From the NCBI GenBank assembly GCA_963663965.2, contig CAXXFK010000010.1, positions 192,001-256,000 on the forward strand: DNA of 64,000 bases. The letters run 5' to 3'. The notes under the pieces are model-generated. The model was given only the letters and a program-made list of their open reading frames with translations. It made no database searches and was not told the DNA's origin. This document shows positions 1-64,000 of this stretch, piece by piece. Source of the DNA: Sedimentisphaerales bacterium. GTDB taxonomy: Bacteria; Planctomycetota; Phycisphaerae; Sedimentisphaerales; SM23-30. Numbering within the stretch: the stretch's first letter is position 1; each line of letters opens with the position of its first letter. A program made the position numbers and the translations under genes.

Positions 1-202
1 CTGGTGGCGGAAGAACATTTAAAACACCTTCAAGATCACAACATAAAGACAAATATAACTTGTAATAGTTTCTGGCTTCCGGGCCGGAACGAAGAATGTC
101 TTCCATCTGTATGACTTCTTCCTGCGTTATCACCCCATCGCGAAAGCGAGATATCAGCACTCGTAACGTATCATATTTTGTGTCCTTTACCGAATCTCTC
201 AT
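1..202 (-). CDS. 5' part of a probable anti-sigma (FecR-like) protein, runs off the window edge
   Basis: Not in the ORF track. ATG at 202-200 overlaps the sigma factor stop (ATGA). The frame is open to the window end: MRDSVKDTKYDTLRVLISRFRDGVITQEEVIQMEDILRSGPEARNYYKLYLSLCCDLEG..., resembling the N-termini of planctomycete anti-sigma proteins that follow ECF sigmas. Confidence 0.65.
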   Translation of the reverse strand, partial: MRDSVKDTKYDTLRVLISRFRDGVITQEEVIQMEDILRSGPEARNYYKLYLSLCCDLEGVLNVLPPP

Positions 203-729
203 ATCTCAGATATCTCCAATTTCCGGCAAATACACTTCATGAGCAGTGACAAAATCCGGGATTCATTTCGATAAATCGTATTCATGGCCACCCCAATTAA
301 CATGGAGAGTTCACGAGCTGTTTTTTTTTGAACAAAACGATAATTAATCAATAACTGGTCTTTATCTTTTAATTTCTTTAAACATGACCGAAGCGCGTCC
401 AGCCTGTCGCTTTCATTGTCTAACAGTTTAAAAGATTCTTTCGATAATAGTTCAATCATATCCGAACTTAATTGTACTTTGGTATTATATTTGCTGCGAT
501 ACTTTAAAACCTGCAATTTGGCAATTGTAATCGCCCACGCACAGAAATTAGTACCAATTTCGAACTTTTCAAACTTCTCCCACAGAATTTTAGATGTTTC
601 CTGAAAGATATCGTCAGCGTCTGAAGAATTTGGTACAAGTGCAAAGATATATGCCCTGATTCGACTATAATTCGAAGTAAACAGTTCAAGGAAAGCTACA
701 TTTCCCTCATTTGTACCAAATTTCAACAT
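199..729 (-). CDS. ECF sigma-70 factor (Rhodopirellula/Verrucomicrobium-type)
   Basis: Region 2 motif 'IRAYIFALVPNSSDADDIFQET...W..F..F..GTNFCAWAITIAKLQVL' and a region 4 HTH. Start moved to ATG 729 because GGAG precedes it. Confidence 0.9.
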   Translation of the reverse strand: MLKFGTNEGNVAFLELFTSNYSRIRAYIFALVPNSSDADDIFQETSKILWEKFEKFEIGTNFCAWAITIAKLQVLKYRSKYNTKVQLSSDMIELLSKESFKLLDNESDRLDALRSCLKKLKDKDQLLINYRFVQKKTARELSMLIGVAMNTIYRNESRILSLLMKCICRKLEISEI

Positions 730-1592
730 TCTTCTCCATTCGTAGATAGATTTCAACGTGACTAGAAACATGGCCTTTCTAATATATAATCCATTTAAAA
801 AGTGTTTTTCACACATTTGAGATATGTTATTCTGATATTTTTTAATTTCTCCAGTTAGAAAGACACCTTATTATCCTGAATATTGGTAATGCTATAGAAA
901 CATAGGTCCTATAACTTCTGAGAGATGCTGCCATTAGTATATGGAACATGAGGTAAAAATGCCTGAAACTCGAAGGCTGTTAAAATGAAATTTTACTGAA
1001 GACCGTTTTCCTGTCGACAGTATTTTATCAGATTTTACGGAAATATTATCATTGGCACCAGTTACATATTAAAACTCTAAGCACTTGCTAAAGAGTACTT
1101 TAACGCAAATTAGCCAATCACGACTCTTATGATCTTTCAGACCATCGTATGCTATAATTCAACCTGTTTGTTAAAGAATGGCTCATAGGATATGATGGAT
1201 TTCGGCGATGGTTTTTAACTTTAAATGAATAGTTGACAGGCCTATCGACACCGAGATACCACAATACCGACAACCGATAGCCAGTAATAAAGTTGCATAC
1301 CAACCAAATTATAACTATTTAAAAATAAATGACTTACTCCACCTTTCACTGTTTTAATATTTCATTTCAGGGAAAATTATCTTATATACAGATTCACGGT
1401 TAGTTATGTAATCTCCGGTTAATGCTGTTAGTGTCTGATACCATTTAAGCATACAGTGTACCTCCGAAATTCACTTTTTTTGTGATTTGCTTAAAACGTA
1501 ACCTTAACTGGCGTATTAAATGACTCATAGTAATAAGTCTATAAATTCCTTCAGCATAGAGTTGATTAACCATAGGCGGGCTTATAAATTGG

Positions 1593-1622
1593 AAAAGTCC
1601 AGTCAGATTTACTGGCTGGACT
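1593..1622 (-). terminator. Intrinsic terminator closing the surface-protein operon
   Basis: Minus strand reads AGTCCAGCCAG-taaat-CTGACTGGACT followed by a short T run, ~40 bp after the stop at 1661. Confidence 0.6.
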
Positions 1623-1660
1623 ATAATAAATGAGTACTTGCGACAATCAATAACGATTCG

Positions 1661-4600
1661 TTATTTATTCATGTTCTCCTGCCAGCTTGTGCTTAGCATA
1701 TCCAGATCAAGTACATCGACATTGCCGGAACGGTTCAAATCGGCGCCTTCGCACCAGGATGGTTCGTAACAATCAGCGCCAAACCACTGGTATGACAACA
1801 TCAGGAAATCGTTCAAGTCCACGACACGGTCACGCACGACATCACCAGCGGGGAAAGGCTCAATCTGGCCCAACATGGTGTAATTGGGTGTTTTGGCCAG
1901 GTAGCCTTCATCGAAGGGGATAATGGTTTCATCGCCGGTAAACAGGCTGTTAAGATGAACCCATTGTTTATTCAGACGGGCATAGACATTGAGATCGCCC
2001 AATACCAGTACCGAACCACCACGGATGCGCAGGCCATTAATACCGCCAAACCGGCCGATCCCATTGAGATACAGGGCTTCCCGGCCAGATGTGCCGCGAT
2101 TGCCATTGTCTTTAATATCTAATAATTGCAGTTCGGTCGGCTGACCATCCCGCCCCACGACTAACTGACCGATCGAAAAATTGCCCGCAACCGGTTCGTT
2201 AACCGACGGCAAGCCGGTATCTTCGCCGCCGGCTTCCAGATACTGCAAGGTCTTATCAGTAATGACATCGCCCGCCGGCATGATGGTATTGTCAAAAACC
2301 GAAGGTTGCGGGTTTTCTACGGCTCCATTCATGACTATATAAGCGCCGTCCATTTTGACCTGGCTCTCATCGGTATTACTGAAAAGAAAATGCTTGCCAA
2401 TTTCCAGAACTGACAGATCTGCCAGAGACAACCTGCTACTGGAAGTGAGTTGCAATTCACCCTTAAATTGAAACGCTCCCGCTTTATCGGCCGCGATCAA
2501 CTGGGTGTTAACCGGTGTAACCAGCTCATCAAAAACATACTGACCGTTGCCATAAGTATAAAAATGAACACTGCCGGAATTGGCGCTTGTTATGGTTTGA
2601 AGGCTACTCATATCAATAATCGAATTCTTATTACAAATAAAGTACAATCGGTCATCACTGTAATAAGGCGATCGTATCGTCTCAACACTGGATAAATCTA
2701 TCCGACCTCCTTGCTCAGCCTTAACATAATGATAATTATAGCTCCATCCATAACTATGGCCCGCATCCAAATAAGTCAATGAGGATAGATCCAGTATCGA
2801 TCCTTCACCCACTGCTCGATATTGATCAATTTCATGCGTATCATACGCTACAATGGCAACCTGATCCGCAACAATTTCTCCTGTGCCCCACTGCTTGCCA
2901 TCTTTGACCATAAACCTCGCCCCATCAATCTTGGTCAATCCACCGGTTGAAAATAACCTTGTCGGATCCAGTTCCAACCAGGCAATCGGACCGGAAAATT
3001 CTTTTAATGACGGCGCAATAAATGAGGCCGAAGATAATTCGTCATTAGAAAAATATAACCTGGAATCTACCATCTTTGATAATTCAGGAGTATTTATCTC
3101 AACATCATTATATAGATACAGATTACTTCGATACACCTGTTGCAACGATGGGAATGCCCAATCATTATAGGCCTGAATATATGCATACCCAACATTGGCG
3201 CTGTTAATCATTCTCAAACTACTCAAGTCAATTTCCGAGTCTGAATCACATATTAAATACAATCGGTCATCACTGTAATAAGGCGATCGTATCGCCTCGA
3301 CAGCGGATAAATCGACCCGGCCCCCTTGCTCGGCCTTGATATAATGATAATTATAGCTCCATCCATAACTATGGCCCGCATCCAAATAGGTCAATGAGGA
3401 CAGATCCAGTATCGAACCTTCACCCACTGCTCGATATTGATCAATCTCATGCGCGTCATACGCTACCATAGTAACCTGATCCGCAACAACTTCTGCTGTC
3501 CCCCATTGCTTGCCACCTTTTACCGTAAACCTCGCTCCATCTATGTTGGTCAATCCTCCGGTTAAAAATGATCTTGTCGGATCCAGTTCCAACCAGGCAA
3601 TGGGACCGGAAAATTCTTTTAACGACGGCGCAATAAATGAGCTTGAGGAAAAATCATCGTTTGAATAATATAGTCTGCTATTAACCATCTTCAGCAATTC
3701 TGGAGCATTTATCTCAACATCATTGTAAAGATAAAAAAAACTTTGAGTGACCTGCTGCAATAATGGAAATGCCCAATCATTATAGGTCTGAATGAATGTA
3801 TAGCCGGCATTGGCGCTATTAATCGTTCTCAAACTACTCAAGTCAATTGCCGAGTCTGAATCACATATTAAATACAATCGGTCATCACTGTAATAGGGCG
3901 AACGTATTGTCTCAACACTGGATAAATCGACCAGACCCCCTTGCTCGGCCTTGACATAATGATAATTATAGCTCCATCCATAACTATGGCCCGCATCCAA
4001 ATAGGTCAATGAGGACAGATCCAGTATCGATCCTTCACCCACTGCTCGATATTGATCAATTTCATGCGTATCATACGCTACAATGGCAACCTGTTCCGCA
4101 ACAATATCCCCTGCACCCCACTGTTTGCCATCTTTTACCGAAAACCTCGCTCCATCAATATTGGTCAATCCACCCGTCGAAAATGACCTCGTTGGATCCA
4201 GTTCCAACCAGGCAATCGGACCGGAGAATTCTTTTAATGACGGCGCCACAAATGAGGCCGAGGAAAATCCGTCATTAGAAAAATATAACCTGGAATCTAC
4301 CATCTTTGACAATTCAGGAGTACTTACCTCAACATCATTATATAAATACAGATAACTTCGAGACACCTGTTGCAATGATGGGAATGCCCAGTCATTATAG
4401 GTCTGTATAAACGTATACCCAACATTGGCGCTGTTAATCGTTCTCAAACTACTCAAGTCAATTTCCGAGTCTGAATCACATATCAAATACAATCGATCAT
4501 CACTGTTATAAGGCGATCGTATCGTCTCAACACCGGAAAAATCAATCTTTCCACCCATTAGCGCTTTGATGTAATTATAATTATAACTCCACCCATAACT

Positions 4601-5161
4601 GTGGCCCGCATCCAAATAGGTCAATGAGGACAGATCCAGTATCGATCCTTCACCCACTGCTCGATATTGATCAATATCATGTGTACTAGTTGTAGATATT
4701 GAAACATTGGAAACAGGAACATTAATATACCCACCGTTATTAACATAAAATTTCGCCAATCCGCTGGTAATTAAATAATCCCCGCCCGGTATCACATCAA
4801 ACCGGGCATTATCCGCATTGATATTGCCATTGAACAGCCCAATATCCGTTACCGTAATATCAGAATAAGGTTTCAGATTAAACGTTTTATCCTGGGCCAG
4901 ATAAAAACCGTATAACTGGATCGGTACATCCATCTCATACTCGACGGAAGTCCCTGAAGAAATATTGGCGATATAGTCATCCCAGTAATCATCGAAGGGC
5001 ACGATGCCAATATCCCAGTTACTGCCATTCCAGTAATCAGTGGATACTGCCCCGGTCCAGTTGGCCGTGACGGTATCGGCTCGAAGCGGCATCATGACCG
5101 TTAACAGACCAGGTATCAGGCAAAGCCATACTAAATGTTTAGATTTCACATTCTGACGCAT
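1661..5161 (-). CDS. Secreted tandem-repeat (beta-solenoid/LRR-like) protein with C-terminal dockerin-like pair
   Basis: Signal peptide; ~3.4 copies of a 205-aa unit containing PxLxx motifs; C-terminal 'DVVRDRVVDLNDFLML..QW...DLNRSGNVDVLDLDML..SW'. Confidence 0.85.
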   Translation of the reverse strand: MRQNVKSKHLVWLCLIPGLLTVMMPLRADTVTANWTGAVSTDYWNGSNWDIGIVPFDDYWDDYIANISSGTSVEYEMDVPIQLYGFYLAQDKTFNLKPYSDITVTDIGLFNGNINADNARFDVIPGGDYLITSGLAKFYVNNGGYINVPVSNVSISTTSTHDIDQYRAVGEGSILDLSSLTYLDAGHSYGWSYNYNYIKALMGGKIDFSGVETIRSPYNSDDRLYLICDSDSEIDLSSLRTINSANVGYTFIQTYNDWAFPSLQQVSRSYLYLYNDVEVSTPELSKMVDSRLYFSNDGFSSASFVAPSLKEFSGPIAWLELDPTRSFSTGGLTNIDGARFSVKDGKQWGAGDIVAEQVAIVAYDTHEIDQYRAVGEGSILDLSSLTYLDAGHSYGWSYNYHYVKAEQGGLVDLSSVETIRSPYYSDDRLYLICDSDSAIDLSSLRTINSANAGYTFIQTYNDWAFPLLQQVTQSFFYLYNDVEINAPELLKMVNSRLYYSNDDFSSSSFIAPSLKEFSGPIAWLELDPTRSFLTGGLTNIDGARFTVKGGKQWGTAEVVADQVTMVAYDAHEIDQYRAVGEGSILDLSSLTYLDAGHSYGWSYNYHYIKAEQGGRVDLSAVEAIRSPYYSDDRLYLICDSDSEIDLSSLRMINSANVGYAYIQAYNDWAFPSLQQVYRSNLYLYNDVEINTPELSKMVDSRLYFSNDELSSASFIAPSLKEFSGPIAWLELDPTRLFSTGGLTKIDGARFMVKDGKQWGTGEIVADQVAIVAYDTHEIDQYRAVGEGSILDLSSLTYLDAGHSYGWSYNYHYVKAEQGGRIDLSSVETIRSPYYSDDRLYFICNKNSIIDMSSLQTITSANSGSVHFYTYGNGQYVFDELVTPVNTQLIAADKAGAFQFKGELQLTSSSRLSLADLSVLEIGKHFLFSNTDESQVKMDGAYIVMNGAVENPQPSVFDNTIMPAGDVITDKTLQYLEAGGEDTGLPSVNEPVAGNFSIGQLVVGRDGQPTELQLLDIKDNGNRGTSGREALYLNGIGRFGGINGLRIRGGSVLVLGDLNVYARLNKQWVHLNSLFTGDETIIPFDEGYLAKTPNYTMLGQIEPFPAGDVVRDRVVDLNDFLMLSYQWFGADCYEPSWCEGADLNRSGNVDVLDLDMLSTSWQENMNK
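2640..4682 (-). repeat. Intragenic tandem repeat, 615-bp period (boundaries approximate)
   Basis: CCAGTATCGA anchor at 2791, 3406, 4021 and 4636. Confidence 0.95.
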
Positions 5162-5196
5162 AATTGAATCTCCTTATTATAACTGTTATTCCTGTC

Positions 5197-8100
5197 TTAG
5201 TTGTTCTGTTTAAGCCATTCACGGGCCAATATAGTATAATCCAGCCAGTTCACCACACCATCGCCATCCGGTGGTGGCGCAATATCTGTGACAGGATTGC
5301 TATCGAGCCAGCCTTCGGCCAGTTGCAATAAATCAAGGGTGTCGACTGCACCGTTCTTATCAAAATCACTCCATAATCCAGACCGGGTCATCCACGGGAT
5401 CTGATATAGATTAAACGGTTCACTGTGATCGACGATCATATGAATGGTACCGATACCCGACGAACTCTTGCCCGGTTCAATCAGGTTATAGAAAATGCTG
5501 GAAGACAACAATTCGACGTTATCCGGTGGATTGATCATCAGGAAGTATAAATCATCGATGCCGTCATAGACACATTCATTTTTCAGCTCAACCGAATAGA
5601 CATATTCATATAAGGTCCGCCCAACTCGCCTGGATGACATCAAGTGATATCCGGCCAGATCGGGTTCGCAAACCTCTGGTATGGCCACCAGGAATGTCCC
5701 CAGCAATTGATTGGCCATGGTATTCCCACTGGTATCGGCCACCTGGCCGGCGTTCAGAATAATTTCATAGACGCCATTATCGCTGACATCCCAACTGCCA
5801 TCGGGGCCGGATACCTGATAGGTTACCCAGCGCGGTGTGCCATTTTCATCATTATCCACAGCAACAAACCCGGCGTAAGCAGTAAAATTATCGGGACCGG
5901 CAATGACAATATCCTGACTGTCAAACGTCACGGTATCCAAAGCGACATTGTCCGTATACAATACTCTAAACTGATAGGCCTCTATTTGAGGCGTCGTAAC
6001 GATTTCGGTTTCCAATGCATTAAAGGATGGCGGAGTCAGGTCCGTCGATTCGAAGTACAAGGTATACTGACCGGAACCGCCCTGATCGAACAGATGGATC
6101 ATATGTTCACGAACGGATTTTTCGCCATCACGATGGGTACGGTCGGTCTGCCAGGCATTGAAGTTCATGATCAATTCTTTGCCATCGGAGCGACGAACCC
6201 GGGTCAAGGTATATTGACCGTTATACGGGTCAGCAAATTTGAGATAGGCCCATCCCTGGGGCATTGTCACAACCGCAGTGGCCTGGTACAGCGCCATCTG
6301 TGGATGGACAATGGCATTCAACACCGGGGTTACTGCTTCGACACCGCCATCACTGAAATGGACCTCATCAGGCAGATCCTGGCGTTGATAATCGTTGGGA
6401 TCTTCGTACGGATCATCCGGCCAGATGGTGTTGTTGACCATAAAATCGGGCAGGCCATCGTCTGTGGCGCCGCCACGAACCGTATGGATCAATTCATAAA
6501 TCTGGACATCATCCACCAACGACAAACGCGGATCGTCAATTGGACCCAGGTGCTCATAGGATGCGCTGTACTCAATGAAATGGCCCTGCAGCGTTGAGGT
6601 CATCAGCCAGCGAACCACCTTGCTTTCATTGGGATACAGATCGCCCAGACTCAAATTGAGCGAAGGATTGACCTGCTGGGTTCCAACCTGGGCGCCGATC
6701 AATTTGAAATCGATCAACAAGCCCTTTTCGTTTTCAACAATTTTCGGTTGACTGGAGGTGATCCGGATATTGCGCGCCGAACCATATCCCTTATTGGTCA
6801 TGATCATACCCAGCGTAAACGGTTCTGCCAGTTCGATCTCGTCGGTCCAGGGATCATCGCTGAAGACATCCCGCTGCCAGAAATACTTGAGATACAGACT
6901 CGGATCAGGCTTGACCGTAATGGGCGCCGGTTCCAGCGGCACGACCACGCTGCGGCCATTCTGGGTATAATAGAATACGCCACTAACGGTGTAATCCTGA
7001 TCTTCAATCGGGGCCGCCTCGGGATAAGGCACGATCAGCCAGGACAACGACCCGGACATATCGGGCAGCAGAATCCCTTTGGACTCAAACTCATCCAAAT
7101 TATCATAGACCGGATGATCGATGGCGAAACGATCGGTGGCCAGATTGCCTTCGGCATCATAAACAGTGATATCAACGGAAATATCCGTAACCGGTTCCAC
7201 CTTATCAGGATTATCGATTTCCAGTTTGGCGGTAAAGGCCGTACGCGTAACCGCGACACGCTGTTCAATCTGTAAACGCACCTGGGCACAGACACCATCA
7301 TCTTCAGCCGGTTCAGGCATAATTTCATCATTTAATTGTTGATCGGCTTTTAATTCAATCTTCTTTGGAGTCATTCTCGATATATAAATATATGAAGGCA
7401 GATTATCGACTAACTGGTCGACCAGAGCCGTCTCAATATCATCATGCGCCATAACTAAGAAGTCAGAAAATTCATCTGATACTGGTGATGCTGATTTGGG
7501 ACTCCCATCACACATGTAACCATCACAACCATCATCGATTGGACACACCAGATAATGTCTTTGGTCAGGATCGCCAAGTTGGACGGACGGCCATCCGGAA
7601 ACACAGTCTCCCAAATTGGCTTTTATGCCGGCCATATAATAAATCCCCTTGAAACATCCTCCCTTATCCCAGGCGCCATTTTCATATTTCAAATACAGAT
7701 TAGCACCAGTCTGGGCATTTAAAGCAACTTTGAAGGGTTCACATTCAAAAGCACAAGGCAAATCGCCGCCAATATTAATACTAACATTACCTTCCCCCCC
7801 CAGATAACCATCTAAGCCTATGTTTGCGCTGGCGGTTATATCCGGATTACCAAAATTACAGCCAGAATTGAATTGAGCACCCGCATTAGCATATGGAGTT
7901 ATCTCGGCACCGGCTTTAATTTTTCCGCTGACACTGCCACCGATGGTAACATCCTCAAGGAATTCGCCTTCCCGGCAGGGATTGACAACATTGTGAATCG
8001 TGATAGATGGGGTTGAAAAAGATATTTCTTTTTCGAAGCCAACACCTATGGGGAACTTAATATCAATACCGACATCGGCTTTAATCTCAAAACCAATGCC

Positions 8101-11100
8101 CCCTTCTTCGGTACAACAAGTACAAATGGTTCCTTCAGCTTTAATCTCGACTTCTGGATCCAATAGTCCTCCCGTTTTAACTTTCACAAATGTAGCAATT
8201 GCCTCACCAATAAAATCCAGATAACTGCTTACATCCACCGTACGGCACCAGGGTTTATAAACTGCCGGATCACATTTTTTACATTCTACCGGAGGGGTAT
8301 ACTTTGGTTCAATCTGATAGGGTTTACCCGGGCCGCCCTGGCCGCCACCGGCAATCCAGCCGCCACCGCCACCACCCGAACTACCCGGTCCGCCACAACC
8401 CGGTACAACATTGTAAATGGGGATTGGGATCGAATAATATTGGGTTCCGATACAAACCAAGGCATATTTAACGCCGGCATAGATCCAACAATCGAATCCA
8501 GAAGCCGGCATAATTCCGCTACCGTCAGCCTGAGGCGAGATCTTCTCGATGATCACTGGGACAACCATTTTCTGTTTGGCTTCCAACCGTCCCAGATCCT
8601 CAATCAAGGGCGTGATCCGCCAGAGTGGATGGGAACCGAAATTCAATTCAACATCATTCACGGCGATCAAGCCATGATTTTCGACGGTAAAATCTATTTG
8701 GGTCACCGAATCGCTGATCTGAGCCAGATCCAGTAACGGTGGGTCGATGGTAATAACCGGGGTGGGCACATTGGTTTCAAACACCGCTTCCAGAACGACC
8801 AGCGTCACATCGTCAATTTCGGTTTCGGTCACCGTCCAGTTATAGCTGATCGTTTCGCGGGGCATAAAGGCGCGTATCAGATTGACCTGGCCGGATTCGA
8901 CCAGAATCGTCTCCTGGTAGGCGGCGTGTTTTTCGGCGTCGACCCGCAGAACATAATAGCCTTCGTGAATGCCCTCAAACAGGGCGGGTTGATTGTCATC
9001 CCCGGTGATCTGTTCATTTAATACCTGGAAAGTCTTGGGATCACGTAACGTTACCCGCGCGTAAGGCACCAAGGGTCCGGATTCGCTGTATTCACCGGTT
9101 GACCAGAAGGTATATTCATCTTCAACCTGTACCACCAGGTCCCCGGTGCGATTTGACCTGGCTTCAATCCGGTAATTGATGGCATCGCCATACGTATAAG
9201 CCGGATCCGCCACGGAGATCAAACCGCTATAAGTTCCCAAAGCGATATCGATATCCGGTTGCAGATTGATAATCACCGTAGCGACATCACCGGTATCCAG
9301 TGCCGGCAGTGCGGGAGTGGTCAGATGCATCCAGGGCGTATTATCCGGCAAAAAGACCTGAAGGTTTTCCGCCCGGCCCGTACCGATGTTTTTTACATCA
9401 AAGCTGAACAAAGTCTGTTCACCGGCCACCATGGCCGTATTGATATTTTTGGGGCTGATGACCAGATAGGGTTCAAGATGCCTGACGTACAGATTCAGAA
9501 TGAACGATGCCTGAGCCCCTTCAGCGCTGCTAAAGGTTAGTGGTATGGGATACACATCACTGGCCTGGCCTGAAGCGCTCAAATAGATATCTACCGGCAG
9601 ACTGCCCGATGGCTCCAGATAATTACGGGCGGGATTGAGTTCGACGCGGACATCGGATGGAATACCCGAAACCTGAGCCTGAATATCCGTCAGGAAACTA
9701 TCTCCCAGATTAACCAGATTGATTCGCTTCACGATTGAGCTGTTATCCGGATTGATTTCCACATGCGTGAAACCTGATTGCACTTTCATGCCATGCAATA
9801 CAAAGGTATCCTGGATCGCCGGCTTGATATTACCCGGAGTGCCGGTGCGAATGGTGTAGGAACCGGCTTCGTTCGCCAGGGGCTGGAACGTGATTTCATA
9901 CTGACCATTTTCATCGGAAATCAGCATTCCGCCCTGATCGTTTTGCGTGACCAGGCGATCACTGCCTTTTACCGAGATCCGCAAAGCCAGCGGCATATCA
10001 GCCAGTTGATTGCCTGATATCGGATCGCGAGCCTGGCCGGTGATTACAATCGGGGTCCCCGCGGGGGCAGCCTCAATATTGGTCCGGGCCGTTACCTCAT
10101 AATCCATCACGTTAATCAATAAACTGGTATTGATTTCGTTGTTACTTTCGCCACCGGTTAATCCTTCGTTGACTGCATCGGTCCGGTCAGTAATAATCTT
10201 CAGATAATAATCGCCCGGAATCCAGGGCAGATTCACCGGAATAGCATTGGAATACGTTTCGTTCGGATCCAGCGGGCTGTCATGCATGTTTTCCGCCAGA
10301 AATGTTTCCTGCTGCGTATCGTAATTTACCGCAACGATCCGATCGGTCCAGGTTCCGGCGGCAATAGCCTCGCCGGTATTACGGACCTGATAGTCAACGG
10401 TAATATTCTGACCAACCAATCCACCCGTGGCGTATTGAATGCTTTCCTGAACGATCGTCAAGTCCGGCCGCAAGGGCTGATCGACTTGAACGACAACATC
10501 CGAAAAGGCGTAATTAGTTTCATTCGTTTCAACCAGTCTGTTTTCGGTGTCTGTGATAACTAACCAGTAATAATTCCCCTGGATGCGACCCGGAATCACA
10601 ATATCTCGGGCCACATCATAAGCGTCTAATCCCGCGACATCGCTGTTTCTGACATACGATGTCACATAGATATCATCACCCACTTCCTGGTCATTCGACA
10701 GATAGATCGTATCGATCCACCAGGCGCGCGCCGTCGCTTCGCTATGGTTTGTCACCTGCCAGTGAATCGATTCTTCTGCATCAGCAACGACCATATCCGG
10801 AAAATCGATAAAGACCGGATTCAGATCAGGCAGGACCAATTCCGATTTTATCGACGCAACCATGGTATTGTTGCTTTCATTCAGTTCCGATAGGGTATCC
10901 TGATAATCGACTTCAACGATGATATAATACCCATTCGGAAGATCAGGAACCACCACCTGCTCAGTGCGAATCACACTTTGATCGGGAGCCAGATCATTAT
11001 CCTTAAAGAAATAATTGGCCAACAGCCGGTCATTACCCGGTTGATTATCATGGGAGGCGTAAATCCGTTCGGTCCAGTGTCCGGTTGCCGATCCGGCGCC

Positions 11101-14100
11101 TTCATTCCTGACCGTCCAGGTTACATCAACCATTTTGCCGGCCGGTTCCGATTCCGGCGGAATGATATCCATAACCACCAGATCCGGGCGCGGTTCCACA
11201 TAAAGCATCCACGACTCCGTATCGCTACCCAGCCGGTTGGATGCCATAATAGTCACCTCATAGGGACTGCCTTCAATCGACGGTTCCAACCAGGAGACCA
11301 CACCGGTATCCGGATCGATTGTCATACCAACCGGCCCGGAAATCAGAGACCAGGCCTCGACCACCGTATCTTCTTGTAAAACAGGATAGGGACCGGTATA
11401 TGCTTTATTCTGCCCGGCATAGCCATCCGGGATATCTAAAATATCCGGCAATGTCAGCGCAATCAATTTAAACCGTTCGGTTGATTCCCCTGAGATATTG
11501 GCCGCTTTGATAGTCACCTGCCAGGGGCTTCCTGCGGAAACCGGATTCTCCCAGGTAATAATCCCGTTGGATGAATTAATCTGCATGCCTGTCGGACCTT
11601 CCACCAGTGACCAGACAATCGGATAAGTACCCTGGATCAATTCCGGCTTGACGCCGATATAATACTGACCCGCGACAAAATAATCATCCGGTATCGGTTC
11701 GATCACGGGCGGCGTGGGATAGACTTCCAACTGCCAGGAAGTCTCACCGGCGCCGGCCGCGTTTTTTGCCCGTATTGTGATCGTATAAGGACTGCCATCC
11801 AATCTGGGTTTAGACCAGCTGACCACACCATTGGTCGCATCGATTGTCATGCCCGACGGTCCATTTACCAGTTCCCATGACACAAATGTCGAGGTCGCCA
11901 GTTGAGGAATGACACTCTGGTAGACATAACCCTGGGTAACGGTTGTATCGGCTATTGGCATAACGACCGGAGGAATGACGATAATCAACTGCCAGGATTC
12001 ATAATGACTGCCTGCTGAATTTCTGGCCCGGATCGTTACAGAATGCGGACTGCCGGTAACGGTTGGATACGGCCAGCTCACCTGCCCGGTTAAGGGATCA
12101 ATAGACATCCCTTCCGGCCCCTGAGTCAATTCCCATGTCACATTTTTATTCCCGGCCAATAATACCGGATTGGGGCCGACATAGGGCTTATTAGCGGCTA
12201 TATAGGCATTATTAATGCTTTGTATAACCGGCTCACCCAGTTCAACGGTGAGTTGCCAGCTTATCGTATCTGAGCCAACCGGATTGGCTGCCTGAATGGT
12301 TATCGTATGAGGACTGCCTGCCAGTACTGCTTTAGTCCAACTGACTACACCGGTTTCCGCATTGATAGTCATTCCGGCCGGCGCTTCAAGCAAAGACCAG
12401 GCCACAGACAAAGCGCCATTGACAATCTGCGGTGTTGTACCCAAATAAAAATCTCCTTCTCCAACACTGGCATTCGCTACTCCACCAACCTGAGGGATTT
12501 CCATAATCGATAATTGCCAGCTTTCCGTATCTTCGCCATCCGGATTGCTGGCTTTAATCGTAACAACCAGGCCATCGGATTCCAGGGTTGGATAATCCCA
12601 ACTCACCTGCCCGGTAACCGGATCGATAATCAAACCATCCGGATACTCTCCTTCCAGAGACCAGACAATCTCTCCGGAACCGCCGGTCAGACTGGGGAGC
12701 GCCGATTCATACAGAACTCCCGCTGGAATAATCTGATCGCTTATCCCGGCAATAAAGGTTTATCCAGCACTCTCAGGTTAAAACTCACGTCGACACTGCC
12801 AACAGTATTGGACGCACGAATAGTAATAGTATAAGGCTCTCCTGTTGGCAATAACCGCGCGGTATTCCAGGATACCACCCCGGTCTGGGCATTGATCGTC
12901 ATATCAACCGGGCCGCTGATCAATGACCAGGAAACGTCGCCCGGTTCGTTTTCCAGATTCGGGGCAGTACCCGTAAAAGATTGACCGATTAAGACAGACC
13001 TGTCTTCCATTGCAGAGATAACCGGCAGTTCCTGGACTGACAGCAGCCAGCTTTCATCATCAAAACCGGTTTCATCAGCGTTCGTCGCCCGTATGGTTAT
13101 CTGATAGGCCTCCAGCGCTGCGATTGGATTGGACCAGCTTACCACGCCCGTTTGCGAATCGATCGTCATTCCTTCCGGTCCATTCTCCAAAGTCCAGAAT
13201 ACCGGGGTGATGGCATTGATCACCACCGGCTGCGGCCCGGTGTATACGGATCCGCCTGGCACAAGCGCGTCCTCAATATTCATCACCAGAATAGCGCCAT
13301 CATCCTCCACGGTAATGATCGTTCCATCATCGCCATTTGCCCTTCCGGAACCACCCGAAACAGTACATCCACCCAAACCCGTATAATGATCGGCAAAACC
13401 ATATTGTAATAAAATACGCCCACCCCCGCCGCCTCCGGCGAAAGGATTGCCGCCATTGCCCCCATCTGCATGCAACGTACCGGCGCCTTCCAGGGTACCG
13501 GCCTTGATAATAATTCCTCCACCGCTGCCACCGCCGCCCATATTCATTCCATCCAGACCATTGGCGGTGATTGTCCCATTAAAATTAAAGATATCTTTTA
13601 CCGTTAGATATAACGCACCACCGCCGGAGCCGCCGGTGTTATCTCGGTCGGTTCCGCCGCCACCCGAACCCGCGCTGTCCGGCCAGGCAGGCGAGCCATA
13701 AGCCAGACCACCGGCTCCCATGCGTCCTTTTCCTCCTGCACCGCCATAAGCGCCGCCGCCAGAACCCTCAGCATGAGCCTGACCTTTGCCGGTACCTTCG
13801 TTTTGCAGACCACCAGTTCCATCGGCAGTAATTCTGGCATTGACTGCCATCACCATTTCATTTACCGTAAGAGAATCTGTAAAAGCCATTTCCAAAACAG
13901 CTCCCTCATGTACGGTAAGACGATTCAGCGTATAAGCCAGCGGACCCGACTCATTATACAGATCAAACCGGTTATAAACTTCTATATCCAGTTCTGTTAA
14001 ATCCAATTGGTTCCGATTCATCCGACGGATAAAGGCAGATGATCCTTTACCGCCAGTCATTCGACCTGTTCCACCATTAATATTCACGTTGCCAAATCCG

Positions 14101-16274
14101 GCAAATGTATCAGCGTTATTGTAATAGACGACGATCCGGCCGCCGCCGCCGCCACCGGCAAACGGGCTGCCGCTTGAACCGCCTTTAGCGGACAGACTGC
14201 CACCGCCACTCAATTGAACGCTATCCAGCAATATTGTACCGCCGGCGCCACCGCCACCCTGGCCGGTACCATTCAAACCATCAGCCACAATGGAGCCATC
14301 AACAACCAGTTTATGGGCATGAATCTCTATCAAGCCTCCACCTTGACCACCCTGATTATTTTCTCCCGCGCTGCCCCCTCCGGATCCCGCCTGGTCCGGC
14401 CAGAAAGACCAGCCATAAACCGCTCCGCCATCGCCAATGGCGCCCCGGCCACCCGGGCCGCCATTGGCACCGCCACCTGCGCCCTGGGCGGCATAATCAC
14501 CCGCTCCCGGGCCTCCATCAGGTCCAAAACCCAAACCGCTCGCTTCGATGATCGCGCCAGTCTCAATGAGGATATCATTTGCATCGATACGATTGACTGA
14601 TCCGATGGTAAATATTGAGCCTGTATGTAAATGAATCATATCACCGACATAAACCGGTATCGCCGGATCATCCTCCGGCCGAAAGCTTTGATAAACATGC
14701 AGGTCATTGCGCCCGCCAGCCTGATCGAAGAATCCCGCTGTGCCGGTCTGGCCCGGCCGATATCCCTGCCCGCCTTGTACCGTACAACTTGCATAGCCTT
14801 GATAATCCTGCCCATCCTGATAATAAACCGCGATCCGTCCGCCTCCTCCGCCATTACGACCATCTCCGCCGACTGCCTGAACCTGCCCGTTACCGCTCAG
14901 TTCACGCGTTGTGATCCAGATTGAACCACCCGCTCCGCCCCCGGCGGTCTCTCCTGCAGCAGCAATGCCATTCGCAGTTATCCTGCCATCCAATATCAGA
15001 TTATCCGTAATGATTCGAATGGCCCCGCCCCCGGCGCCTCCCAAACCATCATCAGCATTACCTCCGCCAGAACCCAGTGTAACGGGTTCAAACGAACTGC
15101 CGTATGACATTCTAATCTCTGAATTACCGCCTCCGATTCCCCCATGACTGCCTCCTCCGGCGCCCAGACCTACCGACCGTCATACCCTGTCCCGGCGCCC
15201 GGTCCTTCCCCCGCCAGATACCCCATGCCATCGGCGCTGATTTGACAGCCTTCATCAACCACGACATCATAAGTGACAGTTATATTCCGATGCTTCTGTC
15301 TGGCCATCCTGTAAAATCAATACTCCAGGATTCCCTCCCTCATCATGCCTGACGGCGAGCGCTCCAAAAGAGTGCCGGCCGCGAATCACGACCGTTCCAC
15401 CGGTTATAATAATGACCTGCCCATCCAGTGAATTATCATCTTCTTCGATAACCACGCCATCTTCCAGCGGTAACCCCACAAAAATTCGACAATTTGCTTC
15501 ATCAGTGCCGAAATCATTTTCTGCTTTTATAATAAAATCATATGGATCGATACTGGGAACCGGATTTTCCCAGCCAAGTTGCCCTTGTTGATCAATAAAA
15601 ACAGGATTGTCCGGACTGATTGACCATACTAATTCTGGCAAGGGAATCTCTAAGCGGATGACATGACTGAAAGGGATACCTGATGCAATGAAAAGATCGT
15701 CAACCGGCTTAATAGCTGGAGGAATGTCTTGAGGCACCATTCCCAGGGCATCGCCCGTGATCGCAATATCGGCGTAAGTTCCACCACCATAATCTTCAAA
15801 CCGGAATGCCACCATATTGGCTCCGGGTTTGACATAATCACTGTCAACGTTGACAGTATATTCCCAGTAACTGGCGCCTCCACCGGCGTTATGGCCACTG
15901 ATGAAATTTCCGTTTATGTAGAAATCATAACCATTATCGACGGCAACCCGTAATGTAAGCGGAATGCTCCGGTATAAATAAATCTCTTTGTAAACGAACA
16001 GGTCGCCATTAGCCGACCAGGAAATCGGCCAGACTCCGTCTACCCACGCGCTATGATCACAACTATCCAGATTCCAGTCAGGAACCGGCGGATGCGATTG
16101 CTGATCACCTGAATATTGATCGGGTACACGAACATATTTAAAATCCCTGCCATATTGAGATGGCATGCTGTTATAATTGCCCAGATACAAAATATCCTCT
16201 GACCACAGAGCGCCGGTTATGGCTAAAAGCACTATCGCAATTGAGAAATAATTAGTATTCTTATTCATTGTCAT
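5197..16274 (-). CDS. Giant secreted multidomain surface protein (~3,690 aa), split into three ORFs by three single-base indels
   Basis: ORFs 15267-16274, 12741-15110 and 5197-12633 join via +1 (15270-15318), -1 (15173-15180) and -1 (A run 12754-12756), with sensible bridging peptides (ITVTYDVVVDEGCQISADGMGYLAGEGPGAG; IAGISDQIIPAGVLYESALPSLTGGSGEIVWSL). Domain order: signal peptide, lectin-like domain, 3 Gly-rich units, 9 putative Ig repeats (GPxGMxIDxxTGVVSW), 3 CARDB-like (PDL), Cys-rich region, dockerin-like pair. Confidence 0.85.
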
Positions 16275-16311
16275 AACTCCAGGTATTTATAAACAAATAT
16301 GTTCGTCCAGT

Positions 16312-19300
16312 TTATTTTAACCACTCAGTATCAATCATCATGATATCGTTCAAATCAACCATGCCATTCATATTTACATCCGCTCCCCCACACCAGTCGG
16401 GCAGATAACAGTCGGCATCAAGCCATTGTGCGGAGACGGCAGCGAAATCGACCAGATCGATCCGGCAATTGCAGTTGACATCAGCTAGTGGTCTGGGCTG
16501 ATCCAACGAACCGCAATAACCGGTGGTGGCTGCCTCGAGATCCAGGGCGATAAAGCCCTGATCGAACGGGGCAACCGTCTCGCCGTCGGGAATCAACTCG
16601 TTTACCAGAGCCATAGCGCCCTCGATTCGGGCATAGACTCTGATATCGTTCAAAATCAAGGTGGAACCGCCAATGATTCGCAGACCATCAGTTGTCTGGT
16701 TGCCGGCCAGATAGAGGGACTCGCGTCCCAGGGAACCGCGGTTGCCGTTATTAACCAGATCGGACAGGCAAACCATAGTCGATTGACTGGTCTGGCCGAC
16801 GACCAATTGTCCGATAGCGAAATTATCGGTTAGGGCTTGCTCCAATCCACCATCCGAACAACCCACCTCCAGATACTGGATATAGTTTTGCGGATCGTTG
16901 GGATCGTCTGTCCAGATATCGCCCCAATCGGTTGGGCCGGCCGGTTGGATATCGCTATCGGCCGATATGGCGTTTTGGCCAGAAGCCAGCGCCAGGAACG
17001 CATCTGCCATGCCGGAAAATTCGCCACCGGCGAGCATGTTCACATAAGTGTTTTCCACATTGCTGACAGCCGGTTCAACTTCCATCGGTCCATCGTCACA
17101 CATCGCCGCCGGCAGCGCCATACTATCTCCGCCGATCGATCGCGGCAATTCGCCGGTCATAATCAGTCTGGCATCCTCCAGATTCACCGACGTTTCAACC
17201 TGATGAGCAAAGGAATAATTACCGGCAATCGCCAATATGGGCATCTCGGAAGAACTAATCGTTGTACTCGAACCTAACAGTAAGTCTTTTTCGACGAAAA
17301 CCAGAGCGTTGTAACCCACCATATTGAACTGGGCATTGCCGGATGAATAAATATTGCCCAATCTTAACCGGCTGTTATTAATATTAAATTTCGTCACACC
17401 ACTGCCGGCGCTGGTTACCTGCTGCAAACTGCCTAAATCGATCTCGGCGTCGCCACTGCAATTGAACTCCACCCAGTCCTGACTGCGCACCGGACCGGTG
17501 ATCCGCGTCACTCCCGAAAAATCAATCTTGCCGCCCGCGCCGGCCGTGATCCGCTGATAACAGGTATCCCGATACGAATTGCCATATACAGTCTCATTGA
17601 ATCCCAAATTCATGCTGGTCAGGGAGGATAAATCCAGCAAACTGCCCGTGCCCGTACTGCCAAATAAATCCCAAACCTTCGTCTCATAAGATCCATCGTC
17701 ATCCGATTGCAACAGACCCGTCGAAGCGTAACTCCCGGCAACCACATCCCCACTAATGACGCCCCACTGCCGCCCGCCATTCACAAACAATTGCGCATTG
17801 TTAATATCCTGCAATCCACCCGTCTCAAACACATTCATCGCATCGATCTTCACCTTGCTGCGACTGCCGGAAAAACTGATCAGTTCAGGCGCCCGGAAAA
17901 TATAAGAGGTATCTTCATTCCCATCCCAGTATATATCCAGATTCGCCCCGGTCAAATCCGGCAACACAACTTCACTATTAGAATCCAGATAAAACGTACT
18001 CGCGCTGATTGTATGCAAGCCGCTGTAAAATTGACTGTTAGCACCCAGCGTTATACTACTGTTCGATAACGAACCCAGTTCCCCCGCATTGAATTGACTG
18101 TCTGCCGCTAACGATAGAGATGCATTGGCAATGGATGACACTGCCGGCATATTCAATATGCTGGAAGGCTGGGTCATCGACACCTGCATCCGATTGACGC
18201 TGGTCAATACCGGAAACTCCCACAGATCGCGGGCGATATTGAACCGCACCGTCCCGCTGCCGGCGCTGGTTACCTGCTGCAAACTGCCTAAATCGATCTC
18301 GGCGTCGCCACTGCAATTGAACTCCACCCAGTCCTGGCTGCGCACCGGACCGGTGATCCGCGTCACTCCCGAAAAATCAATCTTGCCGCCCGCGCCGGCC
18401 GTGATCCGCTGATAACAGGTATCCCGATACGAATTGCCATATACAGTCTCATTGAATCCCAAATTCATACTGGTCAGGGAGGATAAATCCAGCAAACTGC
18501 CTGTGCCCGTGCTGCCAAATAAATCCCAAACCTTCGTCTCATAAGATCCATCGTCATCTGATTGTAGCAGACCCGTCGAAGCGTAACTCTCGGCGACCAC
18601 ATCCCCACTGATGACACCCCACTGCCGCCCGCCATTCACAAACAATTGCGCATTGTTAATATCCTGCAATCCACCCGTCTCAAACACATTCATCGCATCG
18701 ATCTTCACCTTGCTGCGACTGCCGGAAAAACTGATCAGTTCAGGCGCCCGGAAAATATAAGAGGTATCTTCATTCCCATCCCAGTATATATCCAGATTCG
18801 CCTCGGTCAAATCCGGCAATATCACCTCGCTGCTGGAATCCAGATAAAACGTGCTGGCGTCAATGCTATGCAAACCCCCATTAAACCGGCTGTTGGCGCC
18901 CAAGGTCAGACTGCTGCTGGATAACTGGACCAGTTCATCCGCATTCAGAAGGCTGTCAGCCGATAGCGAAATGGATGAATTCGACAGCGTCGATAACACC
19001 GGCATATTCAATATGCTGGAAGGCTGGGTCATCGACACCTGCATCCGATTGACGCTGGTCAATACCGGAAACTCCCACAGATCGCGGGCGATATTGAACC
19101 GCACCGTCCCGCTGCCGGCGCTGGTTACCTGCTGCAAACTGCCTAAATCGATCTCGGCGTCGCCACTACAATTGAACTCCACCCAGTCCTGACTGCGCAC
19201 CGGACCGGTGATCCGCGTCACTCCCGAAAAATCTATCTTGCCGCCCGCGCCGGCCGAGATCCGCTGATAACAGGTATCCCGATACGAATTGCCATATACA

Positions 19301-20751
19301 GTCTCATTGAATCCCAAATTCATACTGGTCAGGGAGGATAAATCCAGCAAACTGCCTGTGCCCGTGCTGCCAAATAAATCCCAAACCTTCGTCTCATAAG
19401 ATCCATCGTCATCCGATTGTAGCAGACCCGTCGAAGCGTAACTCTCCGCGACCACATCCCCACTGATGACACCCCACTGCCGCCCGCCATTCACAAACAA
19501 TTGCGCATTGTTAATATCCTGCAATCCACCCGTCTCAAACACATTCATCGCATCGATCTTCACCTTGCTGCGACTGCCGGAAAAACTGATCAGTTCAGGC
19601 GCCCGGAAAATATAAGAGGTATCTTCATTCCCATCCCAGTATATATCCAGATTCGCCTCGGTCAAATCCGGCAATATCACCTCGCTGCTGGAATCCAGAT
19701 AAAACGTGCTGGCGTCAATGCTATGCAAACCCCCATTAAACCGGCTGTTGGCGCCCAAGGTCAGACTGCTGCTGGATAACTGGACCAGTTCATCCGCATT
19801 CAGAAGGCTGTCAGCCGATAGCGAAATGGATGAATTCGACAGCGTCGATAACACCGGCATATTCAATATGCTGGAAGGCTGGGTCATCGACACCTGCATC
19901 CGATTGACGCTGGTCAATACCGGAAACTCCCACAGATCGCGGGCGATATTGAACCGCACCGTCCCGCTGCCGGCGCTGGTTACCTGCTGCAAACTGCCTA
20001 AATCGATCTCGGCGTCGCCACTGCAATTGAACTCCACCCAGTCCTGACTGCGCACCGGACCGGTGATCCGCGTTACTCCCGAAAAATCAATCTTGCCGCC
20101 CGCGCCGGCCGTGATCCGCTGATAACAGGTATCCCGATACGAATTGCCGTACACAGTCTCATTGAATCCCAAATTCATGCTGGTCAGGGAGGATAAATCC
20201 AGCAAACTGCCTGTGCCCGTGCTGCCAAATAAATCCCAAACCTTCGTCTCATAAGATCCATCGTCATCCGACTGCAAAAGACCTGTCGAAGCATATCCCC
20301 CCATTACCGGAAGACTTAACACTCCGTTATCCACAAACATCCGTGCCCGATTCCCCGTAATCAGATAATCCCCTCCTGGCTGAGCGATCAGAGAAGCATC
20401 ATCAACGGATATTATCCCGTTAAAAATACCTTGCGCCATAATATTAATATCGCTCCCCGGTTCCACTGATAACGTACTATCCGATCCCATCGTCATTCCA
20501 AATAATTCGATGGGCCAGTTCATATTGTAAGTCACGTTGCCGCCACCTGGGATATCCGCGATATAATCATCCCACAAATCATTAAAGGGAATAGCGCCAT
20601 TGACCCAGTTTAAAGAATACCAGTAGTTATCGGACGCCGCGCCCGACCAGGTACTGGTAACCAGATCAGCAGGCAATAATGACGTTATACCAGCCAGCAA
20701 GCAAAAAAAGAATACCAACACATTTATTCTCGTGTGCAAGACCGTGGCCAT
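16312..20751 (-). CDS. Secreted tandem-repeat protein with C-terminal dockerin-like pair; paralogue of 1661-5161
   Basis: Signal peptide; ~3.4 copies of a 285-aa unit; shares the N-terminal 'W.GA.S..YW...NW..G..PF.D.WDDYIA' and post-repeat 'QYLE.G..D.G...NF.IGQLVVG...NGNRG..GRE.LYL' blocks with 1661-5161. Confidence 0.85.
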   Translation of the reverse strand: MATVLHTRINVLVFFFCLLAGITSLLPADLVTSTWSGAASDNYWYSLNWVNGAIPFNDLWDDYIADIPGGGNVTYNMNWPIELFGMTMGSDSTLSVEPGSDINIMAQGIFNGIISVDDASLIAQPGGDYLITGNRARMFVDNGVLSLPVMGGYASTGLLQSDDDGSYETKVWDLFGSTGTGSLLDLSSLTSMNLGFNETVYGNSYRDTCYQRITAGAGGKIDFSGVTRITGPVRSQDWVEFNCSGDAEIDLGSLQQVTSAGSGTVRFNIARDLWEFPVLTSVNRMQVSMTQPSSILNMPVLSTLSNSSISLSADSLLNADELVQLSSSSLTLGANSRFNGGLHSIDASTFYLDSSSEVILPDLTEANLDIYWDGNEDTSYIFRAPELISFSGSRSKVKIDAMNVFETGGLQDINNAQLFVNGGRQWGVISGDVVAESYASTGLLQSDDDGSYETKVWDLFGSTGTGSLLDLSSLTSMNLGFNETVYGNSYRDTCYQRISAGAGGKIDFSGVTRITGPVRSQDWVEFNCSGDAEIDLGSLQQVTSAGSGTVRFNIARDLWEFPVLTSVNRMQVSMTQPSSILNMPVLSTLSNSSISLSADSLLNADELVQLSSSSLTLGANSRFNGGLHSIDASTFYLDSSSEVILPDLTEANLDIYWDGNEDTSYIFRAPELISFSGSRSKVKIDAMNVFETGGLQDINNAQLFVNGGRQWGVISGDVVAESYASTGLLQSDDDGSYETKVWDLFGSTGTGSLLDLSSLTSMNLGFNETVYGNSYRDTCYQRITAGAGGKIDFSGVTRITGPVRSQDWVEFNCSGDAEIDLGSLQQVTSAGSGTVRFNIARDLWEFPVLTSVNRMQVSMTQPSSILNMPAVSSIANASLSLAADSQFNAGELGSLSNSSITLGANSQFYSGLHTISASTFYLDSNSEVVLPDLTGANLDIYWDGNEDTSYIFRAPELISFSGSRSKVKIDAMNVFETGGLQDINNAQLFVNGGRQWGVISGDVVAGSYASTGLLQSDDDGSYETKVWDLFGSTGTGSLLDLSSLTSMNLGFNETVYGNSYRDTCYQRITAGAGGKIDFSGVTRITGPVRSQDWVEFNCSGDAEIDLGSLQQVTSAGSGVTKFNINNSRLRLGNIYSSGNAQFNMVGYNALVFVEKDLLLGSSTTISSSEMPILAIAGNYSFAHQVETSVNLEDARLIMTGELPRSIGGDSMALPAAMCDDGPMEVEPAVSNVENTYVNMLAGGEFSGMADAFLALASGQNAISADSDIQPAGPTDWGDIWTDDPNDPQNYIQYLEVGCSDGGLEQALTDNFAIGQLVVGQTSQSTMVCLSDLVNNGNRGSLGRESLYLAGNQTTDGLRIIGGSTLILNDIRVYARIEGAMALVNELIPDGETVAPFDQGFIALDLEAATTGYCGSLDQPRPLADVNCNCRIDLVDFAAVSAQWLDADCYLPDWCGGADVNMNGMVDLNDIMMIDTEWLK
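17402..20291 (-). repeat. Near-identical intragenic tandem repeat, 855-bp period (boundaries approximate)
   Basis: GTCTCATAAGATCCATCGTC at 17681, 18536, 19391 and 20246. Confidence 0.95.
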
Positions 20752-20808
20752 AAGAATACTCCTTTGGGCGACTTATAAAAGTATACTATTTTTCTGAAAA
20801 ACCTATAA

Positions 20809-21330
20809 TTACCGACCCGCAAGCCGGCGCTTGATAAAACCAATCACCATTCCAACTCCACCTAAAACCATCATATTCGGTTCCGGCACGGTATACCCGG
20901 ATTCAATCAAGCTGAAATCATCCGGATCAAGTACTTCATAAAACTGGGATCCCGGTTGACCGGCGCTATTCCACTTGAACCGAACCGCGAATCCTTCCAT
21001 ATCATCTCCAGGGCCAATACCTTCATCTTTGGCCAGAAGATCGTAACCATGCCCCCGCCCCACGACATCGTGCAGGATCGCTTCATCCCATTCAGAAATG
21101 ATCGAATTTCCTGATACGATTTCAAACTGCCCGGCGTTTGTTTCAAACCAGATCGTCAAGCTTTTGATCGGTTCTATCTCGCTATGGTTATTGACAACGC
21201 GATAGGCATACTCCCATTGTTGATTACCCAGATCGGATAATTGATACTCTATCAGCGCCCCCTGTACACTCCCGGCGGCCCATACTATTATGAATGCCAT
21301 CAACAAAACTACCCAATATTTCATAATCAC
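20809..21330 (-). CDS. PEP-CTERM sorting-domain protein
   Basis: Signal peptide; C-terminal VPEP + hydrophobic helix + KRR (YTVPEPNMMVLGGVGMVIGFIKRRLAGR). Confidence 0.9.
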   Translation of the reverse strand: MIMKYWVVLLMAFIIVWAAGSVQGALIEYQLSDLGNQQWEYAYRVVNNHSEIEPIKSLTIWFETNAGQFEIVSGNSIISEWDEAILHDVVGRGHGYDLLAKDEGIGPGDDMEGFAVRFKWNSAGQPGSQFYEVLDPDDFSLIESGYTVPEPNMMVLGGVGMVIGFIKRRLAGR

Positions 21331-22064
21331 ATCGCTCCTGTTTGATAATCAATGAATCTAAAACTGATTAGATATACACGGTTATGCCATATATCTTGCG
21401 CTGAAAATATCAAAAAAATACAAACCAGTAATATAACACAAACACATTTTGAGATGATATTCTCATTTCTCTTCCCGGAAAACATAGAGAAAATCATAAA
21501 ATAAAAATATAGCCTAACATCCATAATAAAAAATTTTATCTTATAAAACAATCCCAAATATCATATTAGCCTAAAATTAACCAGATATGAATACCCGTAA
21601 CAATCAAATCTTGCTTGACCGACTTTATATCGATGCGAACAATGTCAATTCAGGTACTTTAGGCAGTCTAGGCAACAACTATATCACTATAGTTAAATCT
21701 TACCCCACTCTCGGGCTTCAGTTCCCTGAACGCCCAAATCAATCCAGCCATGAATATCCATATCTCCCTAAGCTCTGGTTGAGTATTGGTCATCCCTGTA
21801 AACAGATCTTCCATCGATAACTATTGACGTTTCCGAACTGGCACATGTGAGTTACCGATCCGATCATGAGATGACTCCCAATATCAGGCGGGTTGTGCAT
21901 CTGCTTAAAAAATGAATGTTAAAGACAATTATTGATCTATTCGGGGAAAAATTTGACTGGAGTAACAGGTTTAACCGGCATATAATGCGTTTCTGTTTTC
22001 TGCCGATTGATCTCAATATTAATTCTTGTCACTCGCTTTCGAAATTAAGGAGAAAATTCTACTT

Positions 22065-25000
22065 ATGATTACTCGAAATGCATCATTCGGTCATCTATTG
22101 AAAAAGCGCTGTCTGCTGATAATAATCCTGTTGTTGTTTCCTTGTCAATTGATCCAGGCGGCATTCCAAGATGATTTTGAAGCCGGGGTATTCAAATCAG
22201 ACTGGATTGCTAAAAACATTGCAACCATTGTACATAATCCGGGCCAGGGAGCAAATGGCAGTGATTATTATGTTCATATTACTGGCGCGGAGGCGAATGA
22301 AGAGACTCTAGGGGGCTATTTTGTGAATTCTTCCCCAGGCAACACTCCCAATTTTATTTTAAGTTTTTCCTTTCGTTTCACTGACACAAACCAGCGTCAA
22401 TTCAATGTGACTATCGGGCCACCGAACCTGGCAACCAATAACAATACCGGGTCTGATATATTCATTAATCTGGCCTATGATGGATCCGATAATCGATTTG
22501 AGGCCTATGCGGGAAGTTGGAAACCATTAACTGGCCTTCCCAACAACCTGACCTCAAACGACTGGCATTCAGTGGCAATCACCGGTCGGAACTTTGGCAC
22601 TGCCGGCGCGCAATATGACGTGGCTGTTGATGGCATAACCCAGACGGGAATTACTTATTTTCATGGCGCAGCTGCCGCGACCAGTTTACCAGTGGGTGGT
22701 TTCAATTTCAATGACCGCTTTGGCGATAATCCGGGATTTGACATCGATAATGTCCGGGTGGAAGTGCCCGGAACAATTCTGATCACTGAAACAAATGACA
22801 ACACTAAAGTCAAAGAAGCCGGAACAACTTCAGACACTTTCACTATTGCACCCGGCTCCCAACCTGAGGCTCCAGTGACTGTTGACCTCAATGTGCTTGA
22901 AAACCCTGCGCAAATTAATGTAACACCACACCAACTGGTCTTTACACCCTCGGACTTCACGGCGAAAACGATAACGGTAACAGCGGTGGATGATAATAAC
23001 ACCGAAGATTATTTCCATAACAGCACATTAACTTTCACGGTTAGCAGTGCAGATCCCGATTATCAGAACCTGAGCATTCCCGACTTGACGATGATTGTGG
23101 TGGATGATGAAAGCACCTATCGTTACCCATGTTTCAGCGGTATCTATCCCCATACTGCCGTAACGAACACCTCGAATGAATGCGGTATCGGTGCGGTTGT
23201 CAACTGGGCCAATAATCTATGGTATGTAACCTACGCGCCCCACGAACCCAGAGGCAGCACGGACAAATTTTATCAATTGGATGATGACCTGATGGTCACC
23301 ATCCGACCGGAAAGTATTGGCGGTACCCCCGCTAACCGGATGATCCATTCCGAATCGAATCAGTTGTTCATCGGATCCTATATCATTGATGAAGCAGGGA
23401 ACACACGTACCATACCGCTTACCCAAATGCCTGGACGAATGTCCGCGAATGCCCGTCACTTATTCGACCCCGCCAATAAGATCTATTATTATACCATGGA
23501 AGAAGGCCTCTACGAAGTTGATGTCCATACCCTGGAAGTCACTACCCTGCATCCGGATCGGAATACTCCCGGTGTGACAGACCTGATTCCGGGTAATCAC
23601 GGCAAAGGGGCTTATTCCGGCCAGGGCCGGCTGGTCATCTCTAACAATGGAACCGGAGGCGCCCTGGCAGAATGGGATGGTTCCGGCGATCCCGGTCTGG
23701 CATCCAGTTGGGTAATCATTGATCAAAATAAATATACCGATATCACCGGCCCCGGTGGAATTTATGGTAATACCAGCCGGGATGATCCACTTTGGGCGAT
23801 CGGATGGGATAACAAATCGGTTCTGCTGAATGTGTGTGATCACAATGGCCATTGGAAGCGATTCCGGCTGCCCAAAGCCAGTTATACCCATGATGCGGAT
23901 CATGGCTGGTTCACCGAATGGCCCAGAATTCGGCCGGCCGATCCCCAGACCCGTATGATGGATATGCATGGCATGTTTTATCGGTTCCCTGACAGTTTCA
24001 GCCATGATAACACGGCCGGTATCCAGCCATTAAGCACCCATCTGAAAATGGTTGTGGACTGGGAATATCGAAATGGCCGGCTAATCTGGGGATGCAATGA
24101 TGCCTCTCAATTCAGTAACCCGACAGTTGATAAAGCTTTATCCAATCTGCGTTTCACGACATTGGCCGAAATAGCCGACCTGGGCCGGCCCATGGGATTT
24201 GGCGGCCCCTGGATTCAGGATTCAATAGAAGCCAATGTTCCTTCTGAACCCATTTTCATCAATGGCTTTGACCATCGTGTCATTCATTTTACCCATGACA
24301 AAGGGCAACCGGTTCACTTTATGATTGAAGTGGATAAAAGCGGTACGGATTCATGGTCACCTCTGACAACAGTTACGGTCGAAGCGGATGGCTATGGCTA
24401 TTATATTTTACCGACGGATCTGTCAGCGGAATGGCTTCGCCTGAAGACGGATACCCCCATCCATTCAGCAACTGCCTATTTGCATTATTCATCCGACCAA
24501 CAGACTATCCAACCAAAATTGTTAGCCAGTTTGCCCCAAGCTAACGAAAAAGCATGTTATTCCACGGGCCTTATCCGAGGCAGAAATGTCAGTGAGCTGA
24601 CGTTACAATTTGCTGCTGATATGATCGATGCGGACGGCACGATTGCGAAAACCGGTTATTATGAAATTGGCGAAGATATGCGATTGATAGCTATCGATGC
24701 GCCAGATCGTGAAACCTGGCTGCGTAATACTCACCCGACAACTCAGGATTTTACTGTCGATGACGCCTCGGTTATTGTCACTTACCATGGAGAGAAATTC
24801 CGTTTACCGAAAAATGATCCTGCTTACGATTCACCCGGTCCATCCGGCTGGCCCCGCGGAATTCGGGAGCTAGTAACGGAACGACAGATGATGAATATTC
24901 ATGGAACCTTTTACGAACTGCCCTATAGCGCATCAGGCGGTATGTGGAAGATCCGGCCAATAACGACCCACAACCGGAAAATATTCGATTTCTGTTCCTG

Positions 25001-25586
25001 GCGCGGCATGCTGGTCATGTCGGGTAATTTTACTGACGCGCCTGATGATGACCACTATGTTCGCTCGACTGATGACAAAACCGGATTATGGTTTGGTAAT
25101 GTGGATGATCTTTATAACATGGGCATCCCTCGCGGTGTCGGCGGCCCCTGGAAAAATACCCCAGTGAAAGCCAATACCCCTTCATTACCGTATCTGATGA
25201 CCGGCTATGACAATAAAACCGTTGAGCTTTCACACAATCTCAGTGAAGCCGTTACTTTTACCCTGGAAGTAGATTTTCTGGGCGCCAATACCTGGTCGAG
25301 CTATAAGAGTATCAGCGTGCCTGCTGGAAAGATCGTCCGGCATGAATTTCCCGTCGGTTATAATGCCCACTGGATACGAATCAAAACGGATAAAGAATGC
25401 ACAGCTACGGCCTGGTTAATTTATAATCCACTATATACCGGCCAGGATGGCTTGAAAGATTTTATCCATCTGGCCAGGAATTGGCGCTGCAATTTTTGCA
25501 GTCCATTCAATGGCGCAGACCTGAATTTTGATGGACAAGTCAATATGTCCGATTTTGTTCGGTTACTTAATTTCTGGCTGACCTAA
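22065..25586 (+). CDS. Large secreted protein: lectin-like and Calx-beta/Ig-like N-terminus, ~800-aa conserved uncharacterised (beta-propeller-like) region, dockerin-like C-terminus
   Basis: AAGGAG upstream of ATG 22065; signal peptide; 'SGIYPH...ECGIGAVV.WA..LW..TY.PH.P.GS.DK' block; ends DLNFDGQVNMSDFVRLLNFWLT. Confidence 0.75.
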   Translation: MITRNASFGHLLKKRCLLIIILLLFPCQLIQAAFQDDFEAGVFKSDWIAKNIATIVHNPGQGANGSDYYVHITGAEANEETLGGYFVNSSPGNTPNFILSFSFRFTDTNQRQFNVTIGPPNLATNNNTGSDIFINLAYDGSDNRFEAYAGSWKPLTGLPNNLTSNDWHSVAITGRNFGTAGAQYDVAVDGITQTGITYFHGAAAATSLPVGGFNFNDRFGDNPGFDIDNVRVEVPGTILITETNDNTKVKEAGTTSDTFTIAPGSQPEAPVTVDLNVLENPAQINVTPHQLVFTPSDFTAKTITVTAVDDNNTEDYFHNSTLTFTVSSADPDYQNLSIPDLTMIVVDDESTYRYPCFSGIYPHTAVTNTSNECGIGAVVNWANNLWYVTYAPHEPRGSTDKFYQLDDDLMVTIRPESIGGTPANRMIHSESNQLFIGSYIIDEAGNTRTIPLTQMPGRMSANARHLFDPANKIYYYTMEEGLYEVDVHTLEVTTLHPDRNTPGVTDLIPGNHGKGAYSGQGRLVISNNGTGGALAEWDGSGDPGLASSWVIIDQNKYTDITGPGGIYGNTSRDDPLWAIGWDNKSVLLNVCDHNGHWKRFRLPKASYTHDADHGWFTEWPRIRPADPQTRMMDMHGMFYRFPDSFSHDNTAGIQPLSTHLKMVVDWEYRNGRLIWGCNDASQFSNPTVDKALSNLRFTTLAEIADLGRPMGFGGPWIQDSIEANVPSEPIFINGFDHRVIHFTHDKGQPVHFMIEVDKSGTDSWSPLTTVTVEADGYGYYILPTDLSAEWLRLKTDTPIHSATAYLHYSSDQQTIQPKLLASLPQANEKACYSTGLIRGRNVSELTLQFAADMIDADGTIAKTGYYEIGEDMRLIAIDAPDRETWLRNTHPTTQDFTVDDASVIVTYHGEKFRLPKNDPAYDSPGPSGWPRGIRELVTERQMMNIHGTFYELPYSASGGMWKIRPITTHNRKIFDFCSWRGMLVMSGNFTDAPDDDHYVRSTDDKTGLWFGNVDDLYNMGIPRGVGGPWKNTPVKANTPSLPYLMTGYDNKTVELSHNLSEAVTFTLEVDFLGANTWSSYKSISVPAGKIVRHEFPVGYNAHWIRIKTDKECTATAWLIYNPLYTGQDGLKDFIHLARNWRCNFCSPFNGADLNFDGQVNMSDFVRLLNFWLT

Positions 25587-25648
25587 CTGCCATGATTGAA
25601 AATATCCGTTTTGGAAATCCAGATGCGTTGTAATTAACCGAGATTTAA

Positions 25649-25810
25649 GGGTACCTCTAAATATTGCTTTAGAGGCGAGAGCAAGAATGGTTTTTCTCTG
25701 GCAAGGAACAAAGAACCGGGCATATTTGACGATATTCACGGTTTTTTTGTGACGCAGCCCAGAGGAAAACCAGACTGCTTGCAGCCCTGAATGAATTTTT
25801 AGAGGTTCCC
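25649..25810. mobile_element. 162-bp MITE-like element
   Basis: Terminal inverted repeats GGG(T/A)ACCTCTAAA(T/A)A, flanked by TTAA on both sides (25645-48, 25811-14); long internal stem (TGGTTTTTCTCTGG / CCAGAGGAAAACCA); no ORF. Confidence 0.8.
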
Positions 25811-27247
25811 TTAATATGAAGTTTCAGCATTCCAGGGTTTTACTGGAAATGAATCTTCCGTTTTATTTTTCCAGATCTCAATTTCAGCCAATAGATCATT
25901 TTTTATTACTTGATAATCCGGCTGACTGATTAAATTATCCATTTCATAAGGGTCCGTTTTCAAATCATACAGCTTCACCGGTGTCTGATTGACGCCATCT
26001 CCTTCAATTACCAGTTTATAATCTCCTTTGACCACGGCCCGCCACTGATCCTGTACCCCGCCGTAGATGGATTCATCTGGCAAGCCGGCTTCAGACAACG
26101 CCGCAGATTTATCCTTGCCCGTGCAAGTTTTTGGCGCTTCCAAACCACAGAGCGATAACAGCGTAGGCATTAAATCAGCGGAACTGATTAGATGCTCTAC
26201 AAACTGTCCAGATTTGATTTTGCCGGGTAGTCGCATTAATAAAGGCACATGCCAGGATTCTTCTTCAGGCTCGCCCTTATAGGTCAGATTATGCGATTGA
26301 TGCAAATCGCCATGATCCGCGCTAAAAACGACCAGAGTATTGTCCGCCAGTCCTTCTTTTTCCAGTGCATCCATTAAGCGACCAAATTCAAAATCCATCG
26401 CCGTACAATGCGCGAAATAATCTTTAAGACTATTTTTCGCAGCACTGACCTTATCCGCCGGCACATTCGGCCGCACGACAATATCAGAGGCGTTATAGGT
26501 ATATTCCTCCGGATGGTCAGCATAGGGAGTATGCGGCGGCCCCCAGGAAAGAAAACAGAAAAACGGCTGTTTTTTGCTCTGCTTGATAAACTGAATAGCC
26601 AGATCAGTTTGAAAAGCCGGTTCATAGGTATTGCCCGGATAAAGCCCCAGCGTGCTCATCTCCACACCTTCATTGGTCATCATAAAGGAATTGGAATACC
26701 AGTAATTATGACCCCGATTGAAACCCTCAAAGGTGGTAAATCCCCGCCGGTGCCAATCTCTGGGAACATAGCCATTGGGATACGTCTTGCCGGCGCCATT
26801 CATATGCCATTTGCCGATATAATGACAATTATATCCGGCTTCCGTGAATTCATGGGCAATACAGCGCTCTGAAGGTGGCAACATCAGGTCATTGGCATTC
26901 ATACCGGTCTGCCAGGGCCATCGGCCGGTAATAAGGGCTGAACGATTGGGAGTACAGACCGGATGGGTGGCATAACAGCGTGTCCAGTGAGCCCCCTGTT
27001 TGGAAAATCGATCAAGATGAGGCGTACGGACCACCTTATCGTGGTTGTAGCCATGTCCAAGCGCGCAAAATCGCCACTGGTCGGCCAGCACGAAAAGTAA
27101 ATTGAAACGCCGGGGCCCCAATCGTAACTGTAAACCATGGTTCGAGATATCCAGACCGGCCGCATATGAGGTAATCCCGGTTGAAGCAACCGAAATAGTT
27201 AACGACAACTGTTTGATAAATTCACGTCGATTCAAAATAGTCTCCAA
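25811..27247 (-). CDS. S1 (formylglycine-dependent) sulfatase, Tat-type leader
   Basis: CTPNR (CxPxR) motif, ADQ, GKWH, ADHG; RREF twin-arginine leader. Confidence 0.93.
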   Translation of the reverse strand: METILNRREFIKQLSLTISVASTGITSYAAGLDISNHGLQLRLGPRRFNLLFVLADQWRFCALGHGYNHDKVVRTPHLDRFSKQGAHWTRCYATHPVCTPNRSALITGRWPWQTGMNANDLMLPPSERCIAHEFTEAGYNCHYIGKWHMNGAGKTYPNGYVPRDWHRRGFTTFEGFNRGHNYWYSNSFMMTNEGVEMSTLGLYPGNTYEPAFQTDLAIQFIKQSKKQPFFCFLSWGPPHTPYADHPEEYTYNASDIVVRPNVPADKVSAAKNSLKDYFAHCTAMDFEFGRLMDALEKEGLADNTLVVFSADHGDLHQSHNLTYKGEPEEESWHVPLLMRLPGKIKSGQFVEHLISSADLMPTLLSLCGLEAPKTCTGKDKSAALSEAGLPDESIYGGVQDQWRAVVKGDYKLVIEGDGVNQTPVKLYDLKTDPYEMDNLISQPDYQVIKNDLLAEIEIWKNKTEDSFPVKPWNAETSY

Positions 27248-27253
27248 AAATAA

Positions 27254-28711
27254 TCAACCTTGATAATCCGGATTCGCCTGTGTGGGAATAGGCGCGTTAA
27301 CGGCTTGCTGCCAGGCGATCAGTTCATTAAGCAATTCATCACGTTTGGTTTTATTGATACCGGCCAGATTATGCCGTTCGGAAAGATCACTGGCCAGATG
27401 GTAAAGCTCAATAGCATTATTACTGTCAATCGTCTCCCAGCCACCATCAAGAATCCATTCTTCAAAGTACATCAACAGCTTCCAGTCACCTTTACGGATG
27501 ACACTGACCGGGCGGGTACGAAAAATGGGATCACGGGCGTCTTCCATTCCCCCGCTGTATTTTTCCAGATAGCCGGGAAAATGCCAGAAAAGCGACTGGC
27601 GTGGCAGCGTCTGGCCGCCTTTAAACAGATCCAGGATACTTAACCCATCCAGCAGTTTCCCTTTGGGAGGCATGATACCCGCGATTTCGAGGAAGGTTGG
27701 ATAAAAATCGGTACTGATCACCGGCACATCACAGGATGTGGATGGTTTAATTATGCCCGGCCAGCGTACGACCATGGGTTCGCGAATCCCTCCTTCATAA
27801 AACATCCCCTTGGAACCACGCAAGGGAGCCATACAGGTTTTGGGGCCATAGCCACCATTATCGGAAAAGAAGAATACCACCGTTCGATCTGTCAGGTTCA
27901 GTTGATCGAGCTTGAGCATAATCCGCCCCACGCTTTCATCGACACTGTGAATCATGGCGGCATAAGGTGGATCGCTATGACAACCGTCAGGGGTTCGATC
28001 CTGATAAAGCTGAATGATCTCAGTTTTGGCTTCAATTGGAGTATGGACCGCGTGATGGGCCAGATAAAGGAAGAAAGGACGGTTTTTATTTTTTTCAATG
28101 AATGTTTCCGCTTCCTCAGTAAACTGATCGGTCAGATAATCCCCGTTCGGCAAAAAATGTTTAACATTACTGCCGTAATCATCCCGGTCGATCTCCCAGT
28201 CAAAACCCTGTACAATCGGATCGGTACCAATATGCCATTTTCCAATAGCCGCGGAAGTATACCCCGCCGGCCTCAACGCTTCAGCCATCGTTACATTTTC
28301 AGCCGGTACGGTCTTATTGTTTTCAACAGGAATCAGGCGCCGATCTTTGGAGTTGCCTCGCGCGGAAGAATCGACGGTGAAAACACCATGACGGGGAACA
28401 TACTGACCGGTGAGCAGACAAGCCCGGGTTGGAGCGCAATTGGCCGCGTTGGCATAGGCGTTGGTAAATATCATGCCCTGACCGGCCAGTTTATCGATGT
28501 TGGGCGTTCGATAATATTTGCTGCCCATATAGCTGACATCTTTCCAGCCCAGATCATCGATTAGAATAAAAATAATATTGGGACGCTTAGATTGAAATCG
28601 TAATTCAAGTTTCTGGTTTTTAACCGCCAATGCCGCACTGGCAATGCCCGATCCGAATAGCGCGGTAATACCCGCCTGGAAGCTGTTTGTCAGGAATTGT
28701 CTGCGATTCAT
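27254..28711 (-). CDS. S1 sulfatase (arylsulfatase A-like), Tat-type leader
   Basis: PNIIFILIDDLG, CAPTR, GKWH, SDNG, YEGGIR; RRQFL leader. Confidence 0.95.
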   Translation of the reverse strand: MNRRQFLTNSFQAGITALFGSGIASAALAVKNQKLELRFQSKRPNIIFILIDDLGWKDVSYMGSKYYRTPNIDKLAGQGMIFTNAYANAANCAPTRACLLTGQYVPRHGVFTVDSSARGNSKDRRLIPVENNKTVPAENVTMAEALRPAGYTSAAIGKWHIGTDPIVQGFDWEIDRDDYGSNVKHFLPNGDYLTDQFTEEAETFIEKNKNRPFFLYLAHHAVHTPIEAKTEIIQLYQDRTPDGCHSDPPYAAMIHSVDESVGRIMLKLDQLNLTDRTVVFFFSDNGGYGPKTCMAPLRGSKGMFYEGGIREPMVVRWPGIIKPSTSCDVPVISTDFYPTFLEIAGIMPPKGKLLDGLSILDLFKGGQTLPRQSLFWHFPGYLEKYSGGMEDARDPIFRTRPVSVIRKGDWKLLMYFEEWILDGGWETIDSNNAIELYHLASDLSERHNLAGINKTKRDELLNELIAWQQAVNAPIPTQANPDYQG

Positions 28712-28743
28712 ATAGGATCCTGAATGATGAATAGATTTTGTGC

Positions 28744-31266
28744 TTAAGGCCAGAGTTGCGTGGACAGCCAGTGTTCCATCATATCAATGAAATCTGGCAG
28801 ATTGACATGTCCATTGTTATCAATATCCGATTGAGTATAAACCGGAACGATTGGCTGGTTGACCGAACCTCCATCAGGATAGGCCAGACCAACGATTTCC
28901 GAATGGTTTAACACCCGGTTATAAAGTCGCAAATCATCCAGCCAGACCTGAGTATCCTTGCCATCAAGCCCGATGGTCGTGATCCCTGCCACACCATCCA
29001 AAGTTAAAGTGGCATCTGAATTACGGGCTACCAGGATACCATGATGATAAATGGCTAATTCACCGGATTGGGTATCTTTGACAAGTGTATAATGATTCCA
29101 GTCCGGACCATAAGCAGAGACATCGGGCAGCAGCCAGTTAACCGTATCCCAGTTATAAAGGCTATTCGTTGCAGGAACTGGACCGACATAAGCCGAAACC
29201 TGCTCAACGGACTCCGGATAATCGTCAGCCAGTCCTTTGATCCAGAAACTCAGAGTAAAATCTGACTCGATTCCCTCAAAAACCGTTACCGGTAACTGGA
29301 TCTCACAATTATTTTCTAAAAGAACACACCCGTTTCCGTCGACTCCTCCAGTTTGCCAATGGGATGCCATCGTGCCTGGGATAATATCAGCATGCCGGGC
29401 ATTGAGTGAACTGTCATGAGCAACATCACCGGTTATTTCATTAAACCGGTACCAGGCCTGCAAACCAGAACTGGATGGCGCCATAGACTGAACCTGATAA
29501 TCCGCCAACAGCCAATCAGAAATGAGCATTTCCAAATCCAGCATATCGATTTGGCAATCCTGATTCAGATCAACCGCCACTCGATGCTGCGCCAGGCACC
29601 GTCTGGGATAAAGGGTAATATCATCAAAATAAACCTGCCCTGTCCCACCAGGCGATTGACCGGTTCCAATCCCAACCGCCATGGCAGTCACATGAGCCAG
29701 ATCCAGACCGGCTTGCGTAAAAGAAGCCAGCGGTAACTCACAAGTCTGCCATTCATCACGATTAACAGAAATATCGAAGACATTAACCGTAACAGTCTGG
29801 CTCAGGTCTTCTAGGGTAATATAAATTGGCTCATTATCGTTATTCGGGTGACCAAGCATCAATAAACTCACTGCTTTCATCGGGGTATGAAGCCAGTCAC
29901 GGGGCGATTCAAATTGACAGGTAGTTTCAGATCGATAGGGAGCACTTTGATTATCGTAATCTAACCGAATAGAACCATAAATACTCAGTTGAATCTGTGA
30001 ATTGGAGCCATTGGAACTGCCATCATCCCAAGTGGTCATAAGCGATTCGTTATCTATGTACGAATGGAAATCTTCGATGAGTTGATATTCCGGAATCCTT
30101 TGCGTTCTGAAAGACCAGACTGGTCCCGGATATTCCTGACCATTCTGGTGAATATCAATCCGCCAGTAATAAAGCGTATCATAATTAAGCAATTCATTCG
30201 ATGGAGCATAACTGGTTTCGGAACCAGTAACTGCTCCCAGCAGCACATCGGAACAGGCAGAATCTGTTCCGATATTGATATCAAAAGTTGCATTAACTGT
30301 ATTGACGGTTTGCCAGGATAAAGCAGTAAAAGGATCAATATCCTGACTGGTATCAGCGGGTTGGGGATTAATGGCTAGTGGAGTTGTCGGTATCAACGTA
30401 ATTTTAATATAACCGTCGGCAGCACCCGAAACGCTCTGGGCTTGATATTCAATATCGAAAGTATGTCCCTGGGTATTCACAATCTGGCCGAATGACGCTG
30501 GCCCGCCGCCATCCAGATTAATGATATCGTTTATCCCGCTGAAAAGGATCCAACTGTCACCAAACTGATAATTCCCTGCCAGGGTGATCTCTAATATTGA
30601 GTTCTGCCCCAGATAAAGCGGATACCCATCGGGATCGCCATTCGTTAATGTCGCCACCTTAGATCCGCTGATGACAAATGCCACCGTTCCATTGGAATGT
30701 ACCGCCATAATGTCTTTAGGAGCGGTTGCTACGGCGTCAGGATACCAGGTTAGTTTGCCGTTGATCACTTCGGCGCCTTTGATTGAATTCAGCCAGCCAC
30801 CGTCATAAACATTGACAAATCCCTGTCCACCGTATTGGTCACCGATAAAGATAAATGAACCCCCTCCCCGGGCATCCAGCGTACCATAAATTTCCGCATA
30901 GCCAACCGAGTTGGCTCCAACACCAATCTGGATATCTTCTCCGGAATTTCCTTTATAGACTTCGTGGCCGGCGTTCACGATTAAAGTGCCAATGGTTCCG
31001 TCCAGCCCAATAATAATATCTATATCCGGCTGATCGCCGGCTCCAAATGAAGCCGTGGTACTTGCCGTCAATCCGTTTTTTATGACCAGATCGTAATCAT
31101 CCCCATTTTGACTCGGCTGAGGTAATCCATTGGTCCAGTTGGCCGGATCATTAAAATTCTGATCCCCCTGGCTGTTGGTGAATATTGAAGCCGAATAGAG
31201 CTGTGAGCCAATTCCCGCCATCAACAAACATAAGAGACATCGAAAGGTCATGATTGAATGATTCAT
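28744..31266 (-). CDS. Secreted protein with beta-helix-like N-terminus, FN3-like and CBM-like domains, LamG jelly-roll and split dockerin-like motifs
   Basis: Signal peptide from ATG 31266; YYWRID...GPVWSF; LamG 'FTLSFW...WNHY...LDDLRLYNRVL'. Confidence 0.8.
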   Translation of the reverse strand: MNHSIMTFRCLLCLLMAGIGSQLYSASIFTNSQGDQNFNDPANWTNGLPQPSQNGDDYDLVIKNGLTASTTASFGAGDQPDIDIIIGLDGTIGTLIVNAGHEVYKGNSGEDIQIGVGANSVGYAEIYGTLDARGGGSFIFIGDQYGGQGFVNVYDGGWLNSIKGAEVINGKLTWYPDAVATAPKDIMAVHSNGTVAFVISGSKVATLTNGDPDGYPLYLGQNSILEITLAGNYQFGDSWILFSGINDIINLDGGGPASFGQIVNTQGHTFDIEYQAQSVSGAADGYIKITLIPTTPLAINPQPADTSQDIDPFTALSWQTVNTVNATFDINIGTDSACSDVLLGAVTGSETSYAPSNELLNYDTLYYWRIDIHQNGQEYPGPVWSFRTQRIPEYQLIEDFHSYIDNESLMTTWDDGSSNGSNSQIQLSIYGSIRLDYDNQSAPYRSETTCQFESPRDWLHTPMKAVSLLMLGHPNNDNEPIYITLEDLSQTVTVNVFDISVNRDEWQTCELPLASFTQAGLDLAHVTAMAVGIGTGQSPGGTGQVYFDDITLYPRRCLAQHRVAVDLNQDCQIDMLDLEMLISDWLLADYQVQSMAPSSSGLQAWYRFNEITGDVAHDSSLNARHADIIPGTMASHWQTGGVDGNGCVLLENNCEIQLPVTVFEGIESDFTLSFWIKGLADDYPESVEQVSAYVGPVPATNSLYNWDTVNWLLPDVSAYGPDWNHYTLVKDTQSGELAIYHHGILVARNSDATLTLDGVAGITTIGLDGKDTQVWLDDLRLYNRVLNHSEIVGLAYPDGGSVNQPIVPVYTQSDIDNNGHVNLPDFIDMMEHWLSTQLWP

Positions 31267-31366
31267 TATTCCCCTTAGATAAATAGAAGACACAAAAGAG
31301 ATTACTTCAGCCATATTGGACCAGGCCAAAGTAATCTCAATTTTTTGCCAGATTCATCCACATCTC

Positions 31367-33514
31367 TTAAGGATTGGGATAGATCATATTATTAAGAAGC
31401 CATTGATCTATAAAAATATCAAGGTCTTCAACATCGACGATACAATCTCCATTCAGATCATAGGGAGATATTTCCACACAAACGCTTTCACCCGTCAGAT
31501 CGGCATAAAGCTGAGCGATTTCATAGGGGTCAATGGCATAGTTCCAGATCATAATCTCATCAACCAGCCCTTTGAAGCCGCCAGTACCATTGGGCCGCGC
31601 GGCCCCAAAAGTCAGGGGATCGGTATGCACATCAATCGCATTCATGTTTTCTGATGAGGTATCAATCAATATGCCATCAACATAAAGCTTTAAAAACTGG
31701 CCGTCGTATTGCCCGGCCAGCAGATGCCAGGCGCCATCCGTCAGAGTATCCAGACTGGCTACAGTCGCATCGGTGGCTTGTTTTAAGTTAAACTGGCCAA
31801 CATCGGGACAGCGCAGCATCCAACCAATACTGCCTCCATTGTCCTGTTTTGTCACCGCAGTCGCATACGCATTGACTTCATCGGCTTTCACCCAGGCACA
31901 AATCGTTAAGCCCTCTGGATAGAAGTTGAAGTATTCCGCGGCGCCTTCCTGATCGATTCGGACCACTTTACTGTTATTGTCAAACTGAATGGCTTTACCG
32001 GAAATACCTCCATCCAGAATGACGGGTGTTTCTTCCGTTTCAGTTGTTGCGTCAACAAAACGGCCGGTCCAGCCATCCACCGTGTCAACTAAGGTATCTT
32101 CAAAATCCCAGTGTCCCAGCAAGCGCCTGGTCATTAACCGGCCGGATTTTGACACATTCACTACCGAACTAAGACTGTTAGATACCTCACAATAATACAG
32201 CCCTTCATCACCCTGGCTAATATTGCTCAGCGTTATCACTGCCGTAGTTGCCCCAGACACATTTTCGCCATCTATCAGGGGACTGGGGCTCCCTTCTTTA
32301 TACCATCGATAAGTCTCTGCATTTTGCGCGCTTATCGAAAACTGGGCTACTTCACCCGCCTGAACGACAACAAAAGGCTCAGGATCCGATAGCACCAGCG
32401 GATCGGGGGGTTCAGTCGTAAACGACCAGAGAGCGCCTTCATGAAGAATCTCGGGGCCCACAGTATTCGGTTCGTAAACGTCAATCCGCCAGTAGTAGGT
32501 TTTTCCATAGTCCAGTGCCAATGCAGGTGTATAACTGGTATCCATCTTTTTGGAAACAATCTTGGAAGTCATTAGCAAATTGGGATCCGAAGTCAAATAA
32601 ACATCATAGCCGTTTATAGTTTCGATACTGCCTGATTTCCATTCTAATATCGTATTAACTGAAACATTTCGGGTATAAGCCGGCTGTACTGGAAGCACTG
32701 CGGCTGATGCCAGCGTGGCTGTTACAGTGCCGCCTGTTGCGTCATAAGCCATATCTATCCCAAAACCTTGCGGGCTGATAACATTAGCAAATGTGCCGTC
32801 GCCATCGCCATTATTAACACCCCGAAAATTACTGATTCCAGTAAAAAGCGTCCAACTGTCACCAATTGAATATTCACCTGTCAGAATCATTTCTAAAGTT
32901 GAATTGGCGCCAAGTTCGAGTATCAAAGAGCTTCCGGCCACTGTGGCAACGGTTGGACCATCTGTCTCGAATGCTAAGGTCCCGCTGTTATCCACCACAA
33001 ATTCATCCTGAACCGCCGAGGGAACTGCCTGTGGATAGTAATATACCCGGCCATCCAGAATTTCAATAGCCTTACGCCCATCCAGGAATCCTCCATTATA
33101 CACCACGACCTCACCGGTCCCCCCATCGCCAATAAACGTATCAATCCCAGTGCCTGAGACCTGAAGCGTTCCATAAATATCGACCGTTGCCTTGACCCCG
33201 GGATATCGCCCCACGATGACATCGTCACCCGTGTTCAACTGCATATTGGCCGGAATAACAAGCTCTCCGCTATTTTCATTACCCACCATCAGCATAAATG
33301 CCCCCAAAGGGCGATTATAATCGGTTGAGAGGATTGCCAGCCCGGTTACGGTCGCGTCCCCTCCTCCATTAACGCCGGGCAATCCCAGAGACCAGTTATC
33401 TGCCTGATTAAAGTCGTTATCGCCCAATGAATTATTGAATATCGTCTGTGCCGGCGATAGACTGCACAACGTAAGCAATAGAGTGATTCCGGTTATGAAT
33501 ATTCTCATTTTCAT
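31367..33514 (-). CDS. Secreted Ig + LamG protein with dockerin-like C-terminal motif
   Basis: AGGAG before ATG 33514; Ig 'DEGLYYC'; LamG 'FKGLVDEIMIWNYAI'; ends DLNGDCIVDVEDLDIFIDQWL. Confidence 0.85.
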   Translation of the reverse strand: MKMRIFITGITLLLTLCSLSPAQTIFNNSLGDNDFNQADNWSLGLPGVNGGGDATVTGLAILSTDYNRPLGAFMLMVGNENSGELVIPANMQLNTGDDVIVGRYPGVKATVDIYGTLQVSGTGIDTFIGDGGTGEVVVYNGGFLDGRKAIEILDGRVYYYPQAVPSAVQDEFVVDNSGTLAFETDGPTVATVAGSSLILELGANSTLEMILTGEYSIGDSWTLFTGISNFRGVNNGDGDGTFANVISPQGFGIDMAYDATGGTVTATLASAAVLPVQPAYTRNVSVNTILEWKSGSIETINGYDVYLTSDPNLLMTSKIVSKKMDTSYTPALALDYGKTYYWRIDVYEPNTVGPEILHEGALWSFTTEPPDPLVLSDPEPFVVVQAGEVAQFSISAQNAETYRWYKEGSPSPLIDGENVSGATTAVITLSNISQGDEGLYYCEVSNSLSSVVNVSKSGRLMTRRLLGHWDFEDTLVDTVDGWTGRFVDATTETEETPVILDGGISGKAIQFDNNSKVVRIDQEGAAEYFNFYPEGLTICAWVKADEVNAYATAVTKQDNGGSIGWMLRCPDVGQFNLKQATDATVASLDTLTDGAWHLLAGQYDGQFLKLYVDGILIDTSSENMNAIDVHTDPLTFGAARPNGTGGFKGLVDEIMIWNYAIDPYEIAQLYADLTGESVCVEISPYDLNGDCIVDVEDLDIFIDQWLLNNMIYPNP

Positions 33515-33573
33515 AATTGAATTCTCCTGTATATAAATGATTAAGTTCATGTTAATGTCCGGTATGGATTGAT

Positions 33574-35811
33574 TTACATTTGAGGGCCAACGCGATTGGT
33601 TGAAAGCCACGAAGAACTGATAATGGCAAAATCATTGAGATCCACCACACAATCATTATTGAAATCATACGTAGGCCTTTGATAACAAATCGCTGTATGA
33701 CTCATATTGGCGTACATCTGAGCGACTTCAGTCGGGCTCAATGAGAACGTCCAGAGTGAAACTTCATCCAGATAACCCAGTAAAGGAGAATTCAAACCGT
33801 CAGCGGTAGCCGCACCAAATATCAGCGGTTGACTATTGGTTTCAGGCGTTACTTCGGATGGATCACTCATCGCAACCTGGATTCCGTCAGAATACAAAAA
33901 TACAATGCCGGTTAATGGATCGTAAGAACCGGTAATCATATGCCATTGACCATCCATAACGCCGGCCGGAATCCCAAGATCAACTATGGTACGCAGGGTA
34001 GAAATGGCATTATCGGCGTTATGATTGATCAGAAATCCCTGGGACTTATCCAGTTCCTGCTTCGACACCAGACAGCCATATCCATCCTGAGTTGTCTTGA
34101 CCCAGGCATTGACCGTATAGCCTTGTGGGTAGAAATTAAAGAAATCGACGCTGTCGGTTATCTGGATATGCCTGCCATCGCCCTCGAACTGAAAGGCTTT
34201 ACCAGCCAGGGTATTGGGCTCATCAAGCTGAACAAAGGTTGGGATCGGTAATGGATTGAGTTCGTTGGGGTCGTAGTAGATTCCTTCAAATCCGGAAATG
34301 TCATCCATTAAATCATCTTCAAAACTCCAGTGAGCGATCAATCGATGAGTTAACAATCTTGCCGGATTAGATTGAACCGTCACTTCTGAAGTACTGTTGG
34401 CTACGACACAATAGTATTCACCTTCATCCGGCTGTTCCACATTAGCAATCTGCAGCGTATTGGTATCGGCCCCGGAAATGTCGCCCCCATTCTGCAGGGG
34501 AACTGCTTCTCCAACTTTATACCAGGTAAAAATTTCCGCGTTGAAAGTTGCCACACTGAAAGTTGCAGATGATCCACTCGCAACCGTAACCGGTTGTGGG
34601 TGAACATCGATTTTGGGTTCCGGAGGTTCGGTCCTGAAGGTCCAAAGTGGTCCGACAGTCATCACATCCGGATCAGGAGCGTTGGGTTCATAGACATTGA
34701 CAAACCAGGCATAATCCGTTGCGTATTCCAGATCTCCACCCGGAAGCGGATCCACCGACGTGATGAGTTGCTGACTGACAATCTGATTCAGGCCATAATT
34801 GGGCAGCATTTCATTGGGATCTGTGCCAAAATAGACATCGTATTTCGTAGGGGTGACTGTCGGCCCCGGTTCCCAGTTCAGAATCGATGAAATCGGCACA
34901 CGAATCTGGTTATGAGTCGGACTGACCGGTTTAACCAGAATTGAGGTTAATGTAACCACTATCGAGCCATCTGCTCCCCCGTCAGGTGGATTATAGACGA
35001 TATCAAAGGTAGCCCCTTGTTTATTAACCACTTCACTGAATACACCTGTCCCGGTTCCATTAGCGCCGGTAAAACTACCCACTCCATTGAAGAGTGTCCA
35101 ACTATCCCCGATTTGATAGGCGCCACCCAGAATGATTTCAACCTTGGCATCAGCACCGATACTCAAAACATAACCATCGGTATCTCCAGCAACTACTGTG
35201 CCAACTTCCGTTCCATCAGTCACAAATGCAATCGTCCCATCATCCCATACCTCATAAAGATCCTTGGGGGCCGAGGCGACAACCTGCGGATAATACGTCA
35301 CCTTACCGTTGCGAATATAGGTCCCTTTGACACCATTCAACAAACCCCCGTTATAAACATTTACATAACCAACTCCTCCAGCCGTATCGCCTACCAGAAT
35401 GTACGAATTATTACCCCGCGCGTCGAGCATTCCGTAAAGTTCGACATATCCAACTGATCCTGCTCCTACACCAATCTGGATATCCTCTGCCGAATTACCT
35501 TTATAGACTTCGTGGCCAGCATTCACGATTAAAGTACCACTGGTACCATCCTGCCCAATTATAATGTCTATATCCGGCTCACCGCCGCCTCCAAACGAGG
35601 CGGTGGTACTTGCTGTCAGTCCGTTTTTTATAACCAGATCGTATTCATCCTCACTTTGACTCGGATCAGGCAATCCATTAGTCCAGTTGGCTGGATCATT
35701 AAAATCCTGATTACCTAAAGCATCGGTAAACACCGATTGCCCAAAGGACACTTGTAAGGTATTAAATAATAAAATACTTACCAGCCAGACGAATTTTCTC
35801 TTCATGACCAT
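33574..35811 (-). CDS. Secreted Ig + LamG protein with dockerin-like C-terminal motif
   Basis: AGGAG before ATG; 'DEGEYYC'; LamG 'GYLDEVSLW'; ends DFNNDCVVDLNDFAIISSSWL. Confidence 0.85.
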   Translation of the reverse strand: MVMKRKFVWLVSILLFNTLQVSFGQSVFTDALGNQDFNDPANWTNGLPDPSQSEDEYDLVIKNGLTASTTASFGGGGEPDIDIIIGQDGTSGTLIVNAGHEVYKGNSAEDIQIGVGAGSVGYVELYGMLDARGNNSYILVGDTAGGVGYVNVYNGGLLNGVKGTYIRNGKVTYYPQVVASAPKDLYEVWDDGTIAFVTDGTEVGTVVAGDTDGYVLSIGADAKVEIILGGAYQIGDSWTLFNGVGSFTGANGTGTGVFSEVVNKQGATFDIVYNPPDGGADGSIVVTLTSILVKPVSPTHNQIRVPISSILNWEPGPTVTPTKYDVYFGTDPNEMLPNYGLNQIVSQQLITSVDPLPGGDLEYATDYAWFVNVYEPNAPDPDVMTVGPLWTFRTEPPEPKIDVHPQPVTVASGSSATFSVATFNAEIFTWYKVGEAVPLQNGGDISGADTNTLQIANVEQPDEGEYYCVVANSTSEVTVQSNPARLLTHRLIAHWSFEDDLMDDISGFEGIYYDPNELNPLPIPTFVQLDEPNTLAGKAFQFEGDGRHIQITDSVDFFNFYPQGYTVNAWVKTTQDGYGCLVSKQELDKSQGFLINHNADNAISTLRTIVDLGIPAGVMDGQWHMITGSYDPLTGIVFLYSDGIQVAMSDPSEVTPETNSQPLIFGAATADGLNSPLLGYLDEVSLWTFSLSPTEVAQMYANMSHTAICYQRPTYDFNNDCVVDLNDFAIISSSWLSTNRVGPQM

Positions 35812-36184
35812 AATCTCCTTCGGTTAAAAGAGTTAGATTAACACATAACATATCCATCTATTACTGGATATGAATATTTATAGTTATATTGCTCGACAAA
35901 TCTTTATATTAACAGCATTCAGCGTATTATTTTTGACATGTACCTTAATTATTGTATATCCTTCCAAGCAAAATCAAGAACGAAAAAATCCCCGAACCAA
36001 TATAAAATCTTGGCTTTCACTTTAAGAATGGCCGTAAATGTGGCATTTTATCCAATTGAATACCCCCACCATTGCACTCAACACACGTTAGAATCCACAC
36101 ATAAGCGGCTTATAAGACACTCTTAAATAAAGACTTATTGTATCAAAATTTAAACCTCCGCAATAACAGCCAGATCTCTTCCTG

Positions 36185-37459
36185 CTATTTGTCCTGGTTA
36201 TTGATACTGGTCATCCAAACCGCTCGAATCGCATCTTCGTCCCCCCATCCCTGGGGTACCCGGTCGCCTGGATTATTTGCATAATACCAGCGCATCTTAT
36301 CCAGTGGAGATTGTAAAATGCGACTGCCTGGCATCTGCAGGTAACCATCAGGATCATTCGTTCGAACCCAGTCCCAGGCATAGCGCAGCCATTCTTTTCG
36401 ATAATTCTTATCCTGATGGGCAAACCAGGTAATTTCATCATATCCCCACACCCAGCAACTACCGTTACTTGGTTGACCCGGACGACGACTCACACCCCAG
36501 TTATCCAGTTCCACCAGATAGGGTAAATGTTGACAGGACCATCCACTATATGTTTTTCCCCCTTTACTTCGCTTAAAAATACTATCCAGATAGCCAATTT
36601 CTAAAATTCCCTCCATGGGTTTATCCGGCACCTCTTTAATCCGTAAAGGAAATGAATGAAAATCCAGCAATAAATCCTCTCCATGCAACAGCCCTCCACT
36701 GGGAACATGGCCATCGCAGATCAGCATATGACGCCGGGCGGACCGGCCGGCATAAGCCCGCACCCGTTTAAGCAAATCCGCCCAGTGATTATTTTGTTTG
36801 TCATTATGATTCATAATCTCGACCTGGCCGAAATGAATCGCTTCAAAACCGAGATCGATATATGAAGCGGCCAGGAAATAGAACCACAATCGGGTTTCCA
36901 TCTTACTGATATCCGGCACCGAGGCATTATTACCCCAGTTGCGACGCTGGCCTTCAGGATAGATAATATCCTGGTAACGGAAATTCCGCTTTTCGACGGG
37001 CAGGTCCCAGGCCTGAAAAACCCAGTCTGGTATGGGCACCTGCTCGACCTGGGTACTGACGATCTCAAAGACACAGGCCTGCAAAACCATATCCGGATCG
37101 GCCTGATGGACCAATGGGACCTGCCGTCTGGCCCGCTCGAAATTGGCCAGCAGATCGGCTTCACCCCCCCAAAGACAAATGCTGCGTCCAATGAATTTGG
37201 CCCCGGTCGAATGGAGCATACGGATATTGTCCTCCAGATCGCCACGGCCATTCAGCAATCCTTCCATAGTAATGGACCGGGCCAGATACCGCTCTAAAGT
37301 TTCCCGGGATATCACACGATCAAACATATAGGGATTGGGATTGGTTTTTTCTAAAGCCACTGGAAGTAGTAATGGAGTTGGTGTGTCGAGAATCTGACTA
37401 TTTCCAGCTATACTCAACGCACTGATCATACCAGCAATAATAAACCCTGTACACTTCAT
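36185..37459 (-). CDS. Secreted hypothetical protein, possibly a TIM-barrel glycoside hydrolase-like fold
   Basis: Signal peptide, GGAG RBS, Trp-rich; 'GFEAIHFGQVE' and 'LVELDNWG' motifs. Function not recognised. Confidence 0.7.
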   Translation of the reverse strand: MKCTGFIIAGMISALSIAGNSQILDTPTPLLLPVALEKTNPNPYMFDRVISRETLERYLARSITMEGLLNGRGDLEDNIRMLHSTGAKFIGRSICLWGGEADLLANFERARRQVPLVHQADPDMVLQACVFEIVSTQVEQVPIPDWVFQAWDLPVEKRNFRYQDIIYPEGQRRNWGNNASVPDISKMETRLWFYFLAASYIDLGFEAIHFGQVEIMNHNDKQNNHWADLLKRVRAYAGRSARRHMLICDGHVPSGGLLHGEDLLLDFHSFPLRIKEVPDKPMEGILEIGYLDSIFKRSKGGKTYSGWSCQHLPYLVELDNWGVSRRPGQPSNGSCWVWGYDEITWFAHQDKNYRKEWLRYAWDWVRTNDPDGYLQMPGSRILQSPLDKMRWYYANNPGDRVPQGWGDEDAIRAVWMTSINNQDK

Positions 37460-37678
37460 GGCGATCTCCAGTTTATGATCATTTTTTCAAAAATAACCGA
37501 TACAGTCATCCAGAATAACGGTTATCCGCCCCGTTTATTTAGTAAACCTGTTAAGAAGAACAATATTTAAACTTAAAATGTTAATCTTGTGGCGTCTTAA
37601 CATCCACCAAATAAATAAACACATAAAGCATTACAATATAAATACTTATAAAACCATGATGCTTTCTGCAATTTTTTA

Positions 37679-37706
37679 TTTACAATTTAAACAATTTGGA
37701 TATAAT
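37679..37706 (+). promoter_or_regulatory. Sigma70-like promoter of rpmE
   Basis: TTTACA-16 nt-TATAAT about 50 bp upstream of the GTG start. Confidence 0.55.
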
Positions 37707-37757
37707 ACACGACTCAAAATTTAATTAGTCAATCTTAATATCTACGGAGATGATACA

Positions 37758-37982
37758 GTGAAAGAAGGAATTCATCCCAAATACGACACTGCCAAGGTGA
37801 AATGTGGTTGCGGCAATGAGTTTACCACCCGTTCCACAATGAGCGAGATCAATGTTGAAATCTGTTCAGCCTGCCACCCTTTCTATACGGGCAAACAGAA
37901 ATTTGTTGATACCGCAGGCAGAATTGATAAATTCAAGAAGAAATTCAGCGGAAAGTACACGTTCAACGCGAAAAAATCTTAG
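37758..37982 (+). CDS. rpmE: 50S ribosomal protein L31 (Zn-binding type)
   Basis: [36 protein letters not shown]. Confidence 0.98.
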
Positions 37983-37999
37983 TTACCTTAATTAATAAT

Positions 38000-38048
38000 C
38001 ACGCTGTCTTCGAGTTGACTCTCAACTACTGAGACAGCGTGTTTTTTT
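38000..38048 (+). terminator. Intrinsic terminator after rpmE
   Basis: CACGCTGTCT...AGACAGCGTG stem followed by T7. Confidence 0.8.
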
Positions 38049-38101
38049 ATGCCCCTAAAACGTGATGGTGCGTAACACCTTCTCAACAAGGGATTTATTA
38101 C

Positions 38102-39205
38102 ATGAAAACCTTGCAAATCAGTCTAACCGATCAGAAAATCCTTGATAAACTGGCCAGTTTCGCTGAAGAATTAGACCGGATCGAAAAGCAAATGAACGAG
38201 CCGGAAATTGCCAGCAACCCGGCCAGGATCACGCAATTATCCAAGGATCACGGCCGGCTCAGAAATATGGTTGAGCCATTTTATGAGTTTCAGAAGATCA
38301 TGAAGGACCACCAGGGTGCGGTCGAGATGCTTGAATCCCCCGATTGCGATGCGGAAACCCGTATGATGGCAGAGGAGGAACTCGACATTCTGAACAATCT
38401 GTTTACGGAAAAGCTTAACCTGTTGAAAGAAAAGCTGGTGATGTCGGATGACGCGGCCATTGATTCGGTCATTATGGAAATTCGCGCTGGAACCGGTGGT
38501 GAAGAAGCGGCCCTGTTTGCCGGCGATCTGTATAATATGTACATGAAGTATTGTGAAAATCAGGGCTGGCAGGTGGAGCCGATGAGTTTTTCGCCTTCGG
38601 ATATGGGAGGCTACCGTGAAATCATCCTGGGCATAAAAGGCGATGGCGCCTGGTCAAAGCTGGGTTACGAAGGCGGCGGGCATCGGGTACAGCGGGTACC
38701 CGAAACCGAATCGCAGGGCCGAATCCACACATCCGCGGCAACAGTAGCGGTCTTGCCGGAACCGGAAGAAGTGGAGATTGATCTTAAAAAAGATGAGGTT
38801 ATCGAGCATGTCTGCCGATCCAGTGGTCCGGGCGGGCAGAATGTAAACAAAGTCAACTCCGCAATTAAACTGGAACACATCCCTACGGGGATTACGGTCA
38901 GTATGCAAGATGAAAAAAGCCAGCATAAAAACCGGGCCAAGGCCTGGCGTATTTTACGCAGCCGGGTCTATGAAAAATATATGCAGGACAAACACGCGGA
39001 ACGGTCAGCCACCCGGAAAAACATGATTGGCTCCGGGGATCGGTCACAGCGGATACGCACCTATAATTTCCCACAGAACCGGGTAACTGACCATCGAATC
39101 AACCTGACCTTGTACAGCCTGGACAAATTTATTTTGGGCGATATGGATGACATGATCGCCGGCCTGGTCGATTACGACAAACAACAGCGCCTGGCTAATC
39201 TATAA
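38102..39205 (+). CDS. prfA: Peptide chain release factor 1
   Basis: EIRAGTGGEEA, HRVQRVPETE (PxT), GGQ, RTYNFPQNRVTDHR. Confidence 0.98.
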   Translation: MKTLQISLTDQKILDKLASFAEELDRIEKQMNEPEIASNPARITQLSKDHGRLRNMVEPFYEFQKIMKDHQGAVEMLESPDCDAETRMMAEEELDILNNLFTEKLNLLKEKLVMSDDAAIDSVIMEIRAGTGGEEAALFAGDLYNMYMKYCENQGWQVEPMSFSPSDMGGYREIILGIKGDGAWSKLGYEGGGHRVQRVPETESQGRIHTSAATVAVLPEPEEVEIDLKKDEVIEHVCRSSGPGGQNVNKVNSAIKLEHIPTGITVSMQDEKSQHKNRAKAWRILRSRVYEKYMQDKHAERSATRKNMIGSGDRSQRIRTYNFPQNRVTDHRINLTLYSLDKFILGDMDDMIAGLVDYDKQQRLANL

Positions 39206-39212
39206 ATCTGGC

Positions 39213-40034
39213 ATGATCACCAGTACTAAAAATCCACTCATCAAAAAATACCTGGCTCTCCGTGATAAAAAAGATCGTTCACTATACAAACTATTTACGA
39301 TCGAAGGAGAAAAGGAGATCCTTCACGCGGTTAAGAACGGGATTGTATTGGATACGGTTTTATTTACCCCGGAATTGATGAAAGGCAATCAGCAACTCCG
39401 TTCGGCTGGATCGATACAATCCTTTATCGAACAACAGCCCAAACCCCGGCCCGGTATGATGGAACTATCGTCTTCGGCCTATCGAAAAATTGCGTATCGA
39501 CAAAACGTGGAAGGCATTGCCGTATTGGCAAAACTGCCCGAACGTAACCTGGGCAATTTAAACCTGTCAGATAATCCCCTGTTGTTAATCCTGCATAATA
39601 TCGAAAAACCCGGTAATCTGGGTGCGCTGCTGCGCACGGCCGATGGCGCCGGAGTCGACGCCGTTTTAGTGATCAGTGAAACCGGGGCCGACCTTTATAA
39701 TCCTAACGTCATCCGCGCCAGCCTGGGAGCCATTTTCACCCTGCCAGTACTGTCGGTTGACTTAAAAACCCTGCGTGATTGGCTGAAAGCACGTCATATA
39801 ACCACCGTGATGACCACTCCGGATACTGATCAACCGTATTCGGCCGCTGATCTGACCGGTCCGATCGCCATCGTTCTGGGCAGTGAAGATGAAGGACTCC
39901 CCCACAACTGGCTGGCCGAAGAATCCTGCCTGGTTAATATTCCCATGCGCGGGCAAATGGATTCTCTCAATGTCTCTTGCGCCGGTGCTATCGTTCTCTA
40001 CGAGGCCATACGACAACGCCATTCCAGCCGGTAA
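39213..40034 (+). CDS. TrmH/SpoU family RNA methyltransferase
   Basis: EKPGNLGALLRTA, GSEDEGL, IPMRGQMDSLNVS SPOUT motifs. Confidence 0.93.
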   Translation: MITSTKNPLIKKYLALRDKKDRSLYKLFTIEGEKEILHAVKNGIVLDTVLFTPELMKGNQQLRSAGSIQSFIEQQPKPRPGMMELSSSAYRKIAYRQNVEGIAVLAKLPERNLGNLNLSDNPLLLILHNIEKPGNLGALLRTADGAGVDAVLVISETGADLYNPNVIRASLGAIFTLPVLSVDLKTLRDWLKARHITTVMTTPDTDQPYSAADLTGPIAIVLGSEDEGLPHNWLAEESCLVNIPMRGQMDSLNVSCAGAIVLYEAIRQRHSSR

Positions 40035-40038
40035 TAGG

Positions 40039-40659
40039 TTACAACTCCACAAAGTTTTTCAATATCTGCAAACCGAGATTCTGTGATTTTTCCGGGTGAA
40101 ACTGGGTAGCCATGACATTATCTTTGCTGATACTGGAGACAAAATCGATCCCATGGTGCGTAATGGTAGCGGCCACTTCCGGATCACGGGGAGCCACGTA
40201 ATAGGAGTGGACAAAATAGACAAAGGCCTCATCAGGTATTTCACGATATAACGGCACTCCCGGCTTAATCGTAAGCGAATTCCACCCCATATGGGGGATC
40301 TTCAAGGTTTTTTCCTGAGGATGGCCGCTAAAATCGAACTTTCTGACATCGCCGGGGATAACACCCAGGCCTTCATATTCTCCCTCTTCATAACTGACTT
40401 CAAACAGGAGCTGCAAGCCCAGGCAGATCCCCAGGAACCACTTTCCACTCTGGATCGCCTGTTGGATCGGCTCTACCAATCCTTTCGTTTGCAATGCGGC
40501 GATCGCGTCGCGAAAAGCGCCGACACCGGGCAAAACCACTTTATCGGCATCCGCGATCTCCTGGGGCGTCGTCACGATCTTCACTTCCCCACCCACTTTT
40601 TCAAAGCCCTTGATCACGCTGTGCAGGTTGCCCATTTCATAATCAATCACTGCAATCAT
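40039..40659 (-). CDS. hisH: Imidazole glycerol phosphate synthase glutaminase subunit
   Basis: DYEMGNL, LPGVGAF, GICLGLQ, PHMGWN, YFVHSY, QFHPEKS. Confidence 0.97.
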
Positions 40660-40759
40660 AACTGCTCCAAAAAATTAACCGGTCCAATCTCGTCAACGGT
40701 CCACGAAAACCGCCGCGAGATAAGACCGGTTTAATTGCTAATGTCTATTCAAACTATTA

Positions 40760-41389
40760 TCAGCGGGTATAAACTACGATCTCAACCCGGCGGTTGCGTT
40801 CCTTCGAAGTGCCCACCGGATGATACTGGCCACGGCCGGCGGCGACCAGATGCTTCGCCTGAACCCCGTTTTCCACCAATTGACGTACAACGGCCAGGGC
40901 GCGTTCCGTCGATAACTGCCAGTTATCCGCCCACTTGCTCTTCTTGATCGGATCGGTATCGGTATGGCCAATAACCCAGACTTCTTTGCCATTGTGTTCA
41001 CGATTGATAATCGAAGCGATCTGACCAAGCTGCGATTTCGTCTTCAGCGTCACCGAGCCGGAATCGAACAAAATGTTGGTATCCAGGGTTACCGTAATGG
41101 TACCTTTGGCTTCATCGTAAGTACCGCCCATTTTCTCCAGACCACCGGGTTGACGTTCCGGTTTGGCCCGTTCGGTCTGCAAATCACGCAACGCGCGCTG
41201 TAACTCCTGCTCCAAACGCTGTCGTTCAGAATCACACTGCTGCTGGGATTGATTCGCTCCATCGAACAGCGCCTGGCAATTTTCCAGCTCCGCTTTACAA
41301 GCATCGTACTGCTGTTTATAACATCCGGTCGAAAAACCAACCAGAACCACCATGGCACAAATCCACAGGCAAGAGATCATTCGTTTCAT
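40760..41389 (-). CDS. OmpA/MotB-family peptidoglycan-binding lipoprotein with coiled coil
   Basis: Lipobox-like STGC; LFDSG, GHTD, NWQLSTERA, RNRRVEI. Confidence 0.88.
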   Translation of the reverse strand: MKRMISCLWICAMVVLVGFSTGCYKQQYDACKAELENCQALFDGANQSQQQCDSERQRLEQELQRALRDLQTERAKPERQPGGLEKMGGTYDEAKGTITVTLDTNILFDSGSVTLKTKSQLGQIASIINREHNGKEVWVIGHTDTDPIKKSKWADNWQLSTERALAVVRQLVENGVQAKHLVAAGRGQYHPVGTSKERNRRVEIVVYTR

Positions 41390-41709
41390 TGGGATTGCTC
41401 CTTCTTAGTTTTATCGGCATTTATCTGGTCAAGCACTTCTTGACGCACTTTCTTTCGCTCTTGCTCACTCTGACGCATTGAGCGGATATCTTTAAATAAT
41501 TTAATGATAGTTCGTGAAAACAGGGTCAGGGTAGCGCCCAGGCTGGCGGATCCTATAATTAATGCAAATACCGGAGCTTGCCAGAGACTCCATTTCAAGA
41601 ACTTAATCGTGACGCGCTCACTGTTGCTGGCCATAAAGATCAGCACGATCAATGCTAAAAACACTAATAATGCGATCTGACTATATAACCATACTTTACG
41701 GAAGGTCAT
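41386..41709 (-). CDS. LapA-domain (DUF1049-like) small membrane protein
   Basis: GGAGGT RBS before ATG 41709; two TM helices with 'N.E.V.I.FL.W', then a charged tail. Confidence 0.65.
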   Translation of the reverse strand: MTFRKVWLYSQIALLVFLALIVLIFMASNSERVTIKFLKWSLWQAPVFALIIGSASLGATLTLFSRTIIKLFKDIRSMRQSEQERKKVRQEVLDQINADKTKKEQSQ

Positions 41710-41762
41710 GCGTGACCTCCAAATATTCATTTATTATATCGTTTTCAAAAAATCTGATTGGC

Positions 41763-43028
41763 TCACTGTGGGCCGCTGGCGCCGTTCATATTAATCAGAT
41801 TTTCAATAAAATAACGCACCATGGGGTCATGGTAAATCATCACTACCAGAGTCCCAAACGAAAGAAACGGGCCGTAAGGGATTTCTCTGGTTTGCCGCAG
41901 TACCAGCCGGGATAAGGCCCAGCCCAGTCCGGCAAAAGGCGCAACGAAAAACGCCAGCAAGGGCGTAATCCACCCCAGAACCGCGCCAACGCCCGCCATC
42001 AGGTGAACATCACCCAAGCCCATCGCCTCGCGGCCAAAGGCCAGCGTCCCCAGAATTCGGGTCAGCCATACGATTCCGCCGCCTATCATAAAGCCAAATA
42101 AGCTCCCTGACAAGCCTGATAACCATTTTTGGGTTGATAAAATATCCGCAAATGACCCGTTAAGCGGGCCGGACTGCCCCAGAATAAGCCAAAAAACCAG
42201 CGCGCCAATGAAAACCGGGGCCAGAAAAGTCATTTCCCGCATCATTTCATGACGGACATTGACAGGTACGCCCAACTCAGTAGGACTGGGCGGCTCCAAC
42301 TCCATTAATTTCTCGGTAGTGGATGATGGTTTTTCCTTGGTTTTGCCTTCCAGTTCATCTTTTTTCTGCTGGAACCAGGCCTGTTCAGCCTGTTCAAGTT
42401 CATAAAAACTTCGCTTAATCAACTTGAAACGTACCAGAATCAGGCTGATGATCAGGCCAACGGTAGCGCCAAGCGCCTGGGAGGCGATTTTCACACCGGC
42501 ATAGGGCATGATCCGCCAGTAGTCTTCTGGAAAGAGGCCGGCAACATATGGCTGAAAAAAACTCAGGCCAAAGCCGCAAAAGGCCATGAAGTAGCTGAGA
42601 TGTAATGGTATGATCCAGAGTTCAGCGTCAATCAGGGATGAACTGATCAATACGGCGACAACGATCATGTGGCCCAGATAGATCATCCAGCCGCCCTGCT
42701 CAAATCCCGCCAGATTCTGGCGAACGTTACCGACGAAGTAGAGCCAGTAAAAACCGGCGAAGAATATCGCGGTAAGTAACTCGATCATGGCGTAGCGGAT
42801 GGAGTATGGCGCTTTACAATGCCGGCATTTGCCGCCCAGGTAAAACCAGGCCAGAATCGGGATATTATCGTACCAGGCAATGTGCTTCAAACAACTGGTA
42901 CAATGGCTGGGCGGGCTGACTAGAGATATCTCGCGGGGCAGACGATAGACCACCACATTCAGGAAGCTGCCAACGCAGGCCCCAAACGCAAAGAGGAAAA
43001 TCAGCCAGATGATTGGTGGTACAAACAA
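41763..43028 (-). CDS. pilD: Prepilin peptidase/N-methyltransferase (A24)
   Basis: GSFLNVVVYRLP, CxxC...DNIP...CxxC, AMGLGDV, IPYGPFL. Confidence 0.92.
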   Translation of the reverse strand: MFVPPIIWLIFLFAFGACVGSFLNVVVYRLPREISLVSPPSHCTSCLKHIAWYDNIPILAWFYLGGKCRHCKAPYSIRYAMIELLTAIFFAGFYWLYFVGNVRQNLAGFEQGGWMIYLGHMIVVAVLISSSLIDAELWIIPLHLSYFMAFCGFGLSFFQPYVAGLFPEDYWRIMPYAGVKIASQALGATVGLIISLILVRFKLIKRSFYELEQAEQAWFQQKKDELEGKTKEKPSSTTEKLMELEPPSPTELGVPVNVRHEMMREMTFLAPVFIGALVFWLILGQSGPLNGSFADILSTQKWLSGLSGSLFGFMIGGGIVWLTRILGTLAFGREAMGLGDVHLMAGVGAVLGWITPLLAFFVAPFAGLGWALSRLVLRQTREIPYGPFLSFGTLVVMIYHDPMVRYFIENLINMNGASGPQ

Positions 43029-43053
43029 AGGATCTACTTATAGTTGGATGCTG

Positions 43054-44291
43054 TTATTTCTTTTTACTGGTTTTACGTGCGGGTTTACGCTTCAGCGCGG
43101 CCACTTTCATGGGCAGGCCAAACAGCCGGATAAAGCCGGTGGCGTCGGTACTGTCGTATTCCGCGCCCATCTTGAAGCTGGCCAGATCGCCGGCATATAA
43201 GCTATACGGGCTTTTCACGCCGGCCAGCGTGCATTGGCCTTTGTACAGTTTCAGGCGAACGGTGCCGGTTACATTCTGCTGGGTCGTCTCAAAAAACGCA
43301 TCCAGCGCTTCACGCAGCGGGGTGTACCACTGGCCGTAATAGACCAGGTCGGCGTATTTCAAGGCGACCTGCTGTTTGTAATGGGAGGTTTCGCGGTCCA
43401 GGCAGAGCATTTCGAGCGCTTTGTGGGCGGTGTAAAGGATTGTGCCGCCGGGAGTTTCATAAACGCCGCGGCTCTTCATCCCCACCAACCGGTTTTCGAC
43501 CAGATCGGTCTGGCCGACGCCGTGGGTACCGCCGATAGCGTTCAGGGTTTCGATCAGTTTGACCCCATCGATCGCTTTGCCATCCAGCTTAACCGGAACC
43601 CCTTTAACGAAACCAATTTCAACATAATCGGGTTTGGCCGGTGTCTTGCTGACCGGGTTACTGATCACGAACAGGTGGTTCTGGGGTTCGTTCCAGGGAT
43701 CTTCCAGATCGGCGCCTTCGTGGCTGATGTGCCAGAGGTTGCGGTCGCGGCTGTAGATTTTCTTTTTGGTCTGCTCGATGGGGATATTGCGTTTGCGGGC
43801 GTATTCCACCGCCGCCTCACGGCTGGTAAGTTCGAAGGAGGGGGTCTTTCCACGGGGCAATAATGGTCAGCGAGGGATCGAGCGCCATGAAGGTCAGTTT
43901 CGAAGCGGACCTGGTCGTTGCCTTTGCCGGTGGCGCCGTGCGAAACGGCGTCGGCGCCTTCTTCCTGGGCAATGCGGACCTGTTCCTTGGCGATCAGCGG
44001 CCGGGCGATACTGGTGCCGAGCAGGTAGCCGTTCTCATAAACGGCGCCGCTTTTGAGCATGGGCCAGAGGAAATCTTCCACGAATTCCTTGCGTAAGTCC
44101 TTGACAATACACTTGCTTGCGCCGCTGTCCAGCGCCTTCTTCTGAATGCCTTTCAGTTCGCTGCCCTGGCCCAGTTCGGCGGCGTAGGCGATCACTTCAC
44201 AGTTATATTTTTCCTTCAGCCAGGGCAGGATCACACTGGTGTCCAGGCCGCCGCTGTAGGCGAGTACGATTTTTTTAACGTTCGTGGTCAT
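43054..44291 (-). CDS. argG: Argininosuccinate synthase, with two +1 homopolymer frameshifts (probable sequencing errors)
   Basis: [48 protein letters not shown]. Removing one base at 43898-900 and one at 43840-44 restores [29 protein letters not shown]. Confidence 0.95.
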
Positions 44292-44461
44292 CGATTTATC
44301 CTTAAAACAGACAAGATCATACAATGTTCAATAATCTCATCATTATTATAGTGCGTAAGCCATTTTGCAAAGGGATTTTAACGGGTTTTTGCGGATAAAT
44401 GCGAATTTGAGGCGGGAATTAGGATAGCTTCACACCCAGCCAATATCTCCATACCCACCCT

Positions 44462-44488
44462 GTAGGGGCAATCCCCCGTGATGGCCCC
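44462..44488 (+). repeat. GTAG-type REP-like palindrome
   Basis: GTAGGGGCAATCCCCCGTGATGGCCCC: GTAG plus imperfect hairpin, intergenic. Confidence 0.55.
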
Positions 44489-44647
44489 GATCTAATATCC
44501 CCAGATCATTCCTCCCCCATCCGCCCACATACCAACAAGTCCCGCAGGCCGAAGATCCGCCTCAGGCAAGGACGATACTGCCCGGTCAAACCCATTGCCA
44601 GACCATAGCCATATTTCAAATCTCAGATCCGAGGTTGTCTCACCCCG

Positions 44648-46507
44648 TCAATCGATCAGGCTTTCAATCTGGTCCATAGCCCGGTTTATCGCCTGGATGG
44701 TCTTGTCAAAGGGTTGGGCGGTCGTCATGTCAACCCCGGCTTCTTTCAGCAGGTTGATCGGGTAATCGGACCCGCCGGCCGAGATGAATTTTAGATATTT
44801 TTCCGCCGCACCCGGTTCGCCGGCCAGCACCTTTTCAGACAACGCCGTCGAGGCGCAGTAAGAAGTGGCGTACTGATAGACATAAAAGTTATAATAGAAA
44901 TGCGGAACATAAGCCCATTCCACCGCGTACAGATCGTCGATCTGGCAGACGCCCTGGTCATGGCCGTAATAGCGCCGGAGAATATCGCCATAGATTTCGG
45001 TCAGCGTGTCGCCGGTCAGTGGTCGGCCCTTTTCGGCTTCCTCGTGAATCCGCAGCTCAAATTCGGCAAACTGGGTCTGGCGGAACAGCGTGTTTTTCAT
45101 CCCGTCCAGATAGCTCATCAGCAGGGACAGACGCACCTCTTTGTTTTTGATCTTTTTGAGCATCATGTCATTGAGCAGCGCTTCATTAAAAGTCGAAGCC
45201 ACCTCGGCGACAAAAATAGAATAATCCGCCGTAGCAAACGGCTGCGTCTTATTGGAATAATAGCTCTGCATGGTATGGCCCAGTTCGTGGGCCAGGGTAC
45301 TCACATCATCGTACAGACCGTTATAATTCAGCAGAATATACGGATGCACATCATAGGCCCCGCCGTTGGAGTAGGCCCCCGCCCGTTTGCCGGTGGAAGG
45401 GTACACATCGATCCAGCGCTGGTTAATCGCCTGGCGCACCACATTCACATAATTGTCCCCCAGCGGCGCGAGCGCTTCCAGCACCAGCCGGCTACCCGCT
45501 TCATAGTCATACTTCAGGTCAACGCCCTCGACGGTCGGGGCATAAATATCGGAATATTTCAACTGATCCACGCCCATCATCTTTTTCTTGATCTTCAGAT
45601 ACCGCTGAAAAGAATCCAGGTTCCGGTTGACATTGTCAATCAACGCGTGATAAACCGCCACCGGAATATTATTCGGATACAGGGCGCTGTGCAGCGACGA
45701 GTCATAGCCCCGCGCCCGTGCGCGGAAGATGTCAGCCTGGACATTGGCATAGAGCTGGCTGCCGAAAGTCTGGCGAAATTTGTCGATCTCTCCGAAGAAG
45801 GCGTTAAAGACCGCTTCCCGGTCGGCCCGGTTCGTCGACGCGCGATACAGTCCATATCCGGCCTTGTCCAGCCGCACTTTCCGGCCATCGCTCAAGGCAA
45901 TCTCCGGATACGGAAACTCCGCGTTGCTGAATACCGAATAAATCGACGCGGCCGATCCGGTCAGCATGCTCGCGCCGGCCATGATCTTTTCTTCCTTTTC
46001 CGACAGCGTATACTTTTTCATCCGCTGGATATCATACAGTCTGAAGCGGTATTCCTTCAGTCCCGGCTCCGCGGCCAGAAATTGATCGATGGTCGCCCGG
46101 CTGAGCTGGGCCAGTTCCGGATCGATAAACGACGCCAGCGTCCCCAGATTGGTCGCCATCTGCCGCAGTTCCTGCTGCATCGCCTGGTATTTCGACACCC
46201 GGGTATCCTCATCGGATTTCATACTGGCATAGCAGGACAAACGGGCGAACTCGCGGGAGAGATCGCTGGTGAACTTCAGGCAGGCCAGCAAATCCCGCGC
46301 CGAACGGCCCAGTTTCCCTTTATATTGCAGAACCCCCTCAAACTGACCACCCAGCTTAACCTTGGCCGCTTCCCACGCCGCCTCCGTTGCATAAAGATCC
46401 TCCAAATTCCAGGTATCCCCAACCGCCAACTCGCTCCGCTGCCGGCCGTGAGCCTGACAGGCCACTAATATCACAATACTCAAGCATAGACACAAATATT
46501 TTCTCAT
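44648..46507 (-). CDS. pepF: Oligoendopeptidase F (M3B) with signal peptide
   Basis: GKRAGAYS, HPYILLNY, HELGH, AEVAST, HFYYNFYVYQYATS; AGGAG before ATG 46507. Confidence 0.95.
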   Translation of the reverse strand: MRKYLCLCLSIVILVACQAHGRQRSELAVGDTWNLEDLYATEAAWEAAKVKLGGQFEGVLQYKGKLGRSARDLLACLKFTSDLSREFARLSCYASMKSDEDTRVSKYQAMQQELRQMATNLGTLASFIDPELAQLSRATIDQFLAAEPGLKEYRFRLYDIQRMKKYTLSEKEEKIMAGASMLTGSAASIYSVFSNAEFPYPEIALSDGRKVRLDKAGYGLYRASTNRADREAVFNAFFGEIDKFRQTFGSQLYANVQADIFRARARGYDSSLHSALYPNNIPVAVYHALIDNVNRNLDSFQRYLKIKKKMMGVDQLKYSDIYAPTVEGVDLKYDYEAGSRLVLEALAPLGDNYVNVVRQAINQRWIDVYPSTGKRAGAYSNGGAYDVHPYILLNYNGLYDDVSTLAHELGHTMQSYYSNKTQPFATADYSIFVAEVASTFNEALLNDMMLKKIKNKEVRLSLLMSYLDGMKNTLFRQTQFAEFELRIHEEAEKGRPLTGDTLTEIYGDILRRYYGHDQGVCQIDDLYAVEWAYVPHFYYNFYVYQYATSYCASTALSEKVLAGEPGAAEKYLKFISAGGSDYPINLLKEAGVDMTTAQPFDKTIQAINRAMDQIESLID

Positions 46508-46635
46508 AGCCGGTCTCCTGTTATGTAAAAGGTTATGCAAACCTTATAGCCGATGGCCGCCAGAAAATCAATTCTCATCTGAAAATCAACCGCCTAACAA
46601 TTAAAAGCTTGATTAATCAGATCCAATACTTACCC

Positions 46636-48033
46636 TTAAAATGGGATATAATCAGGTGGGATATAATCAGGTGGGATATTTTCGTTGTTCTTTTGTTGCA
46701 AACTATCATATTCCTTTTTCTTTAAGGGGGGTTTTTTCCTTTGTCGTTCCTGGCAATCTGGACATAAATTAGAACAAAACCCACATTCATGACAAATAAG
46801 TTTGTTGCATGAGCTACAGGTTTGATCCTGCCCAAGATAGAGCGGGTTCTGTCCACACCGAATTGGAGTTTTATCCTCTAATTGTCCCCAACCACCACAA
46901 TATGCATAAATTGTAACCCATTTGCCATGATCCTTTCTTCCTTGCAATATGTTGGCGCCCCCTAATTTAAAGAAATTGAAATATGTTGCTTCTTCAAAGC
47001 ATCTTTCAGAAACTTCTGAAAGAATATTCCATAAGTTCCATACTGTCTTAAGAGGATCATATACCCCAAGTGGAATTTTTGAATGTTCACCTGAACCTGG
47101 AAATAATATTTCATCAATCCGGGTTTCCTTAAAAGTGCTATGTTCAGATGTTAATCGACAGAATCTGTCAAGAATGTGCAAAAACAATACGGGGCGGCTT
47201 AATCCGCAGTCATTAATACGACGCTCCAATCTCATTGCTTCAGAACCCAGCGCACTTTCCGTTTTACTGGCTATAACTCGTTTAGCTAATACACCGCTAC
47301 CGATAGCACACTCTCGTCGTGGAAACTCAAAATCAGGCGAACGAATGATTTCAAGTGACGCATCTCTCTCTCTATAGCATACGGCAGGGTAATCGAACAG
47401 CCAGGCCGGCAAGAAATTTTTATTAAGATCGGTCGAAAAATTCACCGCCAATGTGTCACTATTGAAATACTTTTGCAATTGTTCAATTTGTCCCCAGGTC
47501 GTCTCTCCAAGCCAGATAATTGGATCTGTACTATCCTCACCGTAAGGTGATAGAAATGCACTAATGGTTACATCATGCCCTTTTCTATCTGACTTAAATT
47601 TAGGCACACAATGCTCAGAATAAGTATTTGGTGATGAGAATGATGTTCTGGCATTTTTAACATCAATCCATTGATCATTGGTTGAAATATCAGCTTTTTT
47701 CCATTCATTTCGATTGGGATCAGTAACCTGCATAATGGACAAATCTTCGGCACTACCGTAAAGTTGGCGATATAATCTTAATGCAGCTAGTTCAGCCTTC
47801 CTTGCAGAGGTCATTGCAATTTTATTGAAGATTTCTCCCCCATTTTGCGAAGTCCAATTTTGAATGAGTAGTTTGTCGTACTTTCCAAGATCAGACTTTA
47901 TTCTGTCATCCCAAAAATGTATTTTTTCCCACGGTTCTTTCAATAGTTCTTGAGAAACTTTCTCGATTTTCATTTTTGCTTCAAGATTTTCTTTCAGTTT
48001 TTTCACATACAAATCTATCACATCAAGTTCCAT
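46636..48033 (-). CDS. Hypothetical protein with PD-(D/E)xK-like nuclease motif and Cys-rich Zn-binding C-terminus
   Basis: SARKAE...ADI....WIDVKNAR; C-terminal CSSC..LICHECGFCSNLCPDC. Confidence 0.65.
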   Translation of the reverse strand: MELDVIDLYVKKLKENLEAKMKIEKVSQELLKEPWEKIHFWDDRIKSDLGKYDKLLIQNWTSQNGGEIFNKIAMTSARKAELAALRLYRQLYGSAEDLSIMQVTDPNRNEWKKADISTNDQWIDVKNARTSFSSPNTYSEHCVPKFKSDRKGHDVTISAFLSPYGEDSTDPIIWLGETTWGQIEQLQKYFNSDTLAVNFSTDLNKNFLPAWLFDYPAVCYRERDASLEIIRSPDFEFPRRECAIGSGVLAKRVIASKTESALGSEAMRLERRINDCGLSRPVLFLHILDRFCRLTSEHSTFKETRIDEILFPGSGEHSKIPLGVYDPLKTVWNLWNILSEVSERCFEEATYFNFFKLGGANILQGRKDHGKWVTIYAYCGGWGQLEDKTPIRCGQNPLYLGQDQTCSSCNKLICHECGFCSNLCPDCQERQRKKPPLKKKEYDSLQQKNNENIPPDYIPPDYIPF

Positions 48034-48877
48034 TTCTTGCTTTTGAATAAATGAATCCCAGATAACAGGATCCCGATTCGCGCCGATAATAAACTATTCC
48101 GGATTATATTAATATTTAATCGATTCTTTTCCGCAGTAGCAATTAATTCTTCATCATTCTTTCTTTGAGAGTAATTTTGATTCCATACCGTACGGTTCAC
48201 TCCATTCGTCTGGAATTGGCGAAGTTGAAGCAATTGAGTTTCGAGGATTTCCAGTTCATCGCTTGCTTTATTAGTTAAGCGATCTAAATCTTGTTGTGAT
48301 TTGTAGTGAAACTTTTTATTTTCATACCAGCTTTTCGATATATATTTCCTGTTCTGATTGTAATATTTTTCCGCTTCAATGAATTTATATGATGTTAATA
48401 TCTCAGTTAATTCCTGTTTCTTATACTGGCTCCTTAAATCTCTAAACCAATTTTTCTCAATATCACCACGATTTTTTTTGTAATAGAACTCGGCTTCTTC
48501 AAAATTATATAATATTAATAGGTCATGCAATTCTTTCTTCTTATAGTAACCCCTTAAATTTTTATACACAATTATTATCTATGTGACGCTTTATTGCTTT
48601 ATAACAATCCTCCGCCTCTGCAAATCGAAATGACTTTAGCATCTGAGGTAATACTTTTTTCATATAGTGAATTTTTTGGCTTTCATACCATCTTTTCTCA
48701 ATACAATCATGATTCTCTTTATAGCAGCGTTCTGCTCCTTCAAAATTAAACAACTTTAGCATCTCATGTAATTCTTGCTTCTTATAGCAACCCTTTAAAT
48801 CGTTATACCAATTCTTGTCTATTTGACGCTTTATTTCGTTATAACAATCATCCGCCTCTGCAAATCGAAATGACTTT

Positions 48878-50201
48878 TATAATACTCCCCAAAAACTGGA
48901 CAAAAAAACGGTGATTTTTAGATGGAATTGCCGCCTGAACCGATTGAATAATTCGTATTCAGGAGACAGTTTTAATGAAAGGCAAACGGCGAAATCACAG
49001 TGCCCAGTTTAAGGCGAAAGTGGCCCTGGCCGCCCTGAAGGGCGACAAGACGCTGGCGGAGTTGGCCAAGGTTTTACCAGGTACACCCGACTCAGGTTAC
49101 CCAGTGGAAAAAGGAGCTTTTGAATGCCTTGCCGGAGATCTTTTCTCTGAGGCGCCACCAGGATCAGCGCGAGCAGCAGGCTTTGGTGGATCAGTTATAT
49201 CAGCAGATCGGCCAACTCACGATGGAGTTGGACTGGCTTAAAAAAAAATCCGGGCTTGACACTTGAGCAGAAGCGCCTGGCGATAGAGCCGGGCCATCCC
49301 CGGATTCCGATCGATCGTCAGTGTGAACTGCTGGGCCTGGCCCGCAGTAGTTACTATTATCGTCCCTGCCGGGACACGGAGTACCATGAGAGTCTGATGC
49401 GGCTATTGGATGAACAATACCTCAAAACCCCTTGTTACGGGGTTGACAAGATGACGCAGTGGCTGCGTCGTCAAGGCCACATCGTCAATCCGAAGCGCGT
49501 GCGCCGTTTGCTCCGGCTGATGGGCTTAGAAGCGATTTATCCGCGCGTTTAAGCGGCATTTGAGCCAACCGGACCCGGCCCACAAGATTTATCCCTACCT
49601 GCTTGATGGGGTGGTGGTTACCCGGCCGAACCAGGTCTGGTCGACCGATATTACCTATATCCGCATGTCTCAGGGCTGGGTGTACTTAACGGCGGTCATG
49701 GATTGGTTCAGCCGTTATGTGTTAAGCTGGGAAGTTTCGATCACGCTGGAGGCCGATTTTTGCGTATCGGCGTTGGAGCAGGCGCTGGGCCAGGGCACCC
49801 CGGAGATCTTCAATACGGATCAGGGCAGCCAATTTACATCAGTGGATTTTATCCGGCCCTTGAAAGATGCCGGGATTTTAATCAGCATGGATGGCCGGGG
49901 CCGGGTATTTGACAACATATTTGTCGAACGGTTATGGCGTTCGGTCAAGGTGGAGGAGGTCTATCTGCGAGATTACCAGACGGTGGCCGAGGCGGTGTTA
50001 GGCCTGGGCCGCTATTTTGAGTTTTACAATCATGAACGGCTGCACGAGGCCCTGGGATACCTTACCCCGGCCGAGGTGTTCGCCGGGGCTGTCGCCCCTC
50101 CAGTCGCCCTCCGGGCTCCTTCCGGGGCGACAGCCCCCACCGTGGCGATAACTCCATCTAAGAAAGTCAATATTTTTGTCTAGACAATGGGGAGGGGTAC
50201 A
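48878..50201 (+). mobile_element. IS3-family insertion sequence, 1,324 bp
   Basis: Imperfect TIRs TATAATACTCCCCAAAAACTGGACAAAAA / TGTACCCCTCCCCATTGTCTAGACAAAAA; 3-bp TTT target duplication; the empty site matches the sister repeat at 48631. Confidence 0.95.
48975..50183 (+). CDS. IS3 transposase OrfA/OrfB with A9 slippery site (49240-49248) and two additional +1 indels
   Basis: OrfA HTH 'RRNHSAQFKAKVAL'; OrfB rve DDE 'WSTDITY...TDQGSQF...DNIFVERLWRSVK'; extra bases at ~49072-75 and ~49548-50. Confidence 0.9.
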
Positions 50202-51128
50202 TTTAGCATCTCAGATATTTGTTGTTTCTTGTAGTGAATCTTTTGGCTTTCATACCATAGCCTGTCAATATAATCACAATTCTTTTTATAATAAACTTCA
50301 GCGTCTTTAAAATTACATGATTTTAGTATGTCATGTAATTCTTGCTTTTTATATCGATCTCTTAAATTCTCATACCAAGTTTTTTCGATATAAATTCTGT
50401 TCTCTATATAATAATTCTGCGCATCTTCATATTTATAAGATTCAAGAAGTTTATCCAAGCCTAACTCAATTTTATGTATCTGTTCACGAAGATATTCCTG
50501 TTTTTTATTATTGAAGAAATTTAATCGCGAACTTTCAATATTATCATGTTTGATAATTTCTAAAGGTGTTATTTTTTTATTAAATGTCAGTATACCATTG
50601 TTTTCAAAGTAGATAATCAGAGTATCTTCTTTGATGTCAAAAATTTGCCCAAGACCAAAATCATAATTCAACCTGTGCTTAACGACCATATCAATTTCAT
50701 AAACCATAAATGCTTTTCCAATATTTGATAGATAATTTTAGCAAATTTTTGTTATCAGAACCGTTTCCACAAAGAAATAGTCCCGTAGCCTGGGCACCGG
50801 CAGGATGAGGCAAAACTTGTTTTGCCCATGCTGAGCTAGGCGAAGTCCCGAATCCTCGGGGCTGATCTAAATATTTACCCTTCAATATCATCATTCATAT
50901 TCTTCCGGCCAAAACAACGCTTCGGCCACATCGCCTGCGAGACTCGGTTATGGCTCACCCCTGCAAAAATCAAATGCGCGTTTCAAGTTCATTATTCACA
51001 GCCTTTCACAAACCCCCAATCAACCACATGTGCACAGATTTGCCTCATCCTACGATTTTTGCCCACGCTACGCGACTGCATCTAAAACCTTGCCCTTCAA
51101 ACTATTAATTAGTTCAAAAAAACCATTT

Positions 51129-51821
51129 TCAATCTCCTTTTTTCATTATTGGTTTTCCGGCATTTTTTAATTTAAAGTTTGCTGCATCGATTTTATTTTG
51201 AATTTTTGCAGGTTTCACAAAACACTCATTCAATAAATCTCCCAATATTTCAAGGCACCATTCCGCTTCTCCAGATTCCACATCAAGGATTTCTCCTGTC
51301 GATTGATCTGGAATCGGATGAGCAGCAAAATTACCAAAATTTCTTATAGCATCAACGGCTTTCGATAAATAAACTGGTAATTTTTGGGAAGCTAAAAGTT
51401 CTTCAACCTCATCAGCTAGCGTTCTTTTTACAAAACCAAATTGGTTTCGAATCAGTTTCTGCAAACATCTACGACTCAATGCTGCACTTGATTTGGGGCT
51501 GATAGCTAATACCTTTGATGCCTCAATATAATCGTCCGCATAATCTTTTGGAACCTCATTTGGAGGTATTGGATGATTTCTATATTTTGGATATGCTAGT
51601 ACTAATTCCTGGTCAGCTTTTTGTGCTAAAGCCGAATTGTAACTTATGCTTCTAATGTCACCAAAAAATTTTCTCCCATCTAAACCAATAAGATAAATAA
51701 TTACATTTTTACAACTAGGACAATTTGATGAAAATACTATCCATTTTTTCTGGGGGTCTTCACCAATCAATTTTCCATCTGGGTTATAATGTATCTCAAC
51801 TTCACAATGTGGACATTTCAT
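51129..51821 (-). CDS. DUF4145 (HEPN-like) domain protein with N-terminal Zn ribbon
   Basis: CPHC...CPSC; SAALSRRCLQ...AIRNFGNFAAH. Confidence 0.8.
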   Translation of the reverse strand: MKCPHCEVEIHYNPDGKLIGEDPQKKWIVFSSNCPSCKNVIIYLIGLDGRKFFGDIRSISYNSALAQKADQELVLAYPKYRNHPIPPNEVPKDYADDYIEASKVLAISPKSSAALSRRCLQKLIRNQFGFVKRTLADEVEELLASQKLPVYLSKAVDAIRNFGNFAAHPIPDQSTGEILDVESGEAEWCLEILGDLLNECFVKPAKIQNKIDAANFKLKNAGKPIMKKGD

Positions 51822-51881
51822 CTAATACCTCATTTTCAAATTTCTTTTTTTGGGTTCAATTAATCTCTATTTTCAATAATA

Positions 51882-52259
51882 CTAATCTTCTCGACCGGCA
51901 TCATAAATACACCCCAAATGCAGTATAATCCCTGGAATAATAGCTAGATAACCCATAATGGTAAAAAATAGCCATACTAATCCCATGCCAATTTTACCAC
52001 GATAAATCTGCCCTAATCCGGGTATAAAAAAGCTCAATACCCGTGCAGCTGCAGGATTCCATGATCTATGCATCGGTTCAGGGTCTCCCTTATCGATCAC
52101 AGTGAATATCTGGTCGAGTTTCCGGTCAGTAACAGATTTGCTTGGTACCGGCCTTTTATCATTAACCGCCTTTCCCGATATCGGATGCCCGCAATGCGGA
52201 CAGTTATCCAACACATCGCTGCATTTCCCTTCACAAGCCGCACAATATACAATTCCCAT
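51882..52259 (-). CDS. Zn-ribbon plus TM2-like membrane protein
   Basis: CAAC...CPHCG; 'AARVLSFFIPGLGQIYRG..G.G' TM2 pattern. Confidence 0.75.
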   Translation of the reverse strand: MGIVYCAACEGKCSDVLDNCPHCGHPISGKAVNDKRPVPSKSVTDRKLDQIFTVIDKGDPEPMHRSWNPAAARVLSFFIPGLGQIYRGKIGMGLVWLFFTIMGYLAIIPGIILHLGCIYDAGRED

Positions 52260-52524
52260 CGAAGCACCTCTTTTTTGAAAATAACTTTTCCGTGGTTAAC
52301 TAGTCTGTTCTACCAACTCTGCGGCCGGGTGGCCTCGGCAACCTGTCCCGGGTGCCACCTACAAGCACAGCTTGTGGGTGCATAACGCATCACCCCCCAT
52401 CAGCCAACAACCTCCATCCAAAATAAAAAATCCACAAAAAAATCCTGCCTTTCCAATTTCCAATTTTGCATCCTACATTTTGCCTTTCTTCAGTGTCTTT
52501 CCGCGTTTTTCCGTGGTAAAGGAA

Positions 52525-53135
52525 GGCTGTTATATTTTTATCTCAAATCCCATTTCTCAAATCCTGTCAATGAGCTGAAAGTCCCGATAGCCATCGGGAT
52601 GATCCTGTCTAAAAAGGCCGTTATATTTCTTTTAACCTTCGTGCAGCGCCGCAGGTCGAAAGATCCGCCTCAGGAGTGTCGAAGATCCGCCTCAGGCGGA
52701 ACGCTCCGTGGTTCATCCGGCTGTTATATTCATTGCTTTCTTTTAAACTCATATTCCTTTTCATCCATCTTCTCCCCACTCCGGCTGTTCCTCTGTGCAC
52801 TCGGTGACCTCTGTGGTGCAAATCTTCTTTTTTCATCCTCCCCCCCTTTATGCCCTTCAATAACTTCATGGTAAATCCGGCTGTTATATTTTTATCTCAA
52901 TTTCCATTTCTCAAATCCTGTCAATCCTGTGATCCTGTCTAAAAAGGCCGTTATATTTTTCTTAACCTTCGTGCAGCGCCGCAGGCGCCCTTCGTGTAGC
53001 CGCAGGCGGCTCCGTGGTTCATCCGGCTGTTATATTCATTGCTTTCTTTTAAACTCATATTCCTTTTCATCCATCTTCTCCCCACTCCGGCTGTTCCTCT
53101 GTGCCCTCGGTGACCTCTGTGGTGCAAATCTTCTT
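52525..53135. repeat. Imperfect tandem duplication (52525-52829 and 52879-53135) built from short repeat modules
   Basis: Long identical stretches between the copies; six GGC(T/C)GTTATATT motifs. Confidence 0.9.
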
Positions 53136-53402
53136 CTCCCGCTTCCTTCCTCCAATGACCTGTAAGACCTATTGCTTTTTTGAAACCAATCATGCACCAT
53201 CACAAACACCATCAACTCAAATTTCAGGAGCATCACCCAGCAGACCAGAAACCACAAAACCATTCCCATCCAGCCCACTGGACAACTACTCGATTCCCAT
53301 TTCATAGATCAATACCCCCAGTATACCCATCGCCGGCCAGATTATAAATATTATTTTCACAGAATATCAATCATCATTAACATTCCCCGAATCCCCCCCT
53401 CA

Positions 53403-53458
53403 GTACGGAGTTCACGATTCATCGTGCTTAAAATGTACGGAGTCCACGATTCATCGTG
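53403..53458. repeat. Tandem pair of 24-bp REP-like palindromes
   Basis: GTACGGAGT(T/C)CACGATTCATCGTG at 53403 and 53435; hairpin CACGAT-TC-ATCGTG. Confidence 0.8.
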
Positions 53459-53953
53459 ATCAAAACCTTCTCTCTTCATCAACAAACCCCCATCTGGGCC
53501 GCCCAATTCGCCCCATCACCCCCACCCGATGCGAAACGAACCCAACATCGCCAAAATCCCCCATATCCATAGACATAACAACAATTTACAACCACCTCCA
53601 TTAATCATTCTCCCCCGCACCGCTACCGCCAGGATTTCGCACCGGAGGCGAAAGATCATCCCCACCCATGAGCGCAGCGAATACCAAACCAGAACAAGCC
53701 CAACCGCCCCCCTCCTCCTGTCAACGCCCCCCTGACCTGACGTAAAGACCCAGGCCAAACAAACCCAACCCCCCAAAATCCACCACCCATCTCATTAAAA
53801 ATCAAGACCTTACCGCCGCTTGTTCAGCGCCAGGTTAACAACCCGCCAACCTCCGCCCCCCTGGGACGAACCTTTCAGGCTTTTGCCTTGCGATGGCAGC
53901 TTGATCGCATCTGGATGTGGCCGGGCAGCATTTTTCATGTCGCCGAACCCAAC

Positions 53954-53986
53954 AAAAAAGGCCGCTCCATTGGAATGGCCGGCCTT
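53954..53986 (-). terminator. Intrinsic terminator after the Hcp-like gene
   Basis: Minus strand AAGGCCG-gCCATTccAATGGag-CGGCCTT followed by a T run. Confidence 0.7.
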
Positions 53987-54012
53987 GACTTTCGGGTTGG
54001 AATCTGCGGGTG

Positions 54013-54651
54013 TTACTGGGCGGTCTCCATCCATTCTCCGGCCAGTACGGATAAATCCAGTACATTGACGACCCCGTCGAAGTTCAAGTCGCTGACCCGC
54101 ACGGAATAGCCCGGCACCCATTCCCAGCGGGCCTCGGCGCTGATCCCGCCGTCATTAAAGACTTTTTCAATCGTGGTATAGGCGATCGAGATCTCTTCCC
54201 GTTCCTTATGCTGCATATTTTCGGGGTATTTGTTGTTGAGCATCTCCTGATGAATGGTGGTGATATAAGCGCCGGCAAATCGAATGGTATAATATTGTTC
54301 TTCCAAGCCGGAAGGAGTGGGCTGCCAGAAGCGAATTTCACCATGCAGCCGATCATTGTCGGTGAATGCCCGAAGCAGCAGCGGGGTGGATTTGTCGATT
54401 TCCTTGGTGATCCGGATCGGCATATGCTGACGCTTGCCGGTGGGCATGCCGCTGGCGGCGTCACGCGGCGAGGTGATCAGATGGTCAAACGCAATGACCA
54501 TAATCGAGCCTTCACGGCCTTTCTGGGTGACACTTCCTTCGATTTTACCGGTTTGCTCGCCTTCCAAATAGAGGTAGGCATTCAAGGCGCCCGATGAGGC
54601 GGCGCAAAAGACAGCCAACAACACGATAGCAGTCAATAGTCCGGATTTCAT
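54013..54651 (-). CDS. hcp: Hcp/TssD tube-protein homologue with Sec signal peptide and C-terminal dockerin-like motif
   Basis: ALNAYL.LEG..TG.IEGSVTQKGREG...H.I.SPRD..SG.PTGKRQH.P..ITKEIDKSTPLL...E.QYYTI...A.I...E.ISIAY; leader MKSGLLTAIVLLAVFCAASSG; tail DLNFDGVVNVLDLSVLAGEW. Confidence 0.9.
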   Translation of the reverse strand: MKSGLLTAIVLLAVFCAASSGALNAYLYLEGEQTGKIEGSVTQKGREGSIMVIAFDHLITSPRDAASGMPTGKRQHMPIRITKEIDKSTPLLLRAFTDNDRLHGEIRFWQPTPSGLEEQYYTIRFAGAYITTIHQEMLNNKYPENMQHKEREEISIAYTTIEKVFNDGGISAEARWEWVPGYSVRVSDLNFDGVVNVLDLSVLAGEWMETAQ

Positions 54652-55225
54652 TTTGTTATCCTTTTCTGGTAATGGGCGAACTGTTTTGTTAAACGCTAAG
54701 AACGCTACTCGATAGCCATCCGATTTATCGAATAGAAGGGTAATTCATCATTTCATAGATCGGTTTGAATGTTAGAATACTATACAGAATATTATAGCCG
54801 GCCTGCCGGAGTCAAACAAAGAAAGAACCACAAATCCCGGTGAATCGGGACAAATAAACGCGAATAAGAGCCAGAAGCTTGATTGGGATATGGGTTAAAA
54901 TCAGATCTAACCGCCGATCTAACCGCGAAAAGGCAAAAAACGGGTGTAATTTATTTTAATATAAGAAGTTAGAGCCGCGAAATACACTAAAAGCACAAAA
55001 CAAATATAGAGCATAGGATTTCACGCGAAAGACGCACAGATTCATTTTCTGGTCCATCGCGGCGAATGGGGTTGGGCCGCGCGATCCTGTCTATTGGATC
55101 GATATAGAAATAAAGATTGATTCAGGGGGTTGGTTGCTGGTATTTTATAACCTGTTCGCCCGTTTTGGGGCTGATGGAATGTTGCGAATAACGATGATAA
55201 CTCGATACTGGAAAGGAGTTTATTC

Positions 55226-55921
55226 ATGAAGAAGTATTTGGTCGCGATGCTGGTATTGGCCGGGGTGAGCGTGGGATGGGCCCAGGAGAAGGAACAGGAA
55301 GGGATGTTTGGTGACAGTTTCAGTACGGGACAGTGGTCGGTTGACTTTTATACCGGGTACTTTTCGGAAGCCCACTGGGCGACCATGCCGACTGGTGTGA
55401 CTTATGATCTGACGATTAACGGGATTACTATCGAACGGCCTATCAAGGCGAAAATTGACATGCAGGACAGCTGGATTTTTGGCGGGCACTTCGGCAAGGA
55501 GTGGGAATACCTGGGCTGGGAAGCCGGGCTGGCGGGTGTCTTTGGCGATCTGGATGTGACGACAAATCTGCCGAACGGTTTTGTGGCCAATGATCAGCTT
55601 TATACCTCTGGTGACGCCAGTATGATTTTGACGAATTTTAACCTGATGGTTTATCCGGGCGGGAATAATCTGATGGAAGGCCGGCTACGCCCCTACCTGA
55701 CCGCAGGACCGGGACTGGCGTATCTGATGATTGACCAGAAGTATCTGGATGATGAATTTCTGGTGGATATGAACGCCGGGTTGGGTACGAAGATTTATCC
55801 ATTTGATAATGACGCGGTGTTTATGCGGGTTGATTGGAAATGGCACTATTTATTCAAGGGCGATGAAGTCCGGGATACCTATCATAAGGAACTGACGATT
55901 GGTGTTGGTTTTAATTTTTAG
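55226..55921 (+). CDS. Outer-membrane beta-barrel protein
   Basis: Signal peptide, alternating beta strands, RPYLTAGPG, C-terminal Phe (VGFNF); AAGGAG RBS. Confidence 0.85.
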   Translation: MKKYLVAMLVLAGVSVGWAQEKEQEGMFGDSFSTGQWSVDFYTGYFSEAHWATMPTGVTYDLTINGITIERPIKAKIDMQDSWIFGGHFGKEWEYLGWEAGLAGVFGDLDVTTNLPNGFVANDQLYTSGDASMILTNFNLMVYPGGNNLMEGRLRPYLTAGPGLAYLMIDQKYLDDEFLVDMNAGLGTKIYPFDNDAVFMRVDWKWHYLFKGDEVRDTYHKELTIGVGFNF

Positions 55922-56083
55922 AACCAAAGGCAAGATATCTCACACTAAGCCGCGAAGAAAAATGGCTAAGCCGGCAGTGCCGGAGCTAAAAGAAACCACG
56001 AATAGACACGAATAGACGCGTATAAAACAAGGACATGAAGGATAGTATTTTGGACGCTATCATATTCCATGATGGAGACTTTA

Positions 56084-57025
56084 ATGGCAAGAGCTAAGAT
56101 TTCGATTATCGGCGCCGGCAATGTCGGCTCAACCTGTGCCCACTGGGCCACGCAAAAAGAACTGGGCGATATTGTCCTGCTTGATATTGTCGATGGGATG
56201 CCCCAGGGCAAATCGCTGGACCTGTATGAAGCGACTCCGGTGGGCCGATACGATGTCGGACTGAAAGGGACTTGCGATTATAACGATACGGCCGATAGCG
56301 ATGTGGTGATTATTACTTCGGGACTGGCGCGCAAGCCGGGTATGACCCGCGATGACCTGCTGAAAGCCAATACTGAAATTGTGGCGCAAGTGACAGAAAA
56401 TGTAGTAAAATACAGTCCTGAGGCGGCGCTGATTATCGTCAGCAATCCGCTGGACGCAATGACCTATGTGGCCGGGAAAGTGTCTGGGTTGCCCAAAAAT
56501 AAAGTGATGGGCATGGCCGGTGTGCTGGATTCGGCGCGGTACCGGGCGTTTATCGCCGAGGCGCTGAATGTTTCGGTTGCGGATATTTCGGCGATGCTGC
56601 TGGGCGGGCATGGAGATGATATGGTGCCGCTGCCGCGGTATACCACAATCGCGGGGATACCGCTGACGGAGTGGCTGGACAGTGCGACGATCGAAGCGAT
56701 TGTGGATCGCACCCGAAAAGGCGGACTCGAGATTGTGAATCTGCTTAAAACGGCTTCGGCTTATTTCGCGCCGTCCCTTTCCGCGGTGGATATGGCGGAG
56801 TCGATTTTGAAAGATAAACGGCGGGTGATGCCCTGCTGCGCCTGGTGCGATGGTGAATATAATGCCGGCGGCTGCTTTGTGGGTGTGCCGGTGGTGCTGG
56901 GCAGTCATGGGGTTGAAAAGGTGGTGGAACTGCAATTGAATGAGGCCGAAAAGGCATTGTTTACCGAATCGCTTAACCATGTCAAGAAGCTGGTCGCCAC
57001 GGTGGATCAGTTAATGCAATCCTGA
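56084..57025 (+). CDS. mdh: Malate dehydrogenase (LDH-like)
   Basis: IIGAGNVG, ARKPGMTRDDLL, VSNPLD, AGVLDSAR, GGHGD. Confidence 0.95.
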   Translation: MARAKISIIGAGNVGSTCAHWATQKELGDIVLLDIVDGMPQGKSLDLYEATPVGRYDVGLKGTCDYNDTADSDVVIITSGLARKPGMTRDDLLKANTEIVAQVTENVVKYSPEAALIIVSNPLDAMTYVAGKVSGLPKNKVMGMAGVLDSARYRAFIAEALNVSVADISAMLLGGHGDDMVPLPRYTTIAGIPLTEWLDSATIEAIVDRTRKGGLEIVNLLKTASAYFAPSLSAVDMAESILKDKRRVMPCCAWCDGEYNAGGCFVGVPVVLGSHGVEKVVELQLNEAEKALFTESLNHVKKLVATVDQLMQS

Positions 57026-57044
57026 ATTACTTTCGAACCTTGCG

Positions 57045-58685
57045 ATGAAACTGGCACTGGCACAACTTAATCCGACAGTTGGCGATATTGCCGCCAACAG
57101 CCGACTAATTCTGCAATCCATCGGGCAGGCGGCCGAGCAAGGGGCTGATCTGGTTATTTTCAGTGAGTTGGTTCTGACGGGGTATCCGCCCAAAGACCTG
57201 CTGCTGAAGCCACGATTTATCGCGGATAACCAGGCGGCGCTGCAGGAGATTGCCGCGCAATGCCAGTCGATTGGGGCGCTGATCGGGTTTGTGTGTGAAC
57301 ATACCGGACCGACCGGTAAGCAGTTGCATAACGCGGCGGCCCTGATCCAGAACGGCCGGGTGGTAGCGACCTATTACAAGCAACTGCTGCCCACCTATGA
57401 TGTGTTCGATGAGCAGCGGTATTTTGCCCCGGCCAAATCGCAACAGGTAGTGGAGTTTATGGGCAGGAAAATCGGCCTGACGATCTGTGAAGATATCTGG
57501 CAAACGCCTGACCAGCAGACCCGGCGGCTGTATGAGATCAATCCGTTTGAAGATCTGGCGCGGGCCGGGGTGGATCTGATTGTCAATATGTCGGCGTCGC
57601 CATTCGTGATCAACAAACATGCATTCCGGATCGACCTGTTTGGGCGGCAGTGCCGTCAGCATCGGATTCCGCTGGTTTATGTGAATCAGACGGGTGGGAA
57701 TGATGATCTGATCTTTGACGGGGCCAGTTGCGCCTTTGGCCGGAATGGTGAGTTGATCGCGCAGGCCAGGGATTTTGAGCCGGATCTACTGCTGGTTGAT
57801 ATCGACCGGCCTGAGCAGAACAGCATTGCCTCGGTCAAGAGTGATATCGCGTCGGTGCATGACGCGCTGGTGCTGGGATTGCGTGATTATCTGCGGAAAT
57901 GCGGGTTTCGGTCGGTAGTACTGGGGCTTTCGGGCGGGATCGATTCGGCGGTAACGGCGGCGATCGCAGTGGAAGCACTGGGAGCGGATAAGGTGACGGG
58001 GGTGGCTATGCCCAGCCGGTATTCCAGCGATCACAGTGTGAATGACGCACGGGATCTGGCGGGGAACCTGGGGATTCCATTTCATATCATTCCTATTGAA
58101 ACGGCGCATTGCGCCATGGAAGAGACGCTGACGGAAATTTTCACCGGGCTGGAATCGGATATTACCGAGGAAAATATTCAGGCAAGGTTGCGGGGCAATA
58201 TTCTGATGGCTATCAGTAACAAATTCGGGTCGCTGCTGTTAACCACCGGCAATAAAAGCGAACTGGCAGTGGGATACTGCACCATGTATGGTGATATGGC
58301 CGGCGGGCTGGCGGTGATCAGCGATGTGCCCAAAATTATGGTCTATCGGCTGGCGAATTACATTAATCGTGAGCGTGAAGTGATCCCGATTTCGACGATT
58401 TCCAAGCCGCCATCGGCGGAGTTGAAGCCCGGCCAGGTAGATCAGGATTCGCTGCCGCCATATGAAATCCTGGATGATATACTGGAGCGGTATGTCGAGC
58501 AGGAGCAGTCGTTTCAGCAGATTGTGGATGCGGGATTTGAAAGGGACGTTGTCGGCCGGATTATCCGGCTGGTAGATCGCAATGAATATAAACGCAAACA
58601 GGCGGCGCCGGGGCTGAAGGTGACCAGTCGAGCTTTTGGGACCGGCCGGCGCATGCCTATCGCGCAGAACTATACCCAGAAATAA
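57045..58685 (+). CDS. nadE: Glutamine-dependent NAD+ synthetase
   Basis: Nitrilase domain (FSEL..TGYPP.DLL, ICEDIW) plus SGGIDS, ENIQARLRG, TGNKSE, KPPSAEL. Confidence 0.96.
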   Translation: MKLALAQLNPTVGDIAANSRLILQSIGQAAEQGADLVIFSELVLTGYPPKDLLLKPRFIADNQAALQEIAAQCQSIGALIGFVCEHTGPTGKQLHNAAALIQNGRVVATYYKQLLPTYDVFDEQRYFAPAKSQQVVEFMGRKIGLTICEDIWQTPDQQTRRLYEINPFEDLARAGVDLIVNMSASPFVINKHAFRIDLFGRQCRQHRIPLVYVNQTGGNDDLIFDGASCAFGRNGELIAQARDFEPDLLLVDIDRPEQNSIASVKSDIASVHDALVLGLRDYLRKCGFRSVVLGLSGGIDSAVTAAIAVEALGADKVTGVAMPSRYSSDHSVNDARDLAGNLGIPFHIIPIETAHCAMEETLTEIFTGLESDITEENIQARLRGNILMAISNKFGSLLLTTGNKSELAVGYCTMYGDMAGGLAVISDVPKIMVYRLANYINREREVIPISTISKPPSAELKPGQVDQDSLPPYEILDDILERYVEQEQSFQQIVDAGFERDVVGRIIRLVDRNEYKRKQAAPGLKVTSRAFGTGRRMPIAQNYTQK

Positions 58686-58692
58686 GCCGTTT

Positions 58693-58721
58693 TTGACTCA
58701 GTGGCAGGTCGTGCCTATAAT
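58693..58721 (+). promoter_or_regulatory. Sigma70 promoter
   Basis: TTGACT-17 nt-TATAAT. Confidence 0.7.
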
Positions 58722-58780
58722 CTAATGAATCAGGATGTGTAAAATTTAAACATTACCATTTGATAGAAAAGGATTTATAT

Positions 58781-59362
58781 ATGGTTATGACCGCTTCTAC
58801 GATGCTGACTCTCGGTACTAAAGCGCCGGATTTCAGCTTACCGGATATCACAGGAAAGCATGTTTCGCCGGCCGACTTTAAAGACGCAGCCGGTCTACTG
58901 GTGATTTTCTCGTGTAATCACTGTCCATATGTCAAACATGTCATCGATCCGCTGGTTGCTTTGATCAAAGAGTATCAGGCGAAAGGACTGGCGGTGGTGA
59001 TGATCAGCGCTAACGATGTTGCCAATTACCCGGAGGACAGTCCCAAGAATATGGCGCTGCTGGCCCGTGAAAAGGGATTTACTTTTCCCTATCTTTATGA
59101 TGAGACGCAGGAGACGGCCCAGGCATATCAGGCGTCGTGTACACCGGACTTTTTCCTGTTCGATAAAGACCAAAAACTGGTGTATCGAGGACAACTGGAT
59201 GATAGCCGACCGGGTAACCAGATCCCGGTGACGGGCAAGGATCTGCGTAGCGCGCTGGATGCTTTGCTGGCGGGCCAAACCGTTTCAGACGATCAGCGTC
59301 CCAGCGCGGGTTGTAATATTAAATGGAAAAAAGGGAACGAACCGGATTATTTTCCGGCTTGA
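58781..59362 (+). CDS. Thioredoxin-fold AhpC/TSA family protein
   Basis: GTKAPDFSL, CNHCPYV, YP.DSP..M, CTPDFF, YRGQLDD, GCNIKWK. Confidence 0.92.
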   Translation: MVMTASTMLTLGTKAPDFSLPDITGKHVSPADFKDAAGLLVIFSCNHCPYVKHVIDPLVALIKEYQAKGLAVVMISANDVANYPEDSPKNMALLAREKGFTFPYLYDETQETAQAYQASCTPDFFLFDKDQKLVYRGQLDDSRPGNQIPVTGKDLRSALDALLAGQTVSDDQRPSAGCNIKWKKGNEPDYFPA

Positions 59363-59382
59363 CGGGTCTTTAATTCTGCGCA

Positions 59383-59785
59383 AATCGAGTAGGCATGGGC
59401 TTTGCAGCCCCAACCTCTCACACCACCCGGCGTGCCTGCTCGGTACCGGTCGATTTCCTATGGCATTCCATTCAAATCCCGCCATCTGCGAGACAGACTG
59501 ATCAATCCTCGTTCTTTAAAACCATGGCAAATTCATGGCTTGGTGCGATTGAGGCAGGGCGCTTTTCCGCCAGTAACCCACACCGCTCAATGCGCCGAGC
59601 CAGGCCTGGTATTCGGCGACACCGTGGCAAATAAAGAACTTGGCGGTCGTATAGTTCCGCTTGAGTTGTTTGAGTTTGATGACTCGCAACTTGCGGCGGA
59701 TCCAGCCGTCCAGCTTCTTCAGATTCGCGGCGCGGCGGATATGTCGGTAATAATTGAGCCATCCGGTCATGATTCATCCGGTTAA
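59383..59785 (-). mobile_element. 3' remnant of a group II intron (class C-like): maturase C-terminus plus RNA domains V-VI
   Basis: Peptide TGWLNYY...LDGWIRRKLR...A...A.SG.GYWR...AMN..WFKERGLISL, then GAAATCGACCGGTACCGAGCAGGCACGCCGGGTGGTGTGAGAGG...CCTACTCGAT. 5' boundary approximate. Confidence 0.88.
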
Positions 59786-59796
59786 ACCGTGATTAT

Positions 59797-61476
59797 TCAC
59801 CATTTCATTACTGCGCCGGTATCTGCTGAAGTGGCCATTCTGGCATATTTACCCAGGGCGCCATGATTAATTCTGGGTTCCGGAGCAAACCATTTTTCAC
59901 GGCGTTTGGCCAGTTCCGCATCCGATAACTGAGCCCGGATTACACCGGCCGGGATATCGATTTCGACAATGTCACCCGGTTCCAGCAATCCGATCGGACC
60001 GCCTTCCGCGGCTTCCGGACTGATATGCCCGACGCATGCCCCCCGCGTGCCTCCGCTGAAACGGCCATCCGTAATCAACGCCACACTGTCCCCCAATCCG
60101 GCGCCCATAATATAGCTTGTCGGACTAAGCATTTCCTGCATTCCGGGGCCACCCTTGGGGCCTTCATAGCGAATCACCACAACGTCTCCGGACTTGACCT
60201 TGCCACCCAGAATACCGGCACAAGCCTCCTCCTGACTTTCAAAAATAACAGCCGGACCGCTATGACGAAGCATTTTTTCCGATACACCGGCGCTCTTGAC
60301 AACACAACCTTTTGGCGCCAGGTTACCCTTTAAAATCGATAAGCCGCCCTTGGCCGAATAGGCATTGTCCAGAGGGCGTATACAAACCGGGTCCTTAATG
60401 TCAGCCTGAGCGATATTCTCTCCCAGGGTCTTAGTCGTGACGGTAATACAATCCGGTTTGATCAGTCCAGGCACTTTGCTGATCTCTTTCAAGATCGCAC
60501 TGATCCCGCCGGCCTCATGGACATCTTCAATATGATAAGAACTGGAAGGCGAAACTTTGCAAATGGTCGGGGTCCGGCCGGCAATTTCCGCAATCTGGTT
60601 CAAAGTATAATCGATCCCGGCTTCATGGGCCACCGCCAGCGTATGCAGAATGGTATTAGTAGACCCACCCATAGCCACATCCAGAGCGATGGCATTATCC
60701 AGTGCCGATTTAGTCAATATATCCCTGGGCTTAATATCTTTTGCAATCAATTCCATAATTTTTTCGGCAGCAGCACGATATAAACTCTCGCGCCGTGGAT
60801 CCACTGCCGGAATCGTGCCATTGCCCGGCAATGCCAGCCCAATCGCTTCACACAGGCAGTTCATACTGTTGGCCGTAAACATACCGGAACAACTGCCACA
60901 GGTCGGACACCCTTTGTCTTCCAGCTCTTTGAGCTGATTTTCATTAATTTTCCGGGCGTTGTAAGCCGCCACCCCTTCGAAAATGGAGATCAAATCCACC
61001 GCTTTGCCATCAGACGTCTTGCCGGCTTTCATCGGTCCGCCAGACACAAAAATCGTGGGAATATTGACCCGCATGGCAGCCATTAACATGCCGGGGACAA
61101 TTTTGTCACAATTGGGAATGCAAATCATGCCGTCAAAACAATGCGCCCGAACCATCGTTTCAACGGAATCGGCGATAATTTCCCGGCTTGACAATGAATA
61201 TTTCATCCCGGTATGGCCCATTGCCACGCCGTCACAAACCCCTATGGTATTGAACACAAACGGCACTCCCCCAGCGACCCTTACCGCATTTTTAATAAAC
61301 TGCCCCACTTCATTTAAATGAACATGACCAGGAATAATGTCGACATGGCTATTGCAAATGGCGATAAACGGCTTACCCATATCTTCATCTTTGATACCGC
61401 ACGCCTTCAACAGCCCACGATGCGGGGCTCGCTCAAAACCTTTTTTGACCATATCCGAATTCATAACTGTCTCCAT
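59797..61476 (-). CDS. ilvD: Dihydroxy-acid dehydratase
   Basis: [54 protein letters not shown]. Confidence 0.98.
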
Positions 61477-61704
61477 ATTTATATAAATGGTAAATAATTA
61501 TCAGTTTTTTGTGCAAAACCGATAGTATAATGGAAATGCCTTATTTGAACAGCTAAATTTCTTCTGAAATATAACCGATGGATTCTGGTTACTATCTGAA
61601 ACAGATTTACCGTTACATGCTATACACTAAATATAATTTTCGTTATTTTCTCACATTACAAACAGTTATAGCAATCTAAATCACTACGCTAACCTGGAGA
61701 TATC

Positions 61705-62208
61705 ATGATTCAAGCTACCATTAAAACCAACCGGGGTGATATTAAACTGAAACTATTTGCCGACAAAACCCCGGTTACGGTTGCCAATTTTGTTAATCTC
61801 GCCCAGCGAGGCTTTTACAATGGAATAAAATTTCACCGGGTGATCGCCAACTTTATGATCCAGGCCGGATGCCCCCACGGGATCGGCACCGGAGGCCCCG
61901 GTTATCAATTTCAGGATGAGTTTGATCCTTCTCTCAAACACGACAAACCGGGCATTCTTTCCATGGCTAATGCCGGACCTGGCACCAACGGCAGTCAGTT
62001 TTTTATTACCCATGTCGAAACACCCTGGCTTGACAGGAAACATTCTGTTTTTGGACAGATTATGGAGCCAGCAGACCAGAAAGTCGTCGACAGTATCCGC
62101 CAGGGCGATAAAATCGAGACGATTGAGATCCTTGGCGACATCTCGGAACTTATGGAAAGCAATAAAGAGTTTATCGAAGCGTGCAACCAGATATTAGAAA
62201 ATAATTGA
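61705..62208 (+). CDS. Cyclophilin-type peptidyl-prolyl isomerase
   Basis: [38 protein letters not shown]. Confidence 0.96.
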
Positions 62209-62346
62209 GCGCTTGATTTCTGATGCATATCAAAAAACAAACTCTAACTTTTACAAAATAAATTTGTGGGATTCTCCTGGGCATTTCGCCTGGTCAATTC
62301 CATTTCTATTCCAACAGGCGATTCTATCAATTACCGTCTATTGACG

Positions 62347-63291
62347 CTATAATTCATTCTGTATACGAATAAGCCCATCATAAATCATTTCTAATTCAGG
62401 CGTATCCACCTGTCTGGCCTGAGCCCTCCGAAGCGGTTCGCCAAATATCGATTCGATCTCCATCGGGCGCCCCTGTAAACGATCCAGATGCATCGAAGTA
62501 TAATAAGGCGCCATTTTTATCGTATTTGTCATCATGGCATCAAGAAATTCATCACTGATCTCCAGTTGATAAGCACGCGCGATATTCTGTATCTCCTTCA
62601 TTAGCCGCATGCATCGTTCCTGTAACGCCTGATCGCGAACGATCACATCCACTGTTTTATCCAGCCATGTCGACAAACCATTAAACGGCACATTCCAGAC
62701 CAGTTTTTTCCAGCGCGACAAGGCCAGATTCTCAACCACCTGACAATCAATATCACTTTGAATCATAATATCCGCAAAATCTCTAATTCGCTGATCTGAT
62801 TCTCGTAAATAATTGCCAATATGAATATGACCATAATCCAGATGTTCAATAACACCTGCTTCTGTTCGATTGGAACAGATAAAAGCCAATCCCCCGGCGA
62901 TTTGTTCGACGCAGAACAAACTCGCCAGTATTTCTTCATTCCCCAAACCATTTTGAGCGGTCAATATCAGAGTATTCGGTCCAGTCAAAGGGTGTATCAG
63001 AGATTCATAATTATCTTTTGCGGTGGTTTTCAGTCCAATAAAAACTACGTCCGATATTCCTATTTCATTAACATCCGTATAACATTTTACCTCTTTAAGG
63101 TAAAAATCCCCGCGACAACTTTTTACCCGTAAGCCACACCTCTTGACTATCTCATAATCCCTTCGCATCAGGAAATGGACGTTAAATCCGGCATATGCCA
63201 TTTTTGCCCCATAATACCCCCCCAGCGCCCCGCTTCCAACGATTGTAATTTTTGCTGTTTTTTTCATATTTTTAATTTTTTCTGATACCAA
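62347..63291 (-). CDS. panE: 2-dehydropantoate 2-reductase (ApbA/PanE family); alternative start ATG 63267
   Basis: GSGALGGYYG, QNGLG, WKKLVWN.PFN, TSMHLD, E.E.I.G. Confidence 0.85.
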   Translation of the reverse strand: MVSEKIKNMKKTAKITIVGSGALGGYYGAKMAYAGFNVHFLMRRDYEIVKRCGLRVKSCRGDFYLKEVKCYTDVNEIGISDVVFIGLKTTAKDNYESLIHPLTGPNTLILTAQNGLGNEEILASLFCVEQIAGGLAFICSNRTEAGVIEHLDYGHIHIGNYLRESDQRIRDFADIMIQSDIDCQVVENLALSRWKKLVWNVPFNGLSTWLDKTVDVIVRDQALQERCMRLMKEIQNIARAYQLEISDEFLDAMMTNTIKMAPYYTSMHLDRLQGRPMEIESIFGEPLRRAQARQVDTPELEMIYDGLIRIQNEL

Positions 63292-63444
63292 TTCAAAATT
63301 TATGACATGTTTATAATGTGGAGAAGTTGTTGCAGATATGTTAGTCCCTCCACCATCTATCTGGTACTACCATTCAGATTGCAATTACTTTTATCAGTAT
63401 TGATATTTACTATTAAATGCTTTGTATTAAAGGTATCGATTTTT

Positions 63445-63473
63445 TTGACAAGCATCATTTTATAGTATATACT
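63445..63473 (+). promoter_or_regulatory. Sigma70 promoter of dnaG
   Basis: TTGACA-17 nt-TATACT. Confidence 0.75.
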
Positions 63474-63554
63474 TACTTGTTTATAAAAAAACCAAGATTT
63501 TTTAGTGCTTAAACCAGACCCAAACTATAAATTTTAACCTGAAACTAGAGAAAG

Positions 63555-64000
63555 ATGTCGGGGAGTGCTGTGCCGGCATATTTTGAAGAAACGCATGTGC
63601 GTCAAATATTGCAAGCTGTTGATATCGTTGGACTTATCAGCAGCTATCTCTCGTTGAAACCACAAGGCAAAGATTTTGTGGGGCTTTGTCCATTTCATGA
63701 CGATCATCGTCCCAGTATGCATGTAAGCCCTTCCAAACAAATTTTCAAATGTTTTTCCTGTGGCGCAGGAGGCAATATTTTCCAATTTATGATGCTGCGT
63801 GAACGCTTAACCTTTCCTGAAGCTGTCAAACTGCTGGCTGAAAAGGCAGGAATTCAGTTACCCCAACGCCAGCAACCCACGGCAAAAGGACTGGACAGAA
63901 CTGACCTGGAAAAGGTCAACCGCTGGGCAGCTGATTTTTTCCGTCAATTGTTAATAAATCCCGTTACCGGCAAACGGGCTCGCAATTATGTAAAACAACG
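63555..64000 (+). CDS. dnaG: DNA primase, N-terminal part (runs off window; alternative start GTG 63570)
   Basis: Not in the ORF track. Reads ...VDIVGLISSYLSLKPQGKDFVGLCPFHDDHRPSMHVSPSKQIFKCFSCGAGGNIFQF (CHC2 zinc finger). Confidence 0.95.
   Translation, partial: MSGSAVPAYFEETHVRQILQAVDIVGLISSYLSLKPQGKDFVGLCPFHDDHRPSMHVSPSKQIFKCFSCGAGGNIFQFMMLRERLTFPEAVKLLAEKAGIQLPQRQQPTAKGLDRTDLEKVNRWAADFFRQLLINPVTGKRARNYVKQ

Follow-up and report, generated by a model that had tools for sequence, protein, structure and literature searches.

A conserved Planctomycetota protein that combines an Hcp domain with a predicted Sec leader and a C-terminal calcium-loop tag

Background

The Hcp protein is treated as a hallmark of type VI secretion systems (T6SS), and sequences carrying its domain are routinely annotated as 'T6SS effector'. 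A 64,000-nucleotide stretch of DNA from a Sedimentisphaerales bacterium (hereafter the window) holds, on the minus strand at 54013..54651, a gene defined from the open reading frame list and the sequence (212 amino acids; stop codon at 54013-54015) that encodes an Hcp domain preceded by a leader and followed by a C-terminal tag. The locus raises a testable question, namely what role an Hcp ring can have outside the cytoplasm. A preliminary description of the window saw in this gene an orphan Hcp rebuilt for export. The gene does stand alone, but it is not a one-off: its sequence relatives place the protein in a conserved family, about 212 residues long, that forms part of a wider set of exported Hcp proteins. 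Our search of the literature found no description of an exported, tagged Hcp. Here we argue that the product is probably an Hcp-fold protein working outside any T6SS, which would be exported, would form rings and would be either sorted or held in place by its tag.

Results

Hcp domain and predicted ring contacts

The assignment of residues 22-178 (54118..54588, minus strand) to the Hcp/TssD domain draws on profile matches above curated cut-offs in both Pfam and NCBIfam, on a sequence match to solved Hcp, on the fold and on predicted lateral self-contacts. The Pfam profile T6SS_HCP (PF05638) matches residues 26-162 with an E-value of 5.8e-27 (95 bits, against a cut-off of 23.5), and the NCBIfam profile TIGR03344 matches residues 22-177 with an E-value of 2.9e-40 (137.9 bits, against a cut-off of 58.9), spanning positions 2-165 of the 167 in the profile. 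The closest solved structure by sequence is the Hcp 5urw (E 1.8e-24). The AF2 model of the protein has a pLDDT of 87.7, and the top matches of a Foldseek search against the PDB are all Hcp structures, the best being 6a2v (E 2.9e-17, TM 0.85 on the target); a search of the ESM Atlas with the same protein gave no usable match. The profiles and the predicted fold thus agree with the full-length Hcp/TssD-like domain of the preliminary description.

Prediction of a complex of three copies of residues 22-212 gave a score of 0.75, the best control among three having 0.11; of 30 proteins solved as one-chain pairs 20 came up to that mark, as did 1 of 23 solved as single chains. The runs showed contact agreement of at least 60%, with a partner pLDDT of at least 78. 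The resulting model is Hcp-like, with subunits meeting head-to-tail through their lateral faces and the usual lateral strand pairing predicted between them. The N-terminal strand (residues 22-25) falls within the predicted subunit interface, whereas residues 65-70 lie on one face of the subunit and residues 176, 178 and 180 on the other. These predicted lateral contacts suggest that the protein may form an Hcp-type ring, even if the high score may mirror mere likeness to known Hcp, since solved Hcp hexamers exist. The tail (residues 183-212) is absent from every interface, and the model is hence uninformative on the idea that the ring acts as a hub.

Between the domain and the tag lies a short linker (residues 179-186; 54094..54117, minus strand), delimited by the alignment and by lower pLDDT, in which residue 180 stands in the column of one member of a cysteine pair seen elsewhere in the family. 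Among 81 tagged relatives, cysteines occupy both columns 68 and 180 in 21 and neither in 60, with no sequence carrying a single one, and the loop cysteine appears in 0 of 81 leaderless Hcps. The window protein itself lacks the pair. Such co-occurrence is as expected for a putative disulfide formed outside the cytoplasm; the sequences that bear it are confined to a few clades, so that the 21 do not amount to 21 independent events.

The C-terminal tag

The tail carries a single dockerin-like or EF-hand-like calcium-loop repeat followed by a helix (D188-W207; 54031..54090, minus strand), recognized from the alignment, from the Pfam profile Dockerin_1 and from the AF2 model, which places a helix at residues 197-211. 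The pattern is D-x-N-x-D-G-x-V-x-x-x-D, and the residues at loop positions 1, 3, 5, 6, 8 and 12 (D188, N190, D192, G193, V195 and D199) agree with what defines the loop of type I dockerins. In 44 aligned relatives D188, D192, V195 and D199 never vary, and G193, A204 and W207 hardly do. The preliminary description had called the protein dockerin-tagged, and here the analysis departs from it. Type I dockerins have two tandem repeats of about 22 residues and the window protein just one; the match to Dockerin_1 (PF00404; E 0.046) covers positions 3-18 of 57 and reaches 14.3 bits, under the cut-off of 22.9; and Pfam Cohesin finds no match in the genome, where a partner may exist in a divergent form. 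Cohesin is matched in one of five other genomes that carry the full combination of leader, Hcp domain and tag. Its repeat number, its profile score and the lack of a Cohesin match thus set the tag apart from true dockerins.

The repeat is widespread in the genome. A profile built from the tail matched 112 open reading frames in the whole genome, 105 of them with a single repeat; among the 112, the match lies within 15 residues of the C-terminus in 73, within 40 residues in 90 and further than 40 residues from it in 22. A hydrophobic N-terminal stretch is present in 76 of the 90 C-terminally tagged frames, as opposed to 2210 of 4664 background frames. When 20 of 68 tagged candidates were drawn at random, eight contained LamG lectin-like domains, and others NHL, DUF7901 or GLUG. 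The tag thus is, as far as predicted export can tell, a general exoprotein label in this genome, closing about 90 other exported reading frames.

Within the window, a motif scan located the repeat in six other reading frames, and the frame at 1661-5161 adds a further one at or near its C-terminus (Dockerin_1 E 1.7e-4); in all seven the repeat is found at or near the C-terminus when the last 40 residues are inspected, which upholds the earlier count of seven other tagged proteins, even though a stricter tail profile (E <= 0.01) picks up just four of them. Motif scan, C-terminal sequence and tail profile coincide on the minus strand at 5320..5367, the first of two C-terminal repeats of the frame at 5197-12633, at 31412..31459 (C-terminus of 31367-33610) and at 33619..33666 (C-terminus of 33574-35811), and on the plus strand at 25518..25565 (C-terminus of 22026-25586). 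The repeat at 16333..16380, on the minus strand at the C-terminus of the frame at 16312-20751, was located by motif scan and C-terminal sequence.

This distribution bears on an alternative to which we grant a small chance: that the tag is no tether and works as a sorting signal, for passage through the outer membrane or delivery to a surface layer, following a logic like that of T9SS C-terminal domains or PEP-CTERM, with the Hcp ring released as a soluble extracellular protein. The nearly always terminal position of the repeat, its presence on unrelated exported cargo and the lack of a cohesin-type receptor in the Pfam Cohesin search of the genome all fit this explanation. Against it, the calcium loop is complete and of an EF-hand or dockerin type that is a binding module elsewhere, 22 frames bear the repeat more than 40 residues from their end, and dedicated sorting machinery has not been identified.

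Leader and start of the protein

The first 21 residues (54589..54651, minus strand) are predicted, from sequence rules and family conservation, to be a Sec signal peptide of the signal peptidase I type cleaved between G21 and A22. The leader conforms to the corresponding pattern of a positive n-region, a hydrophobic h-region and small residues at -3 and -1, with K2, a hydrophobic core at L5-A18, S19 at -3 and G21 at -1, and the AF2 model places a helix at residues 2-15. The same features recur across the 81 tagged relatives, in which the leader has a median length of 22 residues: a lysine or arginine occurs within the first eight residues in 80, position -1 is glycine or alanine in 72, position -3 is serine in 60 and position +1 is alanine in 76. 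Leaderless relatives start with M-ALNAY, aligned exactly to residue 22 of the window protein, and the predicted cut would therefore yield the same ALNAY N-terminus with no linker in between. Both the classical signal peptide and the cleavage site proposed in the preliminary description (ASSG-ALNAYL, giving a native Hcp N-terminus) are in line with these comparisons.

The start codon is likewise consistent. An RBS-like AGGA motif (54659..54662, minus strand) is seen in the upstream sequence 8 nt 5' of the ATG, and among 11 homologous genes the majority have a comparable purine-rich motif ahead of the leader ATG. The codon for L23 is TTG, a possible start, in the window gene alone; translation of a leaderless product from it was considered and rejected, since the codon is a non-start one in all 11 homologues, two of which have no start-like codon at all between M1 and the Hcp domain. 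No conserved internal start codon was found in these 11 genes and the leader is conserved, so that a true start inside the domain, which would have undone the earlier interpretation, is not what the family displays. A lipoprotein was also rejected: there is no lipobox, C16 is preceded by phenylalanine and relatives do not conserve this cysteine of the leader. The leader is thus real and obligatory as far as family conservation indicates, with its cleavage and the resulting location predicted from that conservation and from sequence rules.

A different fate for the same N-terminus seems rather improbable, namely that it stays uncleaved as a signal anchor, tethering the Hcp domain to the inner membrane on its periplasmic side, where the tag would then bind. 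In the same order, devoid of T6SS, there are indeed Hcp proteins that bear an evident membrane anchor at the N-terminus together with a linker, so that membrane-tethered periplasmic Hcp exists as a design. The window protein and its tagged relatives, on the other hand, conserve the residues at -3, -1 and +1, and their leader stops exactly where a leaderless Hcp starts, without any linker; moreover, strand 22-25 belongs to the predicted subunit interface, which an attached helix would presumably crowd.

Relatives, constraint and gene context

The combination of leader, Hcp domain and tag is present in 81 of 261 retrieved relatives, with source names of Sedimentisphaerales, Phycisphaerae and Planctomycetota, and the fusion that the preliminary description proposed to look for elsewhere is thus found in many genomes. 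Some other relatives, of 162 residues, are leaderless; they share 61-66% identity with the window protein and their source names are Proteobacteria and Deltaproteobacteria. A search for related loci, with a close alignment of 15 rows, found a Desulfocapsaceae record with 65% identity to the Hcp domain, and one such leaderless relative sits in a TssC-Hcp-TssE-TssF locus. On a free tree the tagged forms need 8-9 changes; a single origin, when enforced, was not rejected (p-AU 0.235, in a test on 58 of 121 rows under LG+G4). Giant proteins, matched up to 25 times, were considered as possible tandem Hcp domains and set aside, since all they contain is a repeat, about 33 residues long, with a likeness to the Hcp hairpin.

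The consensus of 56 tagged sequences is identical to that of 50 leaderless ones at 133 of 157 positions, and column entropies correlate between the two groups (rho 0.76; mean 1.56 bits in tagged and 1.72 bits in leaderless sequences); the apparent shared constraint is inflated, since the leaderless sequences were gathered through their resemblance to the query. By this comparison the domain shows no relaxed constraint with respect to leaderless or T6SS Hcp, and its site-by-site constraint is unchanged, which suggests that the surfaces of the ring still matter.

The gene is monocistronic and without conserved neighbours. A terminator-like hairpin followed by a U-run (53951..53986, minus strand; folding at -29 kcal/mol, with z -2.63 relative to 200 shuffled sequences) lies 26 nt past the stop codon and answers to the terminator of its own that the gene had been credited with, although a simple consensus scan for terminators did not list it. 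Scans of 48000-56500 for Rfam families and tRNAs returned no matches, and promoter-like sites near the gene are not in excess (2 seen, 2.2 expected from shuffles). The GC content of the gene (53.5%; GC3 0.66) is similar to that of the adjoining mdh and NAD synthase genes, and the gene is hence a resident of the genome; recent horizontal transfer was rejected on this composition test. A conserved partner gene was rejected as well, for no neighbour recurs across 13 loci, the only shared synteny being that between two closely related ones (L034 and L069). Gene context, as a result, gives no pointer to function.

Closeness to working Hcps would also suit a decoy, by which a prey cell without T6SS exports a faithful Hcp copy that captures effectors brought into its envelope by the T6SS tubes of its neighbours. 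Hcp is a receptor and chaperone for effectors, many of which bind its lumen, and an exported copy would for that reason trap them. The high identity to leaderless Hcps of other phyla, one of them encoded in a T6SS locus, the unchanged constraint and the carrier genomes lacking T6SS speak in favour of this explanation. The shared surface tag, however, is more in keeping with the exoproteome at large than with a locus for defence, and immunity-like or defence genes lie beside the Hcp gene in 0 of the 13 loci; we therefore deem a decoy improbable.

Type VI secretion genes

None of seven families searched for in the genome of the window protein was matched (TssB, TssC, TssF, TssK, VgrG/Phage_GPD, PAAR and phage sheath), the assembly being 94.56% complete, with 5.43% contamination, in 42 contigs. 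Pfam scans of 34 other chosen reading frames of the window of at least 150 residues, a selection that left out nine overlapping shadow frames, found no T6SS genes either, and to that extent the earlier claim that vgrG, PAAR, sheath and baseplate genes are absent from the 64 kb holds. Among 401 sampled genomes of the class, six carry the full combination of leader, domain and tag, and TssC is found in none of these six, one of which is a single 4.25-Mb contig; more generally, TssC occurs in 1 of 64 genomes of the order, as opposed to 70 of the 401 of the class. The T6SS-linked Hcps of the same class have 161 residues, are leaderless and lack the tail. Co-occurrence with T6SS genes, a check put forward together with the original proposal, therefore comes out negative, and tagged homologues lie outside T6SS loci.

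Hence, it is very hard to credit that the protein still serves a T6SS, or some other contractile injection system, and that the genes for it escaped detection in an incomplete, fragmented and slightly contaminated assembly, given the seven unmatched families, the lack of TssC even in the single-contig genome, the solitary gene and a Sec leader that cannot be reconciled with assembly within a sheath in the cytoplasm. With a predicted leader present and T6SS core genes not found, the window protein is not a T6SS tube component by role.

Discussion

Proposed role

The view that we favour, of an exported Hcp-fold protein working outside any T6SS, can be set out as a sequence of three steps. The protein, synthesized with a Sec signal peptide that can be cleaved off, would cross the inner membrane unfolded, whereupon signal peptidase I would cut between G21 and A22, as sequence rules and family conservation suggest, to expose the native Hcp N-terminus. 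Folding and assembly into Hcp-type rings, through the predicted lateral strand pairing, would then take place outside the cytoplasm. Finally, the single C-terminal calcium-loop repeat would hold the protein at, or sort it to, an envelope or surface partner that it would share with about 90 other exported proteins, a step suggested by the shared and strictly C-terminal nature of the tag. The most likely role for such a protein is that of a multivalent ring that binds or organizes other components of the envelope or surface; the protein is unlikely to act as a free enzyme or to be a degenerate leftover. The hexavalent hub or nanotube of the preliminary description is conjectural. The Hcp ring thus seems to serve an additional function, so far undescribed, outside the cytoplasm.

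A broader and considerably more speculative picture can be entertained. Exported Hcp may constitute a separate, undescribed functional class, independent of T6SS and at work in the envelope or on the surface, that has come to be exported in several ways (by Sec leaders, by Tat-like leaders and by membrane anchors). In Planctomycetota of the Sedimentisphaerales type the ring might serve the calcium-loop-tagged exoproteome as a six-fold hub, with an inter-subunit disulfide stapling it shut in one subgroup, and nucleate or organize a 'planctosome'-like surface assembly of lectin-like proteins.

The case also shows that the customary annotation of Hcp can mislead, because a conserved exported family keeps the constraint of Hcp in genomes without the machine. 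On the practical side, a small and easily purified Hcp fusion would make a handy probe for the receptor of the tag, and exported rings, with tails that can be addressed at six points, naturally suggest themselves for engineered surface display.

Comparison with known systems

With the canonical T6SS tube protein Hcp/TssD (PF05638, TIGR03344; 5urw, 4hkh, 3he1, 6a2v and 5mxn) the window protein shares the domain, the fold and the conserved positions, together with the N-terminus after predicted processing and the predicted lateral strand pairing. It differs in its Sec leader, in the calcium-loop tag at its C-terminus and in being encoded by a gene that stands alone in a genome where sheath, baseplate and spike genes were not found. 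So-called 'evolved' Hcp-toxin fusions also extend Hcp with C-terminal domains, and they are leaderless, T6SS-dependent and end in toxin domains. The likeness here is in the use of the Hcp domain as carrier of a C-terminal add-on, whereas the window protein has a leader, no T6SS and, instead of a toxin, a 20-residue repeat with a putative binding or sorting function. Toxins fused to N-terminal Hcp1 domains are mentioned in a part of PMC3482391.

The tag, in turn, recalls the dockerin-cohesin modules that occur outside cellulosomes, for which parts of PMC6461901 put forward a hypothetical 'planctosome' in freshwater Phycisphaerae, and a passage of PMC11557425 reports a scaffoldin with two cohesins in a Sedimentisphaerales isolate. 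The modules and the window tag have in common an EF-hand-like calcium loop and helix ending exported Planctomycetota proteins, and a proposed docking role. The window tag stands apart from them in being single instead of duplicated and below the Pfam cut-off, in a genome without a Cohesin match and among other carriers in which such matches are the exception.

Identity and setting of the Hcp gene

The gene at 54013-54651 (-) is an intact open reading frame of 212 aa. It starts with ATG, and an AGGA motif lies 8 nt before this codon. Residues 22-177 of its product form a complete Hcp/TssD domain, recognized by Pfam T6SS_HCP (E 5.8e-27, 95 bits; cut-off 23.5) and by NCBIfam TIGR03344 (E 2.9e-40, 137.9 bits; cut-off 58.9) over profile positions 2-165 of 167, and the solved structures nearest by sequence are Hcp chains (5urw at 1.8e-24, 3he1, 4hkh). 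The AlphaFold2 model (mean pLDDT 87.7, alignment of 44 relatives) places an Hcp beta core between helices at 2-15 and 197-211, and its best Foldseek matches in the PDB are exclusively Hcp (6a2v at E 2.9e-17, 4hkh, 5mxn). Scores above both profile cut-offs and the predicted fold thus bear out the Hcp-like domain proposed in the preliminary description, which was also right in portraying a lone gene with its own terminator: the gene is monocistronic, with a hairpin and U-run 3' of the stop codon, and its upstream neighbour is transcribed divergently. Its GC content (53.5%; GC3 0.66) matches that of its neighbours, mdh and the NAD synthase gene, and no neighbour gene recurs across 13 loci holding the full build of leader, Hcp domain and tail, save for synteny common to two closely related loci.

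The divergent neighbour (55226-55921 (+)) encodes 231 aa with a signal-peptide-like start and a C-terminal aromatic residue as in outer-membrane barrels; the protein has no Pfam match, and the gene was not found beside tagged Hcp at other loci. Downstream of the Hcp gene lies a 2.2-kb stretch without long ORFs (52288-53465), adjoined by an integrase-core fragment (49560-50183). It holds several direct-repeat families, including 127-nt copies at 52703-52829 and 53009-53135 that are 99% identical, and gave no match in Rfam or tRNA scans. Farther away, argininosuccinate synthase (43054-44324 (-)) extends over two overlapping ORFs (N-terminal domain 43665-44324, C-terminal 43054-43860), which points to a frameshift or to a mistake in the assembly.

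A calcium-loop tail as a general end-label

Within D188-W207, positions 1, 3, 5, 6, 8 and 12 agree with a calcium loop of the EF-hand/dockerin type, and a helix follows the loop; among 44 relatives, four residues (D188, D192, V195, D199) never vary and three more (G193, A204, W207) hardly do. The tag had been called dockerin or dockerin-like, and the stricter identity did not hold: the calcium loop fits, but the tail has one repeat, against two in a bona fide dockerin, Pfam Dockerin_1 reaches 14.3 bits (cut-off 22.9) and Pfam Cohesin has no match anywhere in the window's genome. On these grounds a bona fide dockerin was rejected. Among five other genomes with the full build, just one has Cohesin matches.

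The motif is indeed common to seven other ORFs in the window, four of which are found by a stricter tail HMM. Across the genome (ORFs of at least 80 aa) this HMM matched 112 ORFs, 105 with a single repeat, and the match lies at most 15 residues from the C-terminus in 73 and at most 40 in 90. By a crude measure, a hydrophobic N-terminal stretch is present in 76 of these 90 C-terminally tagged ORFs, versus 2210 of 4664 in a background of ORFs 200 aa or longer. Random sampling with a seed drew 20 of the 68 tagged ORFs that measure 200-1000 aa and are located off the window's contig; these contained Laminin_G_3 in eight (seven above cut-off), mostly together with Ig domains, DUF7901 in two, NHL and GLUG in one each, and a weak dockerin match as sole match in two; six had no family match. 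Taken together, the genome-wide, N-terminal and domain-sample results point to a general end-label of the organism's exported, mostly lectin-like proteins. Such a label might be a sorting signal alone, with the ring released; its wide use accords with that reading as it does with retention, and we consider release unlikely, if the strongest of the alternatives.

Within the window, a small protein amid giant tagged proteins (20809-21330 (-)) has a weak PEP-CTERM match (19.5 bits; cut-off 20.7), and PEP-CTERM-like ends also occur near tagged Hcp at two other loci, L034 and L036.

The leader

Residues 1-21 are built in three parts, as in a Sec/signal peptidase I leader: K2, a hydrophobic core, and S19 at -3 with G21 at -1. 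Leaderless relatives of 162 aa begin M-ALNAY, so that the end of the leader (G21|ALNAY) falls exactly at their start. Among 81 full-build relatives the leader has a median length of 22 residues, with K or R within the first eight residues in 80, S at -3 in 60, G or A at -1 in 72 and A at +1 in 76. Its sequence varies and its character alone is kept, the pattern expected of a signal peptide. These counts and the M-ALNAY match uphold the predicted export signal whose removal would restore the N-terminus of free Hcp, and cleavage probably takes place at G21|A22. Given the residues kept around the junction, we deem an uncleaved signal anchor improbable, somewhat more so than release of the ring.

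A leaderless product starting at L23 is unlikely. The window gene has TTG there, but all 11 homologous genes examined have a non-start codon, and in two of them no start-like codon occurs from M1 to the domain.

Constraint and predicted self-association

In sets thinned to 80% identity (56 tagged, 50 leaderless sequences), the two consensus sequences agree at 133 of 157 positions, column entropies are correlated (Spearman 0.76) and mean column entropy is 1.56 bits in tagged versus 1.72 in leaderless forms. The Hcp domain of tagged forms would thus appear free of relaxed selection, with the caveat that the leaderless sequences had been collected for their similarity to the query. Predicted as three copies, residues 22-212 scored 0.75 (best of three controls, 0.11), the runs sharing at least 60% of contacts and the partner's pLDDT being at least 78; among proteins of solved structure, 20 of 30 one-chain pairs and 1 of 23 single chains reach this mark. 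Because Hcp hexamers have already been solved, this pass denotes likeness to them and not proof of assembly. Predicted contacts run head-to-tail, with strand 52-61 and loop 63-74 on one face and 129-150 and 176-180 on the other, and the tail is absent from every interface. A well-kept Hcp domain outside the cytoplasm might also act as a decoy, soaking up effectors delivered by neighbours' type VI secretion systems (T6SS), a role we regard as distinctly unlikely for a protein whose end-label is so widely shared.

Two columns, that of residue 68 in the hairpin loop and that of residue 180 in the linker, both hold cysteine in 21 of 81 tagged sequences and both lack it in 60, and it never occurs at one alone; the loop cysteine is found in none of 81 leaderless Hcps. 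The pair, confined to a few clades and lacking in the window protein, would be a family-level clue to an oxidising compartment. The model places the two columns on opposite faces of the subunit, so these relatives might form a disulfide between subunits.

Absence of a type VI machine

No T6SS gene was found among the 34 other window ORFs scanned, as first described, and none of seven families (TssC, VgrG/Phage_GPD, TssB, TssK, TssF, phage sheath, PAAR) had a match anywhere in the genome (7.24 Mb in 42 contigs, completeness 94.56%, contamination 5.43%); every one of these searches was positive for one or more of 14 control genomes. From the class Phycisphaerae 401 genomes were sampled evenly; the family profile matched end to end in six of them, the window's own and five of the same order, Sedimentisphaerales, one of the six being a single 4.25-Mb contig. 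In the proposed co-occurrence test, TssC is present in 70 of the 401 and in none of these six. Within the order TssC occurs in just 1 of 64 genomes, with an Hcp gene some 450 bp away, and in the T6SS-bearing families of the class TssC-adjacent Hcp genes encode leaderless, tail-less proteins of 161 aa. A contractile machine present in the slightly incomplete genome and missed is hence very improbable.

Family, builds and phylogeny

A word-index search returned 1520 proteins at E <= 0.001; among the best 120, the first 60 or so are about 212 aa long, 50-61% identical to the query over full length and named by their sources as Sedimentisphaerales, Phycisphaerae or Planctomycetota MAGs. At the same threshold, 3644 proteins came from an exhaustive search among cluster representatives. 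Classified by their ends, 261 retrieved proteins no longer than 300 aa, a set biased to the query whose counts are not natural frequencies, comprised 81 with leader, Hcp and tag, 81 leaderless and tail-less, 35 with leader only, 21 with membrane anchor plus linker, nine with leader and a different C-terminal extension, 22 fragments and 12 other builds. The fusion sought across Planctomycetota is thus recurrent, and among 80 loci from species-representative genomes it is found in nine, every title within that phylum and four labelled 'uncultured Pirellulales' by the submitter; the leader-only form occurs in two Myxococcota loci.

The nearest leaderless relatives belong to other phyla (61-66% identity over the domain). 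One, in a MAG labelled Proteobacteria by its record (L077), lies within a TssC-Hcp-TssE-TssF locus, and several (Bacteroidota, Chlorobi, a Cyanobium) have unrelated genes on both sides within 3 kb. Hcp-domain trees have low resolution, with 76 of 118 inner branches open, and require 8-9 changes for the tagged forms. In AU tests (58 of 121 rows, LG+G4), holding all tagged forms together was not rejected (p-AU 0.235), and splitting leaderless from exported forms was borderline (p-AU 0.053).

Several other builds deserve mention. M-ALNAY-type leaderless Hcp genes at seven loci of Bacteroidota, Chlorobi and a Cyanobium (L081, L085, L088, L093, L104, L111, L119) have no T6SS gene within 3 kb, and at L093 a phage-lysozyme gene comes after the Hcp gene. 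Tat-like leaders occur on P0214 and P0215, and P0182 combines a Sec leader and Hcp with a C-terminal hydrophobic segment ending in an arginine run, resembling a membrane-sorting tail. The window's T6SS-less genome encodes a second exported type (L002:1258-1950 (+), equivalent to G000:C20:132314-133006), also seen in the same order at L038-L041, L043, L045 and L048, in which a membrane anchor at the N-terminus and a conserved motif, rich in proline and ending T-M-K/R-T-L-D-E-I-Y, precede a linker and the Hcp domain; the motif occurs in just one ORF of this genome. The gene next to this anchored Hcp at L002 and L045, on its downstream side, codes for a secreted protein carrying repeats of the W-x-N-F type, with a weak match to BNR at L002. 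Five secreted proteins of 430-3375 aa (P0121, P0138, P0158, P0268, P0276) carry up to about 20 tandem modules of some 33 residues, which share 66-79% identity with the hairpin and strand of Hcp (about residues 53-86 of the window protein), alternating in some with FG-GAP-like repeats and accompanied in one by a cohesin domain. Whole tandem Hcp domains were rejected, the repeat unit being this Hcp fragment.

Proposed role and comparison with known systems

We propose that the protein would be exported by Sec and cleaved at G21|A22, would fold and assemble into a ring outside the cytoplasm, as predicted, and may then be retained or sorted by a calcium-loop tail common to about 90 other exoproteins. 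It is rather likely that the outcome is a multivalent ring binding or organising envelope or surface components. No description of an Hcp with a signal peptide or dockerin-like tag was found in full-text searches of literature outside subscription journals. The nearest parallels are toxins fused to Hcp1 domains (PMC3482391) and, on the side of the tag, a scaffoldin with two cohesins in one Sedimentisphaerales isolate (PMC11557425) and the cohesin-dockerin 'planctosome' proposed for freshwater Phycisphaerae (PMC6461901).
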